Part shown: positions 1 to 37,692 of the stretch, piece by piece | Position numbering within the stretch: position 1 is the first letter of the stretch | How the letters are laid out: every line of letters begins with the position of its first letter | From: a virus | Lineage: Duplodnaviria; Heunggongvirae; Uroviricota; Caudoviricetes | DNA length: 37,692 nt | Strand: one strand, 5' to 3' | Virus record (IMG/VR): IMGVR_UViG_2541047799_000005 | Program-made: the position numbers and the translations under genes | The notes under the pieces: model-generated | The model's input: only the letters and a program-made list of their open reading frames with translations | Database searches by the model: none | Told to the model about the DNA's origin: nothing

Positions 1-711
1 ATGATAATTACGGCTCACCTGCTGGCTGCCGAACTGCTCCGAATCCACCTGCACGCCGACCAGTGCCGTGTTCGGGTAGCCCTGTTTCACATCGATGATT
101 TCGGTGTATGACGACCAGAGCGTTTTGTTCTGCAGCTGGTCTGTGGTGCTGTCCGGCGTCATCCTGCGCATCCGGATATTGAACGGGCGCGGCGGCAGGT
201 TACCCACCACCACCGAGGCCAGATACTGCGAGGTGGTTTTGCCCTTAATGGTGATGTCTTTTTCCGTCACCCAGCCACCATTACGCTGGATCTGAACCAG
301 CAGGCGGACTTCCGACGGATTCCTGTCCCCCTTTGAGGTGGTTTCCACCAGTGCCTGCACGCCGAAGGTAAAACGCAGTCGGTCAATGTTTGCCGACGTG
401 ATGGTCCGGGTGATCGGCGTGTCGTATTTCACTTCCGTACCCAGCACCGTCTCGGAGCCGGAGGATTCAAATCCCTCCGGCGGTGTCTGCTCCTGCTCAC
501 CGGCCCGGAACACCACCGTGACGCCGGAGATATTGGTATTCCCCTCACTGTCCAGCACTGGCGTACTGTTCAGCAGCACGCTTTTTAATCCATCCACCGG
601 ACCTTCAACCGGCCCTTCGCTGATGGCATCGATCACACTCAGCAACTGCGTGGACTTCAGGTTGTCCTTCGCTTCGCGCGGAGTATGCCCCTTACTGCTG
701 CCTTTACCCAT
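1..711 (-). CDS. J: Tail tip/host-specificity protein J, N-terminal 237 codons (gene continues beyond window start)
   Basis: Reverse-strand translation from ATG at 709-711 gives MGKGSSKGHTPREAKDNLKSTQLLSVIDAISEGP..., matching recalled lambda J N-terminus; codons at the window edge read VGVQVDSEQFGSQQVSRNYH. Absent from the ORF track because no stop lies in the window. Confidence 0.9.
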   Translation of the reverse strand, partial: MGKGSSKGHTPREAKDNLKSTQLLSVIDAISEGPVEGPVDGLKSVLLNSTPVLDSEGNTNISGVTVVFRAGEQEQTPPEGFESSGSETVLGTEVKYDTPITRTITSANIDRLRFTFGVQALVETTSKGDRNPSEVRLLVQIQRNGGWVTEKDITIKGKTTSQYLASVVVGNLPPRPFNIRMRRMTPDSTTDQLQNKTLWSSYTEIIDVKQGYPNTALVGVQVDSEQFGSQQVSRNYH

Positions 712-770
712 TCCTCACGCTCCATAAACGACAAAACCGCCCGGAGGCGGTTTCACATAAACGTTTTTCA

Positions 771-1442
771 TCAGCGACCAATCACCACAACCTGACCACC
801 ATCCCCTTCGTCTGCCGTGCTGATCTCCTGAGAGACCACCCGCGACCCCACGCGCATTTCACCGTACAGAACCGGCAGAACATTGCCCTGGGCAACCATG
901 TTATCCAGTGAGGAGAAATAGGTGTTCTGCTTACCGTTATCCGTTGTCTGTGTACGGGGAGTTCTGGCTTTCGGTGCCAGCATCTGCGCCACACCACCGA
1001 GCACCATACTGGCACCGAGAGAAAACAGGATGCCGGTCATACCACCGGCCCCAATGGCTGCCCCCCATGCTGCAAGGGTGGCTCCGGCGGTAAAGAATGA
1101 TCCGGCAATGGCGGCAGCCCCCAGGACAATCTGGAATACGCCACCTGACTTGGCCCCGGCGACTCTGGGAACAATATGAATCACAGCGCCATCAGGCAGA
1201 GTCTCATGTAACTGCGCCGTTAACCCGGACGTGCTGACGTCCCGCCCGGCAATCCGTACCTGATACCAGCCGTCGCTCAGTTTCTGACGAAACGCCGGGA
1301 GCTGTGTGGCCAGTGCCCGGATGGCTTCAGCCCCCGTTTTCACACGAAGGTCGATGCGGCGACCAAATCGTTGTAAATCCCCGTAAAGGCAGATGCGCGC
1401 CATGCCCGGTGACGCCAGAGGGAGTGTGTGCGTCGCTGCCAT
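771..1442 (-). CDS. I: Tail assembly protein I
   Basis: 223-aa ORF, same length as lambda I, in the K-I-J position. Confidence 0.85.
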   Translation of the reverse strand: MAATHTLPLASPGMARICLYGDLQRFGRRIDLRVKTGAEAIRALATQLPAFRQKLSDGWYQVRIAGRDVSTSGLTAQLHETLPDGAVIHIVPRVAGAKSGGVFQIVLGAAAIAGSFFTAGATLAAWGAAIGAGGMTGILFSLGASMVLGGVAQMLAPKARTPRTQTTDNGKQNTYFSSLDNMVAQGNVLPVLYGEMRVGSRVVSQEISTADEGDGGQVVVIGR

Positions 1443-2083
1443 TTGTCGGTGTACCTCTCTCGTTTGCTCAGTTGTTCAGGAATATGGTGCAGCAGCTCGC
1501 CGTCGCCGCAGTAAATTGCGGCGTGATTCGGCACTGATGAACCAAAACAGCACAGCAGCACATCGCCCGGCTGTGCCGCTGACAACGGCACCTGATACAG
1601 CCCCGTCGCCTCCAGATTATCCAGATAGAGATTCTGGCCGTTACGCCACCAGTCATCCTCACGATAAAAGTCCGGCATCTCAATCCCCGCCAGATGATAA
1701 GCATCCCGGAACAGTGTGTAACAGTCCGTCACACCGTGCTCAAAGCGCCGCCCGGTGAGATGCGGCACACAGCGGAACTTATGAATCGTCCCCCGGCAGA
1801 CCAGCCACCACGGCAAATCACTCTGCACCTGCAGCCGCCGGTCGGCCTCACTCAGCCAGGGCAGACCACCGGGGTGGCTGTGGACCAGCGCCACAATCTC
1901 ACCCTGCATTTCTGCCTGCAGCCAGTCTTCCGGCGACATACGGAAATACGCCTCCGGCTCACCGGAGATATTCACGCAGGGAAAATATCTTTCCCCCTCC
2001 GGCGTGCTTACCACGAAGCCGCACGACTCCGCTGGCGCACATCGCCGGGCGTGCGCCAGAATCGCTGATTCTGTCTGTGTCAT
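1340..2083 (-). CDS. K: Tail tip assembly protein K (NlpC/P60 plus MPN/JAMM-like fold, HSHP motif)
   Basis: 247-aa ORF MTQTESAILAHARRCAPAESCGF...; classical 199-aa lambda K corresponds to internal Met49. Overlaps I by about 100 nt as in lambda. Confidence 0.85.
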   Translation of the reverse strand: MTQTESAILAHARRCAPAESCGFVVSTPEGERYFPCVNISGEPEAYFRMSPEDWLQAEMQGEIVALVHSHPGGLPWLSEADRRLQVQSDLPWWLVCRGTIHKFRCVPHLTGRRFEHGVTDCYTLFRDAYHLAGIEMPDFYREDDWWRNGQNLYLDNLEATGLYQVPLSAAQPGDVLLCCFGSSVPNHAAIYCGDGELLHHIPEQLSKRERYTDKWQRRTHSLWRHRAWRASAFTGIYNDLVAASTFV

Positions 2084-2088
2084 GGGAT

Positions 2089-2787
2089 TTACTGCGAAAG
2101 TTTGTTAATGGAAAGGAAGCCGCCAAAGTTGCCGACGTTATTGCGAAACTTACAGCCGCTCAGGCATTTGCTGCATTTATCCTTCGTGATATCGGACGTC
2201 GGCTGGTCATATTCATCCGCGACAGCCGGACCGTTATAACCGCACTCATCACCGCGATAGGTCCAGGTGCAGGTGTTGGCCAGCATGATGCGCCCCGGAA
2301 AAACAGCACCATCCGTTTCCGTTGGTGTGGACAACACAAAGGAGGCACTGACCGCGCTCAGTTCGCTGCACTGCTCGATGCGCCAGCGGCTGATCACCTC
2401 CTGCTCCGGATCGGCGTCACTGTTTCCGTTGACGAAGTTCACCGCATCCAGAAAACGGGCGTAAACCTTACGCCTGACCACCGTTCCGCCGACCAGACTC
2501 TGCAGATCTTCCGCCATCCCGGTGACCATACCGTACAGGTTAGAGACTGCCAGCGTGGGGCGCGTACTGGTGCCTTTGCCATTCAGTTCAAAACCACTCC
2601 CCTGAATGGGATACGCCAGATACTGCCGCCCCTGCCAGGTAACCGGCTCACCTTTTTCGTTCTGCTCATTACAGAAAAAATAACGTTCACCACCGACCTC
2701 TGTCAGATCGATTTCCCAGAGCACCACGCTGGCCGACTGCTCCGCACGGGTGCATTCATTCAGTGTTTCCTGCCGGATATCCTGCAT
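2089..2787 (-). CDS. L: Minor tail protein L
   Basis: 232-aa ORF, lambda L length and position. Confidence 0.9.
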   Translation of the reverse strand: MQDIRQETLNECTRAEQSASVVLWEIDLTEVGGERYFFCNEQNEKGEPVTWQGRQYLAYPIQGSGFELNGKGTSTRPTLAVSNLYGMVTGMAEDLQSLVGGTVVRRKVYARFLDAVNFVNGNSDADPEQEVISRWRIEQCSELSAVSASFVLSTPTETDGAVFPGRIMLANTCTWTYRGDECGYNGPAVADEYDQPTSDITKDKCSKCLSGCKFRNNVGNFGGFLSINKLSQ

Positions 2788-3116
2788 CAGTTCACCACCT
2801 GTTTAAACTCTGCGCTGAACTCAACACGCAGCATACTGACCCGCGACGTCCATTTTGCGCAGATCACCTTTATCTGCCGCCAGTCATAAGGCGGCGTCCA
2901 CAGAAAGGCTTTCCAGCCTCCGTGCTCTGCCAGAAACGATTCCAGCGCCGTGGCCTCCCAACGGGGGACAGAAAGCGTCACGCTGTACGTTTTCAGGTTG
3001 GCATTCAGCCCGGCAGGCGCGCGCTGGGAGTAACCATCACCAAAGCGCACCTCCCTGACGGAAGGAGTCGAAGCCACATCCATACCCGGTTTCACTTTCC
3101 AGCGGAAGGTTTTCAT
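2787..3116 (-). CDS. M: Minor tail protein M
   Basis: 109-aa ORF, lambda M length and position. Confidence 0.9.
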   Translation of the reverse strand: MKTFRWKVKPGMDVASTPSVREVRFGDGYSQRAPAGLNANLKTYSVTLSVPRWEATALESFLAEHGGWKAFLWTPPYDWRQIKVICAKWTSRVSMLRVEFSAEFKQVVN

Positions 3117-5668
3117 CGTCCACCTCCGGAGAACAGACCACCATCACGCATCTGCCCGGTCACAACATCCATTGCCGCCTTACGGGCTACGTCATAAACC
3201 GCCTTCAGCGCCTGTGGCCCTATCTGACCGTTCGTGCCGTCGTTGTTAATCACCACATGGTTATTCTGCTCAAACTTCCCGGACGCCTGCGACCGGCTGT
3301 CCGCCATGCTGCCCGGTGTACCGACATAACCACCGGTGGCATAGCCGCGCATCAGCCGGTAGAGATTCCCCACGCCAATCCGGCTGGTTGCCTCCTTCGT
3401 GAAGACAAATTCACCGCGGTGAACAATCCCCGCTGGCTCATATTTGCCGCCGGTTCCCGTAAATCCTCCGGTTGCAAAATGGAATTTCGCCGCAGCGGCC
3501 TGAATGGCTGTACCGCCTGACGCGGACGCGCCGCCACCAACAGCCCCGCCAATGGCGCTGCCGATACTCCCGACAATCCCCACCATTGCCTGCTTAAGCA
3601 GAATTTCTGTCATCATGGACAGCACGGAACGGGTGAAGCTGCGCCAGTTCTGCTCACTGCCGGTCAGCATCGCCGCCATATTCTGTGCAATACCATCAAA
3701 GGTCTGCGTGGCAGCACTTTTAACCTGCGACATACTGTCCGTGGCGCTCTCTTCCCACTCACTCCAGCCGGACTTCAGGCCTGCCATCCAGCTCCCGCGA
3801 AGCTGGTCTTCAGCCGCCCAGGTCTTTTTCTGCTCTGACATGACGTTATTCAGCGCCAGCGGATTATCGCCATACTGTTCCTTCAGGCGCTGTTCCGTGG
3901 CTTCCCGCGCTGCCTGCCGGTCAGTCAGCCCCCGTTTTTTTGCATCAATGGCGGCCCGTTTTGCCCGTTGTTGCTGTGCGAACTTATCCGCCTGCTGCGC
4001 CAGCGCGTTCAGGTGCTCCTGATAGGTGACCTTGTCGCCAAGTACAGCCAGCTGGCGTTTGTACTCCAGCGTCTCGTCTTTATGCGCCAGCAGGGATTTC
4101 TCCTGTGCGGACAGCTGGCGACGTTGTGCCGCCTCCTCCAGTACCGCGAACTGACTTTCTGCCTTCCACAAATCCCGGCGCTGCTGGCTGATTTTCTCAT
4201 TCGCTCCGGCATGCTTCTCCAGCGTCCGGAGTTCTGCCTGAAGCGTCAGCAGGGCAGCATGAGCACTGTCTTCCTGACGATCGCCCGCAGACACCTTCAC
4301 GCCTTTCGGCTTTTTCAGCGTCGCTTCATAGTCCTTTTTCGCCGCCGCCATCAGCGTGTTGTAATCTGCCTGCAGAATTTTCCCGTCCTTCAGTGCCTTG
4401 TTCAGTTCTTCCTGACGGGCGGTATATTTCTCCAGCGGCGTCTGCAGCCGTTCGTAAGCCTTCTGCGCCTCTTCGGTATATTTCAGCCGTGACGCTTCGG
4501 TATCGCTCTGCTGCTGCGCATTTTTGTCCTGTTGACTCTGCTGCTCAGCCTTCTTTCGGGCGGCTTCAAGCGCAAGACGGGCCTTTTCACGATCATCCCA
4601 GTAACGCGCCCGCGCTTCATCGTTAACAAAATAATCATCCTTGCGCAGATTCCAGATGTCGTCTGCTTTCTTAAACGCAGCCTCTGCCTTAATCAGCATC
4701 TCCTGAGCGGTATCAGGACGACCAATATCCAGCACCGCATCCCACATGGATTTGAATGCCCGTGCTGTCCTGTCTGCCCAGGTTTCCAGCGTGCCCATGT
4801 TCTCTTTCAGGCGTCGGGTCTGGTCATCAAACCCTTTCGTTGCGGCCTCGTTCGCCGCCTGCAATGCCCCGGCTTCATCGCCGGAACGCTGCAACTGAGC
4901 AACATACGCAATCTGCTCCGCCGTCACGTTATGGAACTGGCGTGCCATCGCCGTCAGCCCCGACGTCGGGTCTGTGGTCAGCTTCCCGAAGGCTTCAGCG
5001 ACCTTGTCCACCTCCACGCCGGATGCAGAGGAGAAACGCGCCACACTCTGGCTGATGGACGCAATCTGAGCCTCACCGCTTACCCCCGCCTTAACCAGTG
5101 CGCTGAGTGACTCGCTGGTCTGGTTAAACGTCAGCCCTGCCGCCTGCCCGGCTCTGGACAGGACCAGCATACGATCTGCCGTCAGTCCCGCCTGATTGCC
5201 GGAAAGGACCAGCGTTTTGTTGAAATCGGACAGGGTTGAGTTGCCCTGATACCAGGCATACGCCAGCGCTCCGGTCGCCACCGCCAGCGAGGTGGCCCCC
5301 ACCATCGGCAGGGTGATCGCACCGGCAAGCCCCCGGAACATGGGGATCATCCCGCCGAAGGAGTCCTTCACCTGCCCCCCCTGTTGCAGCAGGATCAGCC
5401 ACGGACTTTGCCCGCCTGCAAGCTGCGTGGCCACGTCAGTGAACTGCGCAGGCAGCATACGCATGGCGGCTTTATACTGCCCGACGGAAATTCCCGCTTT
5501 CTGTGCAGCCAGCGCCTGCCGGTTCATCGACTGTTCAACGACTGCCGCTGTTTTTTTCGCATCACTTTCCGTACCGGAAAAATGACGCCTGACTCTGGCC
5601 ATCTGCTCGTCAAATCTGGCCGCATCCAGACTTAAATCAACGACCAGATCGCCTACCGGTTCAGCCAT
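3113..5668 (-). CDS. H: Tail tape measure protein H
   Basis: 851-aa Ala/Gln-rich coiled-coil ORF between T and M; lambda H is about 853 aa. Confidence 0.9.
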   Translation of the reverse strand: MAEPVGDLVVDLSLDAARFDEQMARVRRHFSGTESDAKKTAAVVEQSMNRQALAAQKAGISVGQYKAAMRMLPAQFTDVATQLAGGQSPWLILLQQGGQVKDSFGGMIPMFRGLAGAITLPMVGATSLAVATGALAYAWYQGNSTLSDFNKTLVLSGNQAGLTADRMLVLSRAGQAAGLTFNQTSESLSALVKAGVSGEAQIASISQSVARFSSASGVEVDKVAEAFGKLTTDPTSGLTAMARQFHNVTAEQIAYVAQLQRSGDEAGALQAANEAATKGFDDQTRRLKENMGTLETWADRTARAFKSMWDAVLDIGRPDTAQEMLIKAEAAFKKADDIWNLRKDDYFVNDEARARYWDDREKARLALEAARKKAEQQSQQDKNAQQQSDTEASRLKYTEEAQKAYERLQTPLEKYTARQEELNKALKDGKILQADYNTLMAAAKKDYEATLKKPKGVKVSAGDRQEDSAHAALLTLQAELRTLEKHAGANEKISQQRRDLWKAESQFAVLEEAAQRRQLSAQEKSLLAHKDETLEYKRQLAVLGDKVTYQEHLNALAQQADKFAQQQRAKRAAIDAKKRGLTDRQAAREATEQRLKEQYGDNPLALNNVMSEQKKTWAAEDQLRGSWMAGLKSGWSEWEESATDSMSQVKSAATQTFDGIAQNMAAMLTGSEQNWRSFTRSVLSMMTEILLKQAMVGIVGSIGSAIGGAVGGGASASGGTAIQAAAAKFHFATGGFTGTGGKYEPAGIVHRGEFVFTKEATSRIGVGNLYRLMRGYATGGYVGTPGSMADSRSQASGKFEQNNHVVINNDGTNGQIGPQALKAVYDVARKAAMDVVTGQMRDGGLFSGGGR

Positions 5669-6499
5669 ACCGGACTCCTCCTGCGATCCCTTCTGATACT
5701 GTCATCAGCATTACGTCATCCTCCGTCATGTCCGCCACATCCGGGGAAGCGGGGATAACTTCATTCCCGTCCAGGCCAAAACGAACGCCTCCGGCAAGCC
5801 CTGCCGCTTTCTGCATCAGCACATCATCTTCAGGCTCTTCGTCAGCCTCGCGCCGGTTCAGCAGACTGAAATCCAGCGGATGCATCTCCGGATCGCTGAA
5901 AAACAGGCTGAGCACGGTGTACGTCAGCCCGGAAAAGTGCATATCCAGCAGAACATCATGAAAATAATGGGTACTGTAAAAGCGGTGCCAGTCGGCATAC
6001 TCCGTGGATGACATCCCGGCAAGCATGGCGCGCCAGTCGGGTCGCCCCATCTCACGCGCCAGTTTCAGGGCAAAACTCAGCTCACCGTCGAACACTTTCC
6101 CGCAGAAACAGGCTCTGCAGGCCCGGCGTCCTCTGCCTGTTCAGGAGCATCATTCACCACAAACTCAGACATACCGGACAGCCGGTACACCACGTTTTCA
6201 GCATGAGAAATTGCCTCTGTGGGCCAGGTGGTAAGCACTTCCTGCTCAATCTGTTTAACGGCTTCATTCATGGAAGGCAGCTTTGTCTTCTGCGGATGGT
6301 TATGCCACAGGGACATCGCCACCAGAAACGCGCCGGTTCTGATGGCGTCTTCCACAGTAAACTTCCGGTTGCTGTCTGACTCCGCCTGTTCTGCCTGCCG
6401 TTTCATCAGGGCGAGATGCTCAATACGCTGCAGGGCTGACAGTTCAGAAAGCGTGACGGTCACACCGTTATGTTCAAATGATTCTGTTTTCAGGAACAT
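5661..6499 (-). CDS. T: Tail assembly chaperone G-T fusion made by programmed -1 frameshift (T segment 5661-6095)
   Basis: Reverse complement of 6096-6102 (ctttccc) is the lambda G-T slippery heptamer GGGAAAG; the T-frame ORF 5661-6095 overlaps the G 3' end and the H start. Confidence 0.8.
6077..6499 (-). CDS. G: Tail assembly chaperone G
   Basis: 140-aa ORF MFLKTESFEHNGVTVTLSELSALQRIEHLALMKRQ... matching recalled lambda G; immediately upstream of the slippery site. Confidence 0.9.
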   Translation of the reverse strand: MFLKTESFEHNGVTVTLSELSALQRIEHLALMKRQAEQAESDSNRKFTVEDAIRTGAFLVAMSLWHNHPQKTKLPSMNEAVKQIEQEVLTTWPTEAISHAENVVYRLSGMSEFVVNDAPEQAEDAGPAEPVSAGKCSTVS

Positions 6500-6514
6500 C
6501 GCTGACTCTCCGGA

Positions 6515-7255
6515 TTAACTGGCGGTGACGGTGATTTCTGCAACCGCAGCAAACTCACCATTACCAGATACAACCGGAATGTTGACCTTGCCTGCAGCAA
6601 CGCCGTTCACGGTGATGGTCATACCACTGACCGACACGGTGGCTTTTGTTTTATCCGAAGACACCGCACGGAAGCTCTTGTCGGTTGCCCCTTCCGGCTG
6701 GAAGGCCACGGTCAGCGTGGTGCTCTGCCCTTTCACTACGGAAGCACTGGCTGGCGTTACCGTCATGCCGGTGGCCGCCGTCACCGTGCTGCGATCTTCT
6801 GCCATCGACGGACGTCCCACATTGGTGACCTTCACCGTGCGGGTAATCACTTCCTTCGCCGTCACCGCCTTACCGATACTGCTGACCCAGCCACGGAACA
6901 CATCGACCGTGCCGTTCGGGAAGCGGATTTTATAGGCACGGGTATCACCTTCATTAAACCACGCCAGCAGCGCCTGCTGCCCCTGCTCTCCGGGCATCCA
7001 AGCCAGCGTGAAGCTGGTATCTCCGGCAGATTTCTGCCCCTGCCCGGTCGCAGTCCAGTCTGCATCTTCATCATCGAGATAGCTGTCGTCATAGGACTCA
7101 GCGGTCAGTTCGCCGGGCGTCAGGTCTTTAACTTTTGCCAGACGCGACCAGTCAACGTCTGAAAGCGGGTTCGCATAAGGGTCACCGCTCCCCTTATAAA
7201 CCCACAGTGTGGTCCCGGCCCCTTTCACCGGCATTACTGGATTTGGTACAGGCAT
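6515..7255 (-). CDS. V: Major tail tube protein V
   Basis: ORF contains [36 protein letters not shown]...; start placed at the internal Met (246 aa) by analogy to lambda V. C-terminal Ig-like domain present. Confidence 0.9.
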
Positions 7256-7262
7256 ATCGTCC

Positions 7263-7658
7263 TCACATTTCATAGGTAATGACATAAGTCAGATCGGCTG
7301 AACTCCACAGGCCCGCATCATCGTCGCGCCGGTAGTCATAGCCACTGGCCACCATACTGGTGATCAAATCTGACAGTGCCGGGACATCGCTCATCACCGG
7401 ATAAATCCGGGACTCCATCCACGAATCCAGCTCTGAATCCGGCACCTGAGCAGGCAGGAAAACTTCAATATGCAGCTCCGCCTGCCAGGTATCACTGTCC
7501 AGCTCTTCGCCCGTGTATTCAGCGCCGATGAGATAAACGGCAATTGCCGGAAAATCCGCCTCATCAAAAACAGCGGGGCGACCATCAAAAAGCGTCGCCC
7601 CGGTGTCATGCTTCTCCAGTGCATCCAGTACGGCTGCACGGAGTTCAGTATGTTTCAT
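7263..7658 (-). CDS. U: Tail terminator protein U
   Basis: 131-aa ORF, lambda U length and position. Confidence 0.9.
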
Positions 7659-8233
7659 CGCTTTATTACCATTCTCAGTTGATGCTGCAGCGCATAGCCC
7701 AGCTCTTTCGGAAGACGTTCACGCCGTATCCGTTCAATATTCTGTTTAAACGCCGTGGTAAGCGGCACCGCCATCGGGATTTTCACCACATCAATGGGGT
7801 AACGGTTTTTCCCGGCCACACGCTGCATGACATGCCACCGGCCATTTTTCAGTTGCTGAATAAACGCGCCGGGAATACGACGGTTTCCCACCACAAGCAC
7901 GCTGCCGCCACCTTTCAGGGCTGAACGCTGCCCCTTTTTACGACGCCTGCGTCGGGACAGGACAATCCGCGCGTTACCCAGCTTTATTACGGGCAAATCC
8001 CCCCGGTTAACCCTGATTCTGGCCTGCGGATTTTTGACCGTGGCCCTTTTCAGCCTGGCCCTTTCCTTTACCAGTTTCCGGCGTACCTTTGTCTCACGGG
8101 CAACCTGTGACGCCGACTGCGATATCGCGGATGAAGCAACGCGGTTAATGGCCATTGCGGCGGCACCAGGCACCGCCGTTTTGCTGATACGGCTGAGGTT
8201 TTCAACGGCCTGCTCAAGACCTTTTATGGCCAT
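7655..8233 (-). CDS. Z: Tail completion protein Z
   Basis: 192-aa ORF, lambda Z length and position. Confidence 0.9.
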   Translation of the reverse strand: MAIKGLEQAVENLSRISKTAVPGAAAMAINRVASSAISQSASQVARETKVRRKLVKERARLKRATVKNPQARIRVNRGDLPVIKLGNARIVLSRRRRRKKGQRSALKGGGSVLVVGNRRIPGAFIQQLKNGRWHVMQRVAGKNRYPIDVVKIPMAVPLTTAFKQNIERIRRERLPKELGYALQHQLRMVIKR

Positions 8234-8244
8234 ACATCCCCCTT

Positions 8245-8598
8245 TCAGCGGCGACGGTTAACGGCAGGCGGTACGCCCCGCCCAAGCCAGAGATGACAGC
8301 TTCCACCATCATCCGGCGAAATCCGGTCTATCCAGAAGTTTTCCTCACCGATGGTCAGCGTGTCGCCGCGCCGCAGCTGCCGCACATCATCAGTCCGGAC
8401 AAACAGGGACGGGCTGGAGCCTTCAACGCGTACGCCCTGTCCGGCATAGCTGATATTTTCAGGGTCATCAAAAACACCACGTATTACTGCGCCGGACTGC
8501 TCACCGGATGTCATGGTGGCTGACGTTCCCATGTACCCGCGTATCGTTTCATCGGCGCGGGCAATGGCAGCATCGAACAGGTTATCGAAATCAGCCAC
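8245..8598 (-). CDS. FII: Head-tail joining protein FII
   Basis: 117-aa ORF, lambda FII length and position. Confidence 0.9.
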   Translation of the reverse strand: MADFDNLFDAAIARADETIRGYMGTSATMTSGEQSGAVIRGVFDDPENISYAGQGVRVEGSSPSLFVRTDDVRQLRRGDTLTIGEENFWIDRISPDDGGSCHLWLGRGVPPAVNRRR

Positions 8599-8609
8599 AG
8601 CGCCTCCCG

Positions 8610-9005
8610 TTATTGCATTCTGGCCAGGCCACGTTCTGTCATTTCGGCTGCCACACCGGCAGAGACACGAAACGCCGTTCCCGGCAGCACAAATGCCACA
8701 GGTTCATCCCGCGTGGCGTGAAGTGCATCAGTATGCAGCGTCACCAGTGCCACGACCGTGACCAGAGCAGCCGTATCAATCATGGTATCCGGCTGCGCTG
8801 ATACCACCTCATTTTCATGTCCGGTCAGCGCATTTTCCGGTCTGAGAGGGGTATCCTGACCGGCAGCGTCATCCGTGTCATCAAGCTCCTCTTCCAGCTC
8901 TGCCACACGGAGCGCCAGTTCTTCTTTCGTCCCCGTCAGGCTGACATCACGGTTCAGTTGCTCACCCAGCGACCGGAGACGGACAATCAGTTCACCTTTC
9001 GTCAT
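8610..9005 (-). CDS. FI: DNA packaging protein FI
   Basis: ORF contains MTKGELIVRLRSLGEQLNRDVSLTGTKEELALRVAEL..., matching recalled lambda FI; start set at the internal Met. Confidence 0.85.
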   Translation of the reverse strand: MTKGELIVRLRSLGEQLNRDVSLTGTKEELALRVAELEEELDDTDDAAGQDTPLRPENALTGHENEVVSAQPDTMIDTAALVTVVALVTLHTDALHATRDEPVAFVLPGTAFRVSAGVAAEMTERGLARMQ

Positions 9006-9046
9006 GGACTCCTCCACATAGAGAAAATGGCCCCGAAGGGCCACGA

Positions 9047-10072
9047 TTACGCCAGTTGTACGGACACGAACTCATCAGGGTCAGCCAGCAGCATCAGCGG
9101 TGCTGACTGAATCATGGTGAACTCACGCGCCGGATCGCCGGTGGTCACCCAGTTTTTCGGGTAACGGGCAGAGGAGTTAATGCCTTCGCGCTGTGCGTCC
9201 GCATCCTGAATGCAGCCATAGGTGCGCAGACCGCGTGCCTGAGTGTTCCCCAGCACCATCGTGTTGTCCGGCAGGAAGTTCTTTTTGACGCCGTTTTCCA
9301 CGTACTGTCCGGAATACACGACGATGGCCACATCGCCATACATCCCCTTGTAGGACACCGCTTTGCCCAGGTCTTTCACCGCTGTCTCCAGCTCGGAATG
9401 AGAGCCGCGACGAGTATCCAGCTTCTCCCTGACGGCTTTGAAGGAACGGAACAGCGCCCAGCCTTTCGGATCAAACACGATGATATTCACCACTCCGCTG
9501 GCGTTCAGCGCGTAGGCTTCGATATCGTCGGTCGGATCATACGTGGACTTGTCACGCTTGCTCCACTCCGTGCCGCCGGACTGCGTGATGTTATTCGCCT
9601 CACTGCGGCCCATATCCACCTCAACCGGATCGAAGGCTTCACCGGTCATGGTGTATTTGCCCTTAAGCACGGCAGAAACTGCCTGCATCTCTTCGACCTG
9701 GGCAATCGCCAGATTTTCATCCAGCATATTCTGCCGAATAATACGGCGACGACGGTAAGCCGGGTCAGCCAGGTTCTGCGGTTCTTCATCCGGCAGGCGA
9801 CGCAGGGTCATCTGCGGATTCACCTCATGCTTGGGTTTGACATAACCCGGCGTAAATTCAGAGGTGGAGCCGCCACGGGATCGGATAACCTCACCGGAAA
9901 CAATCGGCGAAACGTACAGCGCCATGTTTACCAGTCCCGGAATTTGTGAGAGATAGACTTTCTCCGTGGTGAAAGGATAGGTTTCACGGAAAAACAGGCG
10001 CAGAAACAGCGGATCGAACTTAAAGTGATGCTGGGTCGATGCCAGTAATTCTGCAGTTGTATATACAGACAT
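9047..10072 (-). CDS. E: Major capsid protein E
   Basis: 341-aa ORF, lambda E length, between D and FI. Confidence 0.9.
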   Translation of the reverse strand: MSVYTTAELLASTQHHFKFDPLFLRLFFRETYPFTTEKVYLSQIPGLVNMALYVSPIVSGEVIRSRGGSTSEFTPGYVKPKHEVNPQMTLRRLPDEEPQNLADPAYRRRRIIRQNMLDENLAIAQVEEMQAVSAVLKGKYTMTGEAFDPVEVDMGRSEANNITQSGGTEWSKRDKSTYDPTDDIEAYALNASGVVNIIVFDPKGWALFRSFKAVREKLDTRRGSHSELETAVKDLGKAVSYKGMYGDVAIVVYSGQYVENGVKKNFLPDNTMVLGNTQARGLRTYGCIQDADAQREGINSSARYPKNWVTTGDPAREFTMIQSAPLMLLADPDEFVSVQLA

Positions 10073-10127
10073 AAATTATTTCCATAAAAAAAGCCGCACA
10101 GGCGGCCTTTGTTGATGAAGGGGAAGA

Positions 10128-10460
10128 TTAAACGATGCTGATTGCCGTTCCGGCAAACGCGGTCCGTTTTTTCGTCTCGTCGCTGGCAGCCTCCGGCCAG
10201 AGCACATCCTCATAACGGAACGAGCCGGACTTGTAGAACGTCAGTGTGGTGCTGGTCTGGTCAGCAGCAACCGCCAGAATGCCAACGGCTGCACCGTCGG
10301 TGGTGCCATCCCACACAACCAGCTTACGGGTAGTGCCATCCAGCATCAGTGGGGTCATTGCAGGCGTTTTCGCACTCAATCCGCCAGGCGCAATTGCTGT
10401 ATGAGCCGGATCACTGTTACCCAGCGGCTGGTAATGGTTAAACTCTTCTTTTGTCGCCAT
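10128..10460 (-). CDS. D: Head decoration protein D
   Basis: 110-aa ORF, lambda D length. Confidence 0.9.
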
Positions 10461-10469
10461 AACTGCCTC

Positions 10470-11781
10470 TTATACCGGTAAAGCTTCAGGTGTATTAAGT
10501 AATTCTTTATTGGTATCAGATGCCAGGTTACCTGCAGCCAGCGGTGCCGGTGCACCCTGCATCAGACGATCCAGCGCAGTGTCACTGCGCGCCTGTGCAC
10601 TCTGTGGTGCTGCGGCCAGAATGCGGCGGGCCGTTTCCACGGTCATTCCGGGGGTTTCGGCCAGCACGCGTGCCTGTTCTTCGCGTCCGTGAGCCTCCTC
10701 ACAGTTGAGGATCCCCATAATGCGACTGTTTTCTGCCGCAACCGCTGCGGTGATCTGCGCGTTCACGTCCGGCTGCGCCGCGCTGGCGTTCTCGCCCTCC
10801 GTCGCTTGCACCACCTCAGTAACGTCAGCCTGCGAAGCAGTGGCTGAAACAGTTGTTGATTGAGTCTCTTTGGTCATTCGCCCTCCTGAGAGACGGGATT
10901 TACGTGCATCCAGTGCATCACGCATGACGGTGATCGCATCGGTACTGTTAACAAGTTCATCAGCCAGTCCGGCATCAATGGCCTCCTGACCGCTGTACAC
11001 TGCAGCCTCGGTATCCAGCACAGCCTGCACGGACAGGCCGGTATATGCCGACACCTTCTGTGCAAACATCCGGCGGGTTGCGTCCATCCGGGACTGCAGT
11101 GTCTCCCGGACGTCATCCGGAAGATGGCTGTAGGGGTTGCCATCCACCTTATGGCTGCCGCTGTAAATCAGCGTGATTTCCACACCCTGTTTCTCCAGCG
11201 CAGCACCGTAATTACTGTGAGCCATCATGACGCCGATGGAGCCTGTCCGGGCGGTCTGCGTGACCAGACGCCGGGAGGCGGCACTGGCAAGCAACTGACC
11301 TGCACTGCAGTTCATGTCGTTGGCCAGCGCCCATACCGGCTTTATGTCACGCACACGGGCGATGATGTCAGCGCAGTCAAATGCCCCTGCCACCATCCCG
11401 CCTGGCGTATCCATATCGAGCAGAATGCCGTCCACCATCGGGTCGCTGGCAGCCTGTTGCAGACGGGCGATAATGCCGTTGTAACCGGTCATCCCCGAAT
11501 ACGGCTGCAGCGCTCGCGTCCGACTGACCAGCGTGCCGGACACCGGCAGCACGGCGATGCCGTTCATGACCTGATAACTGCGGGCCTGTCGTGGTCCGTC
11601 ATCATCAACGGATAACGCCAGCGCCGCGGGTGCCTCTCCGGCAGTCAGGCTGTCGCCGGATACCGCATCCGTCAGGCGGCTGATCCCAAGCTGGCCTGCA
11701 AGCGCACAAAAGAAAACCCGCGCATAGGCGGGTTCAAGCATCAGCGGCTCATTAAAGGCCATACTGGCAATATGCGGGAGA

Positions 11782-11801
<20 letters not shown>
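10470..11801 (-). CDS. C: Capsid assembly protease C with nested scaffold Nu3 (in-frame internal start)
   Basis: ORF contains VTAELRNLPHIASMAFNEPLMLEPAYARVFF... matching recalled lambda C; start is probably the GTG encoding that V. ClpP/S49-type protease fold. Confidence 0.85.
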
Positions 11802-15482
<3,681 letters not shown>

Positions 15483-15508
<26 letters not shown>

Positions 15509-16028
15509 TCAGCAACCCCGGTATCAGTTCATCCAGCGCGGCTGCTTTGTTCATGGCTTTGATGATATCCCGTTTCAGGAAATCAACATGTCGGTTTTCC
15601 AGTTCCGGAAAACGCCGCTGCACCGACAGGGGGATCCCGTCGAGAATACTGGCAATTTCACCTGCGATCCGCGACAGCACGAAAGTACAGAATGCGGTTT
15701 CCACCACTTCAGCGGAGTCTCTGGCATTTTTCAGCTCCTGTGCGTCGGCCTGCGCACGCGTAAGTCGATGGCGTTCGTACTCAATAGTCCCTGGCTGGAG
15801 ATCTGTCTCGCTGGCCTGCCGCAGTTCTTCAACTTCCCGGCGCAGCTTTTCGTTCTCAATTTCAGCATCCCTTTCGGCATACCATCTTATAACGGCGGCA
15901 GAGTCATAAAGCACCTCATTACCCTTGCCACCGCCTCGCAGAACGGGCATTCCCTGTTCCTGCCAGTTCTGAATGGTACGGATACTCGCACCGAAAATGT
16001 CAGCCAGCTGCTTTTTGTTGACTTCCAT
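15483..16028 (-). CDS. Nu1: Terminase small subunit Nu1
   Basis: 181-aa ORF MEVNKKQLADIFGASIRTIQNWQEQGMP... matching recalled lambda Nu1; sits next to cos. Confidence 0.9.
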
Positions 16029-16217
16029 TGTTCATTCCACGGCCAAAAACAGAGAAAGGAAACGACAGAGGCCCAAAAGTTCGTTTTCAGCACCTGTCGT
16101 TTCCTTTCTTTTCAGGGGGTATTTTAAATAAAAACATTAAGTTACGACGAAGAAGAACGGAAACGCCTTAAACCGGAAAATTTTCATAAATAGCGAAAAC
16201 CCGCGAGGTCGCCGCCC
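16029..16217 (-). other. cos: cos region: cosB-like leader plus cosN, with the 12-nt cohesive end at 16206-16217
   Basis: Reverse complement of 16206-16217 (aggtcgccgccc) is GGGCGGCGACCT, the lambda cohesive end; the reverse complement of 16029-16217 reads like the lambda left end, with slight variation, into the Nu1 start. Confidence 0.85.
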
Positions 16218-16416
16218 CGTAACCTGTCGGATCGCCGGAAAGGACCCGCAAAATGATAATAATTATCATCTGCATGTCACAACGTGCATCTACGCCATCA
16301 AACCACGTCAAATAATCAATTATGACGCAGGTATCATATTAATTGATCTGCATCAACTTAACGTAAAAACAACTTCAGACAATACAAATCAGCGACACTG
16401 AATACGGGACAACCTC

Positions 16417-16650
16417 ATGTCAACGAAGAACAGAACCCGCAGAACAACAACCCGCAACATCCGCTTTCCTAACCAAATGATTGAACAAATTAACATTGCT
16501 CTTGATCAAAAAGGGTCCGGGAATTTCTCAGCCTGGGTCATTGAAGCCTGCCGCCGAAGACTGTGCTCAGAAAAAAGAGTTTCGCCTGAAGCAAACAAAG
16601 AAAAGAGTGACATTACTGAATTGCTCAGAAAGCAGGTCAGACCAGATTGA
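16417..16650 (+). CDS. YlcI-like small protein (DUF3950 family), prophage cargo near cos
   Basis: 77-aa ORF MSTKNRTRRTTTRNIRFPNQMIEQINIALDQKGSGNFSAWVIEACRRRL... resembles recalled DLP12 YlcI; AT-rich; opposite strand to the late operon. Confidence 0.55.
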   Translation: MSTKNRTRRTTTRNIRFPNQMIEQINIALDQKGSGNFSAWVIEACRRRLCSEKRVSPEANKEKSDITELLRKQVRPD

Positions 16651-16692
16651 AGCAATTTAGATAATCGTGCAGACTAGGTACCTTCATATCAC

Positions 16693-17118
16693 ATGGAAGG
16701 TACTACAATGGCTCAGGTTGCCATTTTTAAACAAATATTCGATAAAGTGCGAAATAATTTAAACTATCACTGGTTTTATTCTGAACTAAAACGTCACAAT
16801 GTCTCACATTACATTTACTATTTAGCCACAGAGAATATTCATCTTGTTCTTGAAAACGATAATACGGTTTTAATAAAAGGACAGAGTAAGGTTGTAAATG
16901 TAAGATTTTCAAAAAATAAATGCCTTATAGAAGCCACCTTAAAAGGATTCAAATCAGGAGAGTTATCATTTTACGAATACAGGAAAAATCTTGCTACAGC
17001 AGGGGTTTTCAGATGGATTACAAATATCCACGAAAACAAAAGGTATTACTATACCTTTGATAATTCATTACTCTTTACTGAGAACATTCAGAACACTACA
17101 CAAATATTTCCGCACTAA
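16693..17118 (+). CDS. Hypothetical prophage cargo protein (possibly DUF1398/YbcV-like)
   Basis: 141-aa AT-rich ORF after ylcI-like; family is a guess from context. Start could be the internal Met at 16708. Confidence 0.4.
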
Positions 17119-17609
17119 ATCATAACGTCCGGTTTCTTCCGTGCCAGAACCGGACTCGCTGGCATGATGAAATATGTGTACCCGGTAACCCCGGTGTGCA
17201 TCGTTATTGATTATTCCCGCACACTCGCGCAGAAGGAGTTCCCCGTCGGGCTACGGTCTCTGTTAATACGGGAATACGGCGACGATACAGCGCATGATGT
17301 GTCAGGCTTGAATACCTTTATCCTTTAAAAGGGATATCAGTTAAGTTATCCCGTGTAGGGTATAAGCCATTATCAAAGCCACTCTGTAGGAAGTGGCTTT
17401 TGTAATGGCAATAAAAAGCCCCGCGAATGCGAGGCTAAATCCTGGTATTTGTAATGACTGGCTCTTATCTCAACGCAGCCCCTTACCGCGCGCAAAATGC
17501 TCAATATCAAGCATCAGCAATGAGATGTTTAATCTGGATTCACTCCAGAAGTGAGCACCACCCTGTCTACAGAGCCAGATGTGAAGGATGATGAGTAAAA
17601 TTATCGCTA

Positions 17610-18077
17610 TCATCGAAGGCATTGCGTCCTGATGTATTCCTGAAGCGTTCTCAATGCTGTTTGGTCGCGGATAATTCCGTCCCGGATACCGAGAACGTTT
17701 CGTCCAGCAACTGGAGAGAGTTCGACGGTGGCATCATTGCCCATGCCGGAGGCGCTGGAGGTTTCGGCTGAGGATGGCACAGGGCATTTTCCTTTGACGA
17801 GCACCCGACCACCATTATCAAGCTTGCGCCGAAGAGCATCATTTTCAGCTTTCGCATCAGCTAACTCCTTCGTGTATTTATCATCGAGTGCATCAGCATC
17901 ACGCTGGCGCTGCTGCATGTCAGTAATGGTGGCGTTCGCCTTCTCCAGTTCACTGGCCTTGTTATCGCGCTGTTCTTTGTAGGCGATTGCATTATCACGG
18001 TAATGATTAACAGCCCATGACAGGCAGACGATGATGCAGATAACCAGAGCGGAGATAATCGCGGTTACTCTGCTCAT
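17610..18077 (-). CDS. Rz: Inner-membrane spanin Rz
   Basis: ORF contains [31 protein letters not shown]... like lambda Rz; its ATG overlaps the R stop (ATGA). Confidence 0.85.
17651..17857 (-). CDS. Rz1: Outer-membrane lipoprotein spanin Rz1, embedded in Rz in the +1 frame
   Basis: 68-aa [24 protein letters not shown]...PPAPPAW...: lipobox before Cys and a Pro-rich segment, as in lambda Rz1. Confidence 0.8.
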
Positions 18078-18571
18078 TGTTTCCCCCACAAACAGACTTC
18101 ACGCTCAATCTCACGGCGAGTCATCAGTCCTTTCCATTGATTACCGCCAGCGTATGTCCAGCGCCGTAGCTGATCACATGCGCCTTTAATATCACCCTGG
18201 TTTATTTTGCGAAGAAGCGTCGATGTTCTGAAATTGCCAGCACCCACGTTGTAGACGAACGAGTAAAGAGCGCCGCGCGTTGTTTCCGGTATATCGACTT
18301 TGATGTACCGGTTAATTTGTCTGGCGACAGTGGCAAGGTCTTTATTCAGGAGGGCTTTGCACTCTGCTTCGGTATACGTTTTACCGGGAATGATGTCTTT
18401 TCCTGTATGCCCGTAACATACAGTCCATACACCAACTATGTCTTTGTAAGGATTATGTCTCACACCTTCCAGACCATCGTTACCACTTGGGCCAGTGATT
18501 AACACAGATGCTATAGCAATAGCCCCGCCACCAATAGCAGCAGCAACAGCTTTTCGTAATGATGGAGGCAT
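18074..18571 (-). CDS. R: SAR (signal-anchor-release) endolysin, phage-21 R type lysozyme
   Basis: 165 aa; N-terminal weakly hydrophobic Gly/Ala-rich segment [18 protein letters not shown] followed by a T4-lysozyme-like domain; paired with a pinholin. Confidence 0.85.
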
Positions 18572-18786
18572 TATTCACCTCTCGCAGCCTTGCGCTTATC
18601 TTCTTTAATCTTGAAATAAAGGTTTGTCAGGTACGTCAGCAGGCCAAATACCAGGCTACCCAGCACACCTATTGCTGCCCACTGTGAGGGCGTGACTTTA
18701 TCGAGCAGCTGTAAAAACCAGTACCCGGCACTACCTGCTGAGGTGCCATAGGCGACACCCGTTGTTAACTTATCCATGGATTTCAT
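18571..18786 (-). CDS. S: Pinholin S (phage 21 S21 type)
   Basis: 71-aa [29 protein letters not shown]...[13 protein letters not shown] matching recalled S21; two TM helices; stop overlaps the R start. Confidence 0.85.
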
Positions 18787-18895
18787 AACCCCACCTCGCA
18801 GACAAAGCGGGTGTAAATTGAGGGAATACTACGAAACGTAACAGACTCGGAGTCAGTGAATAACTCAGGTATTGGGTTATCAGCTAATATCGAGA

Positions 18896-18930
18896 CTCAA
18901 AAAATGGAAAAACCCGCTCGACGGCGGGTT
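18896..18930 (-). terminator. Intrinsic terminator on the minus strand about 110 nt upstream of S; candidate tR' of the late operon
   Basis: 7-bp stem AACCCGC/GCGGGTT (18911-18930) followed on the minus strand by UUUCCAUUUUUU. Confidence 0.5.
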
Positions 18931-19359
18931 TAAGCTGTGTGACGAAGTAACCACTCTTAACAGCATAACCAATTTTTTACGTACGTAAACCACTAAATGA
19001 TATTTGCGAGAATGCTACCGAGTATTGAAAACACCACTACAAATACATAAGCAAATCTCAACAAATAACCAACAAATAATTTCCAGCGTTATTTTTAGCC
19101 AATTTAAATTGAACCTTCAAATTATAGAGCACTTATAAATAACAGCCATTAATATAAATTGGCTAATAGATTTATTTTTATTCAGCCAAGAGCCATGAAT
19201 AGGATTCGATAGAAAAAAGTTCAGATAAAAATAGAGATCTACTTCACAAATTAAACGAGAAACCAAAACTTACATCTTGAAATAATCACATTGATTAGAT
19301 GAATATTTATCGCGCAGTGACATCATTTTTTAATAATAGTTCAAAAAAAAGGGCTCACG

Positions 19360-20442
19360 ATGAAAAAATTAACAGTGGCAATTTCTGCTGTAGCTGCATC
19401 AGTACTGATGGCGATGTCTGCTCAGGCAGCTGAAATTTATAATAAAGACAGTAACAAGCTGGATCTGTACGGGAAAGTTAATGCTAAGCACTACTTCTCC
19501 TCTAATGATGCAGATGATGGTGATACTACTTATGCCCGTCTTGGCTTCAAAGGTGAAACCCAAATCAACGATCAACTGACTGGTTTCGGTCAGTGGGAAT
19601 ATGAATTCAAAGGCAACCGCGCTGAATCTCAAGGTTCTTCCAAAGACAAAACCCGTCTTGCATTTGCAGGCCTGAAATTTGGTGATTACGGCTCAATCGA
19701 TTACGGCCGTAACTACGGTGTAGCATACGACATCGGTGCGTGGACTGACGTCCTGCCAGAATTCGGTGGTGATACCTGGACCCAAACAGATGTGTTCATG
19801 ACTGGTCGCACTACTGGTGTTGCAACTTATCGTAACAACGACTTCTTTGGTCTGGTCGATGGCCTGAACTTTGCTGCTCAGTATCAGGGTAAAAATGACC
19901 GCACTGACGTAACTGAAGCCAATGGTGATGGTTTCGGTTTCTCCACTACTTATGAGTATGAAGGATTCGGCGTGGGTGCAACCTATGCTAAATCAGATCG
20001 CACTGACGGTCAGGTCGCCTATGGTAAGAGCAAATTCAATGCCTCCGGCAAAAATGCGGAAGTATGGGCTGCAGGCCTGAAATATGATGCGAACAATATC
20101 TATCTGGCTACCACATATTCTGAAACTCAGAATATGACCGTTTTTGGTAATAACCATATTGCAAACAAAGCACAAAACTTTGAAGCAGTAGCACAATATC
20201 AGTTTGACTTCGGTCTGCGCCCATCTGTTGCTTACCTTCAGTCAAAAGGTAAAGACCTTGGTGTTCATGGTGACCGAGACTTAGTCAAGTATGTCGATGT
20301 CGGTGCTACTTACTACTTTAATAAAAACATGTCCACTTTTGTTGATTACAAAATCAACTTAATTGACGATAGTAAGTTTACCAAAACAGCTGGTATTGAT
20401 ACTGATGACATCGTTGCTGTAGGTCTGGTTTACCAGTTCTAA
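19360..20442 (+). CDS. nmpC: Outer-membrane general porin, NmpC/Lc family (phage-borne OmpC-like)
   Basis: 360-aa ORF with signal peptide ending AQA and porin hallmarks ([17 protein letters not shown]..., C-terminal ...VAVGLVYQF); matches recalled DLP12 NmpC / PA-2 Lc; opposite strand to Q and the lysis genes. Confidence 0.85.
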
Positions 20443-20580
20443 TCTGATTACGAAAAAGATATGTTGCGGGAGGCGTTGCCTCCCCAACATATAAGTGGCT
20501 CCCTCAAGCCACTTCCTTTAGAAGCACAACCTTGCTTCTAACTATATAAACCTTCTGTTATATATTACCCTTTATTTTTG

Positions 20581-20616
20581 GGGGCGTCTCAACGCCCCAT
20601 TTTTAATAATTTTTAG
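20581..20616 (+). terminator. Intrinsic terminator for the porin gene
   Basis: GGGGCG-TCTCAA-CGCCCC hairpin followed by ATTTTTAATAATTTTT on the plus strand. Confidence 0.6.
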
Positions 20617-20631
20617 TAAACAATTGGCATA

Positions 20632-21015
20632 TTAATTAGAGTTATTAACAACGATATCCATCTCTAACCGGATATCTAATGCCATTAACATCCCTTCAAT
20701 TATGCCCTCAGCCTTTTGTAACCTTTTCCCGATATAACCATCAGAGCAGCAATGCTTACCTGCCAGTGACATGAATGTCATACCGACTACATAATAATCT
20801 ACTAATAAATCGTGCAAATCGCTGTTGTTCTTTTTCAGACGGGCCATGCACCCGCAAATGATCATCGCGTCATCGTCACAACATTGCGGGCGAGATTTTA
20901 CTTTTGAAGGAATTAATCCCTTAAAACCGGCGGCAATGGACGACCAGGTCACATCTTCATGATTATTAGCCGCCCACGCTCCCCAACGCTCAAGAACCAT
21001 CTGAATATCACGCAT
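20632..21015 (-). CDS. Q: Late-gene antiterminator Q (phage 82 / DLP12 QuuD type)
   Basis: ORF contains [34 protein letters not shown]... matching recalled QuuD; start set at the internal Met (127 aa). Confidence 0.8.
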
Positions 21016-21237
21016 CAACTTACTCCACAAAACTCAGACCAGAACGCCAATTACAAGCAAAAATCAACAAAACAGTATTAGTTGATTGTTATCTCTGACT
21101 TCATACTCCTGCTCCTGTCAGTGTTTTGGCGTAATTCTTCAGTATTCGGTAATCGGTCAAAACAGAGCCGGGGAAACGATATAAGCGCAGACGCCCCCAG
21201 CGGTGGCGAAGAAGTTCTGCCATATTAAACTCAAACA

Positions 21238-21600
21238 TCATTCATTCCCCATTTCGGTGATGGTCAGTTCCAGCCTCCCACCTTTGGTAACAGGCATCTT
21301 CACAACGCGGTAATCAACGACCTGAGCATCATCCAGCCAGAAACCTGCTTTAGTGAGTGCGTCAAAAGCGGCTTTTTGCAGATTATCCAGGTCACGGCGA
21401 CGGCGATCCGGCATGTGGCACTCAATGCGGATTTTCACAGGCATAGCCAGGCCGATATCCAGCATTGCGTTTTTAATGATTCGGGCGACGTTATCGCGGT
21501 ATGCCTGCCCCTCTGCGCTGACGTGCGTGCGCCCGCGATTATGGCGGTAATAGCGATTATTGCTCGGAGGCCAGGGTAGTGTGATGTGGTAAGTATTCAC
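21238..21600 (-). CDS. rusA: Holliday junction resolvase RusA
   Basis: 120-aa [40 protein letters not shown]... matching recalled RusA. Confidence 0.9.
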
Positions 21601-21887
21601 GCCTTAATTACCCTCTCTTTCAGCCAGATAACCTGCGTTCTCGCCATACCTTCCAGCGCGCATTCTTTTGCATATCCAGCGTCAACAAAATGCGTGCGGC
21701 GGTCGATTTCGTCGTGGCAGGCAGAACATGCAATGGTGGCAATCAGGTCTGGCGGTTTGATACCGGTACCGCACAATCCAGCCAGCCGGATATGTGCCAG
21801 TACAGACGTCTCAGAATTGCCATTACATACGCCAGGGATTCTTACCTGGCATTCCCGACCACGCGCTGCTTTTCTCAAATCAGCCAT
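21597..21887 (-). CDS. ybcO: YbcO-like Cys-rich putative nuclease (DUF1364)
   Basis: 96 aa from [19 protein letters not shown]...; AGGAGG RBS upstream; position between ninE and rusA as in DLP12. Confidence 0.7.
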
Positions 21888-22050
21888 GATTCCTCCTTGC
21901 TGCCAGTCGCAACCATTTTTTATCAACCAAGCTGGCGGTATATCCGAGCAGTGTTGGTATTTCGGATGGCTTCAGCTCAGGTTTACGCTTACGACGATTT
22001 GGTACTCTGTAGATGTGTCCGTTCATGACACGAATAAGCGGTGTAGCCAT
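21880..22050 (-). CDS. ninE: NinE-like small protein
   Basis: Hand-translated 56-aa [59 protein letters not shown], below the ORF-track cutoff; start overlaps the ybcN stop (TAATG) and stop overlaps the ybcO start (ATGGCTGA). Confidence 0.6.
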   Translation of the reverse strand: MATPLIRVMNGHIYRVPNRRKRKPELKPSEIPTLLGYTASLVDKKWLRLAARRNHG

Positions 22051-22505
22051 TACGCCTCCTGCTTGTCGCGCAGCAGCTGGAACTCGCAGCTCTGCGGAAT
22101 AGTCAGGTGGCAGCCAATATTCACCGCCCAGGCTTCAACCTTACACAGGAAGATATACATCTCTCCGGTATCAAGATCGGAGGTATGGCGTAACGACTGG
22201 ATAGTGGTGATCTCACCGGTTACGACATCAACCAGGTCTTTGGTTTCATAACCGAGATATGTGTGTTTGAGAGCATCTTTTACCCAAGCTGGAGTGGCGA
22301 ACGTTTTACCCCTGCTGATGAGGTATTCACTGATTTCGCTGTACCACATGTGGCTGAGTGCATTCTGGGAAAGACTGCGTTTCTCACGCCACGGTTTAAG
22401 CACCATGCGAAAGCATTTGCCTTCCTCCAGATAAGGCTGGATCTGCTGGCCGATAGCGGTGAAGTTACCACGATGCAATTTGATGCCGTCTTGTGGGAGG
22501 TTCAC
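22050..22505 (-). CDS. ybcN: YbcN-like nin-region protein (DUF1367)
   Basis: 151-aa ORF in the conserved ybcN-ninE-ybcO-rusA order. Confidence 0.65.
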
Positions 22506-22539
22506 GCTTCACCTCCGCAGAGGTCAAACGCTGGATGCA

Positions 22540-22623
22540 AAAAATCGCAGGTGCATCTCTGCATCTGTGAAGGGAGAAGAGAGTTTGGATTGTATGTGCG
22601 CATAAACGTCCCCGTTTAGCGCA
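22540..22623. repeat. Copy A of an ~85-bp imperfect direct repeat
   Basis: aaaaaatcgcaggtgcatctctgcatctgtgaagggagaagagagtttggattgtatgtgcgcataaacgtccccgtttagcgca; repeated at 24473-24557 with about 5 mismatches. Confidence 0.85.
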
Positions 22624-22699
22624 GAAGTCACCGGAGTTGTTCAAGCTCCAATGGCATGATTATGGCTGGTTGATTATTGGAAATCAAATGTGCTGAAAA

Positions 22700-23209
22700 T
22701 TAGTCTGCCAAGTCTTCCTCAGTCGCAACTGGGTAATTCCAAATATCAAAAAAAGCTATAGCCTCCTGCCATTTGCTCCATAAGTTATCAAGTACTTGTG
22801 TAGGTTCCGTACTTTTAAAAACAGAATCAGCCGCATCACCGTTATGAACTTCCTCGTACAGTTCCATTATTAGCAGATTAACAAAGTACTGTTTCAACAT
22901 TAATGCCTGATTACCTTCTTTCTGCTGGCTATCCTGCTTGATGAGCTCCATCGCCCGTACTAGGCACCTGATGATATCCGCTGCATCATTAACGCTCCAT
23001 TCAGATCCGCGCTTATCTTTAGCTGATGAATTGGCTCTCTCAGCGCAAGCCTTTAAAGACTCATAAAGGTAAACTCTATTTTGTAGCTGCAGCGCTTTTT
23101 TTGACGTGCACCAACTTGCAAGCGCCGACCCCGCTGCGGCTAATGTGCCAAACGCAGAAATGCCTGCTGCTATTGCACTTAAGTCGGCACTGTCAAAGTT
23201 CCACATCAT
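22700..23209 (-). CDS. Hypothetical protein with one N-terminal hydrophobic helix; unknown function
   Basis: 169-aa ORF; hydrophobic segment AIAAGISAFGTLAAAGSALASW then a charged soluble region; AT-rich; lies between the direct repeats. Confidence 0.5.
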   Translation of the reverse strand: MMWNFDSADLSAIAAGISAFGTLAAAGSALASWCTSKKALQLQNRVYLYESLKACAERANSSAKDKRGSEWSVNDAADIIRCLVRAMELIKQDSQQKEGNQALMLKQYFVNLLIMELYEEVHNGDAADSVFKSTEPTQVLDNLWSKWQEAIAFFDIWNYPVATEEDLAD

Positions 23210-23444
23210 CGTTACACCTTATATAAACACCCCTCAGTAATATCCAATAAGGTATGTGAACAATCAATATAATTTATATCCGTATCGGCACATAGCGATT
23301 TTAATGCTACTGATAATGGTATCTTTTAGATTATATCGTCCAGTTCCAGTACCCGTATTTTATGAAATGGACTCGCACATTACCAAAAAAAATGCCAGCA
23401 CTTCCGTCATCGCAGAATGCTGGCAGTATTTCTAACTAGTGACT

Positions 23445-24053
23445 TTATTGCAACAGATTCTGACGGAAATATGGTAACACACGACTCCACTTATCATCCT
23501 GCCACGGTTGGAATTTTACATGCGCCGTTTCTCTGGCAAGGATTTCTCGCGCCCTGTTGAGTATCCGAGGATATTCTTGTTCGATTGAAGTGAATCTACC
23601 TGCTTCGCGATGCTCTGCGACCTGAAGAAGGGGCGTAACGTTCTGGCAGGCGGTTAACATCGTATCACTTGCTCGCCATAACCAGGCGAGTGTGCAAAGT
23701 TCGTTATCAGTGAATTGTTTTGTGATTGGGGATTGTTGAACTTCTCGATCGAGAATATCCAGAACCCAGCGGCGGAATTCTTTGGCCACAGGAGTACGAG
23801 CAAACATGGCGATCAAATGGGCTCCGCGAAGGCTAAATACTCGAGACTCCTGCATTCCACGAGGGGTGGTCACTTTGACCACCCTTGTCATCATATCTGT
23901 GAATTCATCTGAGTGCCGAGAGTAAATGCGCTGAACTGCTTTATCGTCCGCATATTCCAGTGCTAAACCAACTTCAGTGGCAGTAAGCCAAATTCTGTTA
24001 TTGTGGCAAATCGGGGTAAACGTCGTTTTGTGGAATGCTAATTGAGTAGTCAT
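23445..24053 (-). CDS. Bro-N/AntA-like DNA-binding protein (antirepressor or Roi-like)
   Basis: 202-aa ORF; N-terminal pattern F..F..I...IWLTATEVGLALEY...AKEFRRWVLDIL is typical of Bro-N/antirepressor N-domains; nin-region location like HK022 roi. Confidence 0.45.
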   Translation of the reverse strand: MTTQLAFHKTTFTPICHNNRIWLTATEVGLALEYADDKAVQRIYSRHSDEFTDMMTRVVKVTTPRGMQESRVFSLRGAHLIAMFARTPVAKEFRRWVLDILDREVQQSPITKQFTDNELCTLAWLWRASDTMLTACQNVTPLLQVAEHREAGRFTSIEQEYPRILNRAREILARETAHVKFQPWQDDKWSRVLPYFRQNLLQ

Positions 24054-24472
24054 AGTATCACCTCATCAGGTTAACCATCACCACCAACGACGCCAATCGA
24101 CTGGTGGTGAACTGTGTAAGGTTGGCGTAACCGGCTACTCAAACCCGGCGCTTCCGAAGAAGCCCTCACACAGCCCACCATAATTTGGGCATAGCCGTGC
24201 TTAGCGCACAAAAAAACCGCTTAACGCGGTATGCGTTGAGTAGTATCCCGGGACGCCAATCCCGTGTGCCGATTTTGCGGCAACGCACAGAATATAGCGC
24301 CGGATAAATCATGTCGTCAACCCCAGTAAATGGACACCATGATGATCACATCCATAGCTGCTACAACAGTTACAACTACCTCAGGCCAAAACATAACGAT
24401 TTCCATATCACCTTTAGCCGCCAGACGAATAGAGACTCCCAATTCTGGCTGTCGAAGTAAAACACCGAATGT

Positions 24473-24557
24473 AAAAAATCGTAGGTGCATTTCTGCATCT
24501 GTGAATGGAGATGAGAGTTTGGATTGTGTGTGCGCATAAACGTCCCCGTTTAGCGCA
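24473..24557. repeat. Copy B of the ~85-bp imperfect direct repeat
   Basis: aaaaaatcgtaggtgcatttctgcatctgtgaatggagatgagagtttggattgtgtgtgcgcataaacgtccccgtttagcgca. Confidence 0.85.
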
Positions 24558-25866
24558 ACCCCACCACCGGGTGTTCAGGCCGACAGTAACTATATTATTC
24601 CCTACTGATTTTTGAAAATCAAAGGTCTTTATACGTCACACGAGAGCAAATATTTCCGAAGAAGAAACCTTTCACCTTGAAAGGATAAAGAGTTCATTTC
24701 ATAAATTGAAATATTCAATAAGAATATTGCAAAAAATGAAATTATTTACTAGCGAGTCTATCTAACTGATAATTATGAAGATTGTAAGCGGTAGCAATCA
24801 CCCGCATACACATTGAACAGGATTTAATACAAAACGTCTTAAATTGTCCGTAAGGAATAGCACGAATGACTCAAACTCCTCTATTACTTGCAATCATATT
24901 TTTATTGGTTGTTCTTGTTCTTTATATAGCTGCAATCAAACGCATCAAAAAAATACAATTAGAATTAAGTGATAGCAATCAAAAAAATGAAGAATACAAA
25001 TCTCGCTTTGCAGATTATTTTAATGTAGAAGAAGAATGTAAGAAGCTTATTGAGAAAACAGAGCAAGAATGCTCCATAATAAAAGAAGAATCCCTAAAAG
25101 TAAAAGAAAATGCCAATAATGAACTAACAAACACCATTGAAAAAATGGATGGTATCAATAAACAAATCCAAGAGCTAAGAAGAACTTATAAAGAGAAGAA
25201 AGAAATATATGATAAACTAGTAAGGCAAATTTCTATTTATTCAGAAGATGTTGAGCTAGCCGAACTAGGATTTTACGAACCTCATTTTAATTTTGAAGAT
25301 TCAGAGCAATTTAAAAACAAAATAAAATCCATCAGGGATGAACAGAAATTAATGCTGCGGGATAAAACCCACTCTGGCGCAGTATATTGTACAACCCAAT
25401 GGACTGTTGAAGGCTCTCGAGCAGAGGGTAAAAAAATGACAGACAGAAATATCAGGCTAACTACTAGAGCATTTAATAATGAATGTGATGCTGCAATTAG
25501 CAATTGCACGTGGAAAAACATCACTAAAATGGAAGAACGCATCACAAAGGCATTTGAGGCCATAAATAAACTAAACGAGCAAAATCACATATATATAAAC
25601 ACTAAATACCTCAATAAAAAACTTGAGGAATTGTGGCTTACCCATGAATATCGTGAGCAAAAACAGAAAGAAAAAGAAGAACAGGCAGAAATAAGGGCAC
25701 AAATGAGAGAGGAGGAGCGTGCACAACGAGAAATAGAAAAGGCCATGCAAGACGCAGAGGCAGAAGAGCGCCGTTATAAAAAAGCAATTGAAGCTGCAAG
25801 AAAGGAAATGGAAAAAGTTACTGGTGACATGAAGCAGCGCCTCGAAAATCGGGTAATGACTCCAAC

Positions 25867-26370
25867 TTACTGATAGTGTTTTATGTTCAGATAATGCCCG
25901 ATGACCTTGTCATGCAGCTCCACCGATTTTGAGAACGACAGTGACTTCCGTCCCAGCCTTGCCAGATGTTGTCTCAGATTCAGGTTATGCCGCTCAATTC
26001 GCTGAGTGTAACGCTTGCTGATTACGTGCAGCTTTCCCTTCAGGCGGGATTCATACAGCGGCCAGCCATCCGTCATCCATACCACGACCTCAAAGGCCGA
26101 CAGCAGGCTTAGAAGACGCTCCAGTGTGGCCAGAGTGCGTTCACCGAATACGTGCGCAACAACCGTCTTCCGGAGCCTGTCATACGCGTAAAACAGCCAG
26201 CGCTGGCGCGATTTAGCCCCGACGTATCCCCACTGTTCGTCCATTTCCGCGCAGACGATGACGTCACTGCCCGGCTGTATGCGCGAGGTTACCGACTGCG
26301 GCCTGAGTTTTTTAAATGGCGGAAAATCGTGTTGAGGCCAACGCCCATAATGCGGGCGGTTGCCCGGCAT
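25867..26370 (-). CDS. insB: IS1 InsB (made as an InsAB' frameshift fusion)
   Basis: 167-aa ORF ...[62 protein letters not shown]... matching recalled IS1 InsB. Confidence 0.95.
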
Positions 26371-26564
26371 CCAACGCCATTCATGGCCATATCAATGATT
26401 TTCTGGTGCGTACCGGGTTGAGAAGCGGTGTAAGTGAACTGCAGTTGCCATGTTTTACGGCAGTGAGAGCAGAGATAGCGCTGATGTCCGGCGGTGCTTT
26501 TGCCGTTACGCACCACCCCGTCAGTAGCTGAACAGGAGGGACAGCTGATAGAAACAGAAGCCAC
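26289..26564 (-). CDS. insA: IS1 InsA
   Basis: 91-aa [46 protein letters not shown]... (zinc-finger InsA). Confidence 0.95.
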
Positions 26565-27392
26565 TGGAGCACCTCAAAAACACCATCATACACTAAATCA
26601 GTAAGTTGGCAGCATCACCGAAAATCGCATTGCCGAACTAGAACAGAGTTTGTCGCAGGCTGAATCAAAGCATCAAAGAGCATTATCCATGGCACAACAA
26701 ACCAAACAAGGTCATGTTTATATTATTTCGAACATAGGTTCTTTTGGGGAGAATGTTTATAAAATAGGCATGACACGACGTCTTGATCCGCAAGACCGTG
26801 TAAATGAGCTCGGTGATGCATCTGTTCCTTTTATTTTTGATGTACATGCCATGATTTATTCGGAGGACGCTCCATCATTAGAAAAAAAACTACATGATGT
26901 CTTCGATAAAAAGAGAGTCAATCTTGTAAATCGTAGAAAAGAGTTTTTCTATGTTACTCTGGATGAGATCAAAGAAGCTGTTAAAAAACACTCTGATTCA
27001 GAAATTGAATTTATTGAGACAGCAGTCGCAAAAGACTTTAATGAGTCATTGGCTATTCGTAATCATGAAAATAAAAAAAGTGACAACAGCAACTCATCAA
27101 TTATACCTGAGCGAAAAACCCCAGAGTTTGCAGATGCAATTTAATTAATTTGTAGTAGCAATAAAGCAGGCATCGTTGAGAATATTTTGTCAGCGATGCT
27201 TACTTCTCTAACAAAAACGGTGATTACCAACGAACTAACGGACTTCAGGTAATCATAAGACAAATGGAACGACTCTCCGGTGATTAGATCCCTGCAATAA
27301 CAGTAATTTTCTACTAACTGAAAAATCTTTAACTGCCGCTCCTATTTCTAAGCTGACTGCTAGATTACATGGTGTGTTACCGATGAAAACCG

Positions 27393-27695
27393 TCACAGCA
27401 AGTTTAAGTTCATATCTCCATACACTGCCAACACTCGTTTCATCGCGGCACTCTGGCGACACTCCTTGAAAATCAGATTCGTGCTCACCTTTCCTTCCCG
27501 TTCTTCCCTGGTAGCGAACCGGTAATACACCGTTCGCCAGACCTTACCATCAACGACCAAGATTCCTGCCCGTGCCATTTTAGCCGCAGCCTGATTTATA
27601 CTGGTTACTGTTGCGCCTGTTACCGCAGCAACGTCCTGCGCACAGAAGCTCTTATGCGTCCCCAGGTAATGAATAATTGCCTCTTTGCCCGTCAT
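27393..27695 (-). CDS. ren: Ren protein (lambda-like), C-terminus diverged
   Basis: 100-aa ORF MTGKEAIIHYLGTHKSFCAQDVAAVTGATVTSINQAAAKMARAGILVVDGKVWRTVYYRFATREEREGK... matching recalled lambda Ren except for the last few residues. Confidence 0.85.
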   Translation of the reverse strand: MTGKEAIIHYLGTHKSFCAQDVAAVTGATVTSINQAAAKMARAGILVVDGKVWRTVYYRFATREEREGKVSTNLIFKECRQSAAMKRVLAVYGDMNLNLL

Positions 27696-28393
27696 ACAGT
27701 TGCTCCTTTCAGTCCGAACTTCGCTTTGATTTCTGCGATCTTCGCCAGAGCCTGTGCACGATTTAGAGGTCTACCGCCCATGACAGGAAGTTGTTTTACT
27801 GGTTCAGGTATCGCCTCACCACGGTTAATTCGCGCGGTCATACAAGTCAGTTCATCGGCAGCCTTGCGCCGTAATTCCGCATCAGTAAGCGCATTGGCCC
27901 GCATGTTCTGATACAGGTTGGTAACCAGCCAGTAGTGCGCGTTTGATTTCCACGGATAAGACTCTGCATCCGGATACAGGCCACGCTTCCGGCAATACTC
28001 GTAAACCATATCAACCAGCTCGCTGGTGTTTGGTAGTCCGGCAATAACGGATGCTTCTTCCCGGCACCAGGCTACAAACTGTCCGGGGGATGGCAGGAAT
28101 GGTCGATTCTGCCGACGGGCTACGCGCATTCCTGCGTTAACCTGTTCCATCGTGGTGATCCCGTTTTCCCGGAAAGCCAGAACCCACTGGCGGCGGATTT
28201 CGTTCAGTTCGTTCTGCTCACGATTAGCCAGGCTCGCCGGGAAAGTTGCCAGTAACTGGCTGAACACACCGTTGATGATCTGCGCTACCTGCTGTACCTG
28301 TGGCTTTTCGTCATACTGTTCCGGCATGTTGTTGGCGATCCGACGCATCTGCTCACGGTCAAAGTTAACCATCTGTGCGGCGATGTTTTTCAT
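27692..28393 (-). CDS. P: Replication protein P (DnaB helicase loader)
   Basis: 233-aa ORF MKNIAAQMVNFDREQMRRIANNMPEQYDEKPQVQQVAQIING... matching recalled lambda P. Confidence 0.95.
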   Translation of the reverse strand: MKNIAAQMVNFDREQMRRIANNMPEQYDEKPQVQQVAQIINGVFSQLLATFPASLANREQNELNEIRRQWVLAFRENGITTMEQVNAGMRVARRQNRPFLPSPGQFVAWCREEASVIAGLPNTSELVDMVYEYCRKRGLYPDAESYPWKSNAHYWLVTNLYQNMRANALTDAELRRKAADELTCMTARINRGEAIPEPVKQLPVMGGRPLNRAQALAKIAEIKAKFGLKGATV

Positions 28394-29319
28394 AGATCCA
28401 CCCCGTAAATCCAGTCAGTGTTTGTCAGGTCGAGTTTTGGTTTGCCGACTGTCACGCCAGCCTGTTGCTTGTTCCGGTTGATTTCGAGCTGGGTCCACTT
28501 GTCGCGGAGTTTGGCCGGACTCAGCACGTTACCGGACCAGAAGTTGTCCTGGCAGGCCCAGCGGAACAGCACGCACATGTCGCGGTGGTTACGTCCGTCA
28601 CGTTCACGCATCAGGCGGATATCGTTAGCCCACCCAGCAAAATTCGGTTTTCTGGCTGATGGTGCGATAGTCTTCACCATGTCAAACATCCACTCTGCGG
28701 CGGTCAGGTCTTCTGCTGTCCCCCACTTGCTGCCGCTCTGAATTGCAGCATCCGGTTTCACCACAGGAAGATCGTTTTCTGGCTGGTCAGAGGATTCGCC
28801 AGAATTCTCGGACGAAAAAGGTTTTATATTGTCTTTTGTTAGTTTGTCTTTTGTGTTTACCTGATTCGGGTAAACGCCTTTACCTGATTTGGGTAAACTT
28901 TTCTTACCTGATTCAGGTAAATTTACCTCTTTCAGGTAAACTTTATTTTTCTTACCTGATTCGGGTAATGTTGACCATTCACTGACCACATTATTAATGC
29001 CGATATTCCGCCCGCTCTGAATAAGAATCCCACGCTTTACCAGAACGCTTTTTGCAGCAGAACACTTGTGCGGCAATATCCCGGTCAATTCGGAAAGTTG
29101 CTCGTTGCTCACCCAATCCAGTTTTTTATTAAAGCCATATGTTTTGCGCATGACAGCCAGGAAGACCAGAAGCTGGTGCTGTGTTAATCCGGCCAGCATC
29201 ACAGCTTCCAGCAACTCATTTGCAATGCGCGTATAACCATCATCGAGATCTGCCACGCGCGGCTCCTTTTGTGCCGCATCCGGCACTGGAAAATTGAATA
29301 TCTCAGCAGTGTTTGCCAT
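28390..29319 (-). CDS. O: Replication initiator O: divergent N-terminal iteron-binding domain, lambda-like C-terminal P-interaction domain
   Basis: Start set at MANTAEIFNF (ATG 29317-29319, GGAGG RBS); C-terminal ...KWGTAEDLTAAEWMFDMVKTIAPSARKPNFAGWANDIRLMRERDGRNHRDM... matches recalled lambda O; ori iterons lie inside the gene. Confidence 0.85.
   Translation of the reverse strand: MANTAEIFNFPVPDAAQKEPRVADLDDGYTRIANELLEAVMLAGLTQHQLLVFLAVMRKTYGFNKKLDWVSNEQLSELTGILPHKCSAAKSVLVKRGILIQSGRNIGINNVVSEWSTLPESGKKNKVYLKEVNLPESGKKSLPKSGKGVYPNQVNTKDKLTKDNIKPFSSENSGESSDQPENDLPVVKPDAAIQSGSKWGTAEDLTAAEWMFDMVKTIAPSARKPNFAGWANDIRLMRERDGRNHRDMCVLFRWACQDNFWSGNVLSPAKLRDKWTQLEINRNKQQAGVTVGKPKLDLTNTDWIYGVDL
28857..28970. 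repeat. ori: Replication origin iterons (five ~19-bp O-binding repeats) inside O, with an AT-rich stretch at 28815-28856
   Basis: tttacctgattcgggtaaac, tttacctgatttgggtaaac, cttacctgattcaggtaaat, ttacctctttcaggtaaac, cttacctgattcgggtaatg; each has inverted ends TTACC...GGTAA. Confidence 0.8.
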
Positions 29320-29405
29320 AATTCCTCCCGCAATGAGTGTGTTACGATTTGCACCTGAAAGTCGGTTCTGTTCCAGCAGACCGGCTTTCGCCATTTCTGA
29401 ACCTG

Positions 29406-29945
29406 TCATATCGCCCCCAGCATGGTAGTAACCATCGCCATCAATGGACCAGCCAGATCTGGGTCCACACGAAACATCGATACAATACCTTCACTAATTT
29501 CCTTCAGTTTCTGGTGGCGTGGTGCGTTGAGAATGACAGCCTGTTTTGCCTCACTGAGTTCCTTTTCCATTTCAGCCAACCTAGCCATGAAGCTATCCTG
29601 CTCAACCAGGTAACCGCGATATTCCAGCGGTAGTACCGCCAGAATTGCCGGGGTCAGTTCACGCACGTTATTTCGGTATTTTTCAGAATCGAATTTGTTA
29701 TCGAGGAAGCGGAACAGCTTCTGGCGTGCACGGCTGACATCATCAGGGAAATCGATGGTGCCGCCGCCCTGCTCCCGATACTCATTCACAATGAGTGTGG
29801 CAACGACATCCTGATTATCTACAGCCGACCAGGCGCGGACGGCATCACGGATTTTTTCGTGGCCTGGCACCTGTTTTGTTTGAGAACGATTTATCACCGC
29901 AGTCGGGCTAAATCCGCTAGTCTGTTGGTATGGAAGTGGTTGCAT
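29406..29945 (-). CDS. cII-position regulatory protein (possibly the 186-type / CP76 CII family)
   Basis: 179-aa ORF between cro and O on the early-right strand; family assignment is from position and recollection only. Confidence 0.35.
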   Translation of the reverse strand: MQPLPYQQTSGFSPTAVINRSQTKQVPGHEKIRDAVRAWSAVDNQDVVATLIVNEYREQGGGTIDFPDDVSRARQKLFRFLDNKFDSEKYRNNVRELTPAILAVLPLEYRGYLVEQDSFMARLAEMEKELSEAKQAVILNAPRHQKLKEISEGIVSMFRVDPDLAGPLMAMVTTMLGAI

Positions 29946-30014
29946 AATTGACTCCTTTAGTTTGAATTGACTGTTAAGTTGATTGCTTATTGTTAAAGAG
30001 CGTGAAATGGAAAT

Positions 30015-30245
30015 TTAAGCTGCGTTCTTTTCGGTGTGTGGAAACAACTTCGGAAGATCCGGGCGAATCTGGTATGCCTTCACTACTCCACCAGTAGCCG
30101 TAACAATGCTGCCGACATGTTCAGGGGATACCTTTGCTTTGTTGTGAAGCCACTTATAGACGGCCTGCTGTGAAACTTCGCAAGCAGCGCCCAGTTTCTT
30201 TTGTGAACCAACGATATTGATCGCTGTTTTGATAGCTGGGTTCAT
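30015..30245 (-). CDS. cro: Cro-like HTH repressor
   Basis: 76-aa ORF with HTH KLGAACEVSQQAVYKWLHN; GGAGG RBS; divergent from the cI-like gene across an operator region. Confidence 0.75.
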   Translation of the reverse strand: MNPAIKTAINIVGSQKKLGAACEVSQQAVYKWLHNKAKVSPEHVGSIVTATGGVVKAYQIRPDLPKLFPHTEKNAA

Positions 30246-30349
30246 AACAACCTCCGTGGTTAATTTGAATCAAGATTAAAACTATGGTTGTTTTTAGTCA
30301 ACAACCATTTTCGTTTGATGGAATAAAACCTTGGTTGTACATTTGGACT
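30246..30349. promoter_or_regulatory. OR region: pR (minus strand, -35 TTGACT, 17-nt spacer, -10 TAATCT) overlapping a 17-bp operator AAAACAACCATAGTTTT; further ACAACC/GGTTGT half-sites; presumed pRM
   Basis: Minus-strand reading ...ggttgTTGACTaaaaacaaccatagtttTAATCTtgattc... about 25 nt upstream of the cro ATG. Confidence 0.55.
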
Positions 30350-31039
30350 ATGAAAACAACACTCTCAGAAAGACTTAAAGAAGCCAGATTAGCGCGAGGC
30401 CTTACACAAAAGGCGCTTGGGGATTTGGTCGGGGTTAGCCAGGCTGCTATTCAGAAAATCGAAACAGGGAAAGCTAATCAAACAACTAAAATCGTGGAGA
30501 TCGCGAACGCTTTGGGTGTGCGCGCAGAATGGTTATCTTCTGGCGTTGGAAATATGTCAGACAGTACAGTGCAACCAATACAATCAACTGTCAGCCATTC
30601 CAAATACTTCAAGATTGACGTTCTTGATATAGAAGTCAGTGCTGGGCCGGGAGTCATCAACCGTGAGTTTGTAGAAGTTCTACGCTCGGTTGAGTACTCG
30701 TTTGACGATGCTCGTCACATGTTCGATGGTAGGAAGGCGGAAAATATCCGCATCATTAACGTGCGTGGTGACAGCATGTCAGGAACGATCGAACCAGGTG
30801 ATCTGCTGTTCGTTGATATCACAGTTAAATCTTTCGACGGTGATGGTATCTATGCGTTTCTGTACGACGACACAGCCCATGTAAAGCGCCTGCAAATGAT
30901 GAAGGATAAGCTGCTGGTCATCTCTGATAACAAAAGCTACTCACCGTGGGACCCGATCGAGAAAGACGAGATGAACCGGGTGTTCATCTTCGGTAAGGTT
31001 ATTGGGAGCATGCCGCAGACGTACAGGAAGCATGGTTAA
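30350..31039 (+). CDS. cI: CI-type prophage repressor (HTH_XRE plus S24 LexA-like autopeptidase domain)
   Basis: Start chosen at MKTTLSERLKEARLARGLTQKALGDLVGVSQAAIQKIETGK...; C-terminal ...GDSMSGTIEPGDLLFVD...HVKRL... is S24-like; no SD before this ATG, suggesting a leaderless start as for lambda cI. Confidence 0.8.
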   Translation: MKTTLSERLKEARLARGLTQKALGDLVGVSQAAIQKIETGKANQTTKIVEIANALGVRAEWLSSGVGNMSDSTVQPIQSTVSHSKYFKIDVLDIEVSAGPGVINREFVEVLRSVEYSFDDARHMFDGRKAENIRIINVRGDSMSGTIEPGDLLFVDITVKSFDGDGIYAFLYDDTAHVKRLQMMKDKLLVISDNKSYSPWDPIEKDEMNRVFIFGKVIGSMPQTYRKHG

Positions 31040-31120
31040 TAATTAGCCTGTAGCTTTTTAAGGCACACTCTTTTCAAGAATATTAAATAGAACACTATAT
31101 GGCATAAACAAGGACTTAGG

Positions 31121-31594
31121 ATGGAAAAGCCTAGCTTCCCACCTCTTCTTACAGCAGGATTTCATGATATGGATAGTGATGGCATCAAGTCTCTTTGTGT
31201 CGACACCTTCCCAAAATCCGTTAGAAGAAGTATGCTATACTGTAATTTTATACAGCTTATTGAGCAATTTAAACTTGTTAATCAGCAGTGTCTATGTTTC
31301 TCTGAAGTGTGGATCGATGGTTCATTCACTACAGAGAAACCTGAACCTGATGACATAGATATACTCGTGGTCGTCGATTATTTGGCCCTAAACTCTTTGC
31401 CAAACACGCTGATGCCATTGGTCAGCTCATTGTTAAATAGAGATTTTATTAAAGAAAACTACAGCATTGACGTTCTTTTGCTGCCTGAAAATCATCCAGA
31501 AATCGATTATAGTGAAAGGCGAAGTTACTGGAGAGGGTGGTTTGGTTTTGATCGGAAGGAGAATCCTAAAGGCCTCGTGAGGGTAATGTTATGA
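31121..31594 (+). CDS. Small protein with a minimal nucleotidyltransferase-fold signature; first gene of a two-gene cargo operon at the rexAB position
   Basis: 157-aa ORF containing WIDGSFTTEKPEPDDIDILVVVD (G67-S68, nine residues, then D-I-D-I), the Pol-beta-type NTase pattern; AGGA RBS; AT-rich; stop overlaps the next gene's start (ATGA). Confidence 0.5.
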   Translation: MEKPSFPPLLTAGFHDMDSDGIKSLCVDTFPKSVRRSMLYCNFIQLIEQFKLVNQQCLCFSEVWIDGSFTTEKPEPDDIDILVVVDYLALNSLPNTLMPLVSSLLNRDFIKENYSIDVLLLPENHPEIDYSERRSYWRGWFGFDRKENPKGLVRVML

Positions 31595-32523
31595 GCGAAG
31601 AAAAAACATTCAACTCCCTCAAGGAGCGAATTGCGTTCATTCAACGCGATGTGGATCTGCTTGCTCAAAATAAGGGGAGATCATTTGCTGATGACATTAT
31701 ATTTAGATCACTTGACTCCCATCTGAGCGATCTCCGAGAGAGACAACGTGCAATCGATAACCAACATCCTTTACGTGATTTCATGGAGTTGAGATTAAAA
31801 GGTGTTTTGGTCGATTTCGGGTCTATTCCGTTAGATATTCTATCTGTAATTTCAGGTAATCTCGCATCCCTTGTACAGAAAGCAGTTTACCGACTTGGAT
31901 CTGGGAAAGATTCTAGTCGTGTGCCGATTGATGTTAAAAAATCATTAGACATGAGATTGGCAGACTTGCGTCCAGGTTCGACGAAGTTAGGTGTTACTTT
32001 TTCTACTGGTTCTTGCGAGCTCATCGAAACAGTATCCAGTCATGCTGTTAAGGAGATTTTTGCACTACTCTCATCCATTGATGAAGAAACATTCACGGCT
32101 AAAATTGCCGAAATTGGTTCGCAATCAACAGCTAACCTAAAAAACATCATAAATGAGTGCGAAAAATATAGTCTTAACTTTGATCTTACTTGGATTGGAC
32201 CTTTAAGTGATGGTACCAGACAAGTGTCAATTTCTTCAGAAGATATAAAAAAACTGAATGCTCGCTTAGCTTTAACGAAGGTCATTCAGCTACCGGATGA
32301 GCATATATCAGGCGAACTTGCTATTTTATCCATGTACGGGAAATTGGAGATTGCAAGCGAGCTTGGAAAAATAAAGGCTTCTTATCCGATTGATATGTTA
32401 GGAGAAATTCAAAGTAAATATAAAGTTGGTGAACGAATATCGCTCGTAGTAAGCGTTTCTGAGATTCACAATGAAAGATTAGGAACATCACGACGTAACT
32501 ACATGGTTAAAAAAATCGAATAG
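31591..32523 (+). CDS. Hypothetical 310-aa soluble protein, translationally coupled partner of the NTase-like gene
   Basis: ATGA start/stop overlap at 31591-31594; no TM segment and no domain I can recognise by eye; AT-rich; followed by an intrinsic terminator. Confidence 0.5.
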   Translation: MSEEKTFNSLKERIAFIQRDVDLLAQNKGRSFADDIIFRSLDSHLSDLRERQRAIDNQHPLRDFMELRLKGVLVDFGSIPLDILSVISGNLASLVQKAVYRLGSGKDSSRVPIDVKKSLDMRLADLRPGSTKLGVTFSTGSCELIETVSSHAVKEIFALLSSIDEETFTAKIAEIGSQSTANLKNIINECEKYSLNFDLTWIGPLSDGTRQVSISSEDIKKLNARLALTKVIQLPDEHISGELAILSMYGKLEIASELGKIKASYPIDMLGEIQSKYKVGERISLVVSVSEIHNERLGTSRRNYMVKKIE

Positions 32524-32530
32524 TGATGCT

Positions 32531-32559
32531 ACCCGGCCACCGTGCCGGGTTTTCTTTTG
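32531..32559 (+). terminator. Intrinsic terminator ending the cI-cargo transcript (tIMM-like)
   Basis: ACCCGGC-CACCGT-GCCGGGT hairpin followed by TTTCTTTTG. Confidence 0.65.
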
Positions 32560-32639
32560 CCCTCCCCTCATCACACACACCGTTAAAAAAACCACCATAA
32601 CCTCGCTTCAGTTATCGCTATGCGATTCAAGTCACAAAA

Positions 32640-32730
32640 TAAATCCATCCTAAATACAACCAGTTATATCTAAAACAACCAATAAAACAACTTTTGTTGT
32701 TGACGATAAAACAACTATAGTTTTAAATAA
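32640..32730 (+). promoter_or_regulatory. OL region with candidate pL (-35 TTGACG 32700-32705, 17-nt spacer, -10 TTAAAT) overlapping operator AAAACAACTATAGTTTT; upstream palindrome ACAACTTTTGTTGT
   Basis: Near-identical to the pR/OR1 unit (TTGACG-ataaaacaactatagtt-TTAAAT versus TTGACT-aaaaacaaccatagttt-TAATCT). Confidence 0.55.
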
Positions 32731-32921
32731 GTTCATCGCAACAACACAACGATACGGCAACTACCTGATTCACCGTTGCGATGACCGCTTAGATCCGCAG
32801 CTTGAATTTCAGCAGGCTTCGGGGAGTGCGAGGGATGAAACGGACGCGTGAACGTCGGTGTGACCAGCTGAAATCAACTCAACATTTCATACCTTAGTCG
32901 CTTCAACGAGGCGGCTTAGTT

Positions 32922-33212
32922 ATGACAACCGGCGGCCATCCACCGCCTGAATACGCGCAGAAGTCTTTATATGTTCAGCAGCCCAGCTTACGGGCAGGAG
33001 TTTTTATGGTTCATCAACATTACGGAACGCAGACCGTTAATCGCGGTGCGGTCATGCCAGGAATGCTGGTCAAACGCAAAGATGGTACCTGGACTGCATC
33101 AGCTAATTTACGCGGACGACTTTATCTGCATCGCGGCATTGAGCGCACTTATACCCGTGACTTGCTCGTGGAAGTTTTTCTCGACGGACGCGGCAACGGT
33201 CTGAATCACTAA
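32922..33212 (+). CDS. Hypothetical early-left protein (unknown; no N-like arginine-rich motif)
   Basis: 96-aa ORF between pL and gam; may not be a real gene. Confidence 0.3.
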   Translation: MTTGGHPPPEYAQKSLYVQQPSLRAGVFMVHQHYGTQTVNRGAVMPGMLVKRKDGTWTASANLRGRLYLHRGIERTYTRDLLVEVFLDGRGNGLNH

Positions 33213-33287
33213 TCCCCTTTCCTGTTTTCCGAATCAGCCTGGCATTCCGCGGGCGATTTTTTCACAGCCATTTTCAGGAGTTCAGCC

Positions 33288-33584
33288 ATGAACGCTTATT
33301 ACATTCAGGATCGTCTTGAGGCTCAGAGCTGGGCGCGTCACTACCAGCAGATCGCCCGTGAAGAGAAAGAGGCAGAACTGGCAGACGACATGGAAAAAGG
33401 CCTGCCCCAGCACCTGTTTGAATCGCTATGCATCGATCATTTGCAACGCCACGGGGCCAGCAAAAAAGCCATTACCCGTGCGTTTGATGACGATGTTGAG
33501 TTTCAGGAGCGCATGGCAGAACACATCCGGTACATGGTTGAAACCATTGCTCACCACCAGGTTGATATTGATTCAGAGGTATAA
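33288..33584 (+). CDS. gam: Gam (RecBCD inhibitor), short GamS-type form
   Basis: 98-aa [59 protein letters not shown]... matching recalled lambda Gam. Confidence 0.9.
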
Positions 33585-33589
33585 AACGG

Positions 33590-34375
33590 ATGAGTACAGC
33601 ACTCGCAACGCTGGCAGGGAAGCTGGCTGAACGTGTCGGCATGGATTCTGTCGACCCACAGGAACTGATCACCACTCTTCGCCAGACGGCATTTAAAGGT
33701 GATGCCAGCGATGCGCAGTTCATCGCATTACTGATCGTTGCCAACCAGTACGGCCTTAATCCATGGACGAAAGAAATTTACGCCTTTCCTGATAAGCAGA
33801 ATGGCATCGTTCCGGTGGTGGGCGTTGATGGCTGGTCCCGCATCATCAATGAAAACCAGCAGTTTGATGGTATGGACTTTGAGCAGGACAATGAATCCTG
33901 CACATGCCGGATTTACCGCAAGGACCGCAATCATCCGATCTGCGTTACCGAGTGGATGGATGAATGCCGCCGCGAACCATTCAAAACCCGCGAAGGCAGA
34001 GAAATCACCGGACCGTGGCAGTCGCATCCCAAACGGATGTTACGTCATAAAGCCATGATTCAGTGTGCCCGTCTGGCCTTCGGATTTGCTGGTATCTATG
34101 ACAAGGATGAAGCCGAGCGCATTGTCGAAAATACCGCATACACTGCAGAACGTCAGCCGGAACGCGACATCACTCCGGTTAACGATGAAACCATGCAGGA
34201 GATTAACACTCTGCTGATCGCCCTGGATAAAACATGGGATGACGACTTATTGCCGCTCTGTTCCCAGATATTTCGCCGCGACATTCGCGCATCGTCAGAA
34301 CTGACACAGGCCGAAGCAGTGAAAGCTCTTGGATTCCTGAAACAGAAAGCCACTGAGCAGAAGGTGGCAGCATGA
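33590..34375 (+). CDS. bet: Red-beta single-strand annealing protein Bet
   Basis: 261-aa [69 protein letters not shown]... matching recalled lambda Bet. Confidence 0.95.
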
Positions 34376-35052
34376 CACCGGACATTATCCTGCAGCGTAC
34401 CGGGATCGACGTGAGAGCTGTCGAACAGGGGGATGATGCATGGCACAAATTACGGCTCGGCGTCATCACCGCTTCAGAAGTTCACAACGTGATAGCAAAG
34501 CCCCGCTCAGGAAAGAAGTGGCCTGACATGAAAATGTCCTACTTCCACACCCTGCTGGCTGAGGTTTGCACCGGTGTGGCTCCGGAAGTTAATGCTAAGG
34601 CGCTGGCCTGGGGAAAACAGTACGAGAACGACGCCAGAGCCCTGTTTGAGTTTACTTCCGGCGTGAATGTTACTGAATCCCCGATCATCTATCGCGACGA
34701 AAGTATGCGCACCGCCTGCTCTCCCGATGGTTTATGCAGTGACGGCAACGGCCTTGAACTGAAATGCCCGTTTACCTCCCGGGATTTCATGAAATTCCGG
34801 CTCGGTGGTTTCGAGGCCATAAAGTCGGCTTACATGGCCCAGGTGCAGTACAGCATGTGGGTGACGCGAAAAGATGCCTGGTACTTTGCCAACTATGACC
34901 CACGAATGAAGCGTGAAGGCCTGCATTATGTCGTGGTTGAGCGGGATGAAAATTACATGGCGAGTTTTGACGAGATGGTGCCGGAGTTCATCGAAAAAAT
35001 GGACGAGGCACTGGCTGAAATTGGTTTTGTATTTGGGGAGCAATGGCGATGA
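34372..35052 (+). CDS. exo: Lambda exonuclease (Red-alpha)
   Basis: 226-aa [47 protein letters not shown]... matching recalled lambda Exo. Confidence 0.95.
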
Positions 35053-35231
35053 CGCATCCTCACGATAATATCCGGGTAGGCGCGATCACTTTCGTCTACT
35101 CCATTACAAAGCGAGGCTGGGTATTTCCCGGCCTTTCTGTTATCAGAAATCCCCTGAAAGCACAGCGGCTGGCTGAGAAGATAAATAATAAACGGGAGGC
35201 GGTATGCACAAAGCATCTCCTGTTGAGTTAA
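35049..35231 (+). CDS. Lambda orf60a-like small protein
   Basis: [60 protein letters not shown] (60 aa) matches recalled lambda orf60a. Confidence 0.7.
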
Positions 35232-35395
35232 GAACGAGTATTGAGATGGCACATAGCCTTGCTCAAATTGGAGTCAGGTTTGTGCCAATACCAGTAGAAA
35301 CAGACGAAGAATTTCATACGTTAGCCGCATCCCTTTCACAAAAGCTGGAAATGATGGTGGCGAAAGCAGAAGCAGATGAGAGAGACCCGGTATGA
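35204..35395 (+). CDS. Lambda orf63-like small protein
   Basis: 63-aa ORF in the lambda b-region position. Confidence 0.6.
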   Translation: MHKASPVELRTSIEMAHSLAQIGVRFVPIPVETDEEFHTLAASLSQKLEMMVAKAEADERDPV

Positions 35396-35475
35396 CAGCC
35401 ACGGAATGCATTTTTCTGGCAGCGGGCTTCATATTCTGTGTGCTTATGCTTGCCGACATGGGACTTGTTCAATGA
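35392..35475 (+). CDS. Candidate 27-aa hydrophobic micro-protein, translationally coupled on both sides
   Basis: MTATECIFLAAGFIFCVLMLADMGLVQ; its ATG overlaps the orf63 stop (ATGA) and its stop overlaps the next ATG (ATGA). Confidence 0.35.
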   Translation: MTATECIFLAAGFIFCVLMLADMGLVQ

Positions 35476-35693
35476 CACCTCAGCAGGAAAACGCCCTTCG
35501 CAGCATTGCCCGTCAGGCTAATTCTGAAATCAAAAAAGCCAGACAGCAGTTTCCGGATAAAAACGTCGATGACATTTGCCGTAGCGTACTGAAGAAGCAC
35601 CGTGAAACGGTAACGCTGATGGGATTCACACCGACTCATTTAAGCCTGGCGATCGGCATGTTAAACGGCGTCTTTAAGGAACGGTTAACATGA
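35472..35693 (+). CDS. Lambda orf61-like small protein
   Basis: 73-aa ORF MTPQQENALRSIARQANSEIKKARQQFPDKNVDD... in the lambda orf61 position. Confidence 0.55.
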   Translation: MTPQQENALRSIARQANSEIKKARQQFPDKNVDDICRSVLKKHRETVTLMGFTPTHLSLAIGMLNGVFKERLT

Positions 35694-35785
35694 AAAGCAA
35701 AATCATCAGGGAGCTACAGGCTCCTTTTTTATTGTTCGCATTCATCCTCAAGCGTATTAACCAACAATTCAGGGATTAATGGAAG

Positions 35786-36004
35786 ATGGCAGACATCATT
35801 GATTCAGCATCAGAAATCGAAGAATTACAGCGCAATACAGCAATAAAAATGCGTCGTCTGAACTACCAGACTGTATCCGCAACTCATTGTTGTGAGTGTG
35901 GCGATCCGATAGATGAGCGAAGACGCCTGGCTGTTCAGGGTTGTCGGACTTGTGCAAGTTGCCAGGAGGAGATCGAACTTAAGAACAAACAATGGGGACT
36001 ATGA
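35786..36004 (+). CDS. TraR/DksA-family C4 zinc-finger protein (lambda Orf73-like)
   Basis: 72-aa ORF with CxxC...CxxC (HCCECGDPIDERRRLAVQGCRTCASC). Confidence 0.7.
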   Translation: MADIIDSASEIEELQRNTAIKMRRLNYQTVSATHCCECGDPIDERRRLAVQGCRTCASCQEEIELKNKQWGL

Positions 36005-36051
36005 TGGCCTCAAAGCAGCAAATTTCAACATCGTCCAACTGAGGTGTAAAA

Positions 36052-36330
36052 ATGTTCAGAATCATTTTTCCTAACACCTGGTACGTCGACCACCACGGCA
36101 CTCCCTGCAAAATCCTGCGTTCTACCCACAACAAAGTTCACTACATCCGAAAAGGCAGAACATGTATCGCCAGCATGTTCCGCTTTAATCATGACTTTGA
36201 ACCTGTGAATAAAGCTGATGCAGATCGGATAGCAGAAGAGATCGAAACGGCAGAACACATTAAGAAGTTACGTGACATGCGTTCAAAAAGCAGAGGTAAC
36301 CATGGAATCATACAGCCTCACACTCGATGA
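36052..36330 (+). CDS. Hypothetical protein
   Basis: 92-aa ORF between the TraR-like gene and xis; no recognisable motif. Confidence 0.4.
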   Translation: MFRIIFPNTWYVDHHGTPCKILRSTHNKVHYIRKGRTCIASMFRFNHDFEPVNKADADRIAEEIETAEHIKKLRDMRSKSRGNHGIIQPHTR

Positions 36331-36673
36331 GGCCTGTCAGTTTCTTAAGATATCCAGACCAACCGCCACCAACTGGATACGAACAGGCCGCCTACAGGCA
36401 ACACGTAAAGATCCAACCAAGCCAAAATCTCCTTACCTCACAACACGGCAAGCCTGCATTGCGGCGCTTCAGTCTCCGCTGCATACTGTCCAGGTGAGCG
36501 CGGGTGATGGCATAACAGAGGAAAGAAAATGTCACTCTTCCGCAGAAATGAAATATGGTATGCCTCGTATTCGCTCCCGGGCGGGAAACGAATTAAGGAA
36601 TCTCTTGGCACAAAGGACAAGCGGCAAGCTCAGGAGTTGCACGACAAGCGAAAAGCAGAACTCTGGCGAGTAG
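36302..36673 (+). CDS. xis: Excisionase-like AlpA/Xis-family HTH protein; 3' end overlaps int
   Basis: [35 protein letters not shown] has an AlpA/Xis-type HTH; immediately upstream of int; the reading frame runs about 145 nt into int. Confidence 0.55.
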
Positions 36674-37692
36674 AAAAGCTAGGGGATTTACCTGATGTCA
36701 CTTTTGAAGAGGCCTGCCTAAGATGGCTTGAGGAAAAAGCTGATAAAAAATCTCTCGATTCAGATAAAAGCCGGATTGAGTTCTGGCTTGAACATTTTGA
36801 GGGTATAAGGCTTAAAGATATCTCGGAGGCAAAGATTTACTCTGCTGTAAGCAGAATGCATAACAGAAAGACGAAAGAAATATGGAAACAGAAAGTTCAG
36901 GCCGCCATCAGGAAAGGTAAAGAACTGCCTGTTTATGAACCAAAGCCAGTATCAACTCAGACAAAGGCAAAGCATCTTGCCATGATAAAGGCCATTCTCC
37001 GTGCTGCAGAACGCGACTGGAAGTGGCTGGAAAAAGCGCCTGTCATCAAGATACCAGCGGTCAGAAACAAGCGAGTCAGATGGCTGGAAAAGGAGGAAGC
37101 AAAACGCCTTATTGATGAGTGCCCCGAACCACTGAAATCTGTCGTCAAGTTTGCGCTGGCAACTGGTCTGAGAAAGTCGAACATCATAAATCTGGAATGG
37201 CAACAAATCGACATGCAGCGACGAGTTGCCTGGGTGAATCCAGAAGAGAGCAAATCAAACCGCGCCATTGGTGTGGCGCTGAACGATACCGCCTGTAAAG
37301 TGTTGCGTGATCAAATAGGCAAGCATCACAAATGGGTGTTTGTACATACCAAGGCGGCTAAGCGAGCAGATGGAACATCAACGCCTGCGGTCAGGAAGAT
37401 GCGCATCGACAGCAAGACATCATGGCTATCAGCTTGTCGTCGTGCAGGAATTGAAGATTTCCGTTTCCATGACCTCAGACACACCTGGGCAAGCTGGCTG
37501 ATTCAGTCAGGCGTCCCATTATCAGTGCTTCAGGAAATGGGCGGATGGGAGTCCATAGAAATGGTTCGTAGGTATGCTCACCTTGCGCCTAATCATTTGA
37601 CAGAGCATGCGAGGAAAATAGACGACATTTTTGGTGATAATGTCCCAAATATGTCCCACTCTGGAATTATGGAGGATATAAAGAAGGCGTAA
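36529..37692 (+). CDS. int: Tyrosine site-specific integrase
   Basis: 387-aa ORF with C-terminal catalytic region ...[44 protein letters not shown]... (R..H.LRH ... Y); stop at the window edge. Confidence 0.9.

Follow-up and report, generated by a model that had tools for sequence, protein, structure and literature searches.

The window (the whole 37,692-nt stretch of DNA that was analysed, IMG/VR record IMGVR_UViG_2541047799_000005) carries a lambda-like prophage in reverse orientation: genes for tail, head and terminase lie below 16 kb, lysis genes occupy 17.6-18.8 kb, and beyond 21 kb come the nin genes and those for replication and immunity. Around the porin gene, the minus strand encodes rusA, ylcG, Q, an S21-type holin, a lysozyme and Rz. 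The initial annotation, made from the sequence alone, had placed an NmpC/Lc-type porin gene antisense between Q and the lysis cassette, and the open reading frame together with its Pfam matches bears this out. The genes of the locus are the following.

20632-21015, minus strand: Q antiterminator gene, quuD type (PF06530 match, E 9.7e-54; named quuD by RefSeq in an identical locus)
19360-20442, plus strand: intact NmpC/Lc-type general porin gene, 360 aa (Porin_1, E 1.9e-151)
17610-18786, minus strand: lysis cassette (Pfam Phage_holin_2_1, Phage_lysozyme and Phage_lysis; RefSeq essD, rrrD)
18571-18786, minus strand: S21-type holin gene with the dual start MKSM
18074-18571, minus strand: lysozyme gene (Pfam Phage_lysozyme)
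17610-18089, minus strand: Rz gene (Pfam Phage_lysis)

A mechanical ORF call takes the Q gene further upstream, as far as the TTG at 21030. The Q protein shares 79% identity with Q933W and has a distant match to Q21 (PDB 6p18/6jnx) that covers residues 13-92 only (E 7e-8). The porin and Q genes are convergent and their stop codons are 189 bp apart, while a spacer of 573 bp separates S from the porin gene. The stretch upstream of the porin had been described as AT-rich, and its GC content is indeed 26-30% across 19000-19400, compared with about 50% in the flanking phage genes.

The 2.6-kb stretch from Q to S has 100% identical copies in many complete E. coli genomes, and at least 80% of it is present in approximately 2,393 of 5,426 complete E. 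coli genomes; the E. coli copies are annotated as quuD, an ompC-type porin, essD and rrrD. The comparisons with quuD-nmpC-essD of DLP12 and with lc of phage PA-2 that had been suggested for this region proved apt, both having the same layout. What the locus carries is the NmpC/Lc porin, a cargo gene well known from lambda-like E. coli prophages and already studied.

The match of the porin to Porin_1 is full-length (residues 29-360 against profile positions 1-337 of 337), and in the PDB it is closest to OmpC/OmpK36 (E about 1e-137). The N-terminus is the annotated Lc signal peptide, cut before AE, and the C-terminus is YQF. The protein is 91% identical to Lc of PA-2, as against 63% to OmpC of K-12. 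In nucleotide sequence the gene is nearly 100% identical to lc over its 5' half, while identity in the 3' half is 46-84% per 50 nt and reaches 100% again shortly before the stop codon; the amino-acid differences from Lc are grouped in several short internal stretches. This patchy identity of the 3' half and the clustering of the differences make the gene a mosaic allele of an already known phage porin. In the variable stretches where the window porin differs, the K-12 NmpC sequence reconstructed without IS5 has Lc-type residues. More than 100 genomes contain an identical copy of the porin.

A control region is predicted upstream of the porin gene.

19231-19306, plus strand: predicted porin control region (CRP-like site taken from the PA-2 record; promoter hexamers read by eye)
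19231-19251, plus strand: CRP-like site, annotated in the PA-2 record and mapped onto the window
19277-19306, plus strand: putative porin promoter, -35 TTGAAA at 19277-19282, 18-nt spacer, -10 GAATAT at 19301-19306 (sequence reading)

The 150 bp before the porin start codon are almost invariant among eight divergent copies, and the CRP-like site is centred at about -72.5 relative to the predicted start of the porin promoter. This promoter (near 19277-19306) would lie about 350 bp from the late promoter pR', which is described below. Neither was detected by the promoter scan, and both are assigned by homology and conservation.

On the other side, the porin gene is followed by a cluster of hairpins.

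20443-20606, plus strand: ipeX region, the 3' UTR of the porin gene (fold z = -8.4; 100% identity to K-12/PA-2)
20459-20492, 20493-20514 and 20518-20541, plus strand: ipeX hairpins (folding)
20581-20598, plus strand: porin intrinsic terminator, followed by ATTTTT (terminator scan)
20451-20492, minus strand: possible intrinsic terminator for transcripts leaving Q, formed by the first ipeX hairpin on the other strand and followed by CTTTTTCG

Folding of the cluster at 20443-20631 gave -68.2 kcal/mol, compared with -36.9 kcal/mol for shuffled sequences (z = -8.4), and the stretch 20436-20640 is 100% identical to the 3' UTR of K-12 nmpC and PA-2 lc. About 167 nt separate the porin stop codon from the end of the terminator T run, which matches the reported length of ipeX, an RNA of about 167 nt that derives from the porin 3' UTR and represses the host porins OmpC and OmpF. 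By sequence identity, the hairpin cluster is ipeX and its last hairpin is the porin terminator. Lysogeny by PA-2, whose receptor is OmpC, reportedly lowers OmpC through the 3' end of lc. A search of Rfam at gathering thresholds found no match in 18000-21100, and no family covers ipeX; the Rfam matches in the window were limited to C4 and isrK, near 24.1-24.3 kb. The structure of ipeX is predicted from folding energy, since the covariation analysis of its hairpins found no compensatory changes among seven copies that are too similar (93-100% identity).

The initial annotation had counted three hairpins at 20443-20631 and read them as separating the convergent Q and porin transcripts. The presence of hairpins is supported by the folding energy, but four of them are strong; the role of a buffer between the transcripts is compatible with the cluster but gives an incomplete account of what is a 3'-UTR RNA, ipeX. 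Read on the minus strand, the first ipeX hairpin (20451-20492; -21.3 kcal/mol, z = -4.7) could stop transcripts leaving Q. Its stem is bulged, and it was missed by a simple terminator scan.

The late control elements were found in the spacer between S and the porin gene. When this spacer was compared by BLAST with phage genomes, one segment, 18908-18990, matched approximately 280 Stx and other lambdoid phages. On the minus strand this segment aligns with the annotated pR', qut and first hairpin (a rho-independent terminator) of phage 933W, and the following elements can be assigned.

18962-18989, minus strand: late promoter pR', -35 TTTACG at 18989-18984, 16-nt spacer, -10 TATGCT at 18967-18962
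18932-18955, minus strand: initial transcribed region and candidate qut, with the predicted start at A18955 (near-invariant in nine phages)
18896-18931, minus strand: hairpin terminator, candidate tR' (stem 18931-18910, then TTTTTCCATTTTTT)

The annotated pR' of 933W reads TTTACG-N16-TATCAT, and its -35 overlaps the end of Q. The hexamers in the window agree with the consensus at 8 of 12 positions, which is under the threshold of the scan. The window has a single copy of the initial-transcribed motif, at 18935-18958 on the minus strand. In an alignment of nine phages with differing flanks, the block from the -10 to the hairpin (GTTAAGAGTGGTTACTTCGCCACACAGCTTAAACCCGCCG..CGAGCGGGTTTTTT) is almost invariant and the flanking sequence is unrelated; the Q genes of three of the nine were checked, and these belong to PF06530. 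If transcription in 933W begins 7 nt past the -10, its start and the end of the second terminator are exactly 258 nt apart, and 258 nt is the length of the pR' leader of the Sakai Stx phages as mapped by dRNA-seq and Term-seq (PMC7547250). The assignment of the start to A18955 is therefore based on experimental data in a close relative. The distance of 258 nt was used for this comparison instead of the published Sakai coordinates, which do not match the current RefSeq version.

The candidate tR' has a stem of eight pairs (18931-18910), five of them G-C, with a 6-nt loop and a folding energy of about -12 kcal/mol. A minus-strand terminator had been proposed at 18896-18930, about 110 nt before the S start codon; such a structure is present, and its stem is kept in nine divergent phages, in which changes are confined to the loop. 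The terminator scan alone is not significant (6 terminator-like sites against 4.3 expected from shuffles). No other terminator-like structure was found by scan or folding between this hairpin and S. A pR' leader terminated here would be only about 50 nt long. Since the mapped 3' end of the Stx leader is at the second terminator, at +258, the hairpin is best called a candidate tR'.

Elements through which Q could act were sought in the same alignment. The candidate pause element TACTTC, at +7 to +12, lacks the final T; the corresponding sequence is TACATT in 933W and TACTTT in two other phages, and the nine-phage alignment revealed no convincing -10-like sigma70 pause element in the initial transcribed region. 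Between the -35 and the -10 there is a semi-conserved CG-N2/3-CG(T/C)AAAAA motif with dyad symmetry, which in the window reads CG..CGTAAAAA and is a candidate Q-binding element. No direct repeat of the TGAGCA type known from phage 21 is visible in the pR' region.

The record of PA-2 contains a second 'CRP site', which maps to 18935-18955. As a regulator of the porin this site was rejected: the porin start codon is 405 bp away, and the sequence of the site is kept in phages that have no porin. Because of this conservation in phages lacking the porin, it is better explained as part of the pR'/qut late leader, to judge by the alignment, and the old annotation should be treated with caution.

The late promoter is thus located beyond the porin gene. 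The initial annotation had inferred this arrangement, with the porin between Q and pR', and the alignment with 933W pR' and the 79% identity to its Q argue in its favour. It had allowed pR' and qut the whole AT-rich stretch 18931-19200; the location is right but the spread is not, as pR' lies directly against the terminator, with its -35 at 18989-18984. The distance from the Q stop codon to pR' is 1.64 kb, compared with 22-45 nt in related phages with an empty slot. A MAFFT alignment hinted that part of a Q933W-type 3' end might survive upstream of pR', an idea that BLAST did not support and that was discarded.

The locus is most likely a porin-ipeX cargo module lying between Q and pR', with late control exerted by Q at the 18955 start. 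The sequence is homologous to other Q genes as far as about 20656-20683, just past the LEMD codons, and homology resumes at 18990, one base before the -35 of pR'. From these limits, the module is about 1.67 kb long, extends antisense from approximately 20655 down to 18991, and provides the final seven codons of Q (IVVNNSN). Phages 1720a-02 and Stx2_499 have nothing in the slot, and about 45 nt lie between their Q stop codon and the start site. The terminator of the module is clear by scan, and its promoter is predicted from the invariant upstream region and the CRP-like site.

Several other explanations have to be weighed against this one. In lambda, 21, 933W and 1720a-02, pR' takes its usual place immediately downstream of Q, which in the window would make late transcripts run antisense through the porin gene. 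Such transcripts, offered in the initial annotation as the outcome that would speak against it, are unlikely from the sequence, and a pR' at that position is extremely improbable: the scan found no promoter-like site on the minus strand of 20443-20631, just downstream of Q, this stretch is occupied by the ipeX hairpin cluster, and the pR' homologue with its conserved leader is present only at 18908-18990. The uniqueness of the leader motif, the alignment with 933W and the lack of a promoter-like site after Q in the scan together support the placement of the late promoter beyond the porin. It is more conceivable, but still unlikely, that the working promoter of S-R-Rz is a sigmaE-dependent one, back to back with the porin promoter, and that pR' is secondary.

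19311-19343, minus strand: sigmaE-like promoter reported for the DLP12 lysis cassette, tGAACTa at 19343-19337, 16-nt spacer, TCACT at 19320-19316

The DLP12 study cloned a '-121 to +650' fragment and credited the RpoE-dependent start site to Rueggeberg 2015 (PMC7918800). Its forward primer maps to 19413-19432, which, given the '-121' coordinate, corresponds to a minus-strand +1 at about 19311; the reverse primer has no match as printed, and fits by eye with small indels and an agreeing amplicon length. The sigmaE-like hexamers at this site, with the start near 19311, are a reading of the sequence, and the region around 19311 is invariant among copies. This invariance is equally explained by the porin 5' UTR, however, the block 18908-18990 occurs in phages without any porin region, and Q proteins of the PF06530 family are loaded near the promoter, at a pause that depends on sigma70. 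Transcripts from the far-upstream sigmaE-like promoter would also meet the hairpin at 18931-18910.

That this hairpin acts mainly as a Q-loading signal or a leaky attenuator, with the lysis genes expressed at a low level in lysogens, is doubtful, though the likeliest of the alternatives. The polymerase in Stx phages passes the equivalent hairpin without Q, the leader ending 258 nt downstream; the hairpin and the initial transcribed region are conserved as one block; the U tract in the window is interrupted (TTTTTCC); and the DLP12 lysis genes are reported to be expressed, with phenotypes, in K-12 (PMC7918800). The hairpin nevertheless has the standard form of an intrinsic terminator, RNAs of 50 nt can drop out of RNA-seq and Term-seq libraries, so that the Stx data leave termination possible, and uncontrolled expression of the holin would be harmful. 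Considering the passage of the Stx polymerase and the lack of a second terminator before S in the scan and folding, late control may be leaky to some extent, which would fit the reported activity of the DLP12 lysis genes in K-12. As for the cargo itself, a silent, decaying porin without a role is very unlikely. K-12 nmpC is a pseudogene, interrupted by IS5, and IS1 or IS5 insertions are found at the same locus in other genomes, but in the window the reading frame, signal peptide, YQF end, control region and terminator are all intact, an identical copy persists in more than 100 genomes, and the differences from Lc form a mosaic in the 3' half and are not scattered, which is consistent with selection.

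Under the preferred reading, a porin-ipeX module between Q and a pR' controlled by Q, the porin would be transcribed rightwards in the lysogen, and the ipeX tail of its transcript would lower OmpC and OmpF. The cell surface would be altered in this way, and phages that use OmpC, PA-2 among them, would be excluded. Late transcription is predicted, by homology, to start at about 18955 and to proceed through the conserved 24-nt initial transcribed region. Without Q it would stop, at least partly, at the hairpin 18931-18910, leaving a leader of about 50 nt. Upon induction, Q produced from the early rightward operon, 1.7 kb away, would load onto RNA polymerase at pR', and the Q-loaded polymerase would read into S, R and Rz.

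Lysogenic conversion by the PA-2 Lc porin is established. The locus is in this respect a textbook case, combining a prophage porin with an RNA that lowers the host porins, and in a large fraction of E. coli strains the module would alter both the permeability of the outer membrane and the receptors available to phages. What the present analysis contributes is the location of the late promoter, leader and terminator in the prophage and the identification of the hairpin cluster as ipeX.

The conserved leader made it possible to examine the same position in other prophages. A scan of viral contigs for the leader motif yielded at least 120 loci, a redundant sample; among those listed, 98 have a Q gene upstream on the same strand. 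The slot between Q and pR' contains this porin, antisense, in 55 of the 98 listed loci, is empty in 12, and holds other cargo in the remaining 31, in 30 of which the main ORFs are likewise antisense. The porin module can be regarded as a moron in that it is absent from the same position in related phages, as in the 12 empty slots among the loci listed. The other cargo includes the Kiwa system (KwaA, E 1.9e-83; KwaB, E 2.3e-150) and the candidate defence protein PDC-S20 (E 3e-177), a KAP-NTPase, with PifA and QatA coming next among its PADLOC matches. Also found in the slot were PDC-M53A and B, PDC-S42, an HNH protein, an OLD-like ATPase together with a C5 methylase, NA37-family proteins, a pair of DUF6731 proteins, and proteins of 427 and 339 aa.

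These data tentatively suggest that the Q-pR' junction in lambdoid prophages of the QuuD/Q933W type may be a hot spot for antisense cargo protecting the lysogen, bordered by the LEMD codons on one side and by a portable 80-bp promoter-leader-hairpin cassette on the other. The porin-ipeX module would be the commonest occupant of this slot, its receptor swap possibly being a defence equivalent to the Kiwa, PDC-S20, PDC-M53, PDC-S42 and ATPase-plus-methylase cargo. The pattern of cargo in the slot is clear, while defence action from that position is uncertain. As anti-phage systems occupy the slot in other prophages, it offers a cheap route to new defence candidates.

Among known systems, the closest is DLP12 (qsr'), the cryptic prophage of K-12, which has the same gene order and orientation (quuD - ipeX - nmpC - essD/rrrD/rzpD). 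The ipeX sequence and the alignable stretch from pR' to the hairpin are identical in the two, and the DNA from Q through ipeX is 97.8% identical. In DLP12, IS5 disrupts nmpC after codon 346, while the porin gene in the window is intact and its allele differs from K-12 NmpC in several short internal stretches; unlike cryptic DLP12, the window prophage also retains head, tail and replication genes. Phage PA-2 lc (GenBank J02580) shows 90.9% DNA identity over the whole 2.8-kb record, with an identical ipeX 3' UTR and 5' half of the gene. Besides the mosaic 3' half, the window porin differs from PA-2 Lc in being five residues shorter.

The Stx phages 933W and Sakai Sp5 share the late control elements: the -35, the spacer motif, the initial transcribed region and the first hairpin can all be aligned. 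In 933W the second terminator, at +258, ends the leader, which yields StxS (PMC7547250), whereas the window has no second terminator before S and carries 1.67 kb of cargo between Q and pR'. Phage 21 Q (PDB 6P18, 6JNX) belongs to the same PF06530 family, a link made through the PDB match. By analogy with this paradigm, promoter-proximal loading at a pause and narrowing of the RNA exit channel would be expected for the window Q; the TGAGCA direct repeats of phage 21 are absent from the window, in which a dyad-symmetric element overlaps the -35 instead. The defence hot spots of the P2/P4 type likewise combine a fixed position with interchangeable cargo that includes known defence systems. They belong to another phage group and another genomic position, whereas the slot in the window extends from Q to pR' and its cargo is antisense.

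The junction between the late antiterminator gene Q (20632-21015, minus strand) and the late promoter pR' (18962-18989, minus strand), which in the window forms a slot at about 18990-20656, is a hot spot for cargo. Among the 98 listed loci from viral contigs with Q upstream on the same strand, a redundant sample, this slot is occupied by the porin gene in 55, is empty in 12 and holds other cargo in 31, antisense in all but one of the latter (30 of 31). The non-porin cargo includes Kiwa, PDC-S20, PDC-M53, PDC-S42, an HNH protein, and an OLD-like ATPase with a methylase; several further cargo proteins at the listed loci have no family match.

The NmpC/Lc-type porin gene of the window is itself a mosaic with respect to lc, its counterpart in phage PA-2. 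Identity falls to 46-84% per 50 nt in the 3' half (19868-20402, plus strand), while the flanks of this stretch are 100% identical to lc, and the amino acid changes relative to Lc are confined to discrete short stretches. Such clustering points to recombination, or to certain parts of the protein being under diversifying selection.

The reported sigmaE start at about 19311 (minus strand; position derived from fragment coordinates in PMC7918800) and the predicted porin start at about 19313 (plus strand) lie back to back, and their promoter elements overlap (19311-19343, minus, versus 19277-19313, plus). Therefore, envelope stress could conceivably redirect polymerase away from the porin, in favour of the leftward transcript. 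The "CRP binding site" of the 1986 PA-2 record (J02580, 1067-1087) corresponds to 18935-18955 of the window, where it coincides with the initial transcribed region of pR', a conserved sequence. Since the conservation extends to phages lacking the porin, the site was probably misannotated in that record.

The -35 region of pR' is overlapped by an element with dyad symmetry. In the phage alignment its symmetry is kept and its sequence differs from phage to phage; it may be a binding site for Q or another operator.

Dyad element at the pR' -35 region, followed in each case by a run of A
Window, 18968-18990, minus strand: TTTACGTACGTAAA
Phage 933W: TTTACGATCGTAAA
Phage SfII: GCGTACGC
Phage 1720a-02: GCGGTCCGC

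Between two head-region genes (11710-11735, minus strand) there is a hairpin, GAACCCGCCTATGCGCGGGTTTTCTTTT, that closely matches the stem of the pR' terminator, to which it is probably unrelated; it is likely a terminator in its own right.

At 24100-24282 (minus strand) Rfam matches a C4 antisense RNA with a score of 74.8 bits and, beside it, isrK with 58.7 bits; the pair adjoins a gene (23445-24053) whose product carries the P22 antirepressor C-terminal domain; together they look like a secondary immunity module of the P1/P7 C4-ant type. The ribosome binding site of the holin gene S is located inside a predicted stem, CCCGCUUUGUCUGCGAGGUGGGG (18787-18830, minus strand), directly followed by a dual-start MKSM motif, an arrangement resembling the way in which S21 and lambda S control the choice between holin and antiholin starts.

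Follow-up and report, generated by a model that had tools for sequence, protein, structure and literature searches.

Two imperfect direct repeats of ~85 bp flank a block of accessory genes in the nin region of a Caudoviricetes virus (IMG/VR record IMGVR_UViG_2541047799_000005), the whole 37,692-nt stretch of which was analysed here and is referred to as the window. What does the repeated sequence do, and why is it present twice? A sequence-only reading had offered two answers: that the repeats are linkers through which lambdoid phages recombine their cargo, or that they are duplicated regulatory elements such as attenuators. The account we favour draws on both, and we consider it reasonably probable: the repeats are leaders of the nin operon, with a promoter, three hairpins (H1–H3) and a coupled ORF that would gate the ninB...Q block, one (copy A) standing before ninB and the other (copy B) being a duplicate that doubles as a recombination substrate. 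Conceptually there is nothing new here: attenuators are known, and so are mosaic boundaries and the IsrK/C4 cassette. The leader itself is absent from Rfam, and what was a vague 'nin-region repeat' can now be described as a defined three-hairpin leader with a coupled ORF at the ninB...Q entrance of 82-like lambdoid prophages.

Extent of the repeats

A repeat search of the window identified a single direct-repeat family, comprising 22520-22623 and 24454-24557 (104 nt, 89% identity, ungapped, spacing 1934). Within this lies an 84-nt core (22540-22623 versus 24474-24557) with five mismatches (94% identity), so that the ~85-bp repeats with about five mismatches proposed earlier are real; the first copy was correctly placed, whilst the second starts one base later than had been thought (24474, not 24473). 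The imperfect palindrome noted in each copy is present as an identical 27 nt at 22597-22623 and 24531-24557. The caccgg near which both copies were said to end is indeed shared, and proves to be the 3' arm of H1, a second hairpin beyond the palindrome. Plain identity ends at the palindrome because the H1 stem differs between the copies; beyond that point the element runs for another ~65 nt, up to a TTGATT...ATAAT promoter-like site common to both. The repeat is the best-conserved core of a ~190-nt minus-strand element.

The two genes reported between the copies, a Bro-N/antirepressor-like gene and a 169-aa ORF, are both there (ORFs 24053..23445 and 23209..22700). They do not form a two-gene module, however, but belong to two separable blocks, an IsrK/C4/antirepressor cassette and a separate moron encoding the 169-aa protein; the 169-aa gene is also found without the antirepressor and is replaced by a HEPN pair in O157:H7. 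The 169-aa protein (22700..23209, minus strand) belongs to phrog_1779, is of unknown function and has no NCBIfam match.

Anatomy and conservation of the leader

Copy A begins with a promoter-like site found by promoter scan (22659..22687, minus strand), with TTGATT at −35 (22687..22682), a 17-nt spacer and CATAAT at −10 (22664..22659), the −35 hexamer sitting within a palindrome, TTGATT-N6-AATCAA (22670-22687). The pattern TTGAT[TA]-17-[CAG]ATAAT is found in 49 of 59 distinct upstream sequences, always at the same distance from H1, and when 36 flank clusters, each a different cargo context, are compared, conservation sets in sharply at the −35, at −64 from H2. In distant lineages the spacer varies while the hexamers and their spacing are kept. 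Hexamers 17±1 nt apart at a conserved position are what is expected of a sigma-70 site, making this a putative promoter.

H1 of copy A follows (22627..22655, minus strand; GCCAUUGGAG / loop CUUGAACAA / CUCCGGUGAC), with compensatory changes in eight of its ten pairs and a loop kept as (C)CUGAACA(A/C). The predicted transcription start is 6-8 nt past the −10, which puts it 3-4 nt into the H1 stem; the outer pairs of H1 nonetheless covary, and H1 may therefore act mainly in read-through transcripts. H2, the palindrome of the earlier reading (22597..22623, minus strand; UGCGCUAAACG-GGGA-CGUUUAUGCGCA), carries a Shine–Dalgarno-like GGGGA in its loop and the AUG of the leader ORF (22603..22601) within its 3' arm. 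Compensatory changes affect seven of ten pairs, giving at least seven versions of the stem, with the GGGA loop and the position of the start codon kept throughout; the same hairpin is annotated as IR4 in the phi80 record.

Between H2 and H3 lies a 29-nt linker (22568..22596, minus strand), rich in C, A and U and with no G in either copy, whose composition is conserved and whose sequence is not. The segment containing H3 and its U-run (22539..22570, minus strand) reads CAG-A-UGCA GAGA UGCA-C-CUG (22567..22548) and then CGA-UUUUUU (22544..22539). It is terminator-like, and a simple terminator scan picks it out at 22563..22546 with U6. Because the stem contains an internal A.C mismatch and has a predicted energy of −9.1 kcal/mol (z −2.5), termination here may be weak. 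Six of the nine H3 pairs show compensatory changes, seen in Klebsiella, Siccibacter and Phytobacter, and in many of the copies that precede ninB the U-run is interrupted (AAUUCUUUG, GAUAUUUUG). In E. coli-type copies the folding energy favours an alternative 13-pair structure of the H3 region that uses up the U-run, but this structure shows little covariation.

H3 lies inside the leader ORF (22502..22603, minus strand; orf33 of phage 82), of which it forms codons 13-19 and the U-run codons 20-22. The 33-codon ORF ends in a stop that overlaps the GTG start of ybcN (GTGA). It is annotated as a CDS by PGAP in strain 118UI and in a K-12 derivative, in the latter as a 33-aa CDS between ybcM and ybcN, and its position is that of ylcH in K-12 DLP12. 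Almost every copy in front of ninB has the ORF intact at 31-33 codons with an RTGA overlap, whilst its amino acids vary freely, even in the U-run codons (DFL/NSL/DIL/VFL/GSL); neither NCBIfam nor PADLOC has a match for orf33. An ORF that overlaps H3, ends on the ninB start and is conserved in frame and length has the architecture of an attenuator with a putatively coupled ORF. The gene that follows, ybcN (NinB family; 22050..22505, minus strand), is the first in a chain of overlapping genes, ybcN-ninE-ybcO-rusA-ylcG, after which Q (quuD) comes with an 85-nt gap between.

All three hairpins covary across (pro)phages of Escherichia, Enterobacter, Citrobacter, Klebsiella and Siccibacter. As MAFFT misaligned the phi80-type H2, the sequences were realigned with a covariance model of the element. 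In the model-fitted alignment of 46 copies, 94.0% of cells are paired, compared with 81.6% in shuffled alignments, and none of 500 shuffles reached the observed value. Both sides have changed in 21 of 30 pairs, with 114 double-change cells observed against 23.8 expected, counts that come from an alignment fitted to the model and that for H3 rest on a few divergent sequences; controls in which the pairing was slid gave only 22-37% paired. Folds of single sequences, which are independent of the alignment, recovered H1 and H2 in nearly all of 30 homologues. In copy A itself the predicted fold is more stable than that of shuffled sequence, with z −2.7 for the leader and −3.6 for H1 plus H2. Rfam searches of the whole window at the gathering threshold, and of this region at E up to 1 or 10, gave no match for the element. 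The RNA motif appears undescribed, although the kind of element is ordinary.

One of the closest known counterparts is the orf33 region before orf151 in phage 82 (X92588; Mahdi et al. 1996), which is the same element at 97.8% identity over 135 nt. That record annotates a putative −35 and −10, a dyad as a 'possible regulator-binding site' (our H1) and orf33 overlapping orf151. The phage 82 and DLP12 records contain a single copy and offer no RNA-structure interpretation, whereas the window has a partial second copy 1934 nt upstream, before the antirepressor cassette. Lambda tR2, in the ren-ninB intergenic region, resembles H3 in being a hairpin with a U-run immediately before ninB, in the same orientation in the early-right operon. 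There is no similarity in sequence or to the model, however (the element has no match in lambda), lambda has no promoter, H1, H2 or leader ORF at this point, and H3, unlike tR2, lies in a putatively translated leader ORF.

In attenuators of the pyrBI type, read-through is controlled by whether a short ORF is translated across the terminator hairpin, and in the P1 icd-ant system translation of an upstream ORF prevents premature termination. The leader is like these in having a short ORF that crosses both a G-poor stretch and a terminator-like hairpin and whose frame and length, unlike its amino acids, are conserved, and in its putative coupling to the next gene.

Copy B, the antirepressor cassette and the cargo zone

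Copy B retains most of these features in altered form. Its promoter-like site (24594..24622, minus strand) is TTGATT-17-AATAAT, and its H1 (24561..24589, minus strand; UUACUGUCGG / CCUGAACAC / CCGGUGGUGG) is rich in wobble pairs and absent from the minimum-energy fold of the copy. H2 (24531..24557, minus strand) has the same sequence as in copy A, with an orf33-like AUG at 24537. In H3 (24473..24504, minus strand) a G>A change weakens the stem (CAG...CUA; −4.4 kcal/mol) whilst the U6 is intact (24478..24473), and the terminator scan did not flag the copy. Its fold is no better than that of shuffled sequence (z −0.65), making the function of copy B doubtful; it is probably either a promoter-terminator unit or a decaying copy.

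Downstream of copy B is a 'tail' of unique sequence (24323..24472, minus strand) that leads from the duplicated leader to the isrK promoter. The region 24054-24472 had been described as lacking a convincing ORF and as a possible gene remnant; this description does not hold for 24100-24297, which contains known RNA genes, and the remnant interpretation is left for ~24323-24453 alone. A 28-codon hydrophobic ORF in the tail (24403..24317, minus strand) was considered as a conserved small toxin or membrane peptide and rejected, as it is not conserved, being interrupted in O157-type copies, and matches no family.

The isrK promoter (24291..24320, minus strand; TTGACG-18-TATATT, from the promoter scan) marks the left edge of the antirepressor cassette proper. 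In three loci (L061, L030 and L015) homology to the window starts at the isrK −35, the DNA upstream being unrelated. Behind it is the IsrK sRNA/c4-a1b1 target element (24210..24297, minus strand), with an intrinsic terminator identified by the terminator scan (24230..24216, followed by U7). The Rfam isrK model (RF01394) matches 24282..24210 (minus strand) with 58.7 bits, above its gathering score of 50, whilst the overlapping match to c4-a1b1 (RF03163; 24297..24245, 39.6 bits, E 7.6e-08) falls below its gathering score of 46.7. The C4 antisense RNA (24100..24185, minus strand; RF01695) is a full-length match (1-87) with 74.8 bits against a gathering score of 45. The segment 24100-24297 holds IsrK/c4-a1b1 and C4, known regulators of the antirepressor. 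The C4 sequence ACGCCAA (24128) is complementary to UUGGCGU at two sites, one in the loop of IsrK (24259) and one in the leader of the antirepressor (24096), the complementarity examined being the 7-nt match of the 'b' type. A 46-codon orf45-like ORF (24211..24071, minus strand; no NCBIfam match) lies between the sRNA and the AnrP-like antirepressor (23445..24053, minus strand), which has Bro-N and P22AR_C domains (Pfam, PHROGs).

With its own promoter, an sRNA/target, a C4-type RNA, a short ORF and an antirepressor, all on one strand, the cassette has the architecture of the P1 immI and Gifsy-1 type. Specifically, it shares with isrK-orf45-anrP of Gifsy-1 and c4-icd-ant of P1/P7 immI the isrK and C4 elements, the separate promoter, the IsrK terminator, the 46-codon ORF and the Bro-N/P22AR antirepressor. 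In Gifsy-1, anrP is expressed from the isrK promoter, and its translation is activated by IsrK through orf45 (PMC4825925). The Gifsy-1 cassette has not been described with a copy of the ninB leader before it, however, whereas the window and ~300 E. coli genomes, O157:H7 included, have one.

The leader is present in 2886 of 5426 complete E. coli genomes (53%), including K-12 DLP12 and O157:H7 prophages, and it always forms the right edge of a hypervariable cargo zone that follows ren. Across loci, P and the leader lie between 794 and 5577 nt apart. The tail of copy B is found in 301 of the 5426 genomes, nearly always alongside isrK-C4 (308 genomes), and where two copies of the leader occur, they are 1933-2463 nt apart and enclose cargo that varies. 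In four 'empty' alleles (L025, L038, L089, L148) it is the copy B version of H1 that directly precedes ybcN. P-to-leader measures 4296 nt in one allele (L001) and 2361 nt in two of the empty ones (L025/L089), a difference of 1935 that corresponds to one repeat period. Moreover, L025 is a hybrid, with the copy-B flank joined to the copy-A core and the switch falling within the identical H2 segment. Because the copies share up to 104 nt, homologous recombination could delete the cassette or, between two phages, insert it, and the alleles suggest that recombination between copies adds and removes the cassette in this way. The duplicated copy would thereby provide a route for antirepressor-cassette gain and loss.

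Conserved boundary ('linker') sequences have reportedly been found at the mosaic junctions of lambdoid phages. The leader is like these in being a conserved segment at which variable cargo meets a block of conserved genes, and in having recombinant alleles that switch inside the segment; it is unlike them in being a regulatory leader under structural selection, more than a short patch of homology.

How the leader might work, and the alternatives

On the account we favour, the leader would be transcribed on the minus strand, as the early-right operon is, from a sigma-70-type promoter, and its RNA would start with H1 or close to it. H2 would show the Shine–Dalgarno sequence of the leader ORF in its GGGA loop and hold the AUG in its stem; after this would come the unstructured G-free stretch and then, inside the leader ORF and at the position of lambda tR2, H3 and its U-run. 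While the prophage is quiet, transcription that starts at the leader promoter or comes in from the cargo upstream would end at H3-U, or via Rho on the G-free stretch, and H2 would keep translation of the leader ORF low, so that entry into the ninB...Q block is gated. Since the leader ORF ends on the ninB start (GTGA), ninB and the overlapping genes behind it may depend on its translation. Polymerases antiterminated from pR, or ribosomes translating the leader ORF across H3, would permit read-through. Copy A would then be the resident ybcN leader and copy B a partial duplicate that has kept the promoter, H1-H3 and U6, has lost the end of the ORF and the coupling, and now heads an IsrK/C4-controlled cassette with a promoter of its own. 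In K-12 DLP12, rusA is said to be silent unless an IS inserts upstream, in keeping with a leader that shuts off entry while the phage is a prophage; if the leader does gate nin/Q expression, this would help explain the silence of such genes in prophages.

The earlier suggestion of a duplicated regulatory element or attenuator is borne out to the extent that each copy has a promoter-like site, three covarying hairpins, a leader ORF and a hairpin with U-run at the tR2 position. A rather doubtful alternative, if one that deserves some weight, is that the unit is the gene for a trans-acting sRNA of ~115 nt, present in two copies, with the G-free linker as seed, H3-U6 as terminator and host or phage mRNAs as targets, the ORF being secondary or, as in IsrK, one side of a dual function. 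Promoter-like and terminator-like sites do lie ~115 nt apart in both copies, the linker is unstructured and differs by copy and lineage in the manner of sRNA seed regions, and, even with a broken ORF, copy B and other upstream copies retain the promoter, H1-H3 and a U6 without interruption; in two loci (L022 and L064) codon 15 has become a stop and the 3' partner carries a compensating change. The almost invariable retention before ninB of the ORF length and the stop/start overlap would be unexpected of a pure sRNA, however, and it is in these same copies that the U-run is often interrupted. Nor does the unit match an Rfam family, and the prophage sRNAs that were checked map elsewhere. The AgvB/AsxR anti-sRNAs (EcOnc01-03), which the CA-rich linker had suggested, measure 51-60 nt and are encoded after Q, in the moron site downstream of pR' (PMC4104026), whereas the unit would give ~115 nt and lies upstream of ninB, before Q; the EPEC Pas sRNAs are near Q, holin and structural genes, not before ninB. 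Both functions might be combined in a single ~115-nt RNA of an undescribed kind, found in over half of the complete E. coli genomes, that acts in cis as attenuator and mRNA of a 33-codon peptide gating ninB...Q and in trans as a regulatory RNA, and this we hold to be a shade more doubtful still. Were it true, copy B would put the IsrK/C4 switch under the same signal, tying nin/Q gating to prophage induction.

The linker idea survives in part, as the unit marks the edge of variable cargo in 36 different contexts, there are hybrid single-copy alleles, and the promoter/H1 types, core variants and tails are reshuffled against one another. That it is a linker and nothing else, kept solely for homologous cassette exchange, is improbable: the stems change whilst pairing and loops are kept, and selection for identity alone would not give compensatory changes; the −35 and −10 hold their spacing though the spacer varies in distant lineages; and the frame and coupling of the ORF are preserved. 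What would recombine is a functional leader, not a dedicated linker. Quite improbable too is a processive antiterminator RNA of the HK022 put type, in which H1 and H2 would modify polymerase to pass H3-U and later terminators as far as Q. The two conserved hairpins follow directly on a promoter-like site, as the two stem-loops of put follow a promoter in a lambdoid phage, and precede a terminator-like one; the unit is also present upstream of ninB in HK639, which is reported to use put-like RNA antitermination. The leader stands before ninB, however, whereas put follows pL and pR, and H2, unlike the put hairpins, also serves the leader ORF as ribosome-binding site. A search with the covariance model of the leader, a weak test for put, found no match in HK022 24000-36000, which we take to be the early-promoter region where putL and putR should lie, the put sites being unannotated in the record, and no other H1-like hairpin is present in the window, immunity region included.

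It is very unlikely that the dyads act at the DNA level as operators for a phage or host regulator (the 'possible regulator-binding site' of Mahdi). In phage 82 the H1 arms form an inverted repeat of 10 bp without a mismatch, and the palindrome that holds the −35, TTGATT-N6-AATCAA, has nine matches with up to two mismatches in the window against 2.4 expected. But several versions of H1 pair only through G.U wobbles (five of ten pairs in copy B), which on the opposite strand are C.A mismatches, and the stem varies freely around a conserved loop, the reverse of the operator pattern; distant lineages have the −35 and −10 but no longer the AATCAA half. The consensus for FNR is TTGAT-N4-ATCAA, and an FNR site was rejected, the spacing of TTGAT-N8-ATCAA being wrong and the palindrome not being conserved in distant lineages. 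Direct repeats around an accessory block that some prophages have and others lack might also recall a target-site or att duplication made when a mobile element inserted, which we find scarcely credible: the block contains an antirepressor and a phrog_1779 protein with no integrase or transposase, the repeat is the resident leader itself, 104-190 nt long, the cargo between copies varies, and the cassette also occurs without an upstream leader copy, adjoining ren (L061, L015).

Literature searches of the searchable library for ylcH, orf33, HK639 antitermination, phi80 IR4 and the ninB hotspot found nothing on leader function. The cargo zone itself carries defence genes (PD-Lambda-1, SIR2, HEPN, PRTase-like), and the leader, as its fixed right edge, should be useful for mining it.

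A duplicated leader ahead of ybcN

The window represents a lambdoid prophage of E. coli, integrated at argU/intD, the DLP12 site; over 3 kb it is 100% identical to strain 118UI and roughly a hundred further genomes. Because its early-right genes are read from the minus strand, upstream means higher coordinates; in the direction of transcription the order is P, ren, a DUF4041 gene (plus strand, cut by IS1), copy B of the repeat, an RNA region, an antirepressor gene, a 169-aa ORF, copy A, ybcN, ninE, ybcO, rusA, ylcG and Q. A repeat search of the window returned a single direct-repeat family (22520-22623 and 24454-24557; 104 nt, 89% identity, ungapped, spacing 1934). The sequence-only reading had described two copies with about five mismatches, each holding an imperfect palindrome, on either side of two genes, and this description stands: the 84-nt core differs at 5 positions, the palindrome is 27 nt long and the same in both copies, and between them lie the antirepressor gene (24053..23445, minus strand; Bro-N and P22AR_C domains) and the 169-aa ORF (23209..22700, minus strand; phrog_1779, no assigned function). 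The high-coordinate edge of the repeat is abrupt, at the end of the palindrome, and the low-coordinate edge decays gradually. Just upstream of the 84-nt repeat the two copies look unrelated, yet both hold a second hairpin, H1.

The repeat is part of a minus-strand leader of ~190 nt. In copy A, the leader before ybcN, this comprises a promoter-like site (-35 TTGATT, 22687..22682; -10 CATAAT, 22664..22659), H1 (22655..22627, loop CUUGAACAA), H2 (22623..22597, UGCGCUAAACG-GGGA-CGUUUAUGCGCA), a G-free linker of 29 nt (22596..22568), H3 (22567..22548, CAG-A-UGCA GAGA UGCA-C-CUG) and a run of six U residues (22544..22539). The AUG of a leader ORF (22603..22601) falls within the 3' arm of H2, with an SD-like GGGGA in the H2 loop, and the ORF stops at 22502 in a GTGA overlap with the GTG start (22505, minus strand) of ybcN, the NinB-family gene that opens the ninE, ybcO, rusA, ylcG, Q series. 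Copy B (24622..24473, minus strand) has the same parts and is divergent past the U-run; its H1 is wobble-rich, two G>A changes weaken its H3, and its U-run is intact. The -35 hexamer lies inside an 18-bp palindrome, TTGATT-N6-AATCAA (22670-22687, perfect, in copy A; 24605-24622, one mismatch, in copy B), which is kept in E. coli-type leaders and lost in distant lineages. With up to two mismatches it is found nine times in the window against 2.4 expected.

Antirepressor cassettes, mosaic boundaries and attenuator-like leaders are known kinds of element, and parts of this leader have been marked before. In the comparison with phage 82 and DLP12 that the sequence-only reading proposed, the 1996 phage 82 record (X92588) already has a putative -35/-10 at this site, labels the H1 dyad a 'possible regulator-binding site' and names the ORF orf33; a K-12 derivative carries a 33-aa CDS between ybcM and ybcN. 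In the phi80 record H2 is labelled IR4. We found no description in Rfam or the searchable literature of a covarying three-hairpin leader with a coupled ORF, of its prevalence or of its duplication before an antirepressor cassette.

Conservation and covariation of the leader

Scanning IMG/VR with the palindrome gave 120 loci, to which phage records and species-representative genomes found via YbcN were added. Among the loci collected, the unit almost always sits directly upstream of ybcN/ninB. The promoter-like site (TTGAT[TA]-17-[CAG]ATAAT) occurs at a fixed distance from H1 in 49 of 59 distinct upstream sequences; in distant lineages hexamers and spacing are constant and the spacer sequence has changed. 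Across 36 upstream contexts, conservation jumps from background to >0.8 exactly at the -35. At one locus (L123, about 370) unrelated DNA is joined within the promoter, the -35 being replaced and AATCAA and the -10 kept, apparently a recombination junction inside the leader element rather than at its edge.

The stem of H1 occurs in at least six versions (among them GUCACCGGAG/CUCCGGUGAC, CCAUCGUCGG/CCGGCGAUGG, GCCGCCGG/CCGGCGGU, CUGCCAG/CUGGCAG and GUUGUCAG/CUGACAAC) around a conserved loop, (C)CUGAACA(A/C), and the wobble-rich H1 of copy B can pair only in RNA of the minus strand, that is, in the transcribed direction. H2 has at least seven versions, including GCGCUAAACG, GCAUUUAAG, GCAUAUGAUU, GCGCCAAGUG, GCACUUCGAU and GCGCUUUGAG, all sharing the GGGA loop and the position of the start codon. 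In H3, compensatory substitutions are seen in Klebsiella (GGC-GAAA-GCC, CCG/CGG) and in Siccibacter (UGCU-GAAA-AGCA), and Phytobacter has a different hairpin in its place. A covariance model built from the leader matched 46 copies and nothing else; lambda, HK022 (24-36 kb) and the ninB loci of Pantoea gave no match. In the 46-copy alignment, whose fitting to the structure model qualifies the covariation counts, paired cells make up 94.0% (81.6% in shuffles), 21 of the 30 pairs are altered on both sides and double-change cells number 114 against 23.8 expected; none of 500 shuffles reaches any of these measures, and slid controls are only 22-37% paired. Single-sequence folds, which are independent of the alignment, find H1 and H2 again in almost every homologue. 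Structure prediction for each copy, another step the sequence-only reading had proposed, shows copy A folding better than shuffles (z -2.7; H1 and H2 together, z -3.6) and copy B no better (z -0.65). In E. coli-type copies, folding energy favours a different 13-pair structure for the H3 region, which takes up the U-run but shows little covariation. The stem versions, the covariation and the single-sequence folds are evidence for the hairpins as selected RNA structures.

In nearly all copies before ninB the leader ORF has 31-33 codons, and its end overlaps the start of ninB as RTGA. The encoded amino acids vary freely, including those across the U-run (DFL, NSL, DIL, VFL, GSL), and the compensatory H3 change in Klebsiella turns QMQKCTC into PMAKATG. 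Retention of frame and coupling rather than of sequence is the pattern that would be expected if the act of translation, not the peptide, matters. In copies before the antirepressor cassette the ORF extends to 40-53 codons or ends early.

Possible roles of the leader

H3 and its U-run occupy a position equivalent to that of lambda tR2, the terminator before ninB. This equivalence is an observation, as are the anatomy and its conservation, the covariation, the ORF coupling and the hybrid alleles described below; we infer a regulatory role for the unit, as the point of entry into the ninB...Q block. Transcripts from the leader promoter and from upstream cargo would run into H3 and its U-run, or be stopped by Rho acting on the G-free linker, and H2 would hold back initiation at the AUG of the leader ORF. 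Read-through and coupled translation of ninB would follow when ribosomes on that ORF pass H3, or when antiterminated polymerase arrives from pR. In K-12 DLP12 rusA is silent unless an IS element is inserted upstream, which fits a leader that blocks expression in the prophage state. Copy B is most likely a promoter-terminator unit ahead of the separately promoted IsrK cassette, or a decaying copy.

The main alternative, a trans-acting sRNA of about 115 nt, draws support from the retention of parts in copy B and is opposed by the conservation of the ORF in copies before ninB. The sequence-only reading had offered recombination linkers or duplicated regulatory elements. Hybrid alleles and variable cargo at the edge of the unit agree with the former, although a linker without function is contradicted by the compensatory changes; the promoter-like site, covarying hairpins and coupled ORF favour the latter, whose regulatory role itself is something we infer. 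Double-stranded DNA operators, which the dyads might bring to mind, are contradicted by stems paired by G.U only and by loops more conserved than stems. A put-like antiterminator is unsupported by the covariance-model search, and terminal repeats of a mobile element are contradicted by two findings: no recombinase is present, and some cassettes have no copy upstream.

The antirepressor cassette and the cargo zone

The stretch 24054-24472 had been described as without a convincing ORF and perhaps a gene remnant, a view that fails for 24100-24297, where an Rfam search found a C4 antisense RNA (24185..24100, minus strand; 74.8 bits, gathering score 45) together with isrK (24282..24210, minus strand; 58.7 bits, gathering score 50); a c4-a1b1 match overlapping isrK is below threshold. 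A strong promoter-like site (TTGACG-18-TATATT, 24320..24291, minus strand) precedes isrK, the 3' end of IsrK is a predicted intrinsic terminator, and ACGCCAA in C4 has its complement, UUGGCGU, at two sites, the IsrK loop and the antirepressor leader. With isrK, C4, its own promoter and the antirepressor on one strand, the cassette is of the P1 immI/Gifsy-1 isrK-orf45-anrP type. In Gifsy-1 the antirepressor gene is driven by the isrK promoter and its translation is turned on by IsrK via a short upstream ORF (PMC4825925). Gifsy-1 also has the sRNA IsrJ after anrP; the corresponding AT-rich 235-nt spacer between antirepressor and 169-aa ORF (23210-23444) holds a promoter-like site (23386..23357) and has no Rfam match to isrJ.

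In three loci where other DNA abuts the cassette (L061, L030, L015), homology to the window starts at the isrK promoter -35, and the cassette proper can therefore be placed at about 24322..23445. Copy B with its ~150-nt 'tail' (24622..24323) is a separate block. Within the tail, a 28-codon hydrophobic ORF (24317-24403, minus strand; MEIVMFWPEVVVTVVAAMDVIIMVSIYWG) has an AAGGTGA ribosome-binding site and a stop overlapping the isrK promoter -35; it is intact in window-type copies, interrupted in O157-type copies and without a family match, and could encode a small membrane peptide or be a remnant.

Among 5426 complete E. coli genomes, 2886 carry the leader, which occurs at 3444 places. The two-copy architecture is common, since the IsrK-C4 region occurs in 308 of these genomes and the copy-B tail in 301; inter-copy spacing in other loci is 1933-2463 nt. 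O157:H7 has a two-copy version in which a HEPN pair replaces the 169-aa gene and PGAP annotates the copy-B ORF as a truncated pseudogene. In strain Z887 (L150, 5836-6632) the HEPN protein and a small partner ORF lie between the antirepressor and the resident leader, and the pair looks like a toxin-antitoxin or defence pair.

The search of lambdoid prophages suggested by the sequence-only reading places the unit beside variable cargo: the P-to-leader distance ranges from 794 to 5577 nt, with very diverse intervening genes, and the right edge is always the leader -35. In L008, L022, L064, L068, L105, L125, L150 and others, the ren/P-to-leader interval is a hypervariable zone of 0.8-5.6 kb. Cargo includes PD-Lambda-1, SIR2, HEC-07-like, PRTase-like (PRTase_III-A-like) and HEPN genes, a 1300-aa Ig-repeat adhesin-like protein, a recombinase with QacE, and ybcL/ybcM (K-12), and the zone has the look of a hotspot for defence genes and morons in 82-like lambdoid prophages. 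The window's own DUF4041 gene (24866-25873, plus strand) matches the anti-phage defence protein PD-Lambda-1 in PADLOC (E 5e-102) and is cut off at codon 335 by IS1 (about 25867 to about 26600; insB 25867..26370 and insA 26289..26564, minus strand); in strain 118UI it is intact, at 500 aa (L001, 22867-24369).

Two 'empty' alleles (L025, L089) have the window's DUF4041 flank, a copy-B type promoter and H1, then a copy-A core and ybcN. Their core agrees with copy A at every diagnostic position, the switch lies inside the identical H2 segment, and P and the leader lie 1935 nt closer together than in strain 118UI, one repeat period. Such alleles are what homologous recombination between the two copies would be expected to yield, or else what an exchange between phages in the opposite direction would start from. 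The two-copy prophage L023 (IMG/VR 3300029241_000020) has its copies near 1347 and 3808, and the downstream one carries another version of H2 (GCGCUUUGAG/CUCAAAGUGC, with a GUG start) and a different linker. Only about 51 nt are near-identical between its two copies, a divergence that would make recombinational loss of the cassette less likely.

What the first reader, a model, noticed from the sequence alone, without database searches (positions are those of the whole stretch)
22700..23209. Unrecognised 169-aa membrane-helix protein next to a Bro-N-like gene
The ORF has a single Ala/Gly-rich hydrophobic segment near the N-terminus followed by a charged soluble region and matches no family I know. 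Its position in a repeat-flanked cargo slot, AT-rich composition and a membrane anchor are typical of superinfection-exclusion or abortive-infection proteins, but this is inference only.
Basis: inference. Interest (0 to 1): 0.5.

Follow-up and report, generated by a model that had tools for sequence, protein, structure and literature searches.

The report
Orphan membrane-anchored accessory protein of lambdoid prophages
The ORF is a real, conserved but functionally uncharacterised accessory gene of temperate enterobacterial phages that encodes a small protein tethered to the inner membrane; it is a reasonable but unproven candidate for a phage-versus-phage conflict function.

Summary
22700-23209 (- strand) is a genuine gene. 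It gives a full-length match to PHROG 1779 (function unknown), dN/dS is about 0.15-0.19 between species, and its synteny is fixed in more than 90 loci. It has no Pfam, NCBIfam, PADLOC, PDB-sequence or fold match.

The product is predicted to be a single-pass N-out/C-in inner-membrane protein. It has a short acidic N-tail and an unusually Ala/Gly/Ser-rich helix, which is the best-conserved part of the family. An acidic cytoplasmic helical bundle follows, and 20 of 30 members end in a [DE]xDLx[DSL] tail.

The gene sits in a lambdoid prophage between ren and ybcN(ninB). It is the last cargo gene before a conserved ~190-nt junction, and the slot also holds PD-Lambda-1 (here split by IS1). It occupies only about 6% of E. 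coli ybcN loci, so it is accessory. The neighbouring Bro-N/Ant gene belongs to a separate isrK/C4-controlled unit that ends in a strong terminator, and it is absent from most homologous loci.

Superinfection exclusion or abortive infection remains plausible but untested. The gene always runs with the early operon, and in other alleles it has no room for its own promoter, so expression in the lysogen is not shown. Verdict: a new family of a known general kind, of modest interest.

The parts
22700..23209 (-). orf169 CDS (169 aa, or 168 if the second ATG at 23206 is used); PHROG 1779, function unknown
   Evidence: ORF. PHROG 1779 match at E 1.7e-102 over the full length. dN/dS 0.15-0.19. PhiR5_1 has ATA ATG at the start, so the second Met may be the true start.
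23114..23182 (-). Codons 10-32: Ala/Gly/Ser-rich predicted transmembrane helix, the best-conserved part of the family (A24, A26, A29 nearly invariant, S32 invariant)
   Evidence: Kyte-Doolittle mean 1.59 in the window and 1.85 median in the family. 74% G/A/S/T. Bulky residues occur only at positions 20, 23, 27 and 30. Flank charges over 30 members: N side K+R 5 and D+E 40; C side K+R 100 and D+E 37, which indicates N-out/C-in. The four-TM fusion P0041 gives the same orientation.
22724..23113 (-). Codons 33-162: basic juxtamembrane stretch (SKKALQLQNR) continuing as one long helix into an acidic five-to-six-helix cytoplasmic bundle
22703..22723 (-). Codons 163-169: conserved acidic C-terminal tail TEEDLAD (family motif [DE]xDLx[DSL] at the extreme C-terminus)
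   Evidence: T163, E165, D166, L167 and D169 are invariant among close homologues. The motif is present in 20 of 30 diverse members.
23215..23220 (-). Shine-Dalgarno-like AAGGTG, 5 nt before the first ATG and 8 nt before the second
   Evidence: Read directly from the sequence. Conserved in the O104:H4 and PhiR5_1 copies. In locus L005 an IS1 end has replaced the sequence, including this motif, up to about 3 nt before the ATG.
23385..23425 (-). Intrinsic terminator (13-bp GC-rich hairpin plus U8) directly after the Ant gene; it separates orf169 from the isrK/C4-ant unit
   Evidence: RNA fold -22.7 kcal/mol, z = -2.96. Conserved in the O104:H4 and PhiR5_1 copies.
23210..23444 (-). 235-nt AT-rich spacer (36.6% GC) between ant and orf169; only the ~75 nt nearest the ATG travel with the gene elsewhere
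   Evidence: GC. The whole spacer is found only with the >=94%-identity allele plus the Ant C-terminus. In L061 (no Ant) only spacer positions 159-231 are retained. One promoter-like site lies at 23386-23357 (9 of 12 matches), within the chance expectation.
22506..22699 (-). Conserved ~190-nt junction between orf169 and ybcN. It contains the 33-codon ylcH ORF (22502-22603, whose stop overlaps the ybcN start) and one copy of the 104-nt direct repeat (22520-22623)
   Evidence: The junction is 70-97% identical in nearly all loci, even where the orf169 homologue is only 45-50% identical in protein. Repeat. The phage 82 record annotates orf33 and a 'possible regulator-binding site' here. A weak terminator-like hairpin is present (-12.8 kcal/mol, z = -2.1).

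Best explanation
Shown with high confidence (about 0.9). orf169 is a functional accessory gene of temperate enterobacterial phages. It is found in lambdoid prophages and a few P1-like phage-plasmids, it lies in the variable ren-ninB slot of the early-right operon, and it is independent of the neighbouring Ant gene.

Predicted from sequence. The protein inserts in the inner membrane as a single-pass N-out/C-in protein. About 9 acidic residues face the periplasm. One weakly hydrophobic helix is lined on most of its surface by Ala, Gly and Ser. A basic juxtamembrane stretch follows, then a 120-aa acidic helical bundle in the cytoplasm that ends in a conserved acidic tail. No catalytic-type residues are conserved, so it should act by binding rather than by chemistry. 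The small-residue face of the membrane helix would pack against copies of itself or against another membrane protein. The bundle and tail would hold a cytoplasmic partner at the membrane.

Inferred, and the function I commit to (about 0.35). It is a conflict protein of the superinfection-exclusion or abortive-infection kind. It would interfere, at the cytoplasmic face of the inner membrane, with DNA entry or early development of a competing phage. It is made at least whenever the early-right operon is transcribed, by read-through of the upstream terminator by N-modified polymerase as in lambda. Whether it is also made in the quiescent lysogen is not established.
For: Evidence that this is a real gene and a defined family:
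- full-length match to PHROG 1779.
- a small family, with 14 clusters at 90% identity and 34 representatives at 50% identity.
- purifying selection.

Evidence for topology and the membrane helix:
- hydropathy and a 5-versus-100 Lys+Arg asymmetry across the helix. The helix is the most conserved segment, and the P0041 fusion agrees with the orientation.

Evidence for the soluble domain and the lack of an enzyme signature:
- model with pLDDT 81.7.
- conserved residues are hydrophobic plus Q43, N60, W71 and W147.

Evidence that it is accessory cargo in a slot that also holds defence genes:
- 186 and 26 places for the two E. coli alleles against 3255 ybcN places.
-, with PMC9519451: PD-Lambda-1 lies in the same slot.
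- a PDC-M63 candidate system lies in the rex position.

Other points:
- two alleles only 47% identical occupy the same slot in E. coli phages whose flanking DNA is more than 92% identical.
- among 50,697 phage records the family appears only in three lambda-like siphoviruses (PhiR26_1, PhiR5_1 and Erwinia phage vB_EhrS_49).
- the gene is intact in degraded DLP12-like prophages where ant, rusA or ybcN are pseudogenes.
- From general knowledge: the characterised small inner-membrane accessory proteins of temperate phages are mostly exclusion or abortive-infection factors (lambda SieB and RexB, P22 SieA, HK97 gp15). Exclusion proteins can also be early lytic genes, as with T4 Imm and Sp.
Against: There is no similarity to any defence or exclusion family and no fold clue.

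The gene is always co-directional with the early operon. In other alleles it is packed with a 50-nt gap or an overlapping start and stop, so expression in a repressed lysogen is not indicated. Promoter-like sites in the window are at chance level and are not conserved with the gene.

Only about 9 residues are predicted to be periplasmic. That fits poorly with a direct block of an incoming tail tip.

The helix is only marginally hydrophobic in this allele.

Retention in defective prophages is weak evidence, because the copies are nearly identical and therefore recent. In one of them an IS1 has removed the ribosome-binding site.
Confidence: 0.35

Rival explanations
1. orf169 is an early lytic-cycle host-takeover or counter-defence factor. 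Made with the delayed-early genes, the membrane-tethered bundle would bind and neutralise a host inner-membrane or membrane-associated target for the benefit of the phage's own replication. Possible targets include a membrane-bound abortive-infection effector or sensor, FtsH/HflKC, or a division or transport protein.
For: The gene is strictly co-oriented with early operons in every locus: pR-side in more than 85 loci, and pL-side in Pantoea-type prophages directly after a DNA_pol3_theta (Hot-like) gene. Most alleles leave no space for a promoter. From general lambda knowledge, its nin and ea-region neighbours (ren, ninB, Ea22-like, DUF551) are lytic-cycle accessory genes. The cytoplasmic orientation suits an intracellular target. 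The conserved C-terminal acidic peptide looks like a docking motif.
Against: No similarity to any known anti-defence protein was found. The family is absent from virulent phages among 50,697 records. In this window an intrinsic terminator and a 235-nt spacer precede it. No target can be named.
Confidence: 0.3
2. orf169 regulates the phage's own lysis timing or lysis-lysogeny decision at the membrane. It might act as an antiholin-like partner of the S holin, or as a modulator of FtsH-dependent CII turnover.
For: It is a bitopic membrane protein with a conserved small-residue helix face suited to helix-helix packing with another small membrane protein. It is restricted to temperate phages. It is encoded among early genes, as lambda cIII is (general knowledge).
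Against: It is present at only about 6% of otherwise similar ybcN-type nin regions, so it is not part of the core regulatory circuit. It is not linked to the lysis cassette. It also occurs in P1-like plasmids and in pL-side positions alongside different lysis and immunity modules.
Confidence: 0.1
3. orf169 is the functional partner of the adjacent Bro-N/Ant antirepressor and the last gene of the isrK/C4-controlled operon.
For: The >=94%-identity E. coli allele is always found directly after an Ant gene, joined to it by the same spacer.
Against: A strong terminator lies between them. Ant is absent next to homologues in Scandinavium, Enterobacter, Kluyvera, Phytobacter and Citrobacter, next to the 47% E. 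coli allele, and next to all distant members. orf169 stays intact where ant is truncated or carries a stop.
Confidence: 0.03
4. orf169 is a chance ORF or a decaying remnant with no function, or a structural or housekeeping phage protein.
For: Close E. coli copies differ too little (3 substitutions) to show selection by themselves. Chance ORFs of this size are common in the window.
Against: Between species, synonymous sites are saturated while the protein is kept at 38-63% identity, and dN/dS is 0.15-0.19. A model-quality fold is obtained from only 30 sequences. The position is fixed in more than 90 loci. The gene lies in the early region, far from the head, tail and lysis genes, and is absent from most related phages.
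Confidence: 0.02

Closest known systems
PHROG 1779 (phage protein family, function unknown)
   Same: It is a member. The HMM match is end to end (E 1.7e-102). All 30 diverse relatives hit this family and no annotated one.
   Different: Nothing differs. The family simply carries no functional knowledge.
Prophage inner-membrane exclusion and abortive-infection proteins (lambda SieB, P22 SieA, HK97 gp15, lambda RexB)
   Same: Both are small membrane-anchored proteins encoded as dispensable cargo of temperate phages. This one sits in a variable slot that also holds a validated defence gene.
   Different: No sequence or fold similarity was found. The bulk of this protein is predicted to be cytoplasmic, with a single weakly hydrophobic helix. 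Autonomous expression in the lysogen, which defines those genes functionally, is not shown. No phenotype is known.
PD-Lambda-1 (DUF4041 + T5orf172; Vassallo et al. 2022, PMC9519451), the neighbour in the same slot
   Same: Both have an N-terminal membrane anchor followed by a cytoplasmic helical region. Both are single genes located between ren and ninB.
   Different: PD-Lambda-1 is about 500 aa, has a strongly hydrophobic anchor (Kyte-Doolittle 2.79, 14% G/A/S/T) and a nuclease-type effector domain, and lies on the opposite strand. orf169 has no effector domain and runs with the early operon.
Pf3-coat-type N-tail anchors and SAR (signal-anchor-release) domains of phage endolysins, pinholins and T4 RI
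   Same: The short acidic translocated N-tail, single helix and basic C-flank resemble Pf3 coat. The helix composition (74% Gly/Ala/Ser/Thr) resembles SAR domains, which can leave the membrane (for the composition; SAR and Pf3 properties from general knowledge).
   Different: SAR proteins are N-in/C-out with a periplasmic domain, whereas the charge bias here says the opposite. No release has been shown. There is no sequence relationship.
P1 immI / Gifsy-1 isrK-orf45-anrP module (C4/IsrK RNA-controlled antirepressor)
   Same: The unit immediately upstream in this window is such a module: isrK, the c4-a1b1 targets, C4 RNA, a small ORF and a Bro-N/P22_AR_C Ant (PMC4825925).
   Different: orf169 lies beyond the module's terminator and is not co-conserved with it. 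In Gifsy-1 the sequence after anrP is the isrJ sRNA, not a homologue of this protein (PMC4825925).

Membership tests
PHROG 1779 | Significant full-length match to the family HMM | tested here: met
   E 1.7e-102, residues 1-169 on profile 1-169. 30 of 30 relatives match.
Known anti-phage defence families (PADLOC-DB v2.0.0) | HMM match to any defence-system protein model | tested here: not met
   0 families at E <= 1. The same search recognised PD-Lambda-1 next door at E 5e-102.
Superinfection-exclusion / abortive-infection membrane proteins (SieA, SieB, gp15, RexB type) | Homology to a characterised exclusion protein | tested here: not met
   Only PHROG 1779 and one unannotated PHROG (E 0.17) match. 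There is no Pfam or NCBIfam hit and no structural neighbour.
Superinfection-exclusion / abortive-infection membrane proteins (SieA, SieB, gp15, RexB type) | Located in the inner membrane | tested here: inconclusive
   This is a prediction only. Hydropathy is borderline in this allele (1.59) but the family median is 1.85. The positive-inside bias is strong (5 versus 100 K+R), and the P0041 fusion is consistent. No TMHMM-type tool or experiment was available.
Superinfection-exclusion / abortive-infection membrane proteins (SieA, SieB, gp15, RexB type) | Expressed from the repressed prophage | tested here: inconclusive
   A terminator and spacer lie upstream. Promoter-like sites are at chance level and are not conserved with the gene. 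Other alleles have no intergenic space.
Superinfection-exclusion / abortive-infection membrane proteins (SieA, SieB, gp15, RexB type) | Blocks or aborts infection by another phage | not testable with these tools
   This needs plating, DNA-entry and survival assays.
Moron (autonomous cargo unit in a phage genome, in the sense of Hendrix and Juhala) | Present in some but not other closely related phages, with deviant base composition | tested here: met
   186 places against 3255 ybcN places in 5426 E. coli genomes. 44.5% GC against 50.4% for the window.
Moron (autonomous cargo unit in a phage genome, in the sense of Hendrix and Juhala) | Own promoter upstream and terminator downstream | tested here: inconclusive
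   There is one site with 9 of 12 matches at 23386-23357, within the chance expectation. The downstream hairpin is weak (-12.8 kcal/mol, z = -2.1). The feature is not general in the family.
SAR (signal-anchor-release) domain proteins | N-terminal helix rich in weakly hydrophobic Gly/Ala/Ser/Thr residues | tested here: met
   74% in the window and 61% median in the family, against 14% for the PD-Lambda-1 anchor.
SAR (signal-anchor-release) domain proteins | N-in/C-out orientation with a periplasmic functional domain | tested here: not met
   The charge distribution indicates N-out/C-in in 30 of 30 members.
immI-type C4/IsrK-antirepressor operon | Gene belongs to the same transcription unit and co-occurs with Ant | tested here: not met
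   A terminator of -22.7 kcal/mol with U8 lies between them. Ant is absent from most homologous loci.

The most novel reading that the evidence does not exclude
The Ala/Gly/Ser helix may not be a passive anchor. It could be a conditionally inserted, membrane-potential-dependent element: a Pf3-like acidic N-tail combined with SAR-like composition, but in the opposite orientation to known SAR domains. It would tether or release, or oligomerise, the cytoplasmic bundle when the membrane is perturbed, for example by DNA injection from a phage or by holin action. That would make this family a new single-gene sensor-effector (or counter-effector) class, in which the membrane helix itself is the switch. 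This would explain why the helix is the most conserved part of the protein.
Probability: 0.08. Interest if true: 0.65.

Novelty: new member of a known kind. Interest (0 to 1): 0.3.

Why it matters
The slot between the replication genes and ninB in lambda-like prophages is a busy exchange point for cargo, and in this prophage it holds a validated defence gene. A conserved orphan-fold membrane protein in that slot is a concrete, cheap-to-test candidate for a new exclusion or counter-defence function. It is found in about 3% of complete E. coli genomes, including O104:H4, and the exact protein occurs on more than 1000 public contigs. If it has no phenotype it is just one more phage gene of unknown function. 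Two by-products are reusable for mapping such slots: the definition of the conserved ~190-nt junction that bounds the slot, and the separation of this gene from the isrK/C4-Ant module.

Tried and rejected
- **Sequence family searches.** Pfam, NCBIfam and PADLOC scans of the protein gave nothing, as did Pfam scans of 30 relatives. A PDB sequence search gave only composition-driven noise, with PsbY at E 0.012.
- **Rosetta-stone fusion.** P0041 (288 aa) adds three transmembrane helices with no Pfam domain. It helped only with topology.
- **Conserved partner gene.** Upstream neighbours differ in every lineage. DNA_pol3_theta precedes the gene in two Pantoea-like lineages, and Ea22-like plus DUF551 genes lie nearby in two plasmids. 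I regard both as shared early-region gene pool, not partnership.
- **Lipoprotein or signal peptide.** Rejected. The N-region is acidic, there is no lipobox, and C34 is not conserved (Tyr in the O104:H4 allele).
- **Promoter conservation.** The candidate -10 TATAAT at 23331-23336 has a poor -35 and becomes AATAAT in PhiR5_1.
- **Literature.** Searches for the accession, the PHROG id and the PhiR26_1 phage found nothing. The Brenes and Laub 2025 paper, which from memory I believe (unconfirmed) is the source of the PhiR phages, is not held.
- **Alignment-based locus search.** The search with the broad alignment failed for lack of a conserved stretch. It was repeated with a narrower alignment.

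Full report
**What the window is.** The window is a lambda-like prophage of E. coli. Positions 22500-24600 are 100% identical to the temperate phage PhiR26_1 (PV340555). The annotated record and my own scans give this order in the direction of early-right transcription, which is the - strand of the window:
- cro, cII, O, P and ren (27393-27695).
- PD-Lambda-1 on the opposite strand.
- A small ylcH-like ORF, then the isrK and C4 RNAs.
- A Bro-N/P22_AR_C antirepressor (23445-24053).
- orf169 (22700-23209).
- ylcH, ybcN (a NinB relative), ninE, ybcO, rusA, ylcG and Q.
- A porin gene on the opposite strand, then the lysis genes.

**Is the ORF a gene?** Yes, although length alone would not show it, because chance ORFs of 100-220 codons overlap real genes nearby. 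Several results establish it:
- The protein matches PHROG 1779 from end to end (E 1.7e-102).
- The identical sequence is on at least 1000 public contigs, always named hypothetical.
- The DNA is in 181 of 5426 complete E. coli genomes, including O104:H4.
- Orthologues in Scandinavium, Enterobacter, Kluyvera, Phytobacter and Citrobacter are 38-63% identical in protein while synonymous sites are saturated. Where dS can be estimated, dN/dS is 0.15-0.19.

The family is small. It has 14 clusters at 90% identity among 5.8 billion proteins and 34 representatives at 50% identity among 1.84 billion. All members are 150-180 aa except one 288-aa fusion.

**What the protein looks like.** Residues ~10-32 are uncharged and 74% Gly/Ala/Ser/Thr. 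The best 19-residue window has a Kyte-Doolittle mean of 1.59, which is borderline. The family median is 1.85, and 26 of 30 members reach 1.6.

Across 30 members the residues before the helix carry 5 Lys+Arg and 40 Asp+Glu. The 15 residues after it carry 100 Lys+Arg and 37 Asp+Glu. By the positive-inside rule this places the short N-tail outside and the rest of the protein in the cytoplasm. The 288-aa relative P0041 has three extra hydrophobic segments, and their loop charges put the family helix in the same out-to-in orientation.

The helix is the most conserved part of the family. S32 is invariant and A24, A26 and A29 are nearly invariant. Bulky residues occur only at positions 20, 23, 27 and 30. 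This is too much conservation for a passive anchor. It points to specific helix-helix packing.

AlphaFold2 with 30 sequences gives mean pLDDT 81.7. The model has one long helix (7-63) running from the membrane segment into a compact bundle of five further helices (to residue 154). A short terminal helix carries the tail TEEDLAD. A [DE]xDLx[DSL] motif at the extreme C-terminus is present in 20 of 30 members. The soluble part is acidic (pI 4.7). No Cys/His/Asp/Glu constellation is conserved in it. The conserved polar residues are Q43 and N60.

**Genomic context.** This was the most informative analysis.
- **Fixed position.** In 80 IMG/VR viral contigs and 5 species genomes the homologue lies between the replication genes and the nin genes. 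It is on the same strand as them, and it is almost always the last gene before ybcN/ninB or ninE.
- **Conserved junction.** The ~190 nt between its stop and ybcN, which contain the 33-codon ylcH, are 70-97% identical even where the protein is only 45-50% identical. This is a conserved junction at which cargo is exchanged. In the window a second, partial copy (24454-24557, 89% identical) lies upstream of isrK. In other phages the duplicated stretch reaches 156-169 nt.
- **Accessory status.** The gene is at 186 places, and a second allele is at 26 places, against 3255 places for ybcN in E. coli genomes.
- **Two alleles, one slot.** The second allele is only 47% identical in protein, yet it sits in phages whose cII-O-P-ren and ybcN-Q flanks are 92-99% identical to the window.
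- **Distant members.** More distant members lie on the early-left side of Pantoea-type prophages, directly after a DNA_pol3_theta gene with overlapping stop and start. One lies after an N-like gene, and others lie in ~95-kb P1-like phage-plasmids beside phd/doc.
- **No constant partner.** No partner gene is constant across these contexts.
- **Phage types.** Among 50,697 phage records the family occurs only in PhiR26_1, PhiR5_1 and Erwinia phage vB_EhrS_49.

**Relation to the Bro-N gene.** The antirepressor is the last gene of a separate unit. That unit has a promoter-like site (24320-24291) and isrK (RF01394, 58.7 bits). It also has a sub-threshold match to the C4 target sites (RF03163) and a C4 antisense RNA (RF01695, 74.8 bits). 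A 46-codon ORF and then ant follow. This is the architecture described for P1 immI and for the Gifsy-1 isrK-orf45-anrP locus (PMC4825925). It ends in a 13-bp hairpin followed by eight U (23385-23425; -22.7 kcal/mol, z = -2.96). Ant is missing next to the homologues in other species, next to the 47% allele and next to all distant members. orf169 also stays intact where ant is truncated or interrupted. The adjacency is linkage, not partnership.

**Expression.** This is the weak point of the exclusion idea. The window allele is preceded by that terminator and by a 235-nt spacer of 36.6% GC. It has a good Shine-Dalgarno sequence. Promoter-like hexamers are no more frequent than in shuffled sequence (9 found, 5.9 +/- 2.6 expected). 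The candidates lie in the distal part of the spacer, which travels with Ant rather than with orf169. Other alleles have a 50-nt gap or an overlap with the upstream gene. So the family is primarily part of the early operons. From what is known of lambda, N-modified polymerase would read through the terminator during lytic growth. Synthesis in the repressed lysogen is possible but not shown.

**Interpretation.** The anatomy is well supported: a non-enzymatic, membrane-tethered, cytoplasm-facing binding protein encoded as exchangeable cargo. For function I weigh three readings.
- **Exclusion or abortive infection (0.35).** It is favoured by the slot and by temperate-only distribution. From general knowledge, most characterised small membrane cargo proteins of temperate phages do this, and some of them act as early lytic genes.
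- **Early host-takeover or anti-defence (0.30).** It is favoured by the strict in-operon arrangement and the cytoplasmic orientation.
- **Regulator of the phage's own lysis or lysogeny (0.10).** It is disfavoured by the gene's sporadic presence.

Partnership with Ant, a chance ORF and a structural role are essentially excluded.

**Limits.** No dedicated topology predictor, profile-profile library search or multimer prediction was available.

Noticed in passing
window 24100-24320 (- strand): An RNA-controlled antirepressor module lies upstream of the Bro-N/Ant gene. Its parts are a promoter-like site (24320-24291), isrK (24210-24282, RF01394, 58.7 bits) with its own terminator, a sub-threshold match to the C4 target sites a1b1 (24245-24297, 39.6 bits against 46.7), a C4 antisense RNA (24100-24185, 74.8 bits), a 46-codon ORF (24071-24211) and then ant. 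The layout is the same as P1 immI and the Gifsy-1 isrK-orf45-anrP locus (PMC4825925), placed here in the nin region of an E. coli lambdoid prophage.
   Followed up: partly
window 24866-27144 (+ strand), IS1 at about 25852-26619: The defence gene PD-Lambda-1 (DUF4041 + T5orf172) is split by an IS1 insertion. The N-part (24866-25873) matches PADLOC PD-Lambda-1 positions 1-330 and the C-part (26650-27144) matches positions 338-485. The gene is intact (1503 nt) in phage PhiR26_1 and in most IMG/VR copies.
   Followed up: partly
window 31121-32523 (+ strand): Two genes lie directly downstream of cI, in the position of lambda rexAB. They match the PADLOC candidate system PDC-M63: A is a DUF6932 protein of 157 aa (E 7e-43) and B is 310 aa (E 4e-42). 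This is a probable lysogen-expressed defence cargo.
   Followed up: no
window 22506-22699 and 24454-24557; the same element in L006-L104: A ~190-nt junction element precedes ybcN/ninB in lambdoid phages of several genera. It contains the 33-codon ylcH ORF and a weak hairpin with a T-run. It is far better conserved than the cargo on its upstream side, and it is duplicated on both sides of the Ant+orf169 block. The phage 82 record annotates a putative promoter and a 'possible regulator-binding site' here. It may be a recombination linker or a tR2-like regulatory site; its function is not established.
   Followed up: partly
L083 5935-6444 (IMG/VR) and 26 E. coli genomes: A second allele of the family, only 47% identical in protein, occupies exactly the same slot in E. 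coli phages whose flanking genes are 92-99% identical to the window. It has no Ant gene and only 50 nt separate it from the upstream gene.
   Followed up: partly
L005 4546-4640 (E. coli FELIX_MS533): In one defective prophage an IS1 end has replaced the sequence, including the ribosome-binding site, up to about 3 nt before the orf169 ATG, while the coding sequence is intact.
   Followed up: no
window 19360-20442 (+ strand): An OmpC/NmpC-like porin gene (360 aa) lies between Q and the lysis cassette, on the opposite strand, in an AT-rich setting. This arrangement is known for DLP12-type prophages.
   Followed up: no
L011/L012 6762-7540 and L016-L018: Distant family members in Pantoea-type prophages directly follow a DNA_pol3_theta (P1 Hot-like) gene, with stop and start overlapping in L011. 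In P1-like plasmids the family member lies beside phd/doc. It is unclear whether the recurrence of the theta-like neighbour means anything.
   Followed up: no

Follow-up and report, generated by a model that had tools for sequence, protein, structure and literature searches.

Several described systems resemble the locus studied here. In MNT-HEPN modules, which are type VII toxin-antitoxin systems, the small nucleotidyltransferase (NTase) MntA carries a GS...DxD...D motif and acts on its partner HepT by nucleotidylation; the NTase gene is encoded first and overlaps the gene of the partner. AbiEii and MenT (DUF1814) are Pol-beta-fold NTases that form the active component of other two-gene modules with links to abortive infection; certain members target the 3' ends of tRNAs. 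Phage lambda carries rexA and rexB directly behind its repressor gene, RexB being a polytopic membrane protein. The PADLOC catalogue also lists PDC-M63, one of 145 untested 'guilt-by-embedding' candidates defined by homologues that sit within BREX, DISARM or type I RM loci, as a bioinformatic candidate whose domains, mechanism and phenotype are undescribed (Payne et al., 2024, bioRxiv 10.1101/2024.01.29.577857). In the sole published test of this candidate, the deletion of PDC-M63AB in an E. coli NILS69 prophage gave no phenotype: plating and liquid infection were unchanged upon challenge with ten virulent dsDNA phages, with no temperate phages in the panel.

The two genes considered here, A and B, lie directly 3' of the repressor gene in a lambda-like prophage of E. 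coli, within the 37,692-nucleotide stretch of DNA that was analysed as a whole (the window). An earlier sequence-only reading had held that the pair could be placed in no named family and was undescribed, a claim overturned by the profile searches that this reading had itself proposed. A matches DUF6932 in Pfam and PDC-M63A in PADLOC (PDLC04744, 7.4e-43, residues 1-156 on profile positions 1-148 of 152), and B, adjacent to A and on the same strand, matches six PDC-M63B models (best 4e-42, residues 25-309), its other PADLOC matches being confined to PDC-M32 and PDC-M02 models. All diverse homologues compared with the PDC-M63 models matched them (34 of 34 for A, 109 of 109 for B), and the window pair shares with PDC-M63 the gene order, the adjacency and full-length protein matches, with no structural difference. 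Judged by these matches, the pair is a plain member of the catalogued candidate PDC-M63. The sequence-only reading had also guessed at a role in defence, reasonably so, in that two independent predictors (PADLOC and DefensePredictor) agree: the protein WP_001288169.1, identical to B, figures in DefensePredictor as a 'predicted novel defence gene' (log-odds ~5.8), the pair not being among its 94 tested units. Elsewhere, PHROGs places A and B in families of unknown function, and NCBIfam returned no meaningful match for either protein.

The repressor-adjacent slot and its cargo

The features of the locus are as follows (window coordinates).

30350 to 31039, + strand: cI-like repressor gene (Pfam HTH_3, 6.5e-13; Peptidase_S24, 1.5e-18), 229 aa in its RefSeq form
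31040 to 31120, + strand: spacer of 81 bp between cI and A, with a ribosome-binding site AAGGA 6 nt 5' of the ATG
31042 to 32531, + strand: variable cargo slot (moron cassette) of 1.49 kb, from the cI stop to the backbone terminator
31121 to 31594, + strand: gene A, 157 aa, predicted minimal (MNT-type) nucleotidyltransferase of family DUF6932, PDC-M63A
31591 to 32523, + strand: gene B, 310 aa, PDC-M63B, with an N-terminal helical hairpin, a conserved middle module (about residues 59-150) and a modelled C-terminal OB fold (about residues 229-309)
32531 to 32559, + strand: intrinsic terminator, with a hairpin at 32531-32550 (7 pairs, 6 of them G-C) followed by the T-run TTTTCTTTTG
32650 to 32745, no strand assigned: putative OL/pL-like region with repeated AAAACAAC/GTTGTT half-sites, which also occur between cI and cro

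The RefSeq annotation starts cI at window position 30350 (229 aa), as against 30284 for the mechanical open reading frame. For A and B, the coordinates reported earlier are exact, as is the ATGA at 31591-31594 that serves as the stop of A and the start of B and makes the two genes overlap by 4 nt. Lying downstream of cI on the same strand and before the terminator and the pL-like region, the pair occupies the position equivalent to that of rexAB, as had been proposed. On the + strand of the spacer (31040-31120), a scan showed neither a terminator nor a promoter that agrees with the consensus at 9 or more of 12 positions; in lysogens, A and B are most likely transcribed as an extension of the cI transcript, which would end at the terminator at 32531-32559. 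The stretches 30200-30360 and 32560-32800 have 8-mers in common, and half-site repeats stand at 30246-30360 and 32672-32745. Because the half-site recurs at both places, the OL/pL-like region postulated 3' of the pair is plausible, its function being assigned by analogy with lambda-type synteny; the best pL candidate, TTGACG-N17-TTAAAT, matches the consensus weakly, and kil, gam, bet and exo follow downstream.

Homology to five sister phages ends at 31038-31041 and returns at 32530-32532. Between these boundaries the sister phages carry 119 bp without an annotated gene, a lipoprotein, GevT/GevA or three hypothetical genes. The terminator had been described as strong and assigned to 32531-32559; it is indeed there, and the refinement concerns its affiliation, as it falls within a stretch (32532-32900) that is 83-99% identical across the five sister phages compared. 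By this comparison, it is part of the conserved phage backbone rather than of the inserted cassette. GevT/GevA in PhiR47_2 and a 353-aa/ASCH pair in phage 4A7 have the same boundaries, the same orientation and two overlapping genes, but their proteins are unrelated to A and B, and the depositors annotate GevT/GevA as a toxin-antitoxin system. We conclude that the slot between cI and the terminator is a hotspot for cargo. The prophage also has further cargo of the conversion type, for example a porin.

The composition of A and B is foreign. Their GC contents are 0.399 and 0.389 (GC3, 0.39 and 0.32), compared to 0.458 for cI, 0.505-0.527 for gam, bet and exo and 0.504 for the whole window, and the GC and GC3 values bear out the earlier remark that the pair is more AT-rich than the flanking repressor and recombination genes. 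The horizontal acquisition suggested on that ground draws support from composition and from the slot boundaries relative to the sister phages, and the pair looks like a horizontally acquired two-gene cargo operon of the PDC-M63 family. A and B are real genes, chance open reading frames being excluded, because a first search returned 129 cluster-level homologues of A and 69 of B, and at 50% identity the B family counts 277 representatives, almost all of them 300-330 aa long. An Rfam scan of the whole window gave no match in or near the pair.

With lambda RexA/RexB the pair thus shares the slot, the two-gene make-up and, as we infer it, the expression logic, but there is no sequence or profile similarity between the two, and a 19-residue Kyte-Doolittle scan detected no membrane-like segment in A or B (highest means 1.26 and 1.54, respectively). 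Membership of RexAB was rejected, since PADLOC gives no RexAB match, Pfam and PADLOC give DUF6932 and PDC-M63 instead, and neither protein has a hydrophobic segment.

The nucleotidyltransferase and its partner

DUF6932 is the only Pfam family matched by A, with Polbeta and the pol-beta palm families remaining below threshold, and a sequence search against the PDB gave no match. The Pol-beta NTase signature noticed in the sequence-only reading is present and its residues are conserved: the motif G67-S68-x9-D78-I-D80 (residues 67-80, GSFTTEKPEPDDID) is followed by a third carboxylate, D117 in IDVLL, and G67, S68, D78 and D80 are invariant in 34 homologues of A, with D117 conserved in at least 90%. 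A therefore carries the pattern hG[GS]-x9-13-Dh[DE] and the third carboxylate on a later strand that characterise MNT-type members of the Pol-beta superfamily. Its predicted structure (pLDDT 96) has the alpha-beta fold of NTases, and the fold search suggested earlier returned MNT-type proteins as the nearest solved folds, among them the MNT antitoxins 8xeh_E, 7ae2_B, 5yep_A and 1no5. Sequence and model together indicate that A is probably an active NTase of the MNT type with a complete catalytic centre; it is the sole recognisable enzyme of the pair. A look-up of a truncated variant of A gave no match.

Motif, gene order and overlap make the pair similar to MNT-HEPN modules, but A differs in two conserved extras, an N-terminal segment and the C-terminal motif WRGWFGF..R..PKG, and in its separate Pfam family, and its 310-aa partner is modelled with an OB fold and has neither HEPN nor Rx4-6H. 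Membership of MNT-HEPN was rejected on the lack of a HEPN partner by Pfam, the lack of a conserved R...H in the B consensus and the OB-fold matches. A is half the size of AbiEii/MenT proteins and is encoded first instead of second; assignment to AbiE/MenAT failed, as A lacks the Pfam and PADLOC matches of these families and B lacks an AbiEi-type winged-helix antitoxin domain. CBASS, in the sense of a CD-NTase with a C-terminal helical domain together with an effector gene, was likewise tried and set aside.

The sequence-only reading had recognised no domain in B, and sequence-level searches agree with it. B had no Pfam match at E values up to 1 and no match in the PDB by sequence, a profile built from 109 B sequences returned only noise (keratin, capsid proteins), and a Pfam scan of 109 members of the B family led us to reject a HEPN identity, as HEPN appeared in scattered single hits at about the rate of chance (two isolated weak hits to two different HEPN families). 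No toxin-type or nuclease-type domain was detectable in B, and its family shares no conserved catalytic motif. BstA, a prophage Abi protein encoded next to the repressor and reportedly described by Owen and colleagues in 2021, is a single protein of ~300 aa whose N-terminal part is a DNA-binding domain of the KilA-N type; we rejected BstA membership on the Pfam result and on PADLOC, which matches B only to PDC-M63, M32 and M02. In the structure prediction and Foldseek search that had also been proposed earlier, the C-terminal ~80 residues of B model, at moderate confidence, as an OB fold of the nucleic-acid-binding type, like those of SSB, RuvA and tRNA-synthetase anticodon domains, with weak matches in the PDB that are all to OB folds (E 0.014 or worse). 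OB folds also bind proteins and sugars, besides nucleic acid. At the most conserved region (residues 60-150) the model has a pLDDT of 39-57, and we draw no conclusion on its fold; this middle module contains a G129-S130 motif that is invariant in the B family. A profile of the middle module searched against an index of 5.8 billion proteins for other architectures, such as PDC-M32A, retrieved only three fragments of the same family.

These features bear on the idea that the pair serves lysogenic conversion unrelated to phages, for example as a split nucleotidyltransferase acting on a small molecule, such as an antibiotic, or on an RNA of the host, with a change in the physiology of the host as the outcome. 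The porin among the conversion-type cargo of the same prophage would fit such a role, but the C-terminal domain with which ANT enzymes bind their substrate is absent from A, and nucleic acid or protein is a likelier ligand for an OB-fold partner than an antibiotic. As homologues are moreover catalogued for their embedding in BREX, DISARM or RM loci and some loci have defence genes as neighbours (for example, a NACHT STAND protein), we regard this explanation as quite improbable.

Linkage and genomic contexts

The pair is real, widely mobile and strictly adjacent. A lies immediately upstream of B in 18 of 18 loci examined from several bacterial groups, at 35-100% identity of A, an IS3 element now separating the two genes in one of these loci, and the phage records with A are the same as those with B (six records, three phages), none carrying one gene alone. 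In at least 10 loci, from E. coli, Salmonella, Erwinia, Silvania, Citrobacter and Biostraticola, the pair directly follows a prophage repressor, and the repressor and cro genes differ among them, so that the pair strongly prefers a single prophage slot even where the immunity regions differ. It also occurs beside a NACHT STAND gene, in a Tn3/mer element, beside imuA-imuB-dnaE2, and beside an integrase on an island downstream of smpB. RefSeq holds identical proteins (WP_000414677.1 for A and WP_001288169.1 for B); of 5426 complete E. coli genomes, 96-98 encode them, as does phage PhiR30_1. Culturable phages with the pair include PhiR30_1, mEpX1 and Erwinia phage vB_EhrS_59.

In the PhiR30_1 record both genes are called 'hypothetical protein'. 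Because the same depositors named GevT/GevA in a sister phage and left these two hypothetical, the record suggests that their screen did not pick up the pair; the PhiR phages reportedly come from work by Brenes and Laub in 2025. We found no paper mentioning DUF6932, WP_000414677.1 or WP_001288169.1, nothing useful on GevT or the PhiR phage names, and no word on A and B in the papers on mEpX1.

Strict A-B linkage across many kinds of mobile element is also what a type VII (enzyme-antitoxin) toxin-antitoxin or addiction module would show, one that stabilises the prophage or mobile element with no direct anti-phage role; A would nucleotidylate B or another target and so keep it inactive, and loss of the element would harm the cell. 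The small NTase encoded first, the 4-nt overlap and the nearest folds of A, which match the MNT antitoxins of MNT-HEPN, point the same way, as does the deletion in the native host NILS69 that left no defence phenotype. However, B has no Pfam HEPN and no family-conserved Rx4-6H, and its fold matches are to OB folds. That the NILS69 pair could be deleted speaks against strong addiction, with the proviso that the deletion took out both genes at once, and many toxin-antitoxin systems defend against phages, which makes this explanation overlap with the one that we favour. We consider it unlikely.

The range of contexts also weighs on the proposal that the pair serves the phage itself in counter-defence or regulation, modifying host immune components or nucleic acids in favour of lysogeny or induction. 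Phage regulatory and exclusion genes do use the position adjacent to the immunity region, and NTases can inactivate proteins by nucleotidylation, but the pair occurs outside prophages too (the Tn3/mer, imuA-imuB-dnaE2 and smpB-island loci), and homologues lie inside host defence loci, neither of which suits a helper specific to the phage. This proposal is the least probable of those considered.

A candidate defence module of lysogens

The reading that we favour, with a probability somewhat above one half (about 0.55), is that PDC-M63 is expressed in lysogens and acts against phages, by exclusion or abortive infection, as a module with the architecture of a toxin-antitoxin pair. Translational coupling would yield A and B in a fixed ratio, and the two would form a complex in which B acts as a sensor or adaptor that binds phage nucleic acid or protein; A would then transfer a nucleotide to the 3' end of the bound RNA or DNA or to B, for instance at G129-S130, the invariant motif of the conserved middle module, and thereby switch the system. 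The A-B complex, the role in defence and the nucleotidylation target are what we infer here. The PDC-M63 homologues inside BREX, DISARM and RM loci, the DefensePredictor listing, the strict pairing of A and B and the slot behind the repressor, which in a sister phage holds the toxin-antitoxin pair GevT/GevA, count in favour of this reading. The negative NILS69 deletion, the 'hypothetical protein' labels in the PhiR30_1 record, the lack of a toxin or nuclease domain in B, the poor model of the middle of B and the moderate confidence of the OB-fold model count against it.

More tentatively, PDC-M63 might represent an uncharacterised kind of immune system, in which an MNT-type NTase is combined with an OB-fold sensor (and no HEPN toxin) and which acts mainly against temperate phages. 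In such a system, B would recognise phage single-stranded nucleic acid or an intermediate of replication or recombination, and A would attach a nucleotide to B or to the end of an RNA or DNA, so that infection is stopped. Action mainly against temperate phages would account for the negative test with virulent phages; that single NILS69 experiment, having used virulent phages only, is not decisive.

The anonymous PDC-M63 entry now has an anatomy, comprising a probably active NTase whose catalytic centre is complete, a modelled OB fold, an invariant G-S motif and a partner protein without a catalytic motif. If the pair defends lysogens, as the favoured reading holds, the known immune mechanisms would gain a design that combines an NTase with an OB fold, and the use made of the repressor-adjacent slot of lambdoid phages would have, after RexAB, a second worked example.

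The gene pair in the immunity region of the prophage

Directly downstream of cI, the prophage carries two overlapping genes, encoding a minimal nucleotidyltransferase (NTase) of 157 residues (A) and a 310-residue partner (B). The sequence-only reading had placed both reading frames exactly, and its 4-nt overlap (ATGA at 31591-31594), strong intrinsic terminator and AT-richness were all borne out, with GC contents of 0.399 for A and 0.389 for B (GC3 0.39 and 0.32) compared to 0.458 for cI, 0.505-0.527 for gam/bet/exo and 0.504 for the window. An AAGGA ribosome-binding site lies 6 nt 5' of the A start codon (ATG) and GAGGG lies 9 nt 5' of that of B (ATG), motifs that make translational coupling of the two genes plausible. 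The pair is embedded in an immunity and early-left region of lambda type whose map orientation is reversed: the replication genes O and P are present, a YdaT-domain protein occupies the cII position, cro lies on the minus strand, and the plus strand carries cI, A and B, followed by Kil, Gam, Bet and Exo. Copies of the half-site AAAACAAC/GTTGTT occur in the cI-cro interval as well as at 32672-32745, which fits OR and OL operators.

Features of the window
16693..17118, plus strand: DUF1398 protein
19360-20442, plus strand: full-length Gram-negative porin, 360 aa (Porin_1, 2e-151), among minus-strand late genes
23445..24053, minus strand: Bro-N/P22_AR_C antirepressor ORF, with C4 and isrK just upstream
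24100-24185, minus strand: C4 antisense RNA (Rfam, 74.8 bits)
24210-24282, minus strand: isrK (Rfam, 58.7 bits)
24866..25873, plus strand: PD-Lambda-1 N-terminal part (DUF4041; PADLOC PD-Lambda-1 positions 1-330 of 491, 5e-102)
25867..26370, minus strand: IS1 transposase ORF
26650..27144, plus strand: PD-Lambda-1 C-terminal part (T5orf172/MUG113; positions 338-485 of 491, 9e-87)
29406-29945: YdaT_toxin-domain protein at the cII position (8.5e-30)
31121..31594, plus strand: A, 157 aa
31591..32523, plus strand: B, 310 aa
32531-32550: intrinsic terminator, followed by a T-run

Elsewhere in the prophage, a gene for PD-Lambda-1 (SNIPE, a membrane-bound GIY-YIG nuclease defence) at 24866-27144 is apparently split by IS1, and this second defence gene is therefore probably inactivated. 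The C4, isrK and antirepressor set resembles the antisense-controlled antirepressor modules of P1/P7 or Gifsy type, here in a lambdoid prophage, and the porin is probably a lysogenic-conversion porin.

Linkage, mobility and the cargo slot

At all 18 loci examined, A (35%-100% identity) lies directly upstream of a B-family gene, mostly overlapping it, B being verified at each locus by BLAST or profile comparison (probability 100%); at one of them an IS3 now separates the two. At this locus, in E. coli OkiPb01716 (NZ_AP042701.1, 2298-4961), the IS3 has inserted at the 3' end of A, leaving a 154-aa product with an altered C-terminus about 1.3 kb from an intact B, so that A and B have become uncoupled naturally in a viable strain. 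Of 50,697 phage records, the same six (from three phages) hold both genes and none holds only one, and 96-98 of 5426 complete E. coli genomes carry the identical pair on the chromosome.

At no fewer than ten loci the pair immediately follows a co-oriented prophage repressor gene, next to differing repressor and cro genes: in this window, the 118UI prophage and PhiR30_1; in E. coli with lambda-type cI, lambda-type Cro and an N gene; in a P22-like Salmonella prophage; in mEpX1 with a VT1-Sakai-like cI; in Erwinia phage vB_EhrS_59; beside short HTH repressors that lack an S24 domain (Silvania, Citrobacter and another Enterobacteriaceae genome); and beside an S24 repressor in a Biostraticola prophage. 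Elsewhere it lies in a Tn3/mer element (Pseudoalteromonas), adjoining imuA-imuB-dnaE2 (Bermanella), adjoining an integrase in an island downstream of smpB, adjoining a NACHT STAND gene and in a DUF927-primase element (Serratia). Based on this strict linkage, the varied mobile contexts and the recurrent repressor slot, we conclude from sequence comparison that A and B form an obligate two-gene module, which is highly mobile and markedly prefers a lysogen-expressed position.

Comparison with sister phages, whose homology ends at 31038-31041 (at, or 1-2 nt beyond, the cI stop codon) and restarts at 32530-32532 (the start of the terminator hairpin), set the cassette limits precisely and revealed that the slot content differs among relatives. 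The PhiR phages reportedly originate from Brenes and Laub (2025); their GenBank records name GevT/GevA and leave the A-B pair as hypothetical.

Content of the slot between cI and the terminator in related phages
PhiR34_1: 119 bp, annotated gene absent
Turner: the same short two-piece match as PhiR34_1
PhiR26_1: lipoprotein gene
PhiR47_2: GevT/GevA, annotated toxin and antitoxin
4A7: pair of a size similar to GevT/GevA (353 aa and an ASCH protein)
PhiR70_1: three hypothetical genes
PhiR30_1: the A-B pair, 99-100% identical to that of the window

Since homology resumes at the start of the hairpin, the terminator belongs to the backbone rather than the cassette, and any cargo in the slot is positioned for read-through from cI. 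Neither a terminator nor a promoter with at least 9 of 12 consensus positions was found in the cI-A interval, from which we infer, on good grounds, that the pair is co-transcribed with cI. Table S6 of PMC13092281 shows independently that cI-adjacent cargo can be defensive.

Domain anatomy of A and B

Pfam assigns A to DUF6932 (4e-26), with Pol-beta NTase families matching below threshold, and AlphaFold, supplied with 34 diverse homologues, models it with very high confidence (pLDDT 96, pTM 0.89). The NTase motif recognized in the sequence-only reading (G67-S68, nine residues, D78-x-D80) is present. Across homologues with as little as 35% identity, G67, S68, D78 and D80 are invariant and D117 is kept in at least 90%. 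These residues make up the full set for catalysis and nucleotide binding, so that A is probably an active enzyme. Further conserved positions are G13, R36, W64, T71, K73 and P76, together with a C-terminal motif (W137-R138-G139...R145...K150-G151) that is absent from classical MNTs. Conservation of the N-terminus (FPPLL..GFHD) shows the 157-aa start to be correct; A is annotated as 141 aa in PhiR30_1 (4582-5007 of the locus) and 119 aa in vB_EhrS_59 (2645-3004 of the locus), but tblastn recovered the full 157-aa frame in both phages, identifying the shorter annotations as start-codon miscalls.

B, like A, carries no membrane-like segment. Searches of Pfam, NCBIfam and PDB sequences with B alone or as a 109-sequence profile gave no match. 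The family comprises 277 representatives at 50% identity, and the full-length members listed are nearly all of 300-330 aa and free of fusions. The AlphaFold model is of moderate quality (pLDDT 69, pTM 0.41), poor at residues 60-150 and good at 150-310, where an OB fold is modelled at the C-terminus. Across the wide family an acidic residue at 63, G77, L81, G129, G176 and W201 are near-invariant and S130 is invariant, a scatter of few positions unlike an enzyme active site. The most conserved part is a middle module (residues ~62-148, window 31774-32034), whose two best conserved stretches, ELRLKGVLVDFGSIPL at 66-81 and DMRLADLRPGSTKL at 120-133, look alike and share the pattern [ED]-x-RL...GS..L, which hints at an internal duplication. 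This module matches the N-terminus (~5-92 of 375) of the PADLOC candidate PDC-M32A in 23-31 of the 109 members (best E 7e-8) and appears to be shared among candidate defence proteins.

Catalogue status and candidate role in defence

The sequence-only reading was correct in its observations and largely right on structure, but the pair is not undescribed: it already has a catalogue entry, has been flagged computationally, and occurs with exactly this sequence in many public genomes. The view that it fits no named family fails, as A and B match PADLOC PDC-M63A and PDC-M63B over their full length. The PDC systems derive from cassettes that were collected from within BREX, DISARM or type I RM loci, 145 of these cassettes being released as candidates; PDC-M63 is cassette CAS_00189, and its entry carries no domain description (Payne et al., bioRxiv 10.1101/2024.01.29.577857). 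In DefensePredictor, WP_001288169.1, a protein identical to B, is labelled a 'predicted novel defence gene' (log-odds ~5.8; PMC13092281); neither accession of the pair was found in that paper's table of 94 tested units, and a literature search returned no mention of DUF6932 or of either RefSeq accession.

The pair lies outside every characterised system. RexAB was rejected, as homology and a membrane protein are absent; MNT-HEPN, as B is not HEPN; AbiE and MenAT, as NTase family and size differ and the gene order is wrong; and CBASS, as A is an NTase core only and an effector gene is absent. The closest likeness is to two-gene NTase modules, in which mobile elements carry a small enzyme with a tightly coupled partner, also in defence contexts.

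Genomic context and two independent predictors make a defence role the best account of the pair. Deletion of PDC-M63AB from an E. coli NILS69 prophage left ten virulent dsDNA phages unaffected (PMC12409345), a negative result that lowers confidence in this role; it is not decisive given the panel, in which 83 of 93 phages could not adsorb and the challenge was confined to virulent phages. The main rival is a pure addiction or toxin-antitoxin role, which partly overlaps the defence model. If the pair is defensive, as we favor, its domain anatomy suggests a lysogen-expressed exclusion or abortive-infection module in which B would be a sensor or adaptor acting through its OB fold, and A, as the sole catalytic component, would nucleotidylate the end of a nucleic acid bound to B or, alternatively, the invariant G-S motif of B itself. 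The pair is one among hundreds of candidates; its appeal lies in its clean anatomy, strict gene linkage and recurrent expression slot, and it is carried by the culturable phages PhiR30_1, mEpX1 and vB_EhrS_59.

Follow-up and report, generated by a model that had tools for sequence, protein, structure and literature searches.

The interval between the early leftward promoter pL and gam in this viral sequence comprises the 5' leader, together with kil, from a minimal early-left operon belonging to a very common family of E. coli lambdoid prophages. The whole stretch analysed, 37,692 nucleotides of a Caudoviricetes record, is referred to here as the window. Taking all lines of evidence together, we lean slightly toward the reading that the operon lacks the N/tL1 module and reads straight into kil, gam, bet and exo with no dedicated antiterminator, and it probably needs no antiterminator before its recombination genes. 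The initial annotation had raised three possibilities, namely an HK022 put-like RNA, an unrecognised N analogue, and an early-left operon that simply lacks antitermination. The last fits best: the terminator that precedes a conserved RNA element in other phages is missing, and none is predicted from pL to kil. The pL transcript would carry approximately 270 nt free of an N gene, a nut site, a put RNA or a predicted intrinsic terminator, followed by kil, gam, bet and exo. The N/nutL/tL1 module would have been lost or never acquired, and RNA polymerase starting at pL could reach the recombination genes without a dedicated antiterminator.

The interval is as compact as first described, with approximately 560 nt from the -10 element to the gam ATG (33288). 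Features lie on the plus strand unless stated otherwise. The pL promoter and its repressor operators occupy 32671-32729, with a -35 element TTGACG at 32700-32705 and a -10 element at approximately 32723-32729 (TTAAAT/TAAATA); a simple promoter scan did not list pL because this -10 element is imperfect. Two direct operator repeats, ATAAAACAACTTTTGTT (32682-32698) and ATAAAACAACTATAGTT (32706-32722), overlap the promoter, and positions 32708-32726 are 95% complementary to the pR operator at 30276-30294. Judged by these sequences, pL is under repressor control through operators common to pR. Transcription is predicted to start at approximately 32735, leaving about 270 nt up to the kil ATG at 33006. 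The only plus-strand ORFs of at least 60 aa between pL and gam are one of 96 aa (32922-33212) and an overlapping out-of-frame ORF of 77 aa. Downstream follow gam (33288-33584; phrog_259, E = 1.2e-60), bet (33590-34375) and exo (34372-35052), all three annotated in RefSeq.

The 96-aa ORF, located upstream of gam, is Kil (phrog_294, E = 2.4e-38, profile positions 4-80 of 83). This profile search supplies the identity that the initial annotation of 32560-33287 had missed, along with a 31-aa Arg-rich ORF (32802-32897) and a comparatively supported structure at 32888-32947. The RefSeq protein WP_000233582.1 of strain 118UI, named "phage encoded cell division inhibitor protein", starts at ATG 33006 and covers exactly 33006-33212 (68 aa); GGAG precedes this start. 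Identity to the proteins annotated as Kil in HK225, KO-TP1 and S9-5 is 74-84%, and on this homology we assign the product as a cell-division inhibitor. The in-frame upstream extension (32922-33005, MTTGGHPPP...) is left unannotated by RefSeq.

Searches for N and its sites were negative. None of the ORFs of the pL and pR early regions matched an N family in PHROGs or Pfam, in agreement with the initial statement that no N is recognisable. No boxA within 3 mismatches was found between 32735 and 33005, the best candidate in the leader being a degenerate CGCTTAGA that matches at 5/9 positions, and no GC-stem pentaloop hairpin of the boxB type was seen in the pL leader. Positions 32809-32842 agree with the lambda N leader at 26/33 positions and at the same distance from the pL start (reached by 8/300 shuffles), with an nhmmer E-value of 7; lambda-type leaders are too uniform for building a profile. 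We keep a decayed lambda nutL/N leader as a lead only. At the nutR position, a boxA-like CGCTCTTTAACAA lies on the minus strand at 29990-30002, 12 nt past the cro stop codon. It differs from the rrn boxA consensus at one position, and nothing else in the window matches as closely; no boxB hairpin follows. It occurs in every relative of the same immunity type and is absent from the two other immunity types found with this leader. The only repeat linking the leader and the pR operon, a 15-mer also present after cro (CGCAGCTTrAATTTC, one mismatch), was set aside; it is absent with other immunity types and is at chance level, with approximately 1.7 matches expected by our own estimate for the leader versus pR-operon comparison.

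The put alternative was examined with a covariance model (R1) and an nhmmer profile, both built from 10 put RNAs, and both were negative in the window. The put consensus consists of two stems with invariant GAACGGC, GTCGG, GGCGGG, an AGG loop and CAAT. Both models recovered all 10 known sites, the nhmmer profile at E = 1e-9 to 4e-21, and both were negative in four related or comparison loci (L001, L002, L004 and L005); for the profile, neither these loci nor the window gave a hit at a threshold of E = 10. The covariance model, run with filters off, found nothing on the plus strand of the leader; its best match in the window had E = 0.72 and was off-target. Nor did it find a putR-like second copy downstream of pR. 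A resemblance between GGATGAAACGG and the put sequence GGATGAACGG was lost under both methods. Rfam searches at E up to 10 over 29800-33400 returned nothing but a spurious miRNA match, with C4 and isrK found elsewhere in the window, and literature searches by literal sequence strings gave no match.

The distribution of terminators distinguishes this interval from its relatives. An intrinsic terminator at 32531-32550 (ACCCGGCCACCGTGCCGGGT then TTTTCTTTT), kept in relatives, ends the transcript of cI and two cargo genes in the rex position just upstream of pL. A simple pattern scan predicted no intrinsic terminator on the plus strand between 32550 and 33155. Among 12 carriers of the conserved RNA element, which were collected without reference to terminators, 11 have a hairpin and T-run directly before the sequence CATACC at its start; the window family is the sole exception (...GCTGAAATCAACTCAACATTT|CATACC). 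This terminator is annotated as tL1A in phi80, where it follows N, and in HK639, CobraSix and S9-5 it lies downstream of putL. Between kil and gam, a weak terminator-like hairpin (33237-33254; 5-bp stem, 8-nt loop, then GATTTTTT) has a broken T-run in phage 4A7, and the same intergenic sequence stands before gam in lambda-type phages. Further down the pL operon, a strong intrinsic terminator (35708-35726) precedes a dksA-like gene, xis and int; its position is not conserved in relatives such as 4A7. On the pR side, the isrK and C4 terminators stand before Q is reached. Because of these and the terminator at 35708-35726, a read-through mechanism may still be needed. Possible Rho-dependent termination in the 270-nt untranslated leader, whose C/G ratio is only 1.5-1.7, also counts against the absence of an antiterminator.

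The element at 32888-32947 is a structured RNA common to many lambdoid phages. Helix 1 (32888-32924), flanked by CAUAC and GUUAUGA, is a 15-pair imperfect hairpin enclosing a Shine-Dalgarno-like GAGG (32909-32912) and the ATG at 32922; helix 2 (32931-32947) is a GGCGG/CCGCC stem with a conserved loop CYAUCCA. Loci were retrieved with a four-sequence Kil alignment, a seven-sequence alignment being too divergent. In an alignment of 12 phages and prophages (A8), 94.5% of helix 1 cells are paired and 7 pairs have changed on both sides. The covariation score is 0.328, versus 0.136 in shuffles (0/500 reach the observed value) and at most 0.076 with the partners slid. Helix 2 is near-invariant in the 12 sequences and so offers no covariation to count. 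A model of the element (R2) scores 85 bits at 32888-32947, 86 bits in HK225, and 72-77 bits in phi80 and HK639; the element is also present in CobraSix and S9-5. Weak R2 matches lie upstream of cIII in lambda (33477-33521; 15 bits, E = 0.006) and HK022 (18 bits). At least 29 further IMG/VR matches show additional compensatory changes; the loose pattern used there, TTTTTCATAC...TTATGA, gave the element in 29 of the first 100 of 120 loci, and an association with terminators is built into it. The element matches nothing in Rfam (E up to 10).

In other phages the element opens the cIII/kil segment, and the N- or put-proximal part of the operon ends immediately before it in a strong intrinsic terminator. 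In HK639, annotators marked the hairpin equivalent to helix 2 and its T-run as a terminator; no T-run follows in the window. The initial annotation had stressed structure in part of 32740-32920, and comparative support lies instead further downstream, at 32888-32947. A structure conserved across relatives, whose absence would have counted against its proposal, does exist, but the element also occurs in phages with N or put and is for that reason no substitute for either. Most likely, helix 1 would tune expression of the toxic kil gene through translational masking, weak attenuation or a processing site, and it would do so without modifying RNA polymerase. The covariation-supported element, absent from Rfam and common to lambda-, phi80-, P22- and HK022-type phages upstream of cIII/kil, thereby becomes a candidate, open to testing, for the regulation of a toxic gene.

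The extension upstream of kil is probably untranslated or a leader ORF. Its first 9 codons are common to phi80, HK225, HK639 and KO-TP1, where the ORFs end after 20-28 codons. Further downstream, the motif GCGCAGAAGTCTT is kept although its frame relative to the ATG takes three different values among carriers, and all three codon positions of 32922-33005 are equally constrained. A conserved MTTGGHPPP leader peptide was considered and rejected: indels in 4/12 carriers (the S9-5, CobraSix, MGYG and Siccibacter loci) alter the peptide, two of them shifting the frame, while the RNA is conserved. These indels, and the conservation of the downstream motif across three frames, favor constraint at the RNA level. 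The long "Kil" ORFs are probably over-calls.

The leader between pL and the element was divided into two sections. The inverted repeat CGCAAC...GTTGCG reported earlier does exist and extends to 9 bp, with arms CATCGCAAC (32734-32742) and GTTGCGATG (32775-32783) around a 32-nt loop; this stem (32734-32783) starts at approximately +1 of the pL transcript and belongs partly to section A (32737-32795). It folds better than shuffles (z = -2.4, 4/200 shuffles), and its diversity is near neutral (pi 0.069). In the O157-type leader variant, the 5' arm is replaced, homology begins at 32769 and the first 33 nt are absent, so the stem is not obligatory in the conserved module. Section B (32796-32884) contains a long-range stem TTGAATTTCAGC/GCTGAAATCAA and the Arg-rich mini-ORF; homologue searches confined it to E. 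coli loci, and its likeness to the GC-rich leader of phi80/HK225 stayed within the shuffle range. Neither the leader as a whole (z = -0.14) nor 32796-32880 (z = -0.22) had a folding energy better than chance. The lower diversity of the leader (0.023-0.039, versus 0.072-0.078 in the kil-gam spacer and at third positions of kil) indicates constraint; for section B the values are 0.039 versus 0.078 at kil third codon positions. The constraint on sections A and B (32737-32884) was counted against the absence of an antiterminator.

The same leader is present in 2,238/5,426 complete E. coli genomes (about two fifths), and the same interval occurs in the plaque-forming phages 4A7, IdasGreatGrand and the PhiR phages, so the N-less interval is workable as an architecture. 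Relatives are annotated with cI, cargo genes, Kil and Gam, with no N. The leader is joined to three different immunity regions. In relatives of other immunity the pL/operator stretch is swapped while both flanks are unchanged, the breakpoint being the transcription start.

Several other readings of the leader were weighed against an operon that reads straight through. The Arg-rich ORF, 31 aa at 32802-32897 in the kil frame, could encode an N-like antiterminator, miniature or unrecognised, that binds RNA through an arginine-rich motif, either as a stand-alone peptide (TTG 32802 or ATG/GTG 32835 ... KRTRERRCDQLK, ending at the TAG 32895-32897) or as a long form fused in frame to Kil. Its RTRERR resembles RRRERR of lambda, it lies approximately 100 nt downstream of pL where N is expected, GGGGAG precedes it, its frame is open into kil in 68/95 distinct relatives, some annotators call the long form, and diversity at codon positions 1, 2 and 3 is 0.039, 0.010 and 0.081. 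However, 27/95 distinct relatives (28%) carry the TAG, and these natural alleles already argue against a need for the product; the start codon varies between ATG and GTG, four relatives have frameshifts, and common polymorphisms comprise 5 synonymous and 8 non-synonymous changes, the stop codon among them. As a lambda N arginine-rich motif the ORF fails, since 93/500 shuffles reach the match. It has no family match, and database and tblastn searches returned only the same E. coli family. No boxB-type hairpin lies upstream and no nutR is found family-wide, the downstream half of the long form crosses an RNA element lying between genes in HK225 and phi80, and a peptide of 20-31 aa would lack the NusA- and polymerase-binding parts of N. 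We consider an N-like function barely credible, and with the 96-aa ORF being Kil, the unrecognised N analogue of the initial annotation is without support. Compatible with our preferred model as an added layer, but rather unlikely, is a Rho-dependent or translation-coupled attenuator that holds kil and the downstream genes low until relieved by translation of the short ORF from ATG 32922 (MTTGGHPPP, with three prolines) or by opening of helix 1. Helix 1 does enclose a GAGG and an AUG, the first nine codons including HPPP are common to 8/12 carriers, and the long leader is untranslated and rich in C at its 5' end (C/G 1.5). Rho reportedly silences rac kilR (Cardinale et al. 2008), and mgtA and mgtCBR are controlled by leader ORFs rich in proline. 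Against such an attenuator stand the indels that alter the peptide, the very different places at which the ORF ends among carriers, and rut sites that are not reliably callable in the leader.

A new cis-acting antiterminator RNA formed by sections A and B, analogous to put in function and unrelated to it in sequence, could modify RNA polymerase leaving pL and so allow it to read through terminators such as that at 35708-35726. The segment lies directly after pL, as putL does, travels with three immunity regions from a breakpoint at the transcription start, and has reduced diversity (pi 0.039 vs 0.078); terminators exist further down the operon, and the family lacks every known early antiterminator. 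Yet its folding is at the shuffle level (z = -0.22 to +0.73), there are no divergent homologues to provide covariation evidence, no counterpart lies downstream of pR, the O157-type variant does without the first 33 nt, and the terminator to be read through is not at a conserved position. We judge this RNA improbable. The broader proposal that 32737-32884, approximately 150 nt confined to the E. coli family, constrained and always joined to the pL start, is a cis-acting device, either RNA or RNA plus a mini-peptide, that makes polymerase resistant to termination is a long shot. If true, N/nut and put would be joined by a third solution, this leader device, which about 40% of E. coli genomes would carry. 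On the evidence, the absence of the terminator normally overcome by N or put is the simplest solution. For an operon that reads straight through, annotation of such prophages has no missing N to seek, and the prediction is that kil, gam, bet and exo respond immediately to induction, with the repressor as their only control.

For early gene control in phages, lambda N/nut serves as the textbook model. The window resembles lambda in the order of cI, accessory genes in the rex position, terminator, operator-controlled pL, kil-gam-bet-exo and, further on, xis-int, in its lambda-type gam, bet and exo, and in the weak collinear similarity to the N leader at the same distance from the pL start. Unlike lambda, it has no N, boxB, post-leader terminator, ral, ea10 or cIII, its boxA is degenerate, and its pL-gam interval measures approximately 560 nt versus approximately 2,350 nt. 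To our knowledge, HK022 put is the one known RNA alternative to N/nut. HK022-type put acts through the beta-prime zinc-binding domain of RNA polymerase, and rpoC Y75N blocks growth. The window shares with HK022 and HK639 the lack of N in a lambdoid setting and a long non-coding stretch directly after pL, and with the put phages HK639, CobraSix and S9-5 the kil-leader hairpin element and a related Kil. It differs in that the invariant put motifs GAACGGC, GTCGG, GGCGGG and CAAT do not occur in order and no putR-like copy is found.

With phi80 and HK225, homology covers 32888-32947 and the following kil 5' region; the first 20 nt or so of the pL transcripts are similar (CATCGnAAC...), though not significantly. 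Phi80, however, encodes a 98-aa N, has a boxA and a nut core, and places the tL1A hairpin right in front of the element, whereas the window has approximately 150 nt of unrelated leader and no hairpin with T-run. The intergenic hairpin between ea10 and cIII in lambda, probably one of the tL2 sites of Luk and Szybalski, also combines CATACC, a hairpin ending in ...TTC/GAG... and GTTATG directly upstream of the cIII/kil block. In lambda and HK022 this hairpin is followed by a T-run, is terminator-like and has no helix 2, in contrast to the window, which has helix 2 and the tail TTAGTTATGA. In lambda nin5, a deletion made in the laboratory and affecting the right operon, N is dispensable through the absence of terminators. 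The window is alike in that N-independence would come from absent terminators rather than from another antiterminator, but its arrangement is natural, widespread and located in the left operon.

Around this interval the plus strand of the window corresponds to the leftward direction of lambda. The cro-like gene (30015-30245, minus strand) is followed on the plus strand by a cI-like repressor gene (30284/30350-31039), two accessory genes (31121-31594 and 31591-32523), an intrinsic terminator (32531-32550), and a promoter with repeated operators, pL (about 32671-32729). A non-coding stretch (about 32735-33005) and a 96-aa ORF (32922-33212) lead to gam (33288), bet (33590), exo (34372), small genes and xis (up to 36528), and int (36529 to the window end). 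The promoter has a TTGACG -35 element (32700-32705) and an imperfect -10 element (~32723-32729), is overlapped by two 17-nt direct repeats, and contains a 19-nt stretch (32708-32726) that is 95% complementary to the pR operator at 30276-30294, which together indicate that pL is real. About 560 nt separate its -10 element from the gam ATG, whereas the pL-gam interval of lambda, with N, ral, ea10, cIII, and kil in it, spans ~2,350 nt. The initial annotation was thus right to call the interval very compact and to recognize no N in it, as no ORF of either early operon matched an N family.

The 96-aa ORF had been noted to lack an N-like arginine-rich motif. Over the part equal to 32979-33212 it hits phrog_294, described as "Kil protein for bacterial septation inhibition" (E = 2.4e-38), and judged by this similarity it is Kil. 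In strain 118UI, which is identical to the window across a 274-nt leader query (32737-33010), RefSeq calls a 68-aa "phage encoded cell division inhibitor protein" from the ATG at 33006, with GGAG ahead; a 68-aa kil call is likewise found in phage 4A7 and HK225. The first 28 codons of the 96-aa ORF (MTTGGHPPP...) fall in a conserved RNA element and probably do not encode any of Kil itself. Independent deletions in several E. coli prophages begin in or just 3' of a GGCGGCCATCCACCGCC hairpin and remove kil and more (proteins P0001-P0003; comparison locus L162, 4001-4216), leaving ORFs that read MTTGG, MTTGGH, or MTTGGHPPPE before unrelated sequence. These deletions suggest recurrent loss of a toxic gene at the hairpin site.

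A 31-aa arginine-rich ORF (32802-32897; KRTRERRCDQLK), absent from the initial annotation, shares its frame with Kil. Homologues were not found outside the window family, that is, the E. coli lambda-like prophages and phages with the same pL leader and kil. The codon at 32895-32897 is TAG in 27 of 95 distinct relatives (window included) and CAG in 68, and the CAG alleles open a 125-136-aa frame from the arginine-rich ORF into Kil, a long form labelled "Kil" in several phage annotations. Within helix 1 of the RNA element, the varying base falls in an internal loop. The start ATG is GTG in 79 of the 95 relatives, frameshifts occur in four, and the common polymorphisms comprise 5 synonymous and 8 non-synonymous changes. 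RTRERR was considered as the lambda N motif (RRRERR) and rejected, its score being not above that of shuffled peptide (93/500). Stop alleles, frameshifts, and this shuffle-level score argue against the unrecognized N analogue that had been proposed. No boxA was found within three mismatches in the leader. A near-perfect rrn-type boxA (CGCTCTTTAACAA; 29990-30002, minus strand) lies 12 nt past the cro stop codon, with no boxB 3' of it; it is always present with the window's immunity type and absent with the two others, and could recruit NusB/NusE against Rho without N.

An HK022 put-like RNA had also been suggested for the leader. HK022 putL and putR were taken from the genome, with boundaries set by the numbering of Hwang et al. 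2022 (PMC9378689), and homologues were collected by BLAST from phiEt88, UPF_BP1, HK639, S9-5, CobraSix, and PdC23. Stem II pairs covary clearly in the put alignment, and an nhmmer profile and a covariance model each recovered 10 of 10 put sites. Neither gave a match at a relevant place in the window or its relatives at E up to 10, so this suggestion was not borne out. In the HK639 record, an "M3-like RNA" is annotated 3' of cII (locus L129, 1011-1070), together with a 126-nt putL-like RNA (locus L126, 3508-3633); the HK639 cro-cII spacer measures only 30 nt, like that of 4A7.

Alignment of the kil-upstream DNA of HK225 and Klebsiella phage KO-TP1 revealed a common block from 32885. An nhmmer profile search of loci retrieved via the Kil gene, independently of the block, detected it in phi80, HK639, CobraSix, S9-5, and prophages of Huaxiibacter, Citrobacter, Siccibacter, and one further enterobacterium. 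The layout in 12 sequences is CAUAC, a variable hairpin (loop-proximal pairs ...UUC/GAG...), (U)UAGUUAUGA, a second hairpin (GGCGG, loop CYAUCCA, CCGCC), and, further on, GCGCAGAAGUCUU. In the structure drawn on this alignment, standard pairs fill 94.5% of cells versus 83.5% in shuffles, seven pairs are changed on both sides, and the covariation score is 0.328 versus 0.136 in shuffles (0/500 reach 0.328) and ≤0.076 after sliding the partners. The sole copy in the window (32888-32947; helix 1, 32888-32924; helix 2, 32931-32947) scores 85 bits under a covariance model, which finds 29 more copies in IMG/VR contigs, with extra compensatory variants, e.g., GCAAC/GUUGC and GAAAC/GUUUC. No Rfam entry matches at the element. 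A conserved leader structure thus exists across related phages, but it also occurs in phages that carry N or put.

Helix 1 encloses GAGG (32909-32912) and the ATG at 32922. ORFs of the ATG-32922 type have nine codons in common in 8 of the 12 carriers; indels alter the peptide in the remaining four and also shift the frame in two. These ORFs stop after 20-28 codons in phi80, HK225, HK639, and KO-TP1, and the downstream motif is kept in three different frames. The peptide-altering indels and the three frames point to constraint on the RNA, not the peptide. Possible roles of helix 1 are translational masking, weak attenuation, and service as a processing site. The model also matches weakly just ahead of cIII, at 33477-33521 in lambda (15 bits) and in HK022 (18 bits), where the hairpin AACGCUUCACUCGAGGCGUU and a following U-run resemble an intrinsic terminator. 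We take the lambda hairpin to be probably one of the tL2 sites of Luk and Szybalski. The tL2a site, source of the PreS sRNA, has been placed between ral and ea10 (preprint 10.1101/2024.10.31.621285). In P22 the order is a terminator, CATATCC, a different hairpin, and c3. The RNA element upstream of cIII/kil appears to be undescribed as a family.

A strong hairpin with a T-run stands directly ahead of CATACC in 11 of the 12 carriers. In phi80 this terminator is annotated as tL1A, 3' of the N gene; putL and the first genes precede it in HK639, CobraSix, and S9-5. The window family is the sole carrier without it, reading GCTGAAATCAACTCAACATTT straight into CATACC, and terminator prediction gave none anywhere from pL to kil. 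Phages with an early antiterminator thus have a terminator before the element, whereas the window family has neither, and we read its interval as an early-left operon that lacks the N/tL1 module. Polymerase from pL would then reach kil, gam, bet, and exo unaided.

It is improbable, in our judgment, that the leader is instead a new cis-acting read-through RNA. Some room for such a device is left by a strong intrinsic terminator (AGGGAGCTACAGGCTCCTT then TTTTATTGTT; 35708-35726, plus strand) in the early-left operon, with the dksA-like gene, xis, and int beyond it, and by the isrK and C4 terminators between pR and Q. The former sits between an ORF (35376-35693) and the dksA/traR-like gene at 35786, and its position differs in phage 4A7. 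Within the pR-to-Q path (24100-24282 and 23445-24053, both minus strand), two Rfam families, the C4 antisense RNA (74.8 bits) and the Hfq-binding RNA isrK (58.7 bits), immediately precede an Ant-type anti-repressor gene, and pR transcripts would have to read through the isrK terminator (24216-24230). Section A (32737-32795) and section B (32796-32884) of the leader are found in E. coli only. Diversity in section B (pi 0.039) is below that of the third codon positions of kil (0.078) and of the spacer between kil and gam (0.072), yet section B does not fold above shuffles, which speaks against such a device. The stretch 32809-32842 agrees at 26 of 33 positions with the part of the lambda N leader that immediately follows boxB, and both lie equally far (+75 to +108) from the start of the pL transcript (8/300 shuffles; nhmmer E = 7); a decayed nutL/N leader is, on this resemblance, only a lead. 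The first ~20 nt of pL transcripts (CATCGnAACnAnACAnCGA) look similar in phi80, HK225, KO-TP1, HK639, and the window family, and the remainder differs (loci L004, 2245-2320; L005, 2845-2920; L126, 3435-3480; window, 32734-32755). These starts may mark a recombination joint or a common initial-transcript feature.

The pL-kil-gam interval occurs in 16 phage records at 87-98% identity, none of which annotates N; plaque-forming isolates with it include 4A7 and Lambda_4C10 (genus Bievrevirus) as well as IdasGreatGrand, Turner, Perceval, 1W, 3W, and the PhiR phages. The leader is present in 2,238 of 5,426 complete E. coli genomes and, among the 95 distinct IMG/VR relatives, is joined to three different operator/immunity types, with the breakpoint at the transcription start (32737) for two and at 32769 for the O157 type. 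Accessory genes between cI and pL differ among the relatives. In the window this cargo (31121-32523, plus strand), in the rexAB position, encodes a 157-aa DUF6932 nucleotidyltransferase-like protein and a 310-aa protein of no known function, which match components A and B of PDC-M63, a candidate defence system in PADLOC (E = 7e-43 and 4e-42). At this position O157 strain 644-PT8 encodes a SIR2 protein, and 4A7 encodes a hypothetical and an ASCH-domain protein. Elsewhere in the window, five 20-nt iterons (TTTACCTGATTCGGGTAAAC and variants; 28852-28970) within the O-like replication gene presumably form the origin. A phrog_1847 gene is interrupted by an IS transposase gene (25867-26370, minus strand; phrog_720), with its two parts at 24866-25873 and 26650-27144, so this prophage copy is disrupted in the nin region.

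N-less lambdoid phages are already known, and HK022 and HK639 use put. In phage LLS, the absence of N was noted and put was guessed (Genome Res 2025, PMC12315714). We found no paper describing the N-less, put-less window family. This extremely common family is a further N-less variant, with neither N nor put and apparently with the terminator missing too.
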